From Lingula anatina (taxonomy: Eukaryota > Animalia > Brachiopoda), in NCBI GenBank assembly GCA_051362555.1, contig CM120644.1, positions 8,130,954 to 8,194,953 of the forward strand: DNA of 64,000 nt, given 5' to 3'. Made by a program: the position numbers and the translations under genes. The notes beneath the pieces were generated by a model. It did not search any database. It worked only from the letters and a program-made list of their open reading frames with translations, and had not been told where the DNA came from. Positions 1-64,000 of the stretch are shown in pieces (the stretch's first letter is position 1; each line of letters opens with the position of its first letter).

Positions 1-35
1 GAGTGCTTCACTGCTAGCTGCAATTGGTTAACTAC

Positions 36-353
36 CTGTACAAGCCAACCCATTGCCGGTAAAACCATTCTGACAAGCACAACTGTAACTGCCTTCCGTG
101 TTGGTGCAGGTGGCTCCATCTGCGCATGCGTTCATTGCGGCATCCAGGCATTCGTCGACATCTTTTATTGCATGGAAAGTACATGTAGGTTTTTAATAAG
201 AGCAATATGATTTAGTATATAGTGGAGCAGAAAACAGATGGAGTCAGTAAGAGAGAGAGAGAGAGAGCAAGAGAGAGAGGGGGGAGCTGAGTGAGATATT
301 GGGGGGTGGGCAAGGGAAGTGCCTTCAGTTATCTTAATACCTATAGAAAAAAA

Positions 354-412
<59 letters not shown>

Positions 413-2199
413 CGTGTGAAGAAGATCATATTGTAAATAGTGTTCTTTGAACAGGTTTTGTGATGCTTACCTGTACAGAGAGTACCGTCCCCGTTAAAGC
501 CAACACGACAGGTACATGTGAAATTCCCCGGTGTGTTAGTACAGTCTGCATTGGGTGCGCAGTTGTTGAGATTAGCATCCAGGCATTCATTCGTGTCTGA
601 AATTTATTCATTAACACACTTACTGCAAAATGTATTCCAATCATAATACGCTAAGAATTATTCTCAAAAGACATACATGATGCTGCTTGTAGGTTAAAAC
701 GCTAAACTACCGCACTGTTCGCAGGGCCCGCTGGAAGACTGTTACAAAATTATTGTATCGACCTCTTTTTCAGTTTTGTATACTATACCAGAGGTCCCTG
801 TGAATGGTACTAAACTACCGACCTATACACGTGGTTCCATTTCCTGTGTATCCCGATACACAGGCGCAGCTGAAACTTCCTTGGTTATTGGTGCACTGGG
901 CATTGATGTCACAGTTGTGAAGCATTGAGTTTTGACATTCGTCCACATCTAAATGTTCATAGAATGTTTTAAAATTAATAAAGTGATAATGATATAGTTT
1001 GTGTGTTTGTTTGTGTATGCTCTTTATTGTGCCAACGCATTCGTGAATTTTTTAAGATGGAATGAATGAGTCTTAAAGCTTGGTTCGTTTGATACATGCA
1101 CAAGCGCATTTAATATATATAATGTATCTGAGGATTCTGTTTCATTGCATAACTCCATTGTTTAAGAATGATGTATAGATACACTGTACTTAGCTACCTT
1201 CACAAAACGTCCCATTCCCAGTAAACCCGGGCTCACACGCACAAGTGTAACTACCGAGGGAGTTAGTGCACGTGGCATTGGCGGCACAGTCGTTCTGGGA
1301 GGAAACTAGACACTCGTTTATATCTGTAAATATTTGTAATAGTGGCAATACTTTAATCTACAATCCATTTGTGGTCATAGCGCATGCGGGCAGGTAGTGA
1401 GTGCACTGTTTACAGAATTCTAATACAGAGTTCACTAAAACGAAAATTAATCAAAATATGTATGTAAAGCCCCCTTTACACTGGACGGCGTTCTTTCTGC
1501 GTCCAGCAGTACGGCCCCATTTAAGAGTTAAAAAATTATAATACTTTACGTGCCGACAACTGGCCGATCATTGAGCATTCATTCTGATACAAAACCAATG
1601 CTCCTGCCTCCTTATTAAGACCAAAGCGATGCCAAATTTCATGGTCGCAGAAAGGACGCAGAAAGGACGCCGTCCAGTGTAAAGCAGTACTAAGCATAAA
1701 ATCGATGTCATTCAGCCAGAGTAAACTTGTAGCATCGTCACAATATATGCGCCAGTGATAATATAAATGAAATCAGAAAACCGAGTTTTAAGTGACAGGT
1801 ATGTTTTCAACACGTATCAAAACTTATCTAATCTGTAGACATTACTTCTTATTTAAAAAGGTTACCTGTGCATACTGATCCGTTGCCAGAGTAACCCAAA
1901 TTGCAGACGCAGCTATAGCTGCCCGGAGAATTTGTGCATGTCGCCTCCGCGGCACATGTAGTGACATTGGTGGTAGTGCATTCGTCTATATCTAACAAAC
2001 GAGAACAGGGATTAACAAATTATAAATAAAGTACAGTACCAAGGATAATAGAAGTTAAAAGGAGACAATTAAAGGGACAATTAAAGAATCAAGTTAGCAG
2101 AAAAAATAGCATAATTATGTAAAATACTAAATAAACGCAATTATATATATATATATATATATATGAATAAAAAAATAATAAATGTGTTTACTTTTTGAC

Positions 2200-2261
<62 letters not shown>

Positions 2262-4042
2262 GACAAAAAGTAAAACACATTTATTCATTTTTCCACAAAA
2301 GTAATGTACCTCTAGGCTCTTTACAGAGCAGAGTTTAATTTGCTAATCTGCAACAGAACAGAGTTTAATTTGCTAATCTGCAGCCTACCTTCGCAATAAG
2401 TGCCATTTCCAGAATATCCCTCTACGCATGCGCAAGTGTAACTTCCGACTGTATTGGTGCACGTGGCGTTTGCTGCGCAGTCGTTCAACGCTGCGTCACT
2501 ACATTCGTCTATGTCTGTAGACAAGATAGGGAAAACGTATGTACTAAAACATTGTGTTATGAAATACTTGTATAATTTCAAACTTTCCATGACAAATTAA
2601 AGTCTTTCAAAAAGACGAAAAAGTTGCTGCATTTACCGATTAACAGGTTTTTATTATTGTCTTGCGTCTGCGATCTCATGGACACCAAATCAAAATTTTT
2701 GTGGCATATAATACACTTCAACGATACAAATTGATCGTCGTGTATATTTTTTGTTGAATCTCTTAATTGATTATGAGGAACAAATTTACCATTTATCAAT
2801 TTTAGTGACTCACAAAGCTTTTTTTGTCTTTTGTGTGTAGAACGGATTTAGTGTTTCCCCTTATTTCGGGTACTTAAAGATTCCAAACAGTCTTATTTGA
2901 GAGTGCATCACTGCATCAAACGTTATCTCACTTAACACAATGCTGGGTAGCAGGTAGGTATCACGTAGTTATCTGACATTGTGGCATTACATCAAACGTA
3001 TCTCACCTAACACAATACAGACAGATGTCCCGTACTTACCCACAGTTACAGGGATCTCCCCGCTACTGATTACAGTGGAAGAACTGGTCAGCTCACACCG
3101 ATATGTTCCTGCGTTTGCTGCTTGAATTCCTGAAGCCAAAGCGGGATTTCGTACTTCATGATTACGCTTATTACTAATATTTTTCATTTCAATTGTAATT
3201 TCTTTAGAATAATTGAGAGAATTTTCATTGAATTACATCTTACCATGGGGATTGCTAACATTTATTTTTTATCGATTTTAGAATATTTCAGATCTGTTTA
3301 GATATTTAAAAATTCAAATAAGTGAAAGCATGGTTAGGCCTGCATGCAGACAAAGGGATTTCCCTGTTTTTGACTTCTTTAAAAAAGTATGATCACGTAT
3401 TAAAGACCAACCCGTTATATTCAGTGTGTATTGAATGTCAACTCCAGCATTAAAGGTCAGAACAAACTGGCCATTGTTGAACGGGGGTTGTGGAACTGTT
3501 CCACTTTTCCCAGCGATAGGAGCACCGTCCTTTAGCCACTGCAAATTGTAGCCAAATAGCCAAGTGCCCTGGAAGGTGCAGTGGAGAGTTACGTCAACTC
3601 CTGGTGACGTCATAACAGTGGGCGGAGTCAGCGTTACGGTCTGGCAGTGCACTTAAGAGAATAAAATTCATATTACATAGAATTTCATATAAATTCATTG
3701 TTCTGATTTCACGATTAGTGAATATACACATTTTGTAAAAATACGTTTATCCGTTTCCTTTTTGCCATTCTTCACATTATTATTATTATTATTATTATAA
3801 TAACTATTATTATTATTATTACGCAAGGAATAAACATACAAGGCCCTATACAGGGCTGTATACTAGGCTTGTTTCCAAACATCAGTCGTAAAAATTCTGT
3901 CACACACAGCCGTTTAGATTGATGTAATTAGCAAAGTACATTCAACTATACGCTTTGAAGTTTTATATAAAATAAACTTTCACTTACCTTTACGTGCTCC
4001 AAAAGCTACAATTAGACCAAGCAGGACCTGTTGGAATCTCAT
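36..4042 (-). CDS. Secreted Ig-domain + tandem calcium-binding EGF repeat protein (fibrillin/fibulin-like architecture), spliced, 3' end outside the window
   Basis: Exons, all joined by phase-1 GT-AG introns: 4042-3988 ([18 protein letters not shown], signal-like); 3651-3412 plus 3129-3040 (Ig fold: VTLHC..LQWLKDG..YTLNI..AGTYRC); six 126-nt exons at 2514-2389, 1991-1866, 1323-1198, 948-823, 596-471 and 161-36. Each 126-nt exon encodes a D[IVT][DN]EC..C..C.N..G[SN][YF].C.C..G[YF].G.G..C EGF_CA unit. Confidence 0.9.
1468..1690. mobile_element. MITE, probably PIF/Harbinger-type, in an EGF-gene intron
   Basis: Inverted ends CTTTACACTGGACGGCGTTCTTTCTGCGTCC / GGACGCAGAAAGGACGCCGTCCAGTGTAAAG; TAA on both flanks (1465-1467, 1691-1693). 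Confidence 0.65.
2177..2285. repeat. Inverted repeat with a (TA)n loop
   Basis: AATGTGTTTACTTTTTGACGTTTT-(TA)n-AAAACGACAAAAAGTAAAACACATT. Confidence 0.8.
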
Positions 4043-4706
4043 GCTCTCTTACTTTTTCTGCAGTGAATTGGTCTCTTCAGCGTTTTTACCTTTTCCCTAA
4101 CTGGATATCTGAAAACCCAGGTCCTTGTTATTTTTGTTTGGCGATGTAAGAAGGTAATTTTTCTCCCTGAATCAAACTGAAATAAATACGGGATGATAAC
4201 TATCGATTCCACACGAAGAGGTGTGTTGCAACAAATAATTATTTATCTAAATACAAACATGTGCTAGCATGGTTGTAACCTGCTAGCATGATTGGGCGTG
4301 GACCAATACATACAGATACACGATATACATTTATCAAAATTCAATGAATCATTGGTGTCTAATATTGTGAGAAATGTAGATGCCTGAGATTTAAGGTCTT
4401 GCAGACATGTTCATGATTGTTTCTGGAAAGTAGTGGTAGGCATCACTGGTATAGATCATGAAAGGCAAGTGACATTTTCTAAGAACTTTAAATCTGGAGG
4501 CTTGGACTTACGCAAGTATATGCATGAAAATAGGTGGTTGAGCAGTTCTCTAGTGTAGCTATATAAAAGAGTGCTACTCAGCAATAGTCATTGTCAAAGA
4601 CATAATTGGCCCCCTGAAGCTGTAACAGTCATATAGGTAATGGGCCTTTCTATACACTGTGCACTATTGTGACATCTCACTAGCTCCTACTGATTACAAA
4701 GCTATC

Positions 4707-5627
4707 ATGGCCCAGAAACCTACCAAGGCTGATGACAGGACCATGTCCAGGTTTCTCACAAGCAACAATACAAAGAGCAAAACACAAACAATAACTTCAG
4801 CACCTAAAAGACCTCATTCGGAGGTGGCAAACTCCAGTGCAGAAGAATTACAAATGCTCATGCATGAGCTGTCTGAAATAAAAAATGAGATTAAAGAAAC
4901 TATTAGAAAAGAGGATTTGGAAATTACAGTAACAAGGGTGGTTGAAAGACTTCTTAATAACATGGTATCAGAAATGGATGCAAAATTTATGCAGAAATTC
5001 GACTGTCTAAAAATGGAATCTGAGACCCGTGCTGCAAAACTGCAAGATCAGGTGGATAGTCTTCAGATGGAAAATGAGCAGTTGAAAGAAGTCATGAGAA
5101 AGAAAGACCAAGAAATGAAAAAAATGAATGAACTGCTAAAACAAAATGATTACTACAGTAAAGAAACCATGCGCTCTTGCAATCATAATGAACAGTACTC
5201 AAGGAAAACTAATATAAGGGCCTTGAACATAATAGAAAAAAAGGAGGAAAACCTGAGAGAAATCTTTATTGATATGCTGCAAAAAGAAGCCAAACTGAAT
5301 ATTGAGCCTACTGATATCCAGGCAATACATCGCATACCCGGTAAACAAGGATCCCCAAGACCAGTGATCATAAAACTTAGAAACACAGATATCAAGAGAA
5401 CAATCATGCGGAAAAAGAGAGAACTGAAATCTGGTGCACGTCTGTATGATGACATAACATTAAAAAACTTAACTCTCTTGAACAAACTAAAACAACATGA
5501 GCACGTTGAAAGTGCATGGTTCTTTAACTGCAATGTATACTGCCAGTTAAAAAATGGAAACAGAATAAAGGTAGACATATGTGATAATTTGGAGGAGAAA
5601 CTGAAACAAAAGAAAAGGTCCAATTAG
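4707..5627 (+). CDS. LINE ORF1 protein (coiled coil + RRM-like nucleic-acid chaperone)
   Basis: First ATG at 4707; heptad-rich segment followed by EQYSRKTNIR...IHRIPG..PRPVIIKL, typical of L1/Tx1 ORF1p. Confidence 0.85.
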   Translation: MAQKPTKADDRTMSRFLTSNNTKSKTQTITSAPKRPHSEVANSSAEELQMLMHELSEIKNEIKETIRKEDLEITVTRVVERLLNNMVSEMDAKFMQKFDCLKMESETRAAKLQDQVDSLQMENEQLKEVMRKKDQEMKKMNELLKQNDYYSKETMRSCNHNEQYSRKTNIRALNIIEKKEENLREIFIDMLQKEAKLNIEPTDIQAIHRIPGKQGSPRPVIIKLRNTDIKRTIMRKKRELKSGARLYDDITLKNLTLLNKLKQHEHVESAWFFNCNVYCQLKNGNRIKVDICDNLEEKLKQKKRSN

Positions 5628-6506
5628 GAGAAAAAATGACTAATGTTTTGTTTTCTAACATGTAAAGCCTAGAGTGCCTAGATATAATGCAATGTAATTG
5701 CTTGGTTATCTTTATCACTTTATGTTTATAAACTTTCTTCTTCCATATTTTCTAGGTACACATGTAGATCCCAATTGTTACTACTTCTCATGCTTTACGA
5801 TTAATAGAGAAATAATCATAAGGTTCTTCTTATCTTCCAATAAACCTTGTTTTTGGGAAGGAGAATAACCCACATAATGCTTTCACTGGTATGTACAGAA
5901 TATCCTTTACATAGACCAATAAAGATAAGGTGAGTGCTGATCCCTAACATTCAAATATTAATGTTGTAAAAATATTTTTTGAATTGGTGCTCATCCATAA
6001 CATTATGCAAAATATTATCAATGTTACAATTTGATATTCTGTGGGATCATTAGGTACCTCAATTTTCAGAACATGCTGCAAGTACTGATACTCGAAATGT
6101 GTGGGATGATTGTATTTATGTTATCTTACTTTGTTTTTTGTTTTACGAACAAAATTTTTGTCTATGTGAGTGTGTGTCATGTGTATGAATGTGTGATGTA
6201 TGCAAACCTCATAGGTGAGAGCATCCTGATCAAGCAATGTTTAGGGTCAAATGACATGTGGGTTAATGTATGTATGGGGTTGTATGTTTGTGAAGTGATG
6301 CATAATTGGAGCACTACACCAGATATGAATGAATATATTATCATGATATCTGCATGTATAACTGTGATGTGGACTTGCTTACTCTACAAAATATTTTACA
6401 CCGATATAATGAGCCATATATTCCATAGATATACACAATCTATGGATGTCATCTGCGTACTGGATTACTTGAAAGTATTATAATTCACAAAATTGTTATT
6501 TAATCT

Positions 6507-9500
6507 ATGAGTTTGCATATCGTTAGTTTGAATTGTAGGGGTCTTGGAGGTACTCAAAAGAGAAGAGACGTCCTGAACTATTTGAAACAACAGAAATACT
6601 CAATATATTGTATCCAAGATACCCACTTTACAGATAGGGACAAATCAAAAGTACATTCCTTGTGGGGATATAAAACCCTTCTGAGCCCTGGCAAATCAAA
6701 TTCAAGAGGTACGGCAATCCTTTTCAACAATAACTTTGAATTTAAAATAATGAAAACGTTGTTCGGAAAAGATGGAAATTATTTGATTATCGAAATTGAA
6801 GTTGAAAATAATTACTCTGTTTTACTTATTAATTTATATGGACCAAACAAAGATGACCCGGAATTTTTTGTTCACCTCGGAAATATCATAGAAGATTTTG
6901 AGGGTCACTTTGTGATAATGATGGGGGACTTTAACCTAGTTCAAGATAGTGATTTAGATTATTATAATTACAGACGTGTTAATAATCCCCAAGCGAGAGA
7001 TGCTCTCTTACGGCTGAAAACTAAATTCAATTTGATAGACCCATGGAGAGCTCAACATGAACAGAGGAAACAATTCACTTGGTCCTCTAATAACCCTGTA
7101 AAAAGAGCTAGGCTTGACTTTTTCCTTATTTCTAACGAACTCATGAATCTTGTTGATCAAACTGAGATAACTTATGGATACCGAACAGACCACGCAATGA
7201 TACATCTGAAACTTACTCTCTCTGAGCAGAAAAAAGGGAAAGGTTTCTGGAAAATGAATAACAGCCTTCTAAAAGATTTTGAGTATATAAGAGGAGTAAA
7301 GAAAATAATAGAGGATCTAAAATATCAATATTGTGCCAGTCCATATAACAAAGCAGAGTTATGTAAAATTAGTGACAATGATCTGGACTTTCTTGTGGAT
7401 GAGCAAGCATTTTTTGAACAGATATTATTACAGGTTAGAGGCTATACCATTGCCTATAGTTCAGCAAAGAAAAAGGAGAAAAATATAAGAATGAAGACCC
7501 TGGCTGAAAAAATTAAGAAATTATATTCCATGTATACAGATAACCCCACATCGAATTTAGAAAACCAGCTCCAGACTCTGAAACTAGAGGAAGAAGAAAT
7601 GAGACATGAACATATTAGAGGGGTCTATATAAGAACCAAAGTAAAATGGTCAGAGGAAGGGGAAAAACCAACTAAATATTTTTTATCCCTGGAAAAAAGA
7701 AATTTTGTAAATAAAACTGTAAAGAAAATTATAAGGGAGACAGGCCGTATTATTACCGATCAAGCAGAAATTTTGAAAGAAATCAGAGATTTCTATAACC
7801 ATCTTTACTCGAAACAAGATAACTACTCTGAAATTTTTGATTGGAATAATATAATCGATAAAGACAAAATAAACATATTAGATGACAATACGGCTAGGCA
7901 ATTAGAGGGAACAATTACTTATCAGGAAGCTCTAATAGCCTTAAAAAGTATGAAGAACAACAAATCACCTGGCCCCGACGGTTTTTCTGTCGAATTTTTT
8001 AAATTTTTCTGGAATGATATAGGAACGTTTCTTGTGAGATCATATAATAAGGGGTTTGCTAAAGGTCACTTGTCCATTACCCAGAAACAAGGGGTTATTT
8101 CAATTTTACCCAAAGGGGATAAACCACGGGAATTTTTAGAAAATTGGAGGCCGATATCTCTCTTAAACATCTCATATAAAATCCTCTCTGCTTGTATTTC
8201 AAATAGATTAAAAAAAGTTTTACATTTGCTTATACATGAAAATCAAACGGGATTTTTGAAAGGACGGTTCATTGGTGAGAATACTAGAATTGTTTATGAT
8301 GTTTTGCAAATTACAAAAGATAAAAAAATCCCAGGAATGATACTCTCAGTAGATTTCCTTAAAGCATTTGATAGCATATCTTGGGATTTTATGAAAAAAA
8401 CTCTCTCGTTTTTTAATTTTGGTGATGACTTTAAAAAATGGATAGATGTTCTATATAATGATCCTGAATTATGTGTAATACAAAATGGTATTTTCTCTAA
8501 TTTCTTTAAAATTGGCAGAGGCTGCAGACAGGGAGACCCTGTATCACCCTACATTTTTAATTTATGTGTTGAGATCCTAGCTATTCTTATAAGACAAAAC
8601 AATAACATAACAGGAATAAACTTGGGGAGGGTGGAAGTAAAACTATCTCAGTACGCAGATGACACAGTGCTTTTTTTAGATGGCTCAGAGAAAAGTTTAA
8701 AGAGTGCACTCGACTTACTGTTTCAGTTTTCCAAGTACTCGGGGCTTAAGCCCAATATTAGTAAGACTAAAGCCATATGGATTGGTTCAAAGGCCAACAG
8801 TAGAGAAATTATCTGTAAAGATAACAATCTTAAATGGACTAACAACCCTTTTAATATATTAGGTATAGTTTTCACAGCTGATTTAGAACAAATGAATGAG
8901 TTGAATTATACCAGCAAGCTTCAGCAAATAGAATTAGAAATGTATCGGTGGGGAAAAAGAAATATTACTACTTTAGGTAAGATTACTGTAGTGAAGTCTT
9001 TAATTATTTCAAAAATAACACACCTACTGCTCTCTCTTCCGAGCCCTACCAAAGAGTGGCTGCAAAATTTACAAAATATGCTATTCAAATTTATTTGGCA
9101 CGGTAAAACAGAAAAAGTTGCCCGTAAAACACTTATTCAGGACTATAAACAGGGAGGTTGCCGTATGATACATTTAGAATCCTTTGTGAGGGCGCTAAAA
9201 ATTTCCTGGATTCGCAGATTGATAACCTCTGATAAAATAACAAATAAACTTTTTGCTGAAGCCACTGGATCGGATGTTCAGAGATTGACTCAGTTTGGAC
9301 CAACTTATGCAAAGGAAATATCTAAAATTCGCAATTCTTTTTGGAGAGAAATCTTAATATACTTTTCAGAATATTCAGAAAAAATGGCAAGTAATAGTCT
9401 CGATGTCATTCTCAGAACTCCAATCTGGTATAATCCTGCTGTATTATCAGATGGCAGAAGAATTTTTTATAAGAATTTGTATGACAAAGGTTTCCATATT

Positions 9501-10229
9501 ATCCAAGATTTATTTAACAGCGAAGGGAAATTCCTATCATTTGACTATTTTGTAGAAGAGTTTGAAATTCAGATTCCTTTTACTCTGTATTATGGATTAA
9601 GGCAAGCAACCTTTGGTGCCTACCCTGTGCTTAGACTTCTGAATGCTAACGTTATGTTGCCATTACCGCAGATCTCTAACCCAGTTAAAACATTATGTAA
9701 CGATAAAAAAGGATGTAGAAGCATATATGACATTTGCATAAAAAGTCTCGGTCAGAGACCAAAATGTGAAGAAAAATGGGAACAAGAGTTAGGTATCAAA
9801 ATAGACTGGCAACTAACGTATACCAATGCCCTGGTTAAAGTTAAAGAAATAAGATTGAAATGGTTTAATTTCAGAATAATCCACAGAATTTTGGGTACCA
9901 AAGAGTTGCTGTTTAAATACCATATGATCGAGAATCCTCTTTGTAGTTTGTGCAACAAACAGGCTGAAACGATAAAGCATCTATTTATGGACTGTGAATT
10001 AGTGAAGCTTTTCTGGACAGAGGTTGAACTATGGTTAAGTCAAATTACAGGAAATGTCTTCAAAATACTGCCATCTGATCTCATTTTTGGAAGTAGCGAT
10101 AAAGTTAAAAACCTTGTAATTCTTCATTCTAAATTTTTTATTTTCAAAAGTACTAAATTAAATTCTAGATTGCTACTTAAACCGGAACTTAAATCTACTT
10201 TAATGAGTATAGCAAATCAAAACATATAG
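6507..10229 (+). CDS. LINE ORF2: APE endonuclease + reverse transcriptase + C-terminal zinc knuckle
   Basis: 1240-aa uninterrupted ORF. EN motifs NCRGL, QDTH, GDFN, LDFFL, TDH; RT motifs KSPGPDG, WRPISLLN, DFLKAFD, QGDPVSP, YADD; C-terminal CSLC-x8-H-x4-C. Confidence 0.97.
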   Translation: MSLHIVSLNCRGLGGTQKRRDVLNYLKQQKYSIYCIQDTHFTDRDKSKVHSLWGYKTLLSPGKSNSRGTAILFNNNFEFKIMKTLFGKDGNYLIIEIEVENNYSVLLINLYGPNKDDPEFFVHLGNIIEDFEGHFVIMMGDFNLVQDSDLDYYNYRRVNNPQARDALLRLKTKFNLIDPWRAQHEQRKQFTWSSNNPVKRARLDFFLISNELMNLVDQTEITYGYRTDHAMIHLKLTLSEQKKGKGFWKMNNSLLKDFEYIRGVKKIIEDLKYQYCASPYNKAELCKISDNDLDFLVDEQAFFEQILLQVRGYTIAYSSAKKKEKNIRMKTLAEKIKKLYSMYTDNPTSNLENQLQTLKLEEEEMRHEHIRGVYIRTKVKWSEEGEKPTKYFLSLEKRNFVNKTVKKIIRETGRIITDQAEILKEIRDFYNHLYSKQDNYSEIFDWNNIIDKDKINILDDNTARQLEGTITYQEALIALKSMKNNKSPGPDGFSVEFFKFFWNDIGTFLVRSYNKGFAKGHLSITQKQGVISILPKGDKPREFLENWRPISLLNISYKILSACISNRLKKVLHLLIHENQTGFLKGRFIGENTRIVYDVLQITKDKKIPGMILSVDFLKAFDSISWDFMKKTLSFFNFGDDFKKWIDVLYNDPELCVIQNGIFSNFFKIGRGCRQGDPVSPYIFNLCVEILAILIRQNNNITGINLGRVEVKLSQYADDTVLFLDGSEKSLKSALDLLFQFSKYSGLKPNISKTKAIWIGSKANSREIICKDNNLKWTNNPFNILGIVFTADLEQMNELNYTSKLQQIELEMYRWGKRNITTLGKITVVKSLIISKITHLLLSLPSPTKEWLQNLQNMLFKFIWHGKTEKVARKTLIQDYKQGGCRMIHLESFVRALKISWIRRLITSDKITNKLFAEATGSDVQRLTQFGPTYAKEISKIRNSFWREILIYFSEYSEKMASNSLDVILRTPIWYNPAVLSDGRRIFYKNLYDKGFHIIQDLFNSEGKFLSFDYFVEEFEIQIPFTLYYGLRQATFGAYPVLRLLNANVMLPLPQISNPVKTLCNDKKGCRSIYDICIKSLGQRPKCEEKWEQELGIKIDWQLTYTNALVKVKEIRLKWFNFRIIHRILGTKELLFKYHMIENPLCSLCNKQAETIKHLFMDCELVKLFWTEVELWLSQITGNVFKILPSDLIFGSSDKVKNLVILHSKFFIFKSTKLNSRLLLKPELKSTLMSIANQNI

Positions 10230-10601
10230 TTATTGTTTCAGTTTGTCTTTTTTACTTTTTATTACTTATTAGTTTACTTCTAATTATACATGTATATAAA
10301 TCTGTATATATTTGTTTGTATATAAATAGGGTGTGCGTGCTAGTGTGTGTGAGGTTGGGTATGTGTGAGTGTGTGCAGGAGCCTTTATTTAAATAAAAAT
10401 TAAAAAATTGTGATAAAAATAGATAAGTCACTCTGGTACACTTCAAATGTTATCAATTTCTTATCAACCTGAATGTTTAACGTACCATAAAAAATTTAAT
10501 TAATATAACATAGTATATTTTCTCTTAAGTGTGAGAGTGGGAGTGACTGTAGTTTTCTTTTTTGTACTACATATATGCTGTATTTGTGAAGTATTGTGTC
10601 A

Positions 10602-10638
<37 letters not shown>

Positions 10639-12504
10639 CAATGATTCCAAAACAAATAACAGATAAACAAATAAAAAGATGACTAAAAGTCACGTCAACA
10701 TAATTTGCACCTGTTAGGATTTTCAAAATGAAATTCACAGACTGGCACTTAAAAATCAAATTTATGTGGTAACATTATGGGATTTGTTAGCTTATCATCT
10801 CAAGATATTTGTAATTTATTCATGCAGTATGTTTAAGGTTCCGCACTGCTACATGTACAACAATACCACACATCACAGATATCAATATTTATAAGAAATC
10901 GGGATGGCCCTTTTCTCACATACGACAACGCCCATATACTTAGTACTTTGTTTCTTAGTCATTAGTTTGAATGATTCACTTGAACACAAACTGCAGTCAA
11001 CAGTGAGTCCGACCAGAGAATATAAAAAGCAGAAATCAAAGGCAGAAAGACTGAGAAAATAAATAGGTATAGATAGGTATGTCGGGAAAGAATCTATTTT
11101 GAATCATTTTACAATGGCCATCATTTCCAAAATTTTTCTTTCGAACTCGCAAATCAAGAATGATTAAGAATGAATGGTTTAGCAAATATGGGTTTGTGGT
11201 CAAGCCTTGGCTTAATTATGCAGAAAAGAGCAGTTTCGATCGAATAAGATTTTTGACCTAGGAAACTAGCACTTCACCCATATGGCGGATAGTTTTAACA
11301 AAGGACCCCTATTGTTAAGGATAATCTACTCTGCTTTAGTCAATCTGCTTAGAACTTCTCCGAGACGCGAATATCGAGTCAATATTGAAATATTATATCG
11401 GCTAAGAGCAAATGATGGCATTAATAAAATAGTTCAATGAGACACACGTGACTCCGCAAAAATCTAAATGGCACAAGCTGTCATAGGGGTTAAGATCGAA
11501 GTCTTTGTTCAAAGAAAGTTTGCTTTAATATTAAACCTATATCTGTCATAGGTCATTGGTTTTGATAAATACTTATGGTTTTACAACCTCCTATTGGTGT
11601 CGAGCCTCAATTAAATGCTACTGCAAATGGCTTTGAACAAAAATGAATAAATAAATAGATAGGAATATCAAGAGAAAATGTACGTTTTAAAATAGAAATT
11701 AGTTCGCTCTTATATGAGAGCAAAAGAAAATCTTGCACGTAAATTGTTCGGAATAAATCACTGCCACCATCGGTCGTTCAAGACTGATACAATATCGTTA
11801 TATGAATAAGGCATGCTTCCATCTCATAAATAATCAAAGATCAGTACACCAGCTTGAAAAACTGTTTGAATCATATGTACGTTAAGCTGCAATGATATCT
11901 CAATATATGACTCCAACATCACTGGTGTGGATTAAAAACCCGCATTGGAATAAGCAAATAGATTTAATAGCAAATATGACTGATTTTGATCCACAATACA
12001 TACTCACCAACTGTGTCAATTTCTTTGTTTTAAATCAGATTTCTTAAAACAGGAAGTCAGGCTAAAGTCTTTTAAACAGGTTGATGTTAAAACGAACTCT
12101 CTATACCCGAAAGTGAAATTTGTAAATGTGTTTCCAGAACAGTAATAAAGCATCGTTAAGGTTGTTGGCAATATATTCACTGATTGATTTAGGAACATTC
12201 TGAGTCACGGTCATGATAAGAAATCTTTCTATCCGCGCTCCCTTACCCTGAGCAGTGCGATCATTGTCGAACACATTTCCACACAGAGGCACTTAAATCC
12301 AAATTTAATTTCTTACTGACCAAGTATAGATAATATAATGTAGTTTTTTAGTACTCGTAGCGTTAGCTATTTTCAACACAAAAAATAAAGAGGTTACGCG
12401 TTATATATTTTGTTTGGTACCAGTAGTTTTTCAGTCATGTACAATAAATTAGGTATAATATATATATATATATAGAGAGCGCCAATGTAGAGCTGCGAAA
12501 ACAC

Positions 12505-12545
<41 letters not shown>

Positions 12546-15500
12546 TTGTATACGGTCTCACAATACCTAATAATAGGGACACACTAGCCCGGAATTTCAA
12601 GCAGATTTGTGTCGAAATTACTTGTCTTATAAATTAACGCGACTTTGACCTCCATAACTAAAAAATAATTAGTCTTACCTTATCTTATTTCCTTTTTTAT
12701 TTCCTTTACTGTGGTTTCATGTAATCCTTAGTGTAACTTGACTGAAGAAATTCCGCCTTTATGTTCCAATGGCGTGTGACACTGAGACAGGCTCCTCGTA
12801 GTGTCCTCGCTTTAGATTATAGGGTTTCAAGGGTCTATCTTTGTAAGTGAGGCCATCGCATTTTACCTTAATATCTACATGGCGGAACACTGGCAAACAT
12901 CCTCGACTCATTCACCTGATTAATTTTTAATATTCATTTGTACATGAATTCTAACTAGTCTTTTGAATGCATTTATCTGTGCGGTTCATAGATGATAATA
13001 AAATATGCACACATGAAAGGGAACTTTACCAATGTCCTTTTTCTTTCTCTTGGCAGTTTCAAAACAATTCAGTATAGAAAGAGATGAATGCGCGGATTTG
13101 AAATATCTTTTGCAGTGGAGTATTTATGACGGTCTTTCAGCACTATAGTACAGCGTACATACCTTGAGATGTACGTAATACTAGAGATGTGTTTCCTCTC
13201 CCAGCTAGCTGCTGTTATTAAATTCTAATGTTTCAACTCCATTCATGTCCCTTAACAGCTGCGTTTTACGCTTTTCAATTATTTATTGGATGACAAAACC
13301 TGGTAAGCATCACAAGAGAAGACTTAAAACAAAATGCTGTTGTATTTAAGTATAAAAAAAGTTGTCAGTGTTATACAGGTATTAGGTTCACTATCCATGT
13401 CGTGTTCTTTTGAATCAGGTCGACTTAAAGATTGTGTGGGAGTAGCTCTTACTCTTTTTTTATTTGTCATAACCACTTAAACCGATATACCATTCGCAAA
13501 AAGCGTGATTCTATAACCGTAATGGGAATATATAAATTGATGAGACAAAAATTAAATGAATAAATAAATAAATAAATAATGGCCAGTCGTTCAGTATTAT
13601 AGTGGCATACATAACTTACTGTGAGATTAATCCTGCAACTCGTAATCACGCCTTCACTTGTTCTGTACTTAATCTGCATTTTTTTCAGGAATACATCAAA
13701 ATTATGTCCTAGGTAAAAGATTGCATGAATCGAGTATTTTGACACAGAAGAGTGGTAGACATTTTTCATATAATGGCATGCTATTTTGCCAGCTTGTGTT
13801 TACTTAGCACGAAAATTATACATCAAGCACCGCTATATGCGGAAAACTGTAGTCCCGAGATGTTCTGGTAGTCTTGGAGGCAGATAGACAGTCACATTAG
13901 TATTTTTCTGTATATACTAGAACGTTTCACCGGTCCAAAGCCAGCATACATGCTAGATATGTTTAATGTACAAGGGGGTTTTAACCACCATTGCATTATA
14001 TTATTACATCATAATTATAATCGCAACTGCTCTGAAACCTACATTGTGTTAGCGGAGATTCATGCGGCGATAGGTGAGAGAAGTGTACTCTTATAAACCA
14101 CTGTGATATGGTTTATTTATTTAAAAAACGCATCCGTATTAACTTGGTCTGCGGATCACAGCTTTCTGTTTCTTTCTAATCTGGCGTTTAGTAGTGCGTT
14201 TAAGACCATTATTTTCTAACTGACCTATAACAGCAGTTGTACTGCATGATTGGTGAGATAATAGTGCTTGTAGCGTTGGAGTCATTCTGGCGGTCATCGC
14301 ATATAAGGCAGTGGTGTAATGCCAGTGATGCTGTGAGGGAATACTTCGGGAAATTAAAGGCCATTGGTGGATGAAAAACAAACTTTGTTTGAATGAAAGT
14401 ATAAGACACGTGTCTAGCGTATATTGCGTGAAGGAAGCATGCAGTTTGGGAATACCCTTGTCTCCTCTTTCGACTGAATTGTAAACTATGATTTGTATTT
14501 TGTTTGTTTCTGATAGTTGAGCCCACTGCCTATATTATTTAACATCCCTGTTTTTCTCCAAGTCTCGAAGCTCCAAGTTCTTTGCAATTGGTAGTTCAAA
14601 TCATTTAAAAGACACGAGTTACAACACAACAATTTCTTATGCAAGCTAGAGCATTTATTGTAATCTGTCATAATAACAATTACAGCCAAACAAAAGAGAA
14701 AATCAATAAAATCTGAATAAATACAAATGAAAATTACTGACGGAAAGATACTCTCCAAACTGATAGATAAGCTACTAAACAATTATTCAAACCTTCCCCA
14801 CTTTAATAAGTCAATAACATTAAAGAATTTTATACGATATTATTCTGAATAATTATTTAAAAGAAAATCCGAAAAAAAATTGTACCATGTGGTCCATATA
14901 CTTTTCTTCGAGAACGAACGTGCTTATTTATCATGAACAAAAATACTGAAAATAACCAATAATAAAATAATCATTAGTTACCCAATTAATAAATAATAAG
15001 ATAAGGTAATTAACTGAATTTAACTGAAGATAATAAATAAATAAATGATGAAAACCAGCAAATCAAATTAAATGAAATAGGTTGTGGAAAAATTTACCAC
15101 GGGTACCATTTATAGGAAACTACATAAAATACATAAAATGCATGATTTGGGTCTCAAAATATTACATGTACTACGTAAAACCTAGTTGCAGTTGTAATTA
15201 TATCTAGTCTTTGATGTGAAAAAGAATTTGATGCACGCACATGCACACTTGTAAATATCCAAAATTGTCCACTTACACGCAAGTAAATTATACACCCAGT
15301 AGTATATTAAAACTTAGTGGGGAACTCTAAGCCAACGTGTCTAGCAACTGCCCGTTCTAGCAATGCGTTTTCTTTTAGAGCTACCCAGCTTCCAAGACAG
15401 AGACGACGGGCTCCATGTCCTTCTTTTTCCCCAGGTCCATCTCCACTTCTAATACGAAATAAATCAAATTGGAATATGAAATGACTCAAAATTAAATGAA

Positions 15501-18500
15501 AATGTAATTAAAAGTATTCAAGATGAATCCAGACTATCCTTAAAGGGTTAGAAACTCTTATTTTACGGGGGAAATCTGCGATAAAAGGTTTTCTTCCTGG
15601 GGTAAACAGGGTAAACAATTCTAATACTTTCAAATGGTTAATGAATCCCTTCTGAAATTCATAGTTGGTCGATTGTTTTTAGTGTTTATTGTAAAAAATC
15701 TCTTTTGTCACTGTTACGGAGAATAGCCACCTATGAAGGTTCATGTGGTCCATGGCCAGCACAGATTTCAGAAATATTACAATAACCGCCTTTTTGATGG
15801 TCAAATGGAATTTGAATTATATACATTTCTGTTTGTTGCTTACATTGTATTTATTGTGGACATTTGGATCTCATATGAATAGTTGTTATCTCTTTAAGTT
15901 ATCAAATTGATGTAAGCCAAGGTAAAGCCAAGGCGAGTGAAAGTGGATTCGATCGCATATATATGAAATAAAATCAAAGTACATATACATCAATTCACAA
16001 CTTACCCAGAATCTCCAACTTTTAATCTTAAACTTAGTTCTAAGTTGATACCAAGCTTTAACGTTAATCTTCATAGGGTCGTGCCCGTGGTAGAACGAGA
16101 AACAAAGCCCCGGATAGAGCTTCCCCTCTCCTTCAACAAGGTAATTGAGGGTGACGCCGATGTCAATCCCACCGCGGGCCACTGCCTGGAATCAACGTAT
16201 GAAAAATTTGTGGAATCAAATATTGGAATAAATTAACTTGTAGATTAAGAGTATCGCAACTTTACAATCGTTTTGCTCAGATTTCAACAACAACCAGCGG
16301 TCGATATCATGCAGCACGTTTCGCCTGTTTTTATAATTCTAGTCATTTAAATTGACTGAGCACACTTTACTTGCACGTTTATTTCCCCAAACATCTACAA
16401 TATTGCTTATGTTTGGAGAAATAACTGTATTGGCCTCTTTAATATTTTAATGCGTCTGTAAAATAAAAAAAATGTCACTTTTCAAAGTCTGAACCATTTA
16501 ATCGTAATCATGATCAAAATCTTACTCTTAATTATTTTACCATTTACACACATATACATGTTGCAAATACTTACAAGCAAATTAGCTGAGCCTCCACCAG
16601 ATATTCGGGCACTTGCTTTTATAATCATCGTCAGACAGTGGGAGCAGGGATCAGATGACTTAGCACAATAGATTGCCGTGACACGAATGTCCACCCTAGG
16701 GGCCAAGGTAATGGTAACGGAGATTTTAGCGACGTAGATGAAAAAGCTGAACACGTTGATGGATTTAGGTGATGGTTTGTAAACTGGGAAGTTTCTGTTC
16801 ACCGAGCCAGATGTGTCTACGTTCACCACAGTCTTCCCGTAGACTATGAGATAGACCCTTGTTCTAATTCTGCTAGTTTTATAACGATAGACTATTGTGA
16901 TTGCAAGTGTAATCCGTTTGGAGAAAACTTTAAGTTTGGCGATTGACTTGCCGTACGCTTTGCAGTATCTTCGCTTTTTATTTCTACCGGCAAACACACC
17001 AGACTTGATATAGATGTTTGCTTTCGAAGGACCGTAACTGATGTGTGAAAGGCAGTGCTTGTTTTCTGGGTACAGGGAATTATCACTTGAGAACTGGCCT
17101 GAACTTAATAAATCTGAATACCGTGAGCCGTGGGTGCTCCAAGAACGGCAACTTACATGGTTGACACCTCTTTTAGTGCGCGTAGAATTCACCATCTCAT
17201 AAGTCTCAATAAGATTACCAAAGGGCACACCTTTAAGTTGCAGATACTCCTTAATGTCTGAAAATGCGCACTCATATCTTATATCTGCCATAAGAAGTGC
17301 ATTGAGAAGGATTCTGTCTACCTCTGTTTGACCTGCATTGGGCCATGCCTTGTTTTTGGTATCCAGTACCTTTCTATAGGCAAGTTCGCCTTTGATGGTC
17401 ACAACAGCAGCTTCGCGTAATTCACAGGTGGATGTTCGACGAGTCAGCAAATCTACTAGCCATTTCTGAACCGACTAAACGTGAAAGTTTCTTCTCAGAG
17501 CGTGAATGCAACCCATTTCTATCTCTTCCAACTGTCCTTCCTTTTTAGCAATTGCTAACACATCCGGTATTATTCTGTTGTCTCCAAAGTTACCTATAGC
17601 CTCAAGAGCGTCACTGATTTGTACTGTGTTGTTATTTTTGTCGCCTGATTGGAGATGGCGTCGAAGAAGATCCACCAATTCTGACCGGAAGCCAGTGCTG
17701 GTAGTTTCCTTCGAGGCGAGGGAGCCGAGGGCAAGTATGACGTGACTTTGGGATGGATCACCTTGAGAGGACAGCGTTTTCCAGAGTGTCTTGACTGTGG
17801 TTAAGATGTGGTTTGTGGGTTTGGCAATAAAGGACAACTTCTGTACAAGTTCCTGCTTTTGGTCGGCAGCAAGGGGGTGATACTGGACCAAACTGGACAG
17901 TGTCTAAAATAAAGACTTGTGACTTTGTGGTACTTTTTAAGGTAAATTTCCGTATAAAATTCCCCCAAAATGGAATTTTGTCACTTTGTTCAATAGGCTC
18001 TACTGTAAACAAAATCACGATGGTAGATTAGTTCCGCTTTTTTCAGTACACATTTTAAAGGTAAAAGCAGACCTTTGAGGATGGAGGATAGTTAAAACAA
18101 GTACAAAAGCCATTCCAAAGTAATAAAGTTACTATGATACTTAATATTCTCCGCGTTACCTTTTCGGCTTCTTTGCCCCCAGCGGTGATGTAAAGGTCCA
18201 AAATTTCTTTGCAAATTTCCCAATTTGATGAACACTTGGAAACCATCTAAAATGGAAGGATGTCTATAAGCAGAATGTCTCTATACCAAACCCATTAATG
18301 ATTTGTTTAGGTAGAAAATAGATTCACCTTAGGTAAAAACATAGTGAAATCGTCAATCCTTAAAGCAATATTTCAAAATATATAAGTATGATGTTTCACA
18401 GCTATTTAAGCGTTTTCAGAAATAAAAAGGAAAAGGATGACACAGGCAAAAAGCTGACTAGGGGATCAGCTCCATCTTCGGTATGACGCACCCATGGCAA

Positions 18501-18641
18501 ATAGTCTCTTTAATAGGCCACTGTCACTACTTTAAATAATATTTGTGTCTAAATTCAAATACCATCAATGGTGTAAAAATGATATTCTCTGTTGAGCAGG
18601 TTTCTTGATATTGTAAACGAGAGTGTGACATTTTGACCAGT

Positions 18642-19382
18642 CTAGGTTACCACTTAATATGGAATATTATTTTTGGCGAGTAAATTCTTTACAAAATATT
18701 TAATTTCCCTCTAACTATTTTAAATCTAAAACTGAGGTGTCACTCCATGTGTAGCCAGGTGTGTTACCTAATTACCACGTAACTCTTGAAACAATTGATG
18801 CATGTAGTTGCATGTTCTGTGGTCAGAAATGTGAGGGGTGGTCTTTTCGACAATTTCTACCCTTGTATAAAAAGGCATGGATTTGGCCAATCTTTGGAGT
18901 GTGTTTAGAGAAGCAACAAAGGGATCGCTTTGAAACTTAACAGGTACCTTAGTGAAGATATGGTTCGACATCTAAGCAACGCAGCTTACTATGTGATTCT
19001 TGCTCTCAGGGAAAATGGTCAGAAACGGACAGCCATTGCCAGACAATTCAACATTTTTTCAGGAACCGTTAGTAAAGTCCTCCAAAGAATAGCTACAACA
19101 GGGGCACCTACTCCAATACTTTCACCAGGGTGTCCACGTATTACACCAATAAGACAGGATCGCCTTCTCCTTAGAGTGCGTGGTGCTGGTCGTACAAAGA
19201 CAACCAGTGTCCTCAGAAAAGAGTGGCAGAATGTCTTTCAAACGCCCGTTTCAAGGCCCCTCGTGAACAAGAGATTACTGTACCTAATGGCATACTTTTA
19301 TGATGAATCAAGCCAAAAAGAAAATTAATCATCACTCAAAAACAACAATGATAAAAATATTCCATATTAAGTAGCAACCCTG
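18642..19382 (+). mobile_element. Internally deleted Tc1-family transposon in copy A intron 9
   Basis: Inverted ends GGTTACCACTTAATATGGAATATT / AATATTCCATATTAAGTAGCAACC followed by TG-TA. ORF from 18960 encodes only the N-terminal HTH region (AIARQFNI..TVSKVLQR..GCPRIT..QDRLL, GRPR-like linker). Absent from copy B at ~52685. Confidence 0.85.
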
Positions 19383-22012
19383 TATATATGTCAAGTGATA
19401 ACTAAACAAGTAAGAGAAAGATTTTAAAATATTACTGAAGGCAAACCTCTTTTGTAACTTGTATCAGTTGCTTAACCAAGGCCGGCTTGTTGGCGGCTGC
19501 AGAAGTTGCGTTGTTGTGTGCCATCCCGAGTTCATTTTCCAAGGACAGGATTTCGTTCACTTCGTGTAGTGAAAAAAAAAAAAAAATCCGGTCAGTATGT
19601 GAAGGTCCATAAGTTTGACATTGGCGATTAGTGGACTTACAGGTATCCCCTTCTCTCCCTTTTCCGAATTTTCCACATGTGTGCTCTGCACATAATTGTA
19701 ATACATTTATCTACTTCACAGAAACACTAACTCTCAGCACAAGTACATGATAGCGAATGACAGTATCTTTCTCAACCAGAAGCACTGATAAACACGTCTT
19801 CTACGGGCATTTTAATCGATTTTGCTCAGAAACAATCTCTCCAAAAGGATAAATTAACACTATAATACATACATTTTGACGTATCTGTTGGATCTTTCAT
19901 GAAGTTTGTCACAGCTTGACCTAGCTTATCCTCCTCGTCGAACTTTTTCCTCAGAATGGTCCATCTTTGGTACACACCAGACACTGAAATAGGTTAAATA
20001 TAGTGCAGTACACGCCGACTTGTGTAAAAAAAGTTGATACAGGTATTATAAAATGAAAGAAATACTCACTAATTAGAAATTAGTGCACAAATCAGATATG
20101 TTATATCTCATTGCTATTTTGTTCACTATGTATTTTGTAAAAACAAATACCCTAGCTGGTATAAAAACATACTTGTAGAGTAAAGAGCCCATAAAGGTGA
20201 TTTGTACACATTTAGTGCTTAATAAAATTATTATTATTATTATTATCATTATAACTATTATTATTATAGTCTTTCTCAGAACTGTAGTTCCCTTATAACA
20301 TAGGCTAATCAGTAACATATTTTTTATAATAAAAAGAAAGAGCACGGGTAGATCCTACGATGGATAGAAGCCGCTCACTTAGCTTTTAAGTTGCACACCC
20401 TTCTTTCCCTCTCCTCTCGTAAAATGATTTACCGTCAGCATGGAACAATATCAAGTGATTTTCATCGATACATACTAACGTGCTTGCCTACTATCTTATT
20501 TACAGAACGAAGTGGGACTAATTCCTATATACCTGTATCCCTCGATAGTTAACTCCTGGATTCGCCCATATAAAATCTAAGCTGTTATCTTGAGTAAATT
20601 CTCAAAGCTATCGCCTGTAAGACACAGCTGGCGATTTTTTTTTGGAATTTATTTGTCTGTTGGCAAACTTAAAATTTAATGTCAAAAATGTTAACTTCAA
20701 AAATTTATTTTTATTTTGATGAGCATATTACTAGAAGCTGGTACACTTACCCTCATATTCTCCGATCAAGGATCGTTTCTGGAATTGAGCGTTAACTGCC
20801 GCTTCCATTCTTTGAACGCCTTTAACGGAACGCTTTACGTGCTTACGCAAGGTCAACGTGAAGGTCACGTTAGAGGTCAAATATGCCCCAAGATCAATAT
20901 TACCCCCTTCCTCAGGGGTGATAGACTCATCCTGAAGGAATAAATGAACGATGCTATAAAGTATAATAATTCATGATTACTTAGAGCCGTTATTATTCGT
21001 ATTCAGTTTTGTACCATTCCGTCTATATATTACAGTTATATGTAGTCCGCTAATACAACGCACATTTCCACCTTGTTATGCAAAATGAATATAAAATTTT
21101 TCGTACACTGTATTAATTTATTGTCCATGATCTCCATTTTACCTGACGGGCGATCTTAAACCAATCAGTAATCGATTGTCCCAAAATATCATGTAGATGA
21201 TATGAAAGGCTTCCAAAATTGTCATTTCACATAACTATAAAGCCAATATGTCATACTTCGTTATACCTATTGTGCGGCTATCAATCAAATCATATCTACC
21301 TGATCTTCGGGTTTGTCAAACACCTGTAAGTGTCCGGAGACGCTGGTCAGTATACCTCCACTAACACGCTGGACTTCATCTGTCTCGATGTCCACTTCGT
21401 CGGTGTCCAAGTCAGTATTATCCTCCGCATAGATGTCCTTGGAGGAAAAATGCTTCTTAATTTCTATTTCCCCAAACTGCAGCTCTGTTGACCTAGGATA
21501 AAAGAAGTGATATTGGTAATGTTATAGTTATAATAACAATATGTTATAAACTGAATGGCATCAGCAACACAAAGGAAACAAAGTGTGATAAACAGAAATC
21601 ATATATATGAATTTGAAAGGCTATTTTACATTTGATTATTATAAAAAAGCATGGAAAGGACAACGCAAAAATTAATAATAAATAAATAAATAAACATTAG
21701 GTAAATCAACCTATAAAGATGTAATGAGATTTTTCTTGTCAGTTGCATTGTTATTTTTTGTTTGCCTTCATCATGCACATTGCACACATATATAGGACAA
21801 TTTATTAATAATGTACTTACATGTAGCGTGAGTTGTGTTTCCCCATGACGTCCGTCTCTATGACATTTTCTTTGTCACGCACCAAATTCGTTTGAAGTAC
21901 CGATAAAATGGAGCGCTTAAAATTCATGACATCTGTATTTCCTAAAACAAATTAGGGGAGCTTAGTGCAGGTTCAGATGTATCAGATGTATTAATAAAGG
22001 GAAACTCACTTA

Positions 22013-22267
22013 AGCTTCGTTCACATGCAATGTCTATTTTCTAAATTCTATTTTCTATTCGCGCTATCTTATGATCACGGTCTGTGCCCTGAATATCCCG
22101 CGGCGTAATTACTGGCAGCGTGAGCCAGTTACTATAAGTTAGTATAAGTAACTGGCTCGCGCTGCCAGTAATTACGCGGCGGGATATTCAGGGCACAGAC
22201 CGTGATCATAAGATAGCGCGAATAGAAAATAGAATTTAGAAAATAGACATTGCACGTGAACGAAGCC
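22013..22267. mobile_element. Near-perfect palindromic MITE (~255 bp), PIF/Harbinger-like
   Basis: Two ~120-bp arms are reverse complements; TWA flanks; same family as 26839-27095; absent from the copy B intron at ~55700. Confidence 0.85.
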
Positions 22268-22359
22268 TAAGTATGCTTTTAAACGAAGTGACATAGCCAT
22301 CTAATGACTATCAGATTTACAGCGCATGCTTTATTTTTGTGAGCATGTGCGTGTGTCTA

Positions 22360-22601
22360 TGGGACCACTCCCACATATATTTGGATCGATCTATCTCCCT
22401 GGGGAGTTTCACGAAATTGCTGTCAACTTGACCGCCTTAAATATCCGTCACGCCTAGTAAAACTGTTAGGAGGTAATTATCTTTGCCTCCTAGGTGATTC
22501 GATAGGCGTGACAGACAGAAAACCGGTAATTTGATTGCAATAAGGGAGACTCCCCAGAGAGTTGGGTCGATCCAGATGGATCGATCTAAGTATGGGAACC
22601 C
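22360..22601. mobile_element. Degenerate inverted-repeat element (MITE-like) in copy A intron 4
   Basis: Imperfect arms TGGATCGATCTATCTCCCTGGGGAGTTTC / GAGACTCCCCAGAGAGTTGGGTCGATCCA and inner GTCACGCCTA / TAGGCGTGAC; GTCTATG on both sides; absent from copy B. Confidence 0.55.
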
Positions 22602-23279
22602 AGTCTATGTGTGATTATGGTGAAAGGGCTATCTGAGAGCAAAGGCACATGCTCCCACCCCAATATTTCCGAGAGAATTTTATTATTATTTTAAGACAAG
22701 TTTTATTCAGGTTGAGGTATGTGGCTTATGGAAAATCTAAGAAAAAAGTTGTCCCTGTTTGCCGTCTTACCTAAATCTTTCTTGGTAAACCTAGCCTCGG
22801 CAATAGTTCCGTTCCCCAGTTGAACAAACCAGGTAGGCTGGTCATACAGGTCGTCAGCAGACAGGGGAGCCTCGGACTGGGAGGTCGTGCTATTGAAATG
22901 GACATGAATATGTATATACAGTATATATCCCCACGCATACAACGAACTTAATGATTTTTTTTTTTGTAAACTACATATTATTTTGACTTTTGTTGATTGA
23001 AACGCTCCTCACCCATTTCCCTTTATCACTTGCACAAAAACATTGCGCATAAACATGAGGAAGGACGATGCGTTGTTATCAAGGTAGTTTCCAAAGCCAT
23101 CTGAAAAACAAGCAGTGCGTCAACATCCAAAACCGATTTTACTTTCAAGTGCTACACCTTGAAATGTTTTCCAACAACAGTGACCTTAAGCAAAAGTATG
23201 TGCTTAGTTTACCTGTGCATGAGGTAAGAAAGCTATTGACTTATTACCGTTAACAAGTATCTTAAAAAGAAAATTACGT

Positions 23280-23286
23280 AAAAAAA

Positions 23287-23373
<87 letters not shown>
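23280..23373. repeat. Poly(A) + (TA)n microsatellite, representative of many simple repeats in the window
   Basis: Similar tracts at ~346-408, 12507-12542 (GA), 25966-26065, 32256-32412, 35127-35177, 53400-53447, 56083-56133, 57123-57170, 60518-60699 and 63119-63167. Confidence 0.95.
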
Positions 23374-23375
<2 letters not shown>

Positions 23376-23428
23376 CGGCATGTATACATGCATCGACTCG
23401 GCGGTCGTTTTATCAAATAATATTACAA

Positions 23429-23873
23429 CTATTATGGTTCAGAGACCTGGGCACTAAATGCCTCCATGGAACACAAGCTACAAGTAGCTCAGAGAAAGAT
23501 GGAAAGAATTATGTTGAACATCAATCCAAGAGAGCGGAAAACGAATGTATGGTTACGTGAACAGACCAAAGTTAAGGACGCACTGCTCACAGTTAAAGAA
23601 ATGAAATGGAGGTGGGCAGGACATGTCAAAAGAATGAAGGACAATAGGTGGACAATCAGGCTTACAGAATGGACCCCAAGGTATGGACAAAGAAAAAGAG
23701 GAAGGCCGGTCAAACGATGGAGGGATGAATTAGATGACTACTGGAAGTCTTGGAAGAAGAAACCTTGGCCAAACTGGAAATCTGAGGCTCAGGATAGGAA
23801 ACAATGGAAAAAGCATGCTGAGGCCTTTGTCCAACAGTGGAACACTATAGGCTCTAAATGATGATGACGATGA
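23429..23873 (+). mobile_element. 5'-truncated RTE-clade LINE fragment in copy A intron 2
   Basis: Encodes YGSETW..QRKMERIML..KWRWAGHVKRM..W.P..GQRKRGRPVKRW (RTE ORF C-terminus) and ends in a (GAT/ATG)n tail. Empty site in copy B at ~56500. Confidence 0.85.
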
Positions 23874-26018
23874 AGGGAGTGGTGAAAAAGATATATCGAT
23901 AAAGAACTAGTTGAATAAGAAAAATGAATACAGAAAAAAACAACAAATTGAAACACACATATATACCTCCAATATACTCCACATCTACATCAGCGGAGAT
24001 GTGAAATATTTCCTCTGCCGGACCAAATAGTTTGGCCTCGCTTTCATAGTGGTAATGGAGAGTTGTTCCCTGGAAACGCAACAACGTTAGCGTCATGTCT
24101 TTTTTCATATGGATTTACTCATTACTTTTGCCAGGGATTAGAGTCCAAAGATGATTGCAATGTGTGGTAAAGAGGGGTAAAATGTTATCACCCAGGTGCA
24201 GAGGTTGTACAGACTTGAATGTATAGGATCTGGCTGTGTTAGGCATTGATGCTGAATGACTGATAACATTTACTAAATCTAAATCAATATATCATTGACA
24301 TTTATATTATATATTAAATTTATATGACAGAAGAAATGTTACTAAATGGTTTTTTTCACACTGGTACGTTAAAAAATCAAGTTGTATTAGCTAAGCTCGT
24401 CCAAAAATGACAACTAACATTACAAGGATAAATAGAAACAAAACAAAACGAACAAATTATAATAATAAATACATAAATAAATAAATAATTAGTGTGCGGT
24501 TCAGTGGACTATTAACGTACTTACATATAAATCAGCCTTAGGCAATGCAGATGAGTCTTTCGATACGTACTCCTCCTCGTTCTTGCTTAAGGTAGACCTC
24601 GCCAGGGAGACAACGAGGCCCAGGTAAATAACATAAAACCTCATTTTCATGTTAAACACGTATCTTGGGAAGTAAACAATGTGGGGTATTAACTGAAAGG
24701 GAATGCTTAATATACTAGAATATAATGCACCACATTATTACGAGGACAATACAAAACGCACACAAGTTATTATTTAACAAATATAAAATTCCTTAACCTT
24801 GCTTTTAACAAAAGAAACTGTGCTACATCTTCCACTTCATGATGTCTATCAATAATTGCTATAAATACGAAGATTTAGTTCACATAGTAGAAAACATTGG
24901 TACATTTCTATAAATGTAATTTTGGTGTCATTTATCTATGTATTTTACTATTACTATTATCATAATTATTGCTGCTATTACCTTATCTATGTACATTTTC
25001 ACCAGCTCAGTCTGGTGCAGAAAGTATGAATAAAGTATAAAGCATAAAGCATATTTAACATTTGTCCTATAAATGTTTTGAATGCTTTATGTTTTAAATC
25101 TTTTCTGTTTTGTGGATTTTTTTTTGATATTGTGCATTAATTTAATAAGATGGAGACATACACCTTATATCTTAATTAATTCACACACGAAGTCGTATAA
25201 GGACATTTGTTTGTCCTTATCTGATATACATGCACGAATTCTAATAAGAGAGCAGCTCTAATGTTAAAATACATAATGTTTGATAGTGAAATGCCTGAAT
25301 ACCTAAATACCTAAGAGAAAACCTTTTTGTTGTTTTTTAAACAAATACCCAGGTTCTGGCCTACGATGGTTCACAATATTACATTATTTTCTTATTTCAA
25401 AGACAAAATATAAATTAAATAAATAAATAAATAAATAAATAAAAATGTCAAAAATTGTGCTGTAAATCGTTTATTCTGTGGGGTATCTTGTACATTTTTC
25501 ATGAACAATTTAAATGTCAAGAATTACATCCAATTAAAATAATAATAAAATTTAATCATTATTGAAATAATTTAATGATAATAACGTTATTGGGGCAACG
25601 ATGACGGTTTTTTAGCTTTATTTACTAACTTTGCTCGACTGTACTCTTAATATCAATACTGATGTTCTAATACTTTATCTCTTACCTTCAAATTAACTTA
25701 TTTTCTTTGCAACACCATTTCGGTGATCATAAGAATCTTGTATTCTTATTTGTTAATCACCTATTCACATTTCTTTGTTAAGCAATATCTGGTAGCATGT
25801 GTTTATGTCCGTTACAATTATATATGAAAAAAATGTCTATTACATCATACTTTAAAAATCCCCAAAGTAGAGTTTGCACCTGTTATCCGCGTCATGGGAA
25901 AGTACATTTTGCTTGAAGAAGTAAAAAATCAGCCCAAACTGCGACTTTGACATTTTCCATTCTCGCAAAAAAAAAAAAAAAATAAATAAATAAAAAAATA
26001 AAAAATAAAATAAAATAA

Positions 26019-26067
<49 letters not shown>

Positions 26068-26359
26068 TGCCAATAAAGCAAAGACTTGCGATCTATAACA
26101 GAATCGATAAAACTCATATTGCTTAGACTTCCAAACAACAATCATATTTCATACACCGGTACAATATTATACCAAGATTAACATTTAAGACAATTTATAC
26201 AATTGTGGTCCCTATCACCAACAAACTTACCACAAAATAATAAAAACAAACAATCAATCAATCAATTAGACCATCATGCTTGTGAAAATAATTTTCAAAC
26301 TTAAAACAATAATAATAAAGGATGTGATAAATAAATAAAATAAAGCGTAATTCACTTAC

Positions 26360-26502
26360 CCGCCCCAGACGTCTTCCTGCCCCTTGGGCCTCAATATTTA
26401 GCGTGCTTCTCTATCCACTCGTTTTATACACTTCACAAAGAAATGAATTCATGTAACGGAGCCAACTTTAACTTCTATTACATAATTAGTTTCCTTGTTT
26501 AC
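26360..26502 (-). promoter_or_regulatory. Putative promoter and short non-coding first exon of copy A
   Basis: Minus-strand TATAAAA at 26428-26422, a GTAAGTG donor 62 nt downstream, and TGTTTAC at 26496-26502. Same arrangement and spacing in copy B. Matching acceptor at 24694-24693 upstream of the ATG. Confidence 0.6.
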
Positions 26503-26838
26503 TTCAACTGAACTTCATTCAAATTCAGTACATTAACGCTTTCTTTGAAAATGTTTCCCATGGACAGATTAACCCACTGGAACGTGCAGAACTAAAATAC
26601 AACCTCCCATTTGAGGACAGCAGACACGAGGCGGATCATGAATAAAACACAACCAGGTGCTTGTTTATACAACAAAAAACTTGTTGGATGCAGAATATTC
26701 AAATATATCTCACTAAAATACTATTTCTTGATGAGCTCCCAGGTACGAAAAATACAAAAAAGTTCCTCTTGGGTGATTTATTCACATCATCAACGTTGGT
26801 TTTATTCAATACTTACTCAACAGTATTTGTGGTGCTTA

Positions 26839-27095
26839 GGCTGCGTTCATATGAAAGATCTATTTTCTAAAAATCTTAAAATCTATTTGCGGTATCTTGT
26901 GATCACGGTCTGTGCCCTGAATACCCTGCGGCGTAATTACTGGCAGCGCCGAGAATTAATTACAGCTTAGAAAGTAACTGGCTCGCGCTGCCCGTAATTA
27001 CGCCGTGGGGTATTCAGGGCACAGACCGTGATCACAAGATACCGCAAATAGATTTTTAGAATTCTAGAAAATAGATTTTTCATGTGAACGCAGCC
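26839..27095. mobile_element. Palindromic PIF/Harbinger-type MITE with TTA target duplication
   Basis: TTA-GGCTGCGTTCA...TGAACGCAGCC-TTA with ~110-bp inverted arms; absent from block B at ~59445. Confidence 0.9.
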
Positions 27096-27753
27096 TTATA
27101 GTCATTTGCTGATATTTACACTCTTTACTACATGTTTTTTTTTTTGCTTTTTTCCTGATGTCTTGTTATTCTTTGTTTGTGTATGCGTGATTCTTTCTAT
27201 TCTTATTCACCATGGCAAATTGAATTGTATTTCTTTGTATTTCTTATACTAGTATTACCCTCAACCAAATTTAATATAAACTTTATAGGTATACATTTTC
27301 ATAATCACAAGGCCACTACTGGCGTGGTAATAGAATGATAAAATTTAATCAAACATCTTATTATGAGGGACTAAGAGCAAGTAAAATAATCGTTAATCGA
27401 TAATAAATCAATAATGCAACCGATATCAAATTTAAAGGGTGGAAATAAACAGCTGAATTTACTGCAATTCATCCAAGTTTATTAGTGTTCTTCGTAAATG
27501 TTCTCCCTGTAATAGCTATTTTATTTTTTCTTCTTCCTCATTTGAAAATCAAATAAATGTAAATGTGTAAATTGATGTTTATCAGTGACCACATGAATGC
27601 TTTTTTAGCTTCGTTGTAATATGTAATACGCTGCATCATGAAGATTATTCACCAAAGTTTGAAATTTCAAATTGTCAGCGAGAGGGAGAGAGATGGGGGC
27701 TTCGAAAGCTGCAGTCATCCGTCATACATGGAGTCACCTGTAATGCCGCACTA

Positions 27754-28600
27754 CAGACTAGACATTTTATAATAATATTTCAATTTCAAAGTTATGTCTA
27801 GATAAAAATGTGTCATTTATTTCTACAAAGTATATCCTTAGTGCATTTATGAAAATAGATGTGTAGTCAGGTGTGTCAATAATAGGTAACCGACTGCCTT
27901 GTCTGAAGCACTGCTGCATTACTTAATGTGTGGTAATTTCTTTGAACTGGTCTGACTATAAAGACAGTGAAAGAGCATGGTTCTGTCAAAGAATCCAATA
28001 TTTCGGCAGAAGGCTGCACAGATGATTTTGAATTTTTGCAAGTAGTGGATGCTACGTTGCGTAAACTGAACGAAACAGAGTTTCAGCATTGTTGATATGC
28101 TCCAGACAGATCATTGTGTCGTAAGGGACGCTTCACACAGCCTTACATAGGTACGTCCAGACTCCTGTGCCTAAATAGAGGCCACGTCCATGAAATCCAG
28201 AACTTAACACCGGGGCAAAGGATCCATTTTTTTCACGGTTTTGCTGCTACATGTAGATATAAACAAAAATCGTTTTTCAAGGCCTGTTGCCATCGCCAGT
28301 CTGGTTTAAGCAAATTACTATACCAGGCAACATCTGATGGACCCTCTGTGGCCCTCTGTCGGCTATTTCTGCAATGAGTTAGAAGCCATTTACGTTTCTG
28401 AGTACAGCACTAGAAACATGGTTTTTGCTTATGAGGTCAGAGTTTAGCTGTGCCGCAAAGGTGGTCAAATGCGAGTTCACAGATATTCTAAAGAGGCCTT
28501 CGACTAAGCGTGTGTCGCTTCAATAGAGTGACTTGAGTCGGTGGGAGCATCTGTTCTCGGGGCCAAGGTCATAGAATATTTTGGAAATCAAAAGCTTCCC
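27754..28600 (+). mobile_element. Old Tc1-family relic (left end plus decayed transposase 5' part)
   Basis: Starts TA-CAGACTAGACATTT and follows the reverse complement of the 30122-31785 element (AGTCAGGTGTGTC, GCACTGCTGCATT, AAGAGGCCT.CGAC). Right boundary approximate. Confidence 0.65.
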
Positions 28601-29636
28601 ATTTCCTGATAATCAGGAACAATTTCATTTCACAAGATAAAATATCCGTCAATGCAGAGTACATATATTTACAAATTACTTGTGGAACAAAGGGTCTGAG
28701 CAGGAACCGCGGCAATCAAGATAGCTAGACTGTAATATATCCGATATGTGTGTGGCCAGTACATGCCGAAGCAAAGGCTTACTGTTCCCTACAACAAAAC
28801 TGGGCCAAGCTTTGATCAATGCCTAAAATATTATTCCAGTTCCAACACCAATAAACCGGTTGGAATAAAGCAAAAGCTTGCTGCTTTAGTAGTAACCGAT
28901 GAGGCAAGACGCACCACTGACCGTTGCTGTGATTAGACACTGCTATGAGCGTCCTTTGTGAAGCTTAAAACTCTTTGCAAGGGATGATGTTGAATATAAG
29001 ATATTAGAATAATTAATGCTTTTAATGGTTGCTGTATGACTTAGAATCAGCTATGTATTTTCGTTTGCTTGATTAGATGATTTCAATTGAATAGTTGATG
29101 TCACAATTTCAGTGAATACATTATTAAAATTTATTAAAACAATATTTAAGCCATTGACTTCATTTATACGTTAGAACAGTAAGAAAAGATCAAAGAAAGT
29201 TATATGGAAAAATATTCCAAATTAAATTTCAAGTCTCTAGTACTAATGAGTGATGTTACATCAAGTTTCTGGTACTGTGACAAAAGTCGCAACACCACGT
29301 GCAACAATTAACATTTAATTGTATGAAATGAAGAAGGAAATAAACCAAGTGACTTGATTCGTTCAATACGGAGTAATTAGTATTTTCACATACCAGAAAT
29401 GCACCTTAAAGATCATGGGTTAACATAATTCACAAACTCCGTCTTTTTTTAGTACCATGTTTTCCTAAAAACAAGGTGCTTTGAAAAATGTGTTTGTCGA
29501 TTTTATGCAACAACAGGACGAAGAAGATGAGGTCCATATATACACACACGACAGATATGAGTGCAATCTGATGAACTCCACAGTTAAGAGATACTACTGC
29601 GCATGCGTCAAGGTGCCAGAATCTCCTCCGAGAGTA

Positions 29637-29785
29637 GCCGAGAATTAATTACAGCTTTGGAAGTAACTCGCTCGCTCTGCTAGTTAATTACGCCGCGGGT
29701 TATTCAGGGCACAGACCGTGATCACTAGATACCGCCAATGGATTTTTAGATTTTTAGAATTTAGATTTTTCATGTGAACGGTGCC
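29637..29785. mobile_element. Half copy (loop plus one arm) of the palindromic MITE
   Basis: GCCGAGAATTAATTACAGCT..ATTCAGGGCACAGACCGTGATCA..CATGTGAACG matches 26948-27095. Confidence 0.8.
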
Positions 29786-29951
29786 TATGTACACGTAAAG
29801 CTTTGTAAAGTCCCTTTTGTCACACATCATAGATAATAAATTTTGTCTTGAATGAGTTATAATAATGGTTTGTTATAATGATGATAATAATAATAATAAT
29901 TACGACATAAATCTGAAATTGTATATTTCCTTTTGACCTTTATCATATTAG

Positions 29952-30070
29952 AAGTGGAGATGGACCTGGGGAAGCAGGTAGACGTGGAGTCCACGTGGAG
30001 CCCATTGTCATTGTCTTGGAGCCTGAGGAGATGTGGAAGGAAACTCATTGGAAGAGCGGGCAGGTGCTAG
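29952..30070 (+). pseudogene. Inverted orphan terminal exon of a fourth family member
   Basis: AG acceptor, then KWRWTWGSR*TWSP..LSWSL..LIGRAGRC*. Length 119 nt equals the canonical 108-nt exon plus an 11-nt tandem duplication. The sequence after the stop (GCATGTTTGTTAAATG) matches copy C. Confidence 0.85.
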
Positions 30071-30121
30071 GCATGTTTGTTAAATGGATTACAAAAAGAA
30101 AATTGATTAAATACGAATATA

Positions 30122-31785
30122 CAGACTTGACATTTAATATGGAATATTTTTTCCAAATCATAATTAATCAGTTTTTTTCCTATTTTGATGACTGAAAAAT
30201 GAAAATAAGGATTAAAATCGTGTTTTAAAAACTTTTGATAATCTGTTCGATGTTATTGTGACATGAGTCCATTAATTGAATTCGCCAGTGAAGCAAACAA
30301 AAATACATTGCCTATTTTAAGTCATACGACAACCATTGAAAGCGATATTTTCGATCTCCATATTTTCCTAATTATCGTCTTTAAAAGAGTTACACGCCCC
30401 ACAAAGGCCCCTCATGTGGGTGTCTAGTCACAGCAATGGTCGCTGTTACGTCGGACCTCATCTTGCCGCTACCAGAGCTTTCAAGCGACAAGGCATTCCT
30501 TAGAATGGGTTTTAGAGTTTTATCTGGAATAAAATTTCAGGCAACGGTTAAGACTTGGCCAGTTTGGTTCAGTTTTGTTGTAGGACATACAGGCCGTTGA
30601 TACAGCGAGTAATGACCTAGCCACATATTGTCTCTGTGGTTCAAATACGGCGATTTTGATGACCAAGGTAGCTGCTCATTCCCTTGGTTCTGTAAGTTAT
30701 CTGCTATTAAAAGTGCTCTGTGTGAACCGGCAATCTCATCGTGCAACCTAAAATTGTTCCTAAGGTGCCCCTATCAAATGATGGTCAAGTGGTTCCCAGA
30801 GTATTCCTCTATTTGATCTGGTTCAGGTTTTCATCGATGACTTCCATTAGTGTTTTGGCACCAATGTGGTATCCACTCCAAATAGTGATGCTTCCAATGA
30901 CCCTAGTCACTTAAAAAGTGGCACACGTCTTGTCGTAGGCCTCTTCAGGATGTCTGTAAACTCTGTTTTGACCATTTTAGCGGTACGGGTGAAATCTGAC
31001 TTCAATAAAGAAAGGCACGCGATTTCAGTGTTCTACCCAAAAATGGTCAGGGTCCCCAATTCATTAGAGAAACAGACTACGCTGTTTAGCTGTTTACAGT
31101 GGCTTCCTCAGAGGTCGCCTGATATCCTAACTTGCTGAAACCATTTTGGTGTTCGCTAAGAGCCTTGAAAAAACGCGTTTTGGTGACAATTTGCCCCTCA
31201 TTCAAAACGGACTGGATGGTTTCGGTTTAATTGCAGCAGCATATCCTGAAGGACAGTGAGTCCTGTAACCTGGTGGTAATTAAGATGTCGATACATTGGG
31301 CGTGGTATCTGTGTAGGTGCATCAGTCTGGGCATAACCCTATAAAACTGTGCAGACCATTCCGTTTGACACAATAATCTGTCTGGCAATGTCTGTCTTTT
31401 TCGCGCCATTCTGGCACAGCTTAACAATTTTAAAAAACACTGCTTAATTCATTTTACGCACTTCAAAACAGACCGTTTGCATGCAAAATTTCAAATTCTT
31501 CGATACAGTAGTTGCCGACATATGGATACTTTTTTGACAGAACCATCCTTCATCAAAGCCAAGCTTTGACCAGCCCAAAGGAGCACCAGACAATTAAAAC
31601 ACTGCATATTACACAATGCAGCAGTGCAACAGACTTGGTAGTCAGTTAATTGGTAGCGACACACCTGACTTCATACTTCTCCAGTCAGATATCTTATGTG
31701 AGATCTGAGTTTTTTGAAAAAAGAAGGCATTTTTACCTAGGTATACCTTTAAAACTGAAATATTCCATATTAAATGTCAAGTCTG
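30122..31785 (-). mobile_element. Full-length but decayed Tc1-family DNA transposon
   Basis: 28-bp TIR CAGACTTGACATTTAATATGGAATATTT at both ends, TA on both flanks, 1664 bp. Fragmented minus-strand transposase (MARKRQTLPDR..; LPWSSKSPYLNHRDNMW, equivalent to WPSxSPDLNPIENLW). Confidence 0.9.
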
Positions 31786-32262
31786 TATAAGTGTGTATGT
31801 ATTTGCATATGCATGTGCCTGTACATGTGGACATGTCTGTATGTGTTCAAGTGCGTGCATGGCTAATAACATGACTTTTGTAGTCCATGCAACCTCCTCC
31901 CGTGAATACTGTACGTCCGAGTAATGTTTTCCGCTTTGTAAAATACAGATCATTCCTCGCCCTCCCTTTTTATAGGTTTGATAGATTTATTCAAATCCAT
32001 TAAAACAAGTTTGTTTGTCTATCATAATCATATTTTGCCTTCTTTAATTATGATTCTACGTGTTTTCTTCTTTCCTTCTCTAATCAATTTTTAATGCGTT
32101 CATTTGGTTATTAATTAAGTAATGATTTGTTTGTATTGTTTAATTTCATTTCTATTGCTTCTTTTGTACTTCATTTAAACACAAGCTTTCAAGCACACAC
32201 TTTGTTGATGAAAAAAAAAAACACTTTGTTTATCTACTCAGTGACATGCTCCCTATCTCTCC

Positions 32263-32303
<41 letters not shown>

Positions 32304-32357
32304 TGATACTCGGAATGGGATGCGTTGGTTTCCAATTCTATCTTTGTGTTGATTACC

Positions 32358-32416
<59 letters not shown>

Positions 32417-33928
32417 ATTATCAGAGCTACTAGTATATCATCAATCTACTAGTATATCATCAATCATCAATCACTGTGACAATCAAGTCTTAGGGGCATC
32501 GCGCTTTCTGTCATGCGGTTCATTTGGGGGGGGGGAGGGGGGAGGGGGTCATTTCACAGATAAAGGATGGGTTGCTCCCCATTAACAAAGAACAAAGAAC
32601 AATTAGTTTTTCAACTCAGCGCCTGCAGGTGACTGGCTTGTGTTTGCGTGACGTGAACTTCTGTGTAGAGAAAAGTAGACAACAATAAGTAAACAAGTTA
32701 TCAAGTCTGAAAGCTTATTATCAGCGGACACTTTTGTCTTGTAGAGCTTCACACTGTGCTGTTCTGTGTTATTATTTTTGCGCTTCCAAAATTGAGTCAG
32801 GCAAACAGTTGGCGAGAAATAATGGGTAGATATCTACTATGAGCATAAGGTATAACAGAATAGAACTGGAGTAAATATATTAGAGTATCAGAAAAAAATT
32901 GATATATGTTATTAAACTAACACAATAATATCAAAGATTTCTCTGTGATTGGTAGGTAAGCGGTGTAACAACCATTGACACATGTGCCAACAGAATTCAC
33001 GAACGTATTGCTTAGTATGTTCACATTGGACTGGAGGCAAAACTGGTTAATCAAAAACATTATATTACCCAATGCACACTTAACACGAACACTTAGAGCC
33101 AGTATAATGGGTTTAAATACTGTATCTTTGTCTATCTGCAGTGTCTTTGCCTTATTTTTGAAGTGTCGACGTTGCTGTTTCCAAATTTGGCATGTTTTAT
33201 GCGTGTCGACGGTGAATTCTCAAGTAATCTGAACATTTTTGCCGACTTAACGCAGGTGCAGTTCTATTAGGCTGCAGTTTTGCGTGATATTCGTACACAT
33301 GACATACATTTGAAAACATCTAAAAAAAAACTTTCCTGAAAACACCTACAATGTACATCAACAAAAACAACCGCGTTTTATCTTAACAAGGAATAGTGCA
33401 TTAACAGAATCAAATTTATTTTTCAAATCATCCATTTTTTTGTCGATGCTAATGCCACGGTCTCAGACTGTCAGCGTACATGTAATCAGACCGCAGCGGA
33501 AAAAAAACATAATAACAGTTCCAAATCAACTTTATCGCTTGTTGTCGACAGGTTTCATGTTAATCGTACGGTATGGTGAAAACCAATCGGTCAAATTACA
33601 ATAAGCAGAGCTGAATAATGGAGAAAGGGAAATTTTTTCGTGTCTGTGTTATTTGTTGTGCTCAACCTCCTTCCACCGTCTTCATAAATCTAGTTACTCA
33701 GTGTTTAAAGCATGATAAAATCACATAGATCAGAAAGAGCACCAAATACATGTAGTTATTTTTAAGCTAAGCAGTATTTATTAAATAGGGGCATCAAAAC
33801 AGTCTAAATACGAAGGGCTGGCCACTGGAAAACCTATTTTGTATAAAAAAGTATTTAACATGGCTCCGGGCGCAGTCATGGGTCAGTTTGATTGCTTTAA
33901 AGGTACATATGAACTGAGCACCTACTTA

Positions 33929-33942
33929 CCAGTAGGGGGCAC
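33929..33942 (+). promoter_or_regulatory. Candidate CTCF-binding motif
   Basis: CCAGTAGGGGGCAC fits the bilaterian CTCF core CCASYAGRKGGCRS; motif match only. Confidence 0.4.
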
Positions 33943-35124
33943 TTTTGCAGCTTGCAAGATGCTCTGTCCGTTTACTGCAGTAGAGAAGCGAGAAAATCGA
34001 GTATAATAAGTGCTAATGTTACCTTTCTTATCTTTACAGATACGACATGCATGTACAAAAGAACATATTTTAATATTTATTAAAATAAATAAATGATCCT
34101 TTCTGTGATTATTTAATCAACTGTCTATTCTGAAAGGCTGCATATACTGTAGTTTTTCGTCTTCTGGACGCCTTTTTTGCCAGACAGCTGGGTCGTGTTG
34201 GCTTTGGTATTTCAATCACATTTAATAACTGTGGATCGCATGTCCCTGGAAGCTGATGCACGTCAACTGAATCCCCCAGAAAATGCAGCTTGCGTCAACA
34301 GCTTATCTAATAGGAGGCATGTCCATGCACCAGGGGCTTCTAGACGTGAACATTAGGGCTCGGTCTGGACTAGCTTGAACTGTATTTCGTATATGTGTGG
34401 TTTCTTTAAAACGTGTGCAACGTGATGTAAGATCGAATGTCTGGTTTGTGAGATGTAAGAGACAAGTTGAAGCTCATAGAAACTGCTTTTTCATATACTT
34501 CAGCATGTACATAACTAAAGGCACGTAAAACACCGGTCTAAACACTTAATTTTGTGAAAGTAGTTTTCTCAAAAGACATCTTTAATCATTAATTGTTAGC
34601 AACGTGTCTGTTCAAGAAAAGTAATTACAAAATATATATTAAGAATTCTAGTCAAGTTAAAATTTGAGACTCAGCGGAGCTGCTTGTTGAATACAGAAAA
34701 AGAAGTTTAGGAAAGTTGTGTTGAACGGGGTTGGGCAATTTTCGTTATGCCACAGTGTGTTGCCGTGGGATTCACCAGAAAAGCAGCACTCGTTGACAAT
34801 CTTTATTTGTCTGTGACGGTCTTCCGTACGTGACTTATTTACTTCGGTGACAATAGATGTGATGCTCGAGATTATGGTCGCTTCAAGTGGTTTATAGCAT
34901 ATCAAAAGCTGATAGTCTTTCAAATTATCTGTCATGCGTTGAGAAGCTTACTTGTTGCATGGTACCCGGTAGCTGACCAAGAGCTCGTTAACAATAAAAC
35001 ATGTTAATTACGCACCGCCGCACTTTCCAAGTCAGTTAATAACAGGTTGGTGGGCTTTAAAATAATATTTCAATATATCTCTTTTCTTTCATTGAGTAGA
35101 AAACCCCGTTCCGTGATCAGACTG

Positions 35125-35182
<58 letters not shown>

Positions 35183-36221
35183 CTGTCATATATATAAATC
35201 AAACATTGCTTTGAGGTAATTAATTAATCCATTCATCTCGGTAAGACAGGCAGACACGACTTCTCAGGGTTTTTGTACAACAAGGAATCAACGGTATTTT
35301 ATTTCAGATGTCATTGTTGAAAGAAAAACTGCAGCTCACAGGGAAGATGTGAAGAATATATACTCCCATTCATTTTTTATGTCAGTTGCATGCATCAGCT
35401 GTAAGTTCTGAATCAAAGCAACTGTTCTCATGTAAAAATGTACAAAGATTTTGTACTATATTGGTACCGGTTATGACAAAATGGTATTTCAAAATATTTT
35501 GTCTTCTTTCCATTTCCATAATGTTTTATACTAAAAGCCCCACTTCAGTAAAAGAAGTCACACATGTTCACTGTGCCGGATGATGTACATTTTCTGATAA
35601 GAAATATATTAATTTTACCATAGATCTCTTTTAAAACAAAGTGTAAATGTAGATAACATCATTTGCATTTCAGCTGATATTAGACTAATAATAAGGCTAC
35701 AAAATGGTTGGGAGGTACTGTACATGTCACGGTAACTAAATGCTTTGAAAAACCCGTATATTTGTTGAATAAAGACTTAAGTCACGCGCATGCCATGACT
35801 TGATACTGCGGGAGAGTAATCTCAATACTTTTCTGTCTTTTGTTTGTGAGATGAATGAGTATCTACAATGTACAGAGTCTCAATAGTATTTTATCGTATC
35901 TAATTGCTTATTTAAGATTAATTTTTTTTCTGCTCACCAGCAAGTTGAACCAGAACGGCATCCGTCGGATGCAATAAAGCACGAAATCACGGAATGACGT
36001 AATTTACTGAAAAATATGTTTTACAAACTATTTTAATTTGATAATTCATTTGGTCACAATATAACCATTCAATATGTAAATTTTCAGCGGTCTTGTATCA
36101 GAATTTGCTAAAAAGCCAACGCCAGGGTGGATCCATGTATGGCTTCCTGAAGCGTGCTGCTCTTATTTCCACGTATTATAAAGTATACGTGAAATGTCAC
36201 TTGACGCATTTTCTTAACGTC

Positions 36222-36228
36222 TATAAAA
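36222..36228 (+). promoter_or_regulatory. Putative TATA box of the SMB-like gene
   Basis: TATAAAA about 80 nt upstream of the signal-peptide ATG at 36305. Confidence 0.5.
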
Positions 36229-36304
36229 GCAGCTGCTTGCAGATATGCTAGAAGAAAATTTACCCTTCAACGGTGATAACCATTGTCAGTTGTAAAGGAC
36301 AGCG

Positions 36305-39300
36305 ATGACGAAGTTTGGCGACGGCTGGTGGTTCCTTTCTGTTTTGGCTGCAATGCTGGTCATTGGTGGCCGGTCAACTACAGGTTGGTCACTGTTAAGA
36401 TGCTGTTAACTACTTATTTTCCTAATGCTTCCATTTTGTTATAGTTTTATTAACATATATTTAGGCCATATTAACTCCACCAACTTAAGTACAATTATGA
36501 ATTTGTTTTCGTTACGCTTATTGTATATATTTATATGGAATAAATTATCTATCTATCTACATGTATAAAAAACTTACGAGAATATTTCATGTAGAAGACG
36601 AATTAAGGATTTAGATCTTGACGTAGATAAATGGAACTCAACTGAGTTCCCAGGGTTAAAAATAACTGAAACGACTCGACTTACTGACAATCAAACGTAT
36701 ATATGTATTCCACAGTTCTTTTCTTTCTTAACAAATTCATAACATATTGTTTAACATATTATATTAAACATATTCAATATTGCTGTTAAAATTGTATAAC
36801 TTTAACACATGATAAAGATACCCGATAGTAACCATTGTGATATAACATTATCAACTGCAGTCGGTATTTTCAATTGCACGCACAATATGGTCACTCCAAT
36901 GACTAACAGCAGTTTGCTTGGACTCAAAAAGTTTGAACATTTTATGAGGGCGGCAGAGACTTAAATATTTTGAATATCGATTTTGCTTGCATTTCATCAT
37001 TTGCAAAGAGATCCCATGCTGTTCAAGATTCCGCACCCAAGGTTATGAGTTTGCTGTTTTTAAAACTAGAATTGGTAGACTGCAGTAGCATTTAGTGTTA
37101 CCCCAATTATGCTTTTGTACAGCACAGTGTATCCGTGTCAATTTCAGTAAAAAATTTAGTCAATTAGTACATCTTCATATACAATTCACCTTGAAATACC
37201 ATTTTACCTAGGCAAAAATGACACGATTGCAATTGATTCTTGTTGAATAGATCATGAAACAAATCTTCAGCCTTAGAAATTGTGTATTTCGGGTGGCCAG
37301 GGTGCTGGAATATATTGGCTATCCACCAGGTGTTCTCACGCCACCGGTTATTTCTCCTATTTCAGCATAACCCTGAATTTTGCTCGAAAGTCGCTTTAAA
37401 TTGCTTCATTATTGTTCACTGTTGTCATTATTGCAGTCTTATTGTATAGAGTTTATATTACCGTCAGTGTATCCGCAGTTGCCAAGGTTAGGGTTGTCAT
37501 GTGTTTTTTATTTGAAAATACTTGGAATATACACGTATTCCGTCAGCGCAATTTTCCAGGTCTTGACGAGGATAGTCGAGAAAATAGGCTATTACTTATC
37601 GGAATTTCCCCTATAGTGAAACTAATTATGTTGTTGTTTTTGTGCAATGAACTCAATTGCTTATTAATCAACAATTAGTGTATATATCCTTTTTCCGTAT
37701 CGTGCCTTTTTTCCTGAGGTAGTAGTAATATCTAAGTGATTCTGATACCTGAGTTATTTTAGTAATACTTCAGTAATAATTATATATGTTGTGCTGCTCT
37801 CAGCATTTTGTGTCCTTTCCCTACAACAGATACAAACCATTAAAAGTGGGTAACTTTTTCACTAATTCATTTTATTATTATTATCCCAGTTTCGTCTACA
37901 TGTAAGTACCGGTATACTGGATGCCTATGACCATGTACCCACACTAGTACATGTAACAGTAACAGTCCTCTCTTTCTGTGTCATATAAACATCTTCATAC
38001 ATTCTAGATTTTACCTCAAGCACCACGCCACGAGAAACGAAACGAAATGCCCTTCTTGGTATTGCCGTAAATAATTTCATATAATCAGACGATCTCATAG
38101 CAGAAAAATTAACCTTCAAGCATTATACACTTCATGCATAAGTACCGGTATATTTTATAATGCCCTTTACGGCATGTTGGGTGTATGTTGCGTCCAAAAT
38201 TGGGCCAATTGGATAGATGCTGACGTACGACTGGGCGTATACAGTTTTCCCCTTGATCTTTGCGAGTTTCGGCATCCCAGTCACCGGAAATTACACTTTC
38301 AGTGGCTGTTGTGTCTCCTATTTCGTCATAACCTGGATATTTCATCGACATTTGCGTTTTCGCATGTTTCATTTTATTCTGCTACAGTTTTAATTATCTT
38401 TTATTGACTTTATATTACCGTCACTGTTTATATAACCTGGGTAAACTGTTATATGTTTCCTTACCTCCGCGAAGGATCTCAGGGTTATGTATTCACCTCC
38501 TATTGTCTGTATGTCTGTATGTCTGTTTGTATGTGTGTTTGTATGGATGTTTGTTTGTTTGTTTGTTTGTTTTTTGTAAGTATTCGTCATGTACCTCAAA
38601 AATTAAGGCTTAATTGTTTTTGATTAAATTTTCGACGTAGGTCAGATATGGACTAACTTAAAAGTGATTACATTTTGATAGTCGTCTGTCTATTAATTTG
38701 TCTGTTAACTATTCAGTATGTTTGTCTGTTATCGACATTATTAAAAAAAATTACGGAGGGATTTTGGTAAATTTTCAGGAAAGGCTGGGAATGGGCTGTA
38801 TTGGGGTGGTGATAACAGAGTTAAATTTAATGGTTAAAATATACGAAACAATCCAACCAATTAATCATTTAATTTATCAAATAAATAATAATGTGGAATA
38901 ATGTGAAATTAACATAAAAATAATTAATGCTGTGGATATACGGCTCATTTCTTTATGTCGAAAGGTGTTGAACATCACGGGATGAACATGAATGCCCTGG
39001 CGTGGACCTAACTATCTGAGAACACTTTACATATATTACACAGTTTTTATGCATTTTATTATACTTTTCTTCTTGTTTTACATTTTGTACTGTTAATAGT
39101 CATGTACGATCCAACAACTTTAAATTTCAAGGAATAGCTATACTGTCTGTAGTATTGTCTGACTCAGGAACGTACCCATAGTTGATTGTGACTGGTGAGG
39201 ATCCCCGGAAAGACCATGAACTAAAGTCCCTATATTTGTTTGGATCAATTGGACATACAGGGGGTATTTGTTGTCTGTCAAAGGCTTACGCTCCTGTCCA

Positions 39301-42300
39301 CATGCGATTGGTTATTTACAATTTTCTCCTTGAACTTTGCGGTTTTCGGCATCCCACACGCCTCTTATGACATGTACGCTTTCAGCGGTTGTTTTGTCTT
39401 TTGTTTCGTTATAATTTTGAGATTTGATCCAAATCGTATCGTTTTAATCCTCTCATAATATTATTCAAACTTTCCTCCAAATATCAGTAGCCAAAATAAT
39501 GATAAAATATATCCAGATATGCCCTGAAACACCATTGCTAAATCAAGGAATGGGGTTTAGTTAGCTATTTTAGTATAATTTAGTATAATTGCCTGTGAAG
39601 ACCCCTGTACAAAAAAGAAATGGCACTCGTCTATCTATTTTAAACGCAATTCATTGCAAGTTCCAATAAATACATGCGGAAGATGGTACATGTACTAACA
39701 ATGTCTTATGGCACCATGTCTTTCGGGTAGCCATCATGTATCCGAGTTGTTTCTGCCAAATCGAAGTTTTTTTTGAAAATTTTCTGTCCAATAAGTGTCA
39801 TTGGTCGGTGGCGACCCTGCACTTATACGTTTGTTTTGGCTGTTTTATCATTTTTTAACAAGTAAGTTCTAAATGTTCCCCGTAATGTGAAAAGAACTCT
39901 TGTTCAGTACTGTGAGGGTTATCTTGCTATGTATATCGACCCGCTCTTAACAGGATAAAAGCATGCATCAAGCGTACTTCATCGTACACTATATCTGGCA
40001 TAATCGTCGCGTTGTGATAAAAAAAAATTACTCAGAAGTCTGTAATTAGAACAATAAACAGTCAAAATTATATGGACAGAGTCTCAAGTAAGGAGATATG
40101 AAGAATAAGGTCGCCAGCCCAAGAAAGCCACACAATATTCCTCTTGAGTGTATTGAAGAAAAATTATAACCAACTGAAGACATCCTTACAAAAACGAAAC
40201 CTAATTTAAGTTCAAATTCATAACTTTTGAGACTATGGATTGATTTGAGTCAACCTGAACGACTGTACTTAAACATGTATCCATACAGGGTCTGCACTTT
40301 TGTTATATCGTTATATCTTAAGTTAGAAACTAAATACATGTACATTGCCCAATAAAACGATAATTCTTCGATCTTTTCGATGGGGAAAAATAATTCTCCT
40401 GGTGGAAAATCCATTTTCATCGATTATATCGAAATGCGACATCGTCCAGTGACCCTTCGCATCGAAAATAGCGAGGAGACACTCGGACATTTTCCGATAA
40501 CCATCATCAGGCTATGCTTTTCCTTTTTCTTTATGGGAGGGATATCAATAGCACTGGAAAACAGAAATATGCCAGGAAGCATCCCAAATGTTGCGGAGAG
40601 GTACTTTGTTTCCTTATCTTCAAATCACCTGACAAAGAGAAGTTGAAGGAGTTTAAACAATTATTAAAAACAAAGATCAGTTGGCGAAATTGATCAAGAA
40701 CATACATCTTGCAAAAACGGTCCTTTTAGGGTTCCGAATGCTAAGCAAACATGTTCATTTATTTCAAACATCAATAAATGTTCATTTATTTCAATGAAAG
40801 AAATATGCAAAATTGACCTCTTGTATCTGCAATATACGTCCTCGATTTAGTGTTTAAAAAACCTCCAAATTAAGCCAGCATACAGACAGTGCGATGATAG
40901 ACACCGTGTATTGAATATTGATTAAAATGGAAATATTTTTGTTAGATAATAACAATAAAAGTAAGCAGACAAAATGATGAAAAAAAAAAAAAAACAAATT
41001 ATGAACGATTGGGACCCTACGTTTCCCAGTTGTTACTGGTGTTTTACCTACCGACATTAAATTGAATTTGGTTTAACAAAAAATGAAAATATGTTGAGTT
41101 AGATCATACAACAGTAAAAGATTGTACACAGAACAAAATAATGGTTGTTTAAAAATCCAGGTATAACAAATAATCGTTCTCCTCTGAAAATCCGATCTCT
41201 TCTGTCCTGTTACATGCTACTACATATGTAACCCAGTTATTGCATGCTTCCATAAGGGTTTCGTTATTATGACTACAAACCTGACTTTTCCTAGCACAAA
41301 CATGAAAATAAAGAAATAAAAATCAATCAAATAAAGTGATCTGTAAATATTACTTAAGTTTTTCAAACTAGAAGAAGAGAGAAAGAGTGAGACTATGGTT
41401 CGGCTTTATTTTTAAATGTCCGAAAATTAATCATTTTCGGGTACCGTGTGCGCAATGTGCGTATAAAATTTTGGTTGTTTTAATAATTAAATATCTGTGG
41501 AAATTTCTCTCAAGTTTCCATTAAAAAACACTAGAATTAGTGGACTTTTAAACTGTGTACAGACCAGGACGTCAAGGGAGGACAAAGGGTAAAGCAATAA
41601 TGATATAAATAGCATATCCTGCCTTATGTCAGTAACCAGGCTGTTCACAGGTATTTCATCAGACTCAACAACTTTTCTGTCTTTATCAAGCTCCAATCTT
41701 CCACAGGGACTTAATATAATCCATCTTTCCATAATCTTTCGTGTAACCACTTTGATTTCTGAAGTCCCCAGCTATAATTATCTTACCGACCAGCTCAATG
41801 TCACCAGGTAAGTTAACCTCGTTTGGAATATTAACCAATGACATTCCTATTCAAGGGGCCACAACGTGCTCACCAGGTAATATAAATATAGAATTGTCAC
41901 TTTTTTAAATATGTCACACTAACACCTGGATATTCGGAATTTTTAAATTCAATTATTCAGCAGACTTTTATAAATTATCTCTTCTTTTACGACAGCTACA
42001 CTGAAGCAATGTATTTCTTATTACAAATTCAGTATAATTACTGCATAAACGCAGATATCCGGTAGAGATATTTGCGTTTTACTACATATAGAGCTTTTGA
42101 TTAATCTCTTCGCTTTTTACGGGAACTATTTGATCAATTTTCGCAAGTCTGTGGGCCTTGGTATCTATTTCAAATGTTTGATTTGACCTTCAAAACGAAC
42201 CACCATACCATCACTGTCGAATTCAAATGTTACCTGTGTAGCCAGTTTCAAGTTAATTGAGTAGTTAATTAATCAGCTTTCACAAATCCCGCACGTATCA

Positions 42301-45300
42301 GATGAGGTGATCTTTGTTCAGGTACGCAGATTTGCATGACTCGCGATAACATCTAATTGACGATATTAGCGCGAAGATTCTTATTGTCGACGGCTACAGT
42401 TGCACTGGCTTTCCAGATTTTAACGATCTTCTTAGCAAGTCAACCCATACTAACTATCGAATTTTTTGAAATTAGAATAGTGCAAAAGTTGCAATTCATC
42501 GAATTTTATGATTTACAAAAATTCAATTTGCAGAGAAATTAAAAAATCGAAAAGATCGCATTATCGAAAAGATCGAAGAATTACCGTAATCAAAGGTGAA
42601 GAAATAAACAAGGTAGCGTTTCGATATTTCAGTCCCTGGATTAACCGCAATGACGACAGCAAACTCCACAGAATCGGTAGGAGTCGATCGCCCCGACGAT
42701 ACCTCCCAGAACAACACCCAAACGGACAAAAATACAGAGATGGCAACCATTCCATATTCCCAGAGCCCGGCAGAGTATCCTTGGGGCGCATTGGAAGGAA
42801 AACCCGCAAATGAATCCAATGACGAAACCCAGGAAGGGACGACTAGAGAGGAGGACTCAACCAATCCCTACGCTGCTGTTTCGCCGCACGGCATGATGGA
42901 TCCGTCGGGATCAGAGAGCAATACCAACATGGCGACCGAGTGGCCCTCGGAGGAGTTGCTCTCACTTGGCACAGTGGACGGTCTGGCAATGACACCTCTG
43001 CGCTGGCAGTGCAGTATAACCACCACTGGTAAAACGCACGGCTTTCACTTCAAGCTGTACTGTTATTGTGATGCATTATGCCACGTCTTCAATGATTGCT
43101 GCCTTGGTGTCTCTAACAGGTGCAACACCTCTACGGACGACAGGTCTACCCCGCTGCAAATGACAACGCGGCTCGACAATACATCTACCCCTGGTGACGC
43201 AGTTAACATCTCAGCTACTCACGTAGAGCAAAATGCCTCCAAAAGTATCAACTTCGATGTGAATAATGAAGGCGACTTCAATGTAAGCAGCAGAAAGAAT
43301 AACACTGAAGTTGGAACAGATGTAAACCAAGCATCGTCTCGTAGTTTAAATGCGAAACCGGCGTCGATTAGCCTCCCTCAGAAGAAAGCCCAGTCGCCAT
43401 CTCTTGCGGACACCGCAAGTTCGATTGCGAATAAATTATCCTGCTACACACCGGGGTTCATAAATAACATCCCCGAGGTTACCAAAGGTCCTGTATTACA
43501 CATTGGACATTATTGGATGGTGGACCAGTGTCCACACGAGTGGACAGACGATGTCGTTAGGGAGCTGTGCTCGGCCGCCTACACCAATATCAATACGCAG
43601 AGAGATGTGGCCATCAACCAACCTGTGACTGATGAGAGCACTTCGATTGCCTATAAAAACAGATTCTGCGCATTGTGCCACGGGGTGGAACTCGGTAAAA
43701 AGTGGGAATTATACGTTTCTTGTCGGTATACATCAGTTTTGAACCTTTTGGAATGCAGGTCATTCGACTGCGCTATCGAGAAAATACGCGAAAATGAATA
43801 CAACTGCAATGGACATTTTAAACCCGATCTTAGCAGCAGAGCGCTGCTATGCTTTCCTGGCTTGACGGATGGTGAATACCCGGAATGTACCTATGACATT
43901 GTTGAAGGCCGCGTCACATGGTCCAACTATAAACACGACACACCTCTACAGAAGGCTTGCAAGGCTTACACAAACCCAGTACAGATTGCTTCAACCAAAA
44001 TCTTGTATAAGAACTACCACTGCCTGCTGTGCTACAGTGGCTTGAAGCATTTTGGGTGCAGGGGTAAGGCATCGATATCGTTTGTATGTTCTTTATCATT
44101 TCTATTAAAAACATGTTAAGCTAAATCATATTTAAACTAGATACTTTTTGACATTCAAAACGGCTACAATTTAAAAGTATGACTAGAAATTGTTAGAATA
44201 TAGCTTAGCTTTTTATGTAAATTTGCAACTTGTTCCAACACTTTTTTTCACGTTTTTCCCAAAAATTTATTCATATTGAACGTGTATTTTCCTATAAGCA
44301 AGTATAAAAATCGGATTCGGTGTAACGTGACAGAAATTCCCCCATAGCAGAGAGTCCGCTTCCTACTCATTTGTACAGGTGAGCCTCGCTCTAGCTTTTG
44401 ACCCACTTAGGTCAGACTAACCCTAACCATTATAACTATGTGGAGGGTGGACTTCCTGTTACACGGACCCTCGGTTTCGTTACACCGGTTCCGGCTCCTT
44501 TTGTGCGATTCCCCATCAAGGAATAGATAAGTGCGCCGCCAGAATTCTTTTTTTTTATTTTGCACTTAAAACATTCATGGATATTTACCAATCTCATAAT
44601 TTCTTATAAACATTCATTGCTCTGTTCAAATGTCACAGCCACGTGGACTAACGCTCTTTCAGTTACCGACATAATATCATAAAAAAACAACCTTTCAGTA
44701 TGTTACATGCATTCAATTTAATATGAAAATATGTGTGAAGTTTATCCCATTTGATAAAGATGATTGTTAACTGTGCTGACTATATTTCAGAAAATCCGGC
44801 AACAGATCCGACTGGGCAGTTTGCATTTGACGCCTTTTCTTTCAGCGCCTTCCTTTACACTGGCGCTATCGAGGAGAAACAAGAGTCAGACGGAACCCAG
44901 GTAAGCTCAGTGTCTGTACCTTAGCAACAGGTACCTGTATCTAGGCAGCAGGTCCCTGAATCTTGGCAACAGGTGCCTGTTTCTAGGCAACAGGCGTATA
45001 CGTTAATTTAACCAAGACTTATGAATGGCTACACCGTACCGTCTTTGCCTGAACTTCAATGTGGCCGAATACTAGTGGAACTAAACGTGCAATCTCACAC
45101 TGTACACGTTTGAATCTTGCCGTGAAACGTGCTTCGAATCATATAGATAACAATAAGGGTTATTAATACATGTAGTTAGGGAATTTTTGAGTACCATGAC
45201 TTGCGAATATACTCCATTAACAAATAACAATACCCATAACGATGTCTTTGTAATTCAGGACTTCGAAAGTGGTTTGATGTGTCCGCCTGGCTTCTTGGCG

Positions 45301-45840
45301 GATGGACAGACCTGTCAGCCCGTTCTCTACAACTTCACCCAAGCAAACTACCTACTGATACTTGAGTTCGAACCCCTTGGCTGGTCGCCCTCCGATCCTT
45401 TCCAATGCCAGACCCTCCGACGAGAAATCGAGGTCAAGCCCTCTGGCACCGTGGCCCACCCCTCGCTGCAGTTGTGCGAAATCATGACCGACCCGGTTAC
45501 TGGCAACGTCACAGTTATCCTTAAAACACCGGTGACTTTCATCGAAGTTCTGGCAGATTATGGGCAGGGTTTGAAAGAATTGGCGTGTATCCGGTCTTTC
45601 TATGAGGATGAGCTGAAGTCCAAAGAAATATCTCTACCAGAAGGAAGACTCCGCGTGCGCCGTACTTCACAGGACACAGAGCACTGCCCGCGCCGAGCTG
45701 ATGAGGATGACGGCAAGGTAGATGGTGATCGCAAACCAGAAAAACGACCAGCGCAAAAGAAAAGCCGTGCCTTGGTTATTGCCAGTGAAATCTTGTTGAT
45801 CATGGCGATGTTCTTACTCTGTCGCGTGGTAATCTGGTAA
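36305..45840 (+). CDS. Secreted or membrane-anchored Cys-rich protein with a somatomedin-B-like motif (~733 aa); resembles an invertebrate adhesion/Mth-like GPCR ectodomain without the 7TM
   Basis: Phase-compatible exons: 36305-36383 (MTKFGDGWWFLSVLAAMLVIGG, signal-like); 42633-44063 (Thr/Ser/acidic stalk, CYCDALCHVFNDCC, WMVDQCP..C..PVTD..YKNRFCALCHG, second YKNYHCLLC); 44791-44900 (FSFSAFL); 45259-45840 (CPPGF..TCQP, hydrophobic C-terminus). The exon 1 link is inferred across a 6.2-kb intron. Confidence 0.8.
38459..39030 (+). mobile_element. Non-autonomous Helentron/HINE (DINE-1-like) style element
   Basis: Begins TTACCTCCGCGAAGG..GGTTATGTATTCACC, then a (GTCT/GTTT)n microsatellite and two diverged core units, and ends in a degenerate complement CCCTGGCGTGGA..CTGAG..TTT. 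Confidence 0.5.
40358..42586. mobile_element. ~2.2-kb non-autonomous TIR element in intron 1 of the SMB-like gene
   Basis: Inverted ends CGATAATTCTTCGATCTTTTCGAT / ATCGAAAAGATCGAAGAATTACCG, TA on the right flank, ATCGA-rich subtermini; no transposase ORF seen. Confidence 0.65.
44319..44488. mobile_element. Short inverted-repeat element (MITE-like)
   Basis: CGGTGTAACG ... CGTTACACCG ends, an internal CCTGTTACACGG and a TAACCCTAACC tract. Confidence 0.45.
44910..44993 (+). repeat. Four 21-bp tandem units just inside an intron 5' end
   Basis: Consensus GTNCCTGTWTCTWGGCAACAG x4. Confidence 0.85.
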
Positions 45841-48800
45841 TGGCACCGCGTAACCAAATCAGCCCGTTGTTGTTACCAACTCTGCGCAACCAGACGCACG
45901 TGTAATCAACGTATTTTACTCAAGATCATTTATGTATAATATTTTGGTGGTTATATATTTTTTCTTCTTTGCCTTATAAAAAAAAGTAAGTTGTCTGGCA
46001 GACAGGCCGTGGCTGATCATCTCCATATACTTCTGTTGTTCATCATCGTTGTTTATGGTTAGTATGGACTCATCAAAAAACACAAAATGACGCGTTTCAC
46101 TGTACGGTCCATGAAATAGCTCTTGCAGCCTACGGTGCTCTGTTCATCAGGTCTACCAAAGTGATAAGTGGGTTTCTCCTGGCAACCTTAGTGTTAATTC
46201 AAGCAGTCCAATTTATTTACAAGGAGCAAGTTGCGCGACCACTATATCGCCTATACTTCGCACGAAATAAGTTGAGACTACTGGAAACTTAGTGCAATGA
46301 GTAAAGTGACACAGAAAATCATATCACAAACCAATGTTTTTATTCAAGGAATTCTTGGTTAATGTTGCAGTCAAGTTCTTAAATGTCAGGAAACGTTTTA
46401 TACATAAAAGGCGTGTTAACACCCCCGTTTCCTTGGGTGTGGTGTTCTCCGGTTGGCCGTTAAAGGATATCTTGTCCATCTCCCTGTTTAGGTATAATGT
46501 TGTCCAACGCTCGAAATGGTTCTCATGGAATAACCAAACCTTCTGGCAATTTGGCGGATCAACACTCCCTCCTATATATGTCAACCGATCGGCAAAAAAA
46601 CGTATCTCACTCACTTAGGAGTCTCATATTAAAATGTAATTGGTGTTGGGGTATTCCAATGGTCACGCCAGGTAGGTCAGTGCTCCACTTCTCACGTCCT
46701 CCATTTACACTGTGATCAGTTGCCTGGATGTTACATTGTTAGACTAGTAAACTGAGCGAAAAAAATGGCTTAACCCAGGACTAATTGCAAAAAAATTGTA
46801 ATGATCTTTTTTAGAAAGCTTTAAATATCCAAATTTAAACATATTAAAAATCTAGAAAAATCTAAGTAGTGGAAAAGGGTTTTTAAAGGCGATTCTGTTC
46901 ATTCTCCCATGGTCTCTACACATTTTTGTCTTACTTATATATCGTATTAAATTAAGAGAAAGCGCCAATGTAAAACTTCCTGTATGAGAACACCTGTATG
47001 CTTCGAGAGAGAGAGAGAGAGAGAGAATTGTATACGGTTTCACTTTACCTAATAATGGTGACACACCCTCCAGGAATCACGAGCGGATTTGTGTCGAAAT
47101 CACTTGTCTTGTAAATCAAGGTGACTTTGACCCCCAAAACTATAAATCATTAGGCTTACGTTAACTTATTTCCTTTTTATTTCCTTCACTGTGGTTTCAT
47201 GTAATCCTTAGTGTCACTTGACTGAAAAAACAACGTCTTTTATGTTCCAATGCCGTGTGACACTGAGACAGGCTCCTCGTAGTGTCCTCGCTTTGAATTA
47301 TAGGGTTTCAAGGTTGTATCTTTGTAAGTGAGGCCACCGCATTTATCTTTAAATCTACCTGGCGGCACACTAGCAAATCATTTATCTGATTAAAGTTTAA
47401 TATTCATTCGTACATGTTATTTTGAATGCACTTAATTGTGCGGTTCGCAAATGATGATTTAATATGCACACACGAGGGGGAAGTACCAATGTCCTACTTA
47501 TTTTTCTTTGGCAGTTTCAAAACAATTCAGTATAGAATGAGATGAAATGTACCGGACATGCACGGATTTGTAATATCTTTTGCAGTGGAGTATTTAAGAC
47601 GGTCTTTCAGCACACGTACAGACCTTGAAATGTACGTAATACTAAAGATGTGTTTCCTCTCCCAGCTAGCTACTGTTATTAAATTCTGATGTTTTAACTC
47701 CATTCACGTCTCTTAACGGCTGCGTTTTACGCTTTTCAATTATTTATTGTACGAAAAAACTTAGTAAGCATCAAAAGAGAAGACTTTAAAAAATGGTGTT
47801 TATATTAAGGTATGAAAGTTGTCTATGTTATATTAAGTTCACGTTTTAAGCACTGCTATCTGCGGAAAACTGTAGTCCTGAGAAGTCCCGTGGACTTGAA
47901 GGCAGATAGACAGTCACAGTAGCATTTTTCTGTATATACTAAAACGATTCACCGGCCCAAAGCCAGCATTCATACTAGATATGTTTTATGCAAAAGGGGG
48001 TTATAACCGCCATTGCATTATATTGTTACATCATAATTATATCCGCAACTGCTCTGAAACCTAAATTGTGTTAGCGAAGATTCATGCAGCAATAGGTACG
48101 AGAGGTGTACTCTTATAACCCACTGTGATATGGTTTATTTGTAAAAAAGGCATCCGGATTAACTTGATCTGCGGGTCAAAACTTTCTGTGTATTTCTGCT
48201 CTGACTTTACGCAGTGCGTTTAAGACCATTTTTCTAACTCGGCTATGACAGCAGTTCTACTGCATGATTGGTGAGATAATAGTGCTTGTAGCGTTGGAGT
48301 CATTCTGGCGGTCATCGCATATAAGGCAGTGGTGTAATGCTAGTGATGCTGTGAGGGAATACTTCGAGAAATTAAAGGCCATTGGTGGATGAAAAACAAA
48401 CTTTGTTTGAATGAAAGTATAAGACACGTGTCTAGCGTATATTGCGTGAAGGAAGCATGCAGTTTGGGAATGCCCTTGTCTCCTCTTTCGACTGAATTGT
48501 ATACTATGATTTGTATTTTGTTTGTTTCTAATAGTTGAGCCCACTGCCTATATTATTTAACATCTCTGTTTTTCTCCTAGTCTCGAAGCTCCAAGTTCTT
48601 TGCAACTGGTAGTTCAAATCATTTAAAAGACACGAGTTACAACACAACGATTTCTTATGCAAGCTAGAGCATTTATTGTATTCTTTCATAATAACAATTT
48701 CAAGCAAATTAGAGAGCAAAATCAATAAAATCTGAATAAATACAAATGAAAATTACTTATGGAAAGATACTCTCCATACAGATTCGCTACTAAAGAGATT

Positions 48801-49455
48801 ATTAAAACCTACCCCACTTTTATAAGCCAATAACGTTAAAGAAATTTATACCGACATCACTCTGAATAATCATTTAAAAGTAAATTTGACAAATAACTGT
48901 ACCATGTGGTCCATTTGTCTTTTCTTAGTGGACGAACGTGCTTATTTATCATGCACGAAATGTTTAAATGTAAAATAAATAAATAAATAAATAAATAAAT
49001 AAAATAAAAGATAATCAATTGAAAATAACCAATAATAAAACAAACATTAGTTACCCAACTAAAAATAAATAGATTCATGCTTAATTAGATAAGGTAAAAA
49101 GAAAACACATTGTATTTAACTTAAGATAGTAATAATAATAATACATTAATTAATGAATGATGAAAACCAATTAATTAAATAAAATGAAATAAGTTGTGGA
49201 AAAATATACCATGGGCACCAATCATATGAAACTACATAAATGACAAAATTCATGATTAAGCTCCCAAAATATTACATGCACTATGTAAAAGCTACCTGCA
49301 GTTGTAATTATATCTTGTGTTTGATGCGAAAAAGAATGTGATGCACGCATATGCACAAGTGTAAACATGCGAAATTGTTCACTTACACGCTAGTAAAAGT
49401 TCACATTTAGTAGTTCTGGTATATTGCTTAAAGGTACACCTTTAAGCAAACGTGT

Positions 49456-52400
49456 TTAGCAACTGCCCGTTCTAGCAATGCGTTTTCTTTTAGAGCTTCC
49501 AAGCTTCCAAGACAGAGACGACGGACTCCATGTCCTTCTTTTCCCCCAGGTCCATCTCCACTTCTGATATGAAATAAATCAGATTGGAATGCGAAATGAC
49601 TCAAAGTTAAATGAAAATGTAATAAAATTATACAAAATGAATCAAGACAAGGATTAGAAACTCTTCATTTTTTTTTTTTTGGGGGGGGGGGGGGGATCAG
49701 ATTTTTCTGAGATAGACATCGATTTTCCCATACTTTCAAATGGTCAATAAATCCGTTCTGAAATTCAAATTTGGTCGATTGTTTTTAGTGTGTGTGTGTG
49801 TATGTGTGTGTGTGTGTTTGTAAAAATCCCTTTAGTCATACTATTAAGGAGGACAGGTACATCTTAAGGTTCATGTCGTCCGATGGCCAGCACAGATTTC
49901 AGACATACTGCAATGACCGCCTTTTTGATGGTCAAATGGAATTAAAATTTCATATATTTCTGTGTGTTGTTTACATTGTATTCATTGTGGACATTTGAAT
50001 CTCATATGAATAGTTGTTATCTCTTTAAGTTATCAGATTGATGTAAACCAAGGTAAAGCCAATGTGAGTGGAATTGGATTTGAATCTCACATGTATGAAA
50101 TAAAATCAAAGTACATATACATCAATTCACAACTTACCCAGAATCTCCAACTTTTAATCTTAAACTTAGTTCTAAGTTGATACCAAGCTTCAACGTTAAT
50201 CTTCATGGGGTCGTAGCCGTGGTAGAACGAGAAACAAAGCCCCGGATAGAGCTTCCCCTCTCCTTCAACCAGGTAATTGAGGGTGACGCCGATGTCAATC
50301 CCACCACGGGCCAGTGCCTGGAATCAACTTTTTGGAATCAAATATTGGAAAAAATACACTTGTAGATTTAGAATATCACGACTTTACAATCAACGTTTTG
50401 CTCAGATTTCAACAACAACCAGCGGTCGATGTCATGCTACACGATTCGCCTGTTTTTATAATTCTAGTCAATTAAAATGATTGAGCAATCTTTACTTGCA
50501 CGTTTATTTCCCCAAACATCTACAATATTGCAGATGTTTGGAGAAATAACTGTATTGGCCTCTTTAAAATTTTAATGCATCTGTAAAATGAACAAATATC
50601 ACTTTTCGAAGTCTTATTCATCATAAACCATAATAATCATAATCGAAATCTCAATTATTTTATCATTTACACATATACATATACATGTTGCATATACTTA
50701 CAAGCAAATTAGCTGAGCCTCCACCAGAAATTCGGGCACTTGCTTTCAGAGTCATCGTCAGACAGTGAGAGCAGGGATCATATGACCGATCACAAAAGCC
50801 TGCCTTGATACGAAAGTCCACCCTAGGAGCCAAGGTAATGGTAACGGAGATTTTAGCGACATAGATGAAAAAGCTGAACACGTTGATGGATTTAGGTGAC
50901 GGTTTGTAAACTGGGTAGTTTCTGTTCACTGAGCCAGATGTGTCTACGTTCACCACAGTCTTTCCGTAGACTTTGAGATAGACCCTTGTTCTAGTTTTGC
51001 TAGTTTTATAACGATAGGCTATTGCGGTTGCAAGTGTAAACCGTTTGGAGAAAACTTTGAGTTTGGCAAATGATTTGCCGTACACTTTACAGTATCTTCG
51101 TCTTCTATTTCTACCAGCAAAGACACCAGACTTGATGTAGATATTTGCTTTCGATGGGCCGTAACTGATGTGGGATAGACAGTGCTTGTTTTCTGGGTAT
51201 TTGTTGTTATCGCTTGAGAACTTCGATGAACTTAACAATTCTGAATACCGTGAGCCGTAGGTACCCCAGGAACTGCAACTTACATGGTTAACTCCTCTTT
51301 TAGTGCGCGTGGAATTCACCACCTCATAAGTCTCAATAAGATTACCAAAGGGCACACCTTTAAGTTGAAGATACTCCCTAATATCTGAAAATGCACACTC
51401 ATATCTTACATCTGCCATAAGAAGTGCATTGAGAAGGATTCTGTCTACCTCTGTTCGACCTGAATTGGGCCATGCCTTGTTTTTGGTGTCCAGTACCTTT
51501 CTGTAAGCAAGTTCGCCTTTGATGGTGACCACAGCAGCTTCACGTAATTCACAGCTAGATGTTGGACGAGTCAACAGATTTACTAGCCATTGCTGAACCG
51601 ACTCAACGTGGAAGTTTCTTCTCAGAGCGTGGATACAGCCTATCTCTATCTCTTCCGTCTGTCCTTTTTTAGCAACTGCCAATACAACCGGCGTTAGTCT
51701 GTTGTCTCCAAAGTTACCAATAGCCTCAAGAGCGTCACTGATTTGCTCCGTGTTGTTATTTTTGTCGCCTGATTGAAGATGGCGTCGAAGAAGATCCACC
51801 AATTCTGACCGGAAACCAGAGCTGGTAGTTTCCTTCGAGGCGAGGGAGCCGAGAGTAAGTATGACGTGACTCTGGGATGGATCGCCTTGAGAGGACAGCG
51901 TGTTCCATAGTGTCTTGACTGTGGTTAAGATGTGGTTTGTGGGTTTGGCAATAAAGGACAACTTCTGAACCAGTTCCTGCTTTTGGTCGGCAGAAAGGGG
52001 GTGATACTGGACCAAACTGGATAGTGTCTAAAATAAAGACTTGTGACTTTGTGATGTTTTTTAAGGTAAATTTCCATAAAAGGTAAAAGCAGACCTTTGA
52101 CGATGGAGGATAGTTAAAACAAGTATAAAAGCCATTCCAAAGTAATACATTTACATCAATAATTAGTATTCTATGCATTACCTTTTCGGCTTCTTTGCCG
52201 CCAGCGGTGATGTAAAGGTCCAAAATTTCTTTGCAAATTTCCCAATTTGTTGAACACCTGGCAACCATCTGAAATGGAGAGATGTATTTGTTAGCCGGTT
52301 TTACAATCAGCGCAGGTACATGCAGAATGTCTATATACCTAACCCATTAATGACTTTTTTAGTTATAAAATACATTCCGCGCTAGTCAAATCATCAATCC

Positions 52401-53397
52401 TGAAAGCAATTTATCAAAAATATATATACATGTTTCACAGCTTTTAAACGTTTTCAGAAACAGAAAGGAAAATGATGACACAAAAAATTGCTGACCAAGG
52501 GATCAGCTTCATGTTCTGATGGTTCGGTAAAACGCACCCATGACAAGTAGTCTCTTTATTAGACCACTGACGCTAATTTAAATAATAATTGAGTCTTAAT
52601 TAAAATACCATCAGTGGTGTAAAAATGATCTCTGTTGAGCAGGTTTCTTGATATTGAAGACAATAGTCTGATATTTTGATCAGGCTATAACTATGTATGC
52701 CAAGTGATAACTAAACATGCTACATAAAGATTTTAAAATATTACTGAAGGCAAACCTCTTTTGTAGCTTGTATCAGTTGCTTAACCAGGGCAGGTTTGTT
52801 GGCGGCTGCAGAGGTTGCGTTGTTGTGTGGCATCCCAAGTTCATTTTCCAGCGACAGAATTTCATTCACTTCGTGTACTGAAAAAAAAAAAGCCGGTCAG
52901 TATGTGAACGTCCATAAGTTTGAGAGTGGCGATAAGTGGACTTCGCTCCCCCCTGTCCGATTTTTTTTTGTCTGCCTCAAAGAAACACTTACTCTCGATC
53001 AGCAAAAGTACATGATAATCAGAATTATTGATATAAGTCTTCTACGGTCATTTTAATTAATTCTATTCAGAAACAATCTCTCCACAAGGATAAATTAACA
53101 CAATAATACATACATTTTGACGGATCTGTTGGATCCTTCATAAAGTTCGTCACAGCTTGACCTAGCTTATCCTCCTCATCGAACTTTCTCCTCAGAATGG
53201 TCCATCTTTGGTACACAGCAGACACTGAAATAGGTAATAAAAACTGCAGTACACGGCAATTTGAGACAAAAGGATGATACAGGTGTTGTTAAAATATAAG
53301 AAATAATGTCTCTAATAACCTATTAATTAGGAACCAATTCACAAATCCGGTACGTTATTTCTCATGCCCGTTTTGTTAACTATGTATTCTGTGTAAT

Positions 53398-53448
<51 letters not shown>

Positions 53449-56080
53449 TGTTAAAGTAGAGAGGCTATAAAATGTTAATTGTACACATCTTGAGCCTCGG
53501 TCACAACCGGCCGTATGGGATCTTACGGCCTGTTAGCGTCCACATTTTGCGCAGACTCTCACGTGCCGCGCAAGTCCTTCTTGCGAAATTTAGAGTTTGC
53601 AGACAGCCCGTAAGCATGTACGGAGGATGTTGGAAATGTCCAAAAGATTCTATGAATGATCTGTGAACAACTAGCTCGCAAACGTAACTTGCTCCAGTCG
53701 CAGTCGTGCGTGGTCCAGGACGCACGTCGTAAACAATGAAAGAGCAAGTGGCCTTTAAGTGTTGAGTACGACGCACGCCCTCACATCCAACGAACATAGT
53801 TGAAAGTACGGCGGAAGTGCGTCGCCCCCACGCCAGGAGTATAAAAGGCGTGTTTACAATGCACGCTCGTGTCTCGACAAATAACGTCGCTTGTGCCTCG
53901 TGTACAACATTTCACAAATTTCGAACTTTGCTAAATTTAGCTTCTAATATGCCTCCAAAAGGCAAGGGAAAGAAGCTTAGAGAGCAGAAAAAAGGGAGGA
54001 GGAAAAAGAGAGAAGGGCCCTTGCGGCCGGTTGTGACCGAGGCTTAAGGTGCTTGCCTACTATCTAATATCTACAGAACGATGTGGTGCTGTTTCTTTTA
54101 TCATTTTACCTACGTTTACAAACTCCTGGATTCGCCCATGTAAAATCTAAGCTGTTATTGTGAATATACCCTCATAGATACCGAATGTAACACACGATTT
54201 TTAAAATCGATTATTTGTCTTTTGGCGAACTTAACTTTTCATTATATCAAAATATGACAAATAATCTTCATTAGTATTGAATTATCTAATCAACCATTTA
54301 TTATTTTTTTGATGAGCACATTACCACAAGCTACTACACTCACCCTTGTCATACTGTCCGACCAGGGATCTTTTATGAAATCGAGCGCTGACTGCCGCTT
54401 CCATTCTTTGGACTCCTTCAACGGAACGCTTAACGTGCTTACGCAAGGTCAACGTGAAGGTAACGTTAGATGTCAAATATGCCCCAAGATCAATATTGCC
54501 CCCTTCCTCAGGGCTGATAGACTCATCCTGGAGGAATAAATACAAGAATGCTATAAAGTATTATAATCAATGTATACTTATAGGCTTTTACAGCCGATAT
54601 TGTTTGTATTCCGTTTTGTATCATTCCGTATATTTATTACAATTTTATGCAGTCCGCTAATAAAGCGCACATATCCACCTTGCTATGCATGATAAATATT
54701 CAATTTTTCATACAATGTATTAAATTATTTTCCATGATCTCCATTCTACTTGGCGGGCGTTCTTATAATAAACCAATCGGTAATCGATTGTCCCGGAATT
54801 CAGATTATCATATAATTGATATGAAAGGCTTCAAAAATGGCGGAAGTACCAGTTGATGTAGTAAGCGGATTTTTCTCACTTGTCACTTCACATATAACTT
54901 TAAATCAAATATGTCATACTTCGTTATACCTATTGTGCGGCTATTAATCAAAGCATATCTACCTGATCTTCGGGTTTGTCAAACACCTGTACATGTCCGG
55001 AGACACTGGTCAGTATATTTCCACTAACACGCTGGACTTCATCTGTCTCGATGTCCACTTCGTCGGTGTCCAAGTCAGTATTATCCTCCTCATAGATGTC
55101 CTTGGAGGAAAAATGCTTCTTAATTTCTATTTCCCCAAACTGCAGCTCTGTTGACCTAGGATGAAAGGATTAATAATGGTAATGTGATGGTCATAATTAC
55201 AATATGTTATAAACTGAATGACATCAACAACACAAAGAAAACAAAGTGTGATAAGCCGAAATAATATATATGAATTTGAAAGGCAGTCATATTTTATATT
55301 TGGTTATTAAAAAAGGCTGAATAGAACATCGCAAAAAATTAATAATAAAAAAAATAAATAAATATATTAACTAATAAACATAAGGTAAATAAACTTATAA
55401 AGATGTCATTAAATATTAACTTTTTTCTTGTCAGTTTCTTTGTTTTTATTTGCTTTTCCTTCATCATGCACATTGTGCACTTAGGACAACTAAATACATG
55501 TAATTCACTCACATGTAGCGTGAGTTGTGTTTCCCCATGACGTCCGTCTCTATGACATTTTCTTTGTCACGCACCAAATTCGTTTGAAGTACCGATAAAA
55601 TGGAGCGCTTAAAATTCATGACATTTGTATTTCCTAAAACAAATTAGGGGAGTTCAGTGCAGGTTTAGATGTACCAGATGTATAAATAAAGGTAAATTGA
55701 CTTGCTTTTAACCTTTAAACGATGCTTTTAAACGATGTGACATGGTCATCCAATTACTATAAGATTTACAGCGCATGCTATATTTTTGTGAGAATGTGAT
55801 TATGGAGAAAACGTCTATCAGAGAGCAAAGGCACGCGCACCCACCCCAATATTTTTAAAATTTGAAGACAAGTTTTATTTAGGTTGAGGTATGCGTCGCA
55901 TGGAAAAGCTAAGAAAAAATTGTCCCCGTTTGTCGTCTTACCTAAATCTTTCTTGGTAAACCTAGCCTCGGCAATAGTTCCGTTCCCCAGTTGAACAAAC
56001 CAGGTAGGCTGGTCATACAGGTCGTCAGCAGACAGAGGAGCCTCGGACTGGGAGGTCGTGCTATTGGAATGGATACAAGA

Positions 56081-56136
<56 letters not shown>

Positions 56137-57126
56137 CCACGCATACAGCGAAATAAATGAGGAGCGTTGTAATTTACATATTATTTTAATTACTGTAATA
56201 CACCACGTCACGTACAGTAAAATGGTCCTCACCCATTTCCCTTAATCACCTGCACAAACACATTGCGCATAAACATGAGAAAGGACGATGCATTGTTATC
56301 AAGGTAGTTTCCAAAGCCATCTGGAAAACAAGTAGTGCATCAACATACAAAACCAATTTTACTTTCACGTGCTACTGCATGGAATGTCTTCCAATAACAT
56401 TGACCTTAAACAAATGTATGTGATTAGTTTACCTGTGCATGAGGTAAGAAACCATGTACATGCATCAACTCGAAGATCGTTTTATCAAACAATGTTACAA
56501 AGACTGAGGGAGTGGTAAAAAACATTATCGATAAAGAACTAGTTGAATAAGAAAAACAAATACAGATAAAAAACAACAAATTGAAACACATATATACCTC
56601 CAATATACTCGATATCTACATCAGCGGAGATGTGAAAAGTCTCCTCTGCCGGACCAAACAGTTTTGCATCACTTTCATATCGGTAGTGTAGAGTTGTTCC
56701 CTGGAAACGCAGCAACGTTAGCGTTACTTATTTTTTGCATGTTGGTTTACTTATTACACTGTCTAGGGTTTAAATTTCTATAAAGTCTAAAGATGATTGA
56801 AACCTGTGGTAAGGAGGGGTAAAACGTTACTCACTAAGGTTCAGATGGTGCATAGACTTGAATGTAGGATCTAGTTGTGTTAGGAATATCTTACTGGTAT
56901 TGATTCTGAATGATTGATAACATCTACTATTACTGATAAACGAATATATACCAGCGACATGTATAAGAGTATAAATATATATATATATGATACAAGGAAT
57001 GTTACTTAATGGTTTTGTCATCCCGGCATGTTAAAAGTTGTGTTAGCCAAGCTCATCCAAAAGAGACAACTGACTTAACAAGAATTAATAAAAACAATCA
57101 AATAAACAAACAAACAGACAGGCAAA

Positions 57127-57170
<44 letters not shown>

Positions 57171-57324
57171 AGTATGTTGTTCACGGGACTATTAGTACTC
57201 TTACATGTAAATCAGCCTGAGGCAGTGTGGACGAATCTTTCGACACGTAGTCCTCCTCGCCCTTGCATAAGGTTGACAGCACCAGAGCGACAACAAGGCA
57301 CAGGTTAATAACAATAAACCTCAT
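49456..57324 (-). CDS. Copy B, intact: secreted ~953-aa protein with a vitellogenin/MTP-like N-terminal lipid-transfer module, an RTKR furin site and a basic beta-rich C-domain with a Trp-rich tail
   Basis: 13 GT-AG exons: 57324-57205, 56700-56598, 56320-56233, 56060-55942, 55633-55513, 55155-54963, 54527-54344, 53224-53114, 52877-52756, 52268-52182, 52027-50702, 50317-50138, 49563-49456 (2862 nt, open). Signal-like MRFIVINLCLVVALVLS. LLTP-like motifs LHYRYES, PTWFVQLGNGTI, NFKRSILSVLQ, ETDVMG, LTLGSLA, LEAIGNFG, IHALR. Confidence 0.88.
53493..54044 (+). mobile_element. PIF/Harbinger-like deletion derivative in copy B intron 7
   Basis: TIR AGCCTCGGTCACAACCGGCCG / CGGCCGGTTGTGACCGAGGCT, TAA on the right flank. 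CpG-rich interior with TATAAAA and an ORF stub MPPKGKGKK. Absent from copy A at ~20476. Confidence 0.75.
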
Positions 57325-58967
57325 TTTCTTGATAAACACGTATCTTGGGAACTTAACAAGGTGGGATGATAACTGAAAGGAAATGCGACATATATCAGAA
57401 AATATTGTACGACATTAACACGAAGACAGTATAAAACGCACAAAAGTTATTACTTATCATTGTCCTATAATGTTTTGAAATGTGTTTTGCGAATTTTTGT
57501 TATATTGTGCATTTAATTAAAGTCGTTAGATAGCGTCCATTAAGGTGAAGACGCATCTTTAGGCATGTAGTCGTATAAGGACGTTTGTTTGTCCTTATCT
57601 AATATACATCTAGTGAAACAAATACTAACAAAAAAGCAGCTCTAATGTTATAATACATTACGTTTGATAGTGAAATACCTTAATAACTAAGTACCTAAAA
57701 GAAAACTTACATTTTGTTTTTTAAACAAATAACCAGGTTCTGAACTATTATTGATTGGGTCACAAAATTTTACATCGCTTATTTCAAAGACAAAACATTA
57801 AAAAGCTTGCAGAAATTGTGCTGATAATTGTGTATTTTATGGGGTATCATATTTTGTAAATTATTAATTATCAATTTCAATGTCCAGAATTACACCCGAT
57901 TTTATTAATAATAAAATTAATCATTACTAAAATAATTTAATGACAGTGGCTCTATTCACCAACTTAACACTACTTTATTTATACTGTATCTCTTACCTGC
58001 ATATTTACTTATATTCTTTGCAACTCCCTTTGGGTGATCATAAAAATCTTCCATTCTATTTTGTCAATCGCCTATTCAATATTTCCTTGCTACGAAATCT
58101 CTGGAGAACGTGCTTACGTCTTTTACAATTAAATATTAAACATATTATTTCTATTACAGCATACTTTAAAACTTCCTGAAGTAGAATTCGAATCTGTTAT
58201 CCACGTCACGCGAGAGTGCTCTTTTATTGTAGAATTAAAGAATCAACCGAGACCTTGACCCTGACAGTTTTCATTCTTGCAAAAAAATTCACACGTCCAT
58301 TTTTAAGGATATTTAACCTGTGCTCATTAACTTACTGTATCTTTATTTATTTGTATTTGATTACAGCTAGGTTACAGTGACAAAACAGTGAGGTGTAACC
58401 TTTTAACTTTTAACAACGGCAACAGAAGCAACCAACGACAATAAAATAATCATGGTTAAATGCCGATGGAGCAAAGACCTGCGATGTATAACAGAATTGA
58501 AATAACTCATATTGCTTAAACTACCTAAAAAACAACCATATTTCATACACCGATAAGAAACGAATCTCTGTCAATCCGGGTTGCAACTGGCTGGAACCTT
58601 GTATCAGTTCGAGCAATATGATATTTACATTTAAAAAAATACAGAATTAAACATATAAATTGGTTTTCCCTCATTTAATATGTAGATAGACCAAACTATG
58701 ATCCTAATTAAAATTAATCGGATTTAATGAAATATCTAAAATTGTGGTCCCTATCACCGACCAAACGACTTTCCACCTAAAATATACAACTAACAGTACG
58801 ACGTTGCAAGCTTTTTATGTTTTGTCTTTGAAATAAGACATGTAAAAGAAACAAGCAAACAAGCAACCGTTCAGACCACCATTCTTGTGAAAATATTTTT
58901 TAAAATCTTATAACAGTGATAATAAAGAATAAAAACAAATCAATAAAATACAGCGTTGTCCACTTAC

Positions 58968-59110
58968 CCATCCCAGGCGTCTTCTTGCCCCAACGGCTTC
59001 AATAACTAGTGCACTTTGCTATCCATTCGTTTTATACACTTCACAAAGAAATGTATTCATGTAACGGAGCCAACTTCCATTTTAATTGCAAAATTAGTTT
59101 CCTTGTTTAC
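58968..59110 (-). promoter_or_regulatory. Putative promoter and non-coding first exon of copy B
   Basis: Minus-strand TATAAAA at 59036-59030, GTAAGTG donor at 58967, TGTTTAC at 59104-59110; conserved with copy A. Confidence 0.6.
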
Positions 59111-60153
59111 TTGAGCTGAAATTCATTTAAATTCAGTACATTAATGCTTTCTTTGAAAATGTTTCTCATGGACAGATTAACCCGCAGAATGAAAGGGCAA
59201 CCTCCCATATCGAGGCAAAAGGAACGCAGCGGACCATGAATAAAACACAACCAGTTGCATGTTTACACAGAAAAGCATCCAAAGTCTGTTTTAAACTTGT
59301 TAGATGGAGAATGTCCAAATATTTCTCACTAAAATACCATTTCTTGTTGAGGTACTTAAAATACAAAATTTCCTCTTGGGTGATTTATTCACATCATCAA
59401 CGTTGGCTTAATTTAATACTTACTGAACAGATATGTGTGGTGCTGAGTTATTTGCAATTTACATAAAGTTTCTTCACTACATGTTTTTTTTTACTTCAAA
59501 GCTATGTTTTGTTATTATTTGTTTGTGTATGCGTGATTCTTTCTATTCTTATTCACCATGACAAATTGGATTTCTTTATGAAAGATTTTAAACATAACAT
59601 GAGTAATCAATCGCTGCATGGAAATGTTTAAAGGCAAATAATACTAGTACTACCTTCAACCAAATTTAATATGAACTTTATAGTATACATTCTCATAGTC
59701 ACAACGTCACTACTGGCGTGGTAATAGAATGATAAAATCTAATCAAACATCTTATTTTTCGGGGCTAAGAGCAAGTAAAATAATCAGTAATCGATAATAA
59801 TTCAATAATGCAACCGATATCAAATTTAAAGGATGAAAATAAACAGCTGAATTTATTGTAATTCATCCAGGTTTATTAATGTGTTCTTCGTAAATGTTTT
59901 CCCTGAAATAGCTATTTTAGTTTTTCTTCTCCCTCATTAGAAAATCAAGTAAATGTAAATGTGTAAATTGATGTTTATCAGAGACCACATGAATGCTTTT
60001 CTAGCTTCATTGTAATATGCAATACACTGCCTCATGAAGATTATTCACCAACATTTAAAATTTCAAATTGTCAGCGAGAGGGAGAGAGATGGGGGCTTTG
60101 AAAGCTGCAGTCATCCGTTATACATGGAGTCACCTGTAATGCCGTACTTACTA

Positions 60154-60730
<577 letters not shown>

Positions 60731-62966
60731 GTCAATTTCATTTCACAAGATAAAATATCCGTCAACGCAGAGTACCTGTATTTACAGATTACTTGTGGAA
60801 CAAAGGGTCTGAGCAGGAACCGCGGCAATCAAAATAGCTAGACTATAATATATCCGATATGTGAGTGGGCAGTACATGCCGAAGCAAAGGCTTACTGTTC
60901 CTACAGCAATACTTGTCCAAATTGAACAAGCTTTGATCGATGCCTAAAATATTATTCTAGTTCCAACTCCAAGAAACCTGTCGGGATAAAGCAATACCTT
61001 GCTGCTTTAGTAATAGCAGATGAGGCAACACGCACCACTGACCGTTGCTGTGACTACAGACACTGCTACACTGTATGAGCCTCCTTTGTGAAGCTTAAAA
61101 CTCTTTCCAAGAGATAATGTTAAAATATGATCTTGAAATAATGTTATTAATGGCTGTTGTATGACTTAAAATCAGTCATGTTTTTATTTTTTTATTTTAT
61201 TATTATTTTTTGCTTAATTAGATAATTTCAATTGAATAGTTGATGTCACAATTTCAGCGAATAGATTATAAAAAGTTATTAAAACAATATTTAAGCCATT
61301 GATTTCATTTATACGTTGGAACAGTAAGAAAAGATCAAAGCAAATGATATGGAAAAATATTCCAAATTAAATTTCAAGTCTCTTGTACTAATGAGGGATG
61401 TAACATCAAGTTTCTGGTACTGTGACGAAAGTCGCAAGAACACGTGCAACAATTAACATTTAATTGTATGAAATGAAGAAGGAAGTAAACCAAGTGACTT
61501 GATAATTAGTATTTTCAGATACCAGAAATGCACCTTAAAGATCATGGGTTAACATAATTCACAAAGTCCGTCTTTTTTAGTACCATATTTTCCTAAAAAC
61601 AATCAAGTCATAGTCAATAGTCACAATCAATTTATATGTTTACAGAGAATATTTTTGCCGTTATGACACTTCATAAGCGACAAAATGCTTATTCGCCCTC
61701 GTTCAAATTATTTTATGAGACACGCATGTAAATGTATATCTGTTGTAGGTTTGAATAAATAGTAGCTTAAGCGTATATTGATAGGTGTCTTTTGAAAAAA
61801 TAGGCAGTCCTAACACTTCTACATATGTCAAGTTTAGGATTCGTGCATTCATTTGACGGAATGGAATATCAAAATGATTAAAAAATATTCTAACAGTTAA
61901 GGGGTGCTTTTATGATATGTTTTTGCTTCTTTTTTATTCATTTTTTACTTAAGAACTCTTCCTGCTATTAGTAAATTCTGGACGATTTTATCAAGAAAAG
62001 ACAAATTATAACAAAGACGAGTCAGATGCAAAAGCATTCATTGTATTCTGCCTTAGCTACAGTTACACGCACATCCTGACAATGTTGTTTTATTCAGGCA
62101 AATGTGAAAATCAATAAACTCTTAATCTATAAAAATAATTAAAAAAATATTGATCGTGAGATATTCTTAATACAATTTTAGTATACTAATAGATATATTG
62201 ATATACGTACTGGTACTACAAATAGGTCTCTATTCTCTGAACTGGAGATAGCATCTAATGTGTTCTGTTTTAATCAATTAGATTCACGCAAATAGAGAAA
62301 GCGCCGTTTCATTCAGGAAAAAGAGTAAGTCAATAAAATCTAAATATGTAAAAAAACTTTGACAGCAATCAATATAGTTAAATTTGAAGAAATCTATACA
62401 GATAGCTCACTTTTGAAAAATTAAGTTATATGCTCGTGTTTAAATAAAGCATGCACAAAAGAAGCAATAGGAATGAAAATAATCAATACTGATAAATCAT
62501 TAACCAATTGATAACCAAATAAACACATTCAAATTTTTAAGATTAGAAAAAAAAGAAGAAAACACGTACTATAAAGAAGATAAACAATGATGAAGATAAA
62601 CAAATGAACTCATTCAGTGTATTGACGGATTCGAATAAATCTAATAAAGCGACCAAATAAAATGAAATCAGTTGTATTTAACAAGACAAAAATCGCATTA
62701 CTCAGTCAGTATCCCCAGGGGCCTACATGGAATACTAATGTAATTTTCCTATAATGTGACAATAATGTAAGAACAATATATGCAACCTGTAGTTGTTGTA
62801 ACAGGAACTTTTTCATTTGGATTAAGCATACCCTGTATCTGTGATGCACTAGGTTCAACACATACAAACATACCCACATGTACGTGTACACGCTTGTACA
62901 AATAAGTGCACACTTATATATTCAGATCAAGTCGATAGTTTTTCTGTAATCATTTAACAAACATGC

Positions 62967-63118
62967 CTAGCAACTGCCCGCTTTACCAATAAGGTGTCTT
63001 CTAGAGCTTCCAAGGCTCCAAGACAGCGACGACGGACTCCACGTATTCCTGTTTCCCCAGGCCCACCCCTGATATGAAAAACGTCATAATGCAATAAACA
63101 TTTTAATATTTATAACAG

Positions 63119-63168
<50 letters not shown>

Positions 63169-64000
63169 CAAAAAATAAAGCATGATGAACCTGACATTAG
63201 CTAAAAGCATTTATATTAATTTAAGTCTAATTGAATCAAATGTCATATTAAAATACGCCGATTCACAACTTACCCAGGATCTCCAGCCACTAACCACGAA
63301 CGATCGTATTTGATACCAAGCTTGTATGTCAATCCTCATGGGGTCATGACCGTGGTAAAACGAGAAACAAATCCCAGGATAGAGCTTCCCCTCTCCTTCA
63401 ACCAGGTAATTGAGGGTGATGCCGATGTCAATTCCACCACGAACCAGTGACTGAAAATTATGTTTCACATTTATGGTTGCTATATTTAGAGTACATATCA
63501 TGGCTTTGACAAAATCGTTATTGATACAACCAGAATTAACAAAATACAGCAACCAGCGATCAATTGTATACAGAACAACACACAATTGTTAATTGGTATC
63601 CCCAATATATAAATTACTTTACAAATCTACAAAGGGTACAGTTTTAATATTTGTAAATGTTTCAGTGATATATTTCTCTCTCTCTAACAGACAGTTCAGT
63701 AAATTAACTTTAATCTTTTTTCTCTTTCTCTCTTTCGCTGTGTTCGTATAACATGTATACTTACAGCCAAATTAGCTGAAGCACCACCAGAAATGCGGAC
63801 ACTTGCTTTAAGGGTCATCGTCAAACAGTGAGAACAAGGATTGTTTGTACGAGGACAAAACCCTGCTCTGACACTAAAGTCCAAACTTGGGGCCAAGGAA
63901 ACGGTGAAGGAGATATGGCCGACATATATCCAAATCCGGTACAAGGTGATGGTTATTGGGGATGGATTGTAAACGGGAAAAGTCTTTTCAAGTGGACCGG
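62967..64000 (-). CDS. Copy C (divergent paralog), last three exons only
   Basis: Exons >64000-63765, 63450-63274 and 63068-62967, open and in phase: ..GFCPRTNNPCSHCLTMTLKAS.. / SLVRGGIDIGITLNYLVEGEGKLYPG..W / GWAWGNRNTWSPSSLSWSLGSSRRHLIGKAGSC*. Confidence 0.85.

Follow-up and report, generated by a model that had tools for sequence, protein, structure and literature searches.

Gene B of the brachiopod Lingula anatina, located in a 64,000-nucleotide stretch of GenBank contig CM120644.1 (the window), probably codes, to judge from predicted models, for a secreted lipid carrier of the size of MTP, likely cut by furin into two chains that would stay together as a lipid particle; we favour this reading with moderate confidence. 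The fold itself is known, and what is new is an unnamed MTP-like family with a convertase motif at the helix/sheet junction. By sequence comparison the family extends from protists to animals, and most of the animal proteins have a furin-type motif immediately ahead of the likely lipid pocket.

All 12 introns in the exon model of gene B have GT-AG ends. The product is 90.8% identical over 954 columns to the RefSeq model P0001, its nearest relatives being Lingula anatina paralogs, and every match in the word-index homolog searches (5, 2, and 7) was a Lingula protein. The RNA check covered 6-25% of each of four of the nine same-species runs, a sample that says nothing on the expression of gene B; it gave 1-64 reads, mostly in intronic repeats, and none across the gene B splice joints. 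The N-terminus is the hydrophobicity maximum of the chain (Kyte-Doolittle value of 2.39 over 19 residues, every later window being <=1.73), making the signal peptide of the original prediction likely, and the protein is likely secreted. The stop codon follows directly after residue 953, and the chain ends with GSC, without a KDEL-type signal.

Table 1. Gene B, its predicted domains and motifs, and its copies (positions in the window)
Feature	Position	Strand	Remarks
Gene B	49456..57324 (57324-49456)	minus	13 exons, one open frame, 953 aa
Exons 1-5	57324-57205, 56700-56598, 56320-56233, 56060-55942, 55633-55513	minus	
Exons 6-10	55155-54963, 54527-54344, 53224-53114, 52877-52756, 52268-52182	minus	
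Exons 11-13	52027-50702, 50317-50138, 49563-49456	minus	
Likely signal peptide, ~residues 1-22	57259..57324	minus	hydrophobicity scan; putative cleavage point
N-terminal beta-barrel (N-sheet), residues 41-281	54429..56700	minus	net charge ~-24; AF2 model of paralog P0001
Main acidic patch, residues 207-223	55038..55088	minus	within barrel domain; sequence and AF2 model of P0001
KR, residues 281-282	54426..54431	minus	barrel/helix junction, possible second convertase site; motif count
Alpha-helical domain, residues 284-638	51362..54422	minus	Vitellogenin_N match; Pfam and AF2 model
RTKR furin consensus, residues 657-660	51296..51307 (51307-51296)	minus	end of loop between last helix and first strand
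Tail, 293 aa	49459..51295	minus	two amphipathic beta-sheets like the MTP lipid-binding domain; predicted model and Foldseek
Copy A	15341..24644	minus	same 13 exons, broken: in-frame TAG and exon 9 acceptor fault
Duplicated block holding copy A	about 12.5-29.5 kb vs 47-61.6 kb		
Decayed stray last-exon copy	29943..30079	plus	opposite orientation
Copy C	62967..64000	minus	last three exons, rest beyond window edge; corresponds to P0003

The gene B protein shows the predicted features of the superfamily of large lipid transfer proteins (LLTPs), i.e., Vitellogenin_N with an N-sheet barrel, a helical domain, and C- and A-sheets. Vitellogenin_N (PF01347) passes the Pfam cut-off in P0001-P0005 (E 1e-11 to 7e-17) and also in residues 417-660 of the gene B product, and neither VWD nor DUF1081 appears in the Pfam scan, in agreement with the vitellogenin-like module without VWD proposed earlier. 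The full-length AF2 model, made for the 90.8% identical paralog P0001 (pLDDT 87.7, pTM 0.86), places the barrel, the helical domain, and then two amphipathic sheets in this order. A whole-chain Foldseek search with the P0001 model gave MTP, lipovitellin, vitellogenin, and apoB as its top 11 matches, the lowest E being 2.6e-28, and by VIA the model's residues 32-953 align with MTP 22-882 (Z 26.9, 727 residues aligned, rmsd 9.3). A PDB sequence search with the large exon gave no matches, and PDB profile matches were for the most part to HEAT/alphaRep repeats, with lipovitellin also present (E 4e-6).

The charge is distributed unevenly along the chain. The N-terminal part has a pI of 5.4; besides the main acidic patch it contains a second acidic loop (approximately residues 246-257, across exons 6-7), and residues 205-257 bear a net charge of -16, so that the acidic N-terminal patch originally described is real. 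The helical domain is neutral overall. The 293 residues following RTKR, here called the tail, contain 53 K/R, 12 D/E, and 8 Cys, as had been estimated, with a pI of 10.3 and a net charge of +41, compared with -24 for the barrel. In the tail strand registers one face is hydrophobic at 66 of 94 positions and has 7 K/R, the other carries K/R at 29 of 89; the tail thus has one cationic face, and near its C-terminal end there is a predicted Trp-rich hairpin, with conserved Trp.

Modelled alone, the tail reached a pLDDT of 92.8, and both its Foldseek matches at E <= 0.001 were MTP chains, followed by MTP 8eoj and lipovitellin. The match to MTP 574-878 comprises 227 of the 293 residues (rmsd 4.6) and is the longest alignment among the 50 matches listed, although it is modest (TM 0.40, Z 6.2-6.6, identity 5-8%) and unrelated partial sheet matches score above it (Z 7.7-8.3). 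No Pfam model covers the tail in the family: MTP_lip_bd had no match at E <= 1 in P0001-P0005 and did not appear in the 25 families (out of 35) listed for 56 family members. Since the whole chain is predicted to fold like MTP and the top match of the tail is the last 300 residues of MTP, the tail likely represents the protein's own lipid-binding C/A sheets and not a separate toxin. The original prediction regarded it as foreign cargo on a repurposed lipid module, and named superposition on the MTP C- and A-sheets as contrary to its view; such superposition is what the AlphaFold and Foldseek comparison gave, and the cargo reading is not supported, because MTP is the top match of the tail and can be aligned along the entire chain. 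The viral fold library gave no match at E <= 0.001, and no pore-forming-toxin fold (aerolysin, MACPF/CDC, and hemolysin types) matched the whole tail among the matches listed; complement C5b8 matched it partially (Z 5.2, rmsd 10.3, 104 residues). The sponge aggregation-factor wreath domain, described as vWFD-like in PMC11670116, was rejected.

The loop preceding RTKR is of low confidence and predicted to be disordered (pLDDT <50 at residues 650-658 of the P0001 model). A furin motif is present at the helix/sheet junction in 43 of the 76 evaluable family members and in 22 of 999 other 40-residue windows; by this motif count it is commoner at the junction than expected by chance, which bears out the proposed conservation of a basic site exactly at the domain boundary. 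It occurs in 15/16 rows of the bilaterian clade and in 25/36 of the sponge clade, and all eight chytrid-clade rows have KR/RR at the same junction, while the Discoba/metamonad clade has the tail and no furin motif (0/11). Furin and Kex2 are late-Golgi convertases, and the furin motif in animals together with KR/RR in chytrids fits cutting by the late-Golgi convertase of each lineage. Furin likely cuts the gene B protein at RTKR, giving chains of ~72 and ~33 kDa. At the barrel/helix junction KR/RR is found in 14 of 23 full-length rows, compared with 132 of 744 windows, and RxK/RR in 4 of 23.

Among known proteins, the MTP large subunit (PDB 6I7S, 8EOJ) is like the gene B protein, as predicted, in the order of its parts (barrel, helical domain, two sheets), and also in its similar size (~900 aa) and in having the LLT module only, without VWD. 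It differs in sequence (12% identity), and the gene B family lacks the MTP_lip_bd match, has a conserved convertase motif before the sheets, and is multi-copy in Lingula. In insect apolipophorin II/I and crustacean apolipocrustacein, likewise secreted LLTPs, PMC1783640 places an RX(R/K)R cut inside the LLT module, near residue 700, and gives an N-chain of 74-80 kDa, comparable to the ~72 kDa of gene B, in whose LLT region the RX(R/K)R motif is present and conserved. In those proteins the cut site lies between motifs N19 and N20 and the chain continues through DUF1081 and VWD, whereas in the gene B protein only 293 aa follow the motif. Vitellogenin/lipovitellin (1LSH, 9ENR, 9ENS) have the same lipid-binding module as that predicted for the gene B protein (Z 22.9-26.1); the gene B protein has a smaller A-sheet region and no VWD or CTCK, and fish type-C vitellogenin lacks VWD as well. 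PMC12214520 describes the lipid cavity as built from the A and C sheets, proteolytic processing of vitellogenins as common, and the helical surface of bee vitellogenin as cationic; in the gene B protein it is the sheets that are cationic.

The family comprises 95 relatives from sponges, an annelid, a priapulid, chelicerates, chytrids, Discoba, and a metamonad; its tree took in family members only, without MTP sequences. Sponge, spider, and chytrid relatives have Vitellogenin_N or HEAT-like helices ahead of the tail. The median charge in the family is +1.8 per 100 residues and, of the 69 tails from outside Lingula, 28 are neutral or acidic, while two Lingula paralogs, P0003 and P0004, have tails of net +19 and +20, half that of gene B. 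The strong tail charge, stressed in the original prediction, is by these sequences lineage-specific and not a family trait. Vitellogenin_N was found in 4 of 401 bacterial genomes, all of one phylum, as an N-module without the tail, and the two bacterial profile matches fall in the helical part. The idea of the tail as a separate bacterial gene, suggested by Atlas look-alikes (0.89-0.91), was abandoned, with no tail match in five regions (best E 0.35). The sole genome-contig match, L001, was dismissed as chance; it overlies a short ribosomal-protein-like ORF, presumably L20-like. A metagenome scan with P0025 gave no matches.

Copy A has RTKR at 17180-17169, as reported originally, yet it is probably a pseudogene, because an in-frame TAG (17477-17475) lies upstream of the motif and the exon 9 acceptor is AC in place of AG. 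Between recent paralogs, identity is 83-90% for the barrel and helical domains and 67-76% for the tail.

If the gene B product is a furin-cut lipid carrier, its signal peptide would direct the secretion of an MTP-sized LLTP, and the cut at RTKR would leave the two chains held as one lipid-carrying particle. The hydrophobic sheet faces may line the lipid cavity, and the Lys/Arg-rich outer face with the Trp-rich hairpin may dock the Lingula protein on anionic surfaces, such as acidic membranes, microbial envelopes, or sulfated matrix, docking serving lipid loading or unloading. Cutting would loosen the hold of the helical domain on the sheets and serve maturation, much as in apolipophorin II/I. 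The position of RTKR exactly at the domain boundary, which would permit tail release, was counted against the carrier reading, as were the modest tail match, the lack of MTP_lip_bd, the fast tail divergence, and the N-part/tail charge anticorrelation; the Discoba/metamonad clade, having the tail yet no furin motif, was counted for it.

The pro-effector reading of the original prediction, recast so that furin frees the protein's own amphipathic sheets, until then shielded by a pro-domain made up of the acidic barrel and the helices, to bind to anionic membranes of microbes and disrupt them, is unlikely. What survives of it is the conserved site, which most animal rows have at the domain boundary, the faster divergence of the tail, and the multiple genes, tandem in Lingula and Ephydatia; the foreign cargo and the family-wide charge do not. 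It also draws on the opposite charges of tail and barrel, the amphipathic strands with the conserved Trp, the bacterial proteins with the N-module only, and the anticorrelation of N-part and tail net charge (rho -0.58, n=17, p 0.014; minus two rows, rho -0.41, p 0.13; neither corrected for kinship). Against it, the tail is predicted to be simply the third domain normal for this fold, relatives with neutral or acidic tails keep the furin motif as well, the acidic patch is equally strong in P0003 and P0004 despite their less charged tails, and the tail dN/dS between copies A and B is 0.29, a weak test as A is broken.

A storage, yolk, or matrix lipoprotein of eggs, mucus, or the shell organic matrix, shuttling little lipid and binding phosphate or glycosaminoglycans by its cationic face, would suit the fold common to vitellogenin, the many copies, and the possible cuts at two domain junctions; it is a rather improbable alternative, given a protein of ~950 aa without VWD, relatives in chytrids and protists, which have neither eggs nor shell, and a main text of the Lingula genome paper (PMC4595640) in which vitellogenin is absent. 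The Lingula paralog accessions do not occur in one biomineral proteome supplement, which is labelled by transcript ids. Even less probable is a divergent ER-resident MTP paralog that loads lipoproteins with PDI and whose basic motif is never cut: in its favour are the best structural match, to MTP, and a comparable length; against it are the strong conservation of the motif in animals and its KR/RR form in chytrids, the lack of MTP_lip_bd, and a GSC end that is not a KDEL-type signal.

With this family, a three-domain protein of the full MTP type is present in chytrids, Discoba, and a metamonad, so that the architecture is likely older than animals; for tracing how MTP, vitellogenin, and apoB originated, the family is a candidate outgroup. 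The motif is lineage-specific, of the furin type in animals, KR/RR in chytrids, and without a furin form in the protist clade, and since it follows lineage, the effect of cutting an LLT module becomes directly testable. It is conceivable, if doubtful, that this ancient family gained a convertase switch in opisthokonts and that in Lingula, Owenia, and some of the sponge clade the sheets are released as a cationic, Trp-tipped, membrane-attacking defence protein; should the cut indeed free a membrane-active sheet domain, it would represent a new class of invertebrate defence protein.

Gene B (49456..57324, reverse strand) is real as originally predicted, judging by its exon structure as read from the DNA: 13 exons with GT-AG introns run from 57324 to 49456 in a single frame and code for 953 amino acids. 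The RTKR motif was likewise found in its expected place (residues 657-660, 51307-51296), and the 293-residue tail following it, claimed to be cationic, indeed comprises 53 K/R and 12 D/E and has a pI of 10.3. Additional furin-type motifs (RNRRRR, residues 722-727, 51098-51114) lie within the tails of gene B and its Lingula paralog P0001 and are absent from the paralogs P0003-P0005. The closest database proteins to the large exon of gene B are Lingula anatina models (63-90% identity), and the predicted spliced product matches P0001 over its whole length at 90.8% identity, so P0001 was folded as its stand-in. The window contains a duplicated block including copy A, a broken paralog whose RTKR is preceded by a TAG and whose exon 9 has AC as acceptor, along with the 3' end of copy C (corresponding to P0003) and a stray last exon; the window copies together with P0001, P0002, P0004, P0005, and the partial P0006 and P0119 make about nine Lingula gene models in all. 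Copy A matches P0001 at 100% identity over the barrel, 94% over the helices, and 85% over the tail; such a mosaic is suggestive of gene conversion between copies. The N-terminus of P0002 (RefSeq LOC106164620) is that of an amiloride-sensitive channel (Pfam ASC, E 8e-40), family sequence starts at about residue 185, and the model is probably a fusion. As to the other features of the window (see the table), the two long ORFs are presumably ORF1 and the endonuclease/reverse-transcriptase ORF2 of an intact LINE retrotransposon, the copy A intron fragments resemble a retroelement (23421-23861) and a Tc1 transposase (18909-19328), and the reverse-strand exons resemble those for calcium-binding EGF and Ig domains.

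A profile of five Lingula tails, searched against 1.84 billion representatives, matched 95 proteins at E <= 0.001; P0050 was excluded owing to the lack of a match to the rebuilt tail profile. The 30 matches looked up include animals (Lingula, Owenia, Priapulus, Tachypleus, Uloborus, Dinothrombium, Brevipalpus, Ephydatia, and Oscarella) as well as four chytrid genera, Willaertia, Andalucia, and Anaeramoeba. No Pfam model for the tail was found in a scan of the Lingula paralogs and family members. The tail tree (quick search, 85 of 98 tails, SH-aLRT support, midpoint root) comprises four clades, a bilaterian-containing, a large Ephydatia-containing, a chytrid, and a Discoba/metamonad one, named after few identified rows (a single one in the sponge-containing clade), and it is consistent with vertical descent. 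The Priapulus member P0032 (1631 aa) carries about 700 additional residues with a chitin-binding CBM_14 domain at the end. Bacterial proteins of 682-697 aa contain the Vitellogenin_N/HEAT module without the sheet domain (family profile match E 2e-23 to 8e-18); in all three genomes their genes lie directly downstream of those for LamG/PA14 proteins of about 2000 aa, and similar clusters in the Atlas are most frequent in Myxococcota.

Features of the window and bacterial genes for N-module proteins
Feature	Position	Strand	Basis
Pair of long ORFs (328 aa, 1241 aa)	4641-10229	+	
Fragments in copy A introns, absent from copy B	23421-23861, 18909-19328	+	
Large exons, Cys-rich protein, hydrophobic C-terminus	42617-45840	+	weak Somatomedin B match, E 0.04
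Exons	2321-3652	-	
Bacterial N-module proteins	L009:6088-8136, L010:7174-9258, L011:5915-8008		profile matches

The full-length model, built with 93 sequences (pLDDT 87.7, pTM 0.86), consists of a barrel (42-281), helices (284-639), a low-confidence loop (650-658) running into RTKR, and sheets (663-951). Its best 11 Foldseek matches are all large lipid transfer proteins (LLTPs), with MTP at the top (E 2.6e-28; end-to-end alignment of 727 residues, Z 26.9, rmsd 9.3) and lipovitellin tied (Z 26.1). For the tail alone (pLDDT 92.8), the sole matches at E <= 0.001 are MTP, lipovitellin coming fourth; since its alignment to MTP 574-878 (227 residues, rmsd 4.6) has a Z of just 6.2-6.6, while partial matches to unrelated sheets reach 8.3, weight is placed on whole-domain coverage and on the position in the full-length match. 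One register of the predicted tail strands is hydrophobic at 66 of 94 positions and holds 7 K/R; in the other, 29 of 89 positions are K/R. The lipid cavity of LLTPs is formed by the A and C sheets (PMC12214520; PMC7444587). The hydrophobic register of the tail would line such a cavity, with the basic residues pointing outward.

By sequence and predicted fold the gene B product belongs to the LLTP superfamily, to which its function may be likened. It is not filed as MTP, as no MTP_lip_bd match was seen in P0001-P0005 (E <= 1) or among the Pfam families listed for the wider family, nor as vitellogenin or apolipophorin, as there is no VWD. The full-text literature covered, mostly outside subscription journals, yielded no paper evidently describing the family; its members may be included in the phylogenies of LLTPs by Smolenaars, by Hayward and by Wu. 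Sponge vitellogenin homologs, which may or may not be of the same family, have been reported (PMC7743902).

Of the 76 proteins that could be evaluated (22 fragments set aside), 43 have R-x-K/R-R in a 40-residue window at the domain junction, as against 22 of 999 other windows; with Lingula removed, the figures are 37/70 and 20/879; the search profile starts downstream of the site, so the matches are unselected for it. By clade, the motif is present in 15/16 bilaterian, 25/36 sponge-containing (KR/RR in 33/36), 0/8 chytrid (KR/RR in 8/8), and 0/11 Discoba/metamonad proteins (KR/RR in 3/11, close to background), counts that are non-independent because the proteins are related. The pattern fits cutting by furin in the animal proteins and by a Kex2-type convertase in the fungal ones. 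Enrichment also holds for a second KR, where barrel and helices meet (14/23 versus 132/744 windows). Cleavage at RX(R/K)R inside the lipid-transfer module has a precedent in apolipophorin II/I and apolipocrustacein (PMC1783640).

The original prediction was of a pro-effector; in its present form, with cleavage freeing the protein's own sheets as a membrane-active effector, this reading is the second most likely but is regarded as improbable. It is favored by the anticorrelation of N-part and tail charge in full-length relatives (rho -0.58, n=17; -0.41, p 0.13 without P0001 and P0008), and by tails less alike (67-74% identity, with a minimum at residues 721-840) than barrel and helices (83-90%) when B, A, and P0001 are compared with P0002-P0004. 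This contrast could come from diversifying selection acting on the tail, or from gene conversion affecting the N-part. Comparison of copy A with gene B gives a dN/dS of 0.29 for the tail and of 0.15-0.18 for the other parts. Outside Lingula, the median net charge of the tails is +1.8 per 100 residues (28/69 neutral or acidic, 3/69 reaching +10). Within Lingula, tail net charge spans +19 to +43, while in the N-part the most acidic stretch of 25 residues keeps to between -9 and -10. With this spread across the family and within Lingula, strong tail charge is, on sequence grounds, a lineage trait. A storage or matrix protein is a still less probable reading, and an uncut ER-resident MTP paralog the most improbable of all.

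Ranked ahead of these, a lipid carrier is the probable answer. ApoLp-II and apoLp-I remain together in a single particle after cleavage. The family protein would be secreted as an MTP-sized lipid carrier and cleaved late in the secretory pathway, the resulting chains would remain bound, and in Lingula its cationic outer face may dock onto anionic surfaces.
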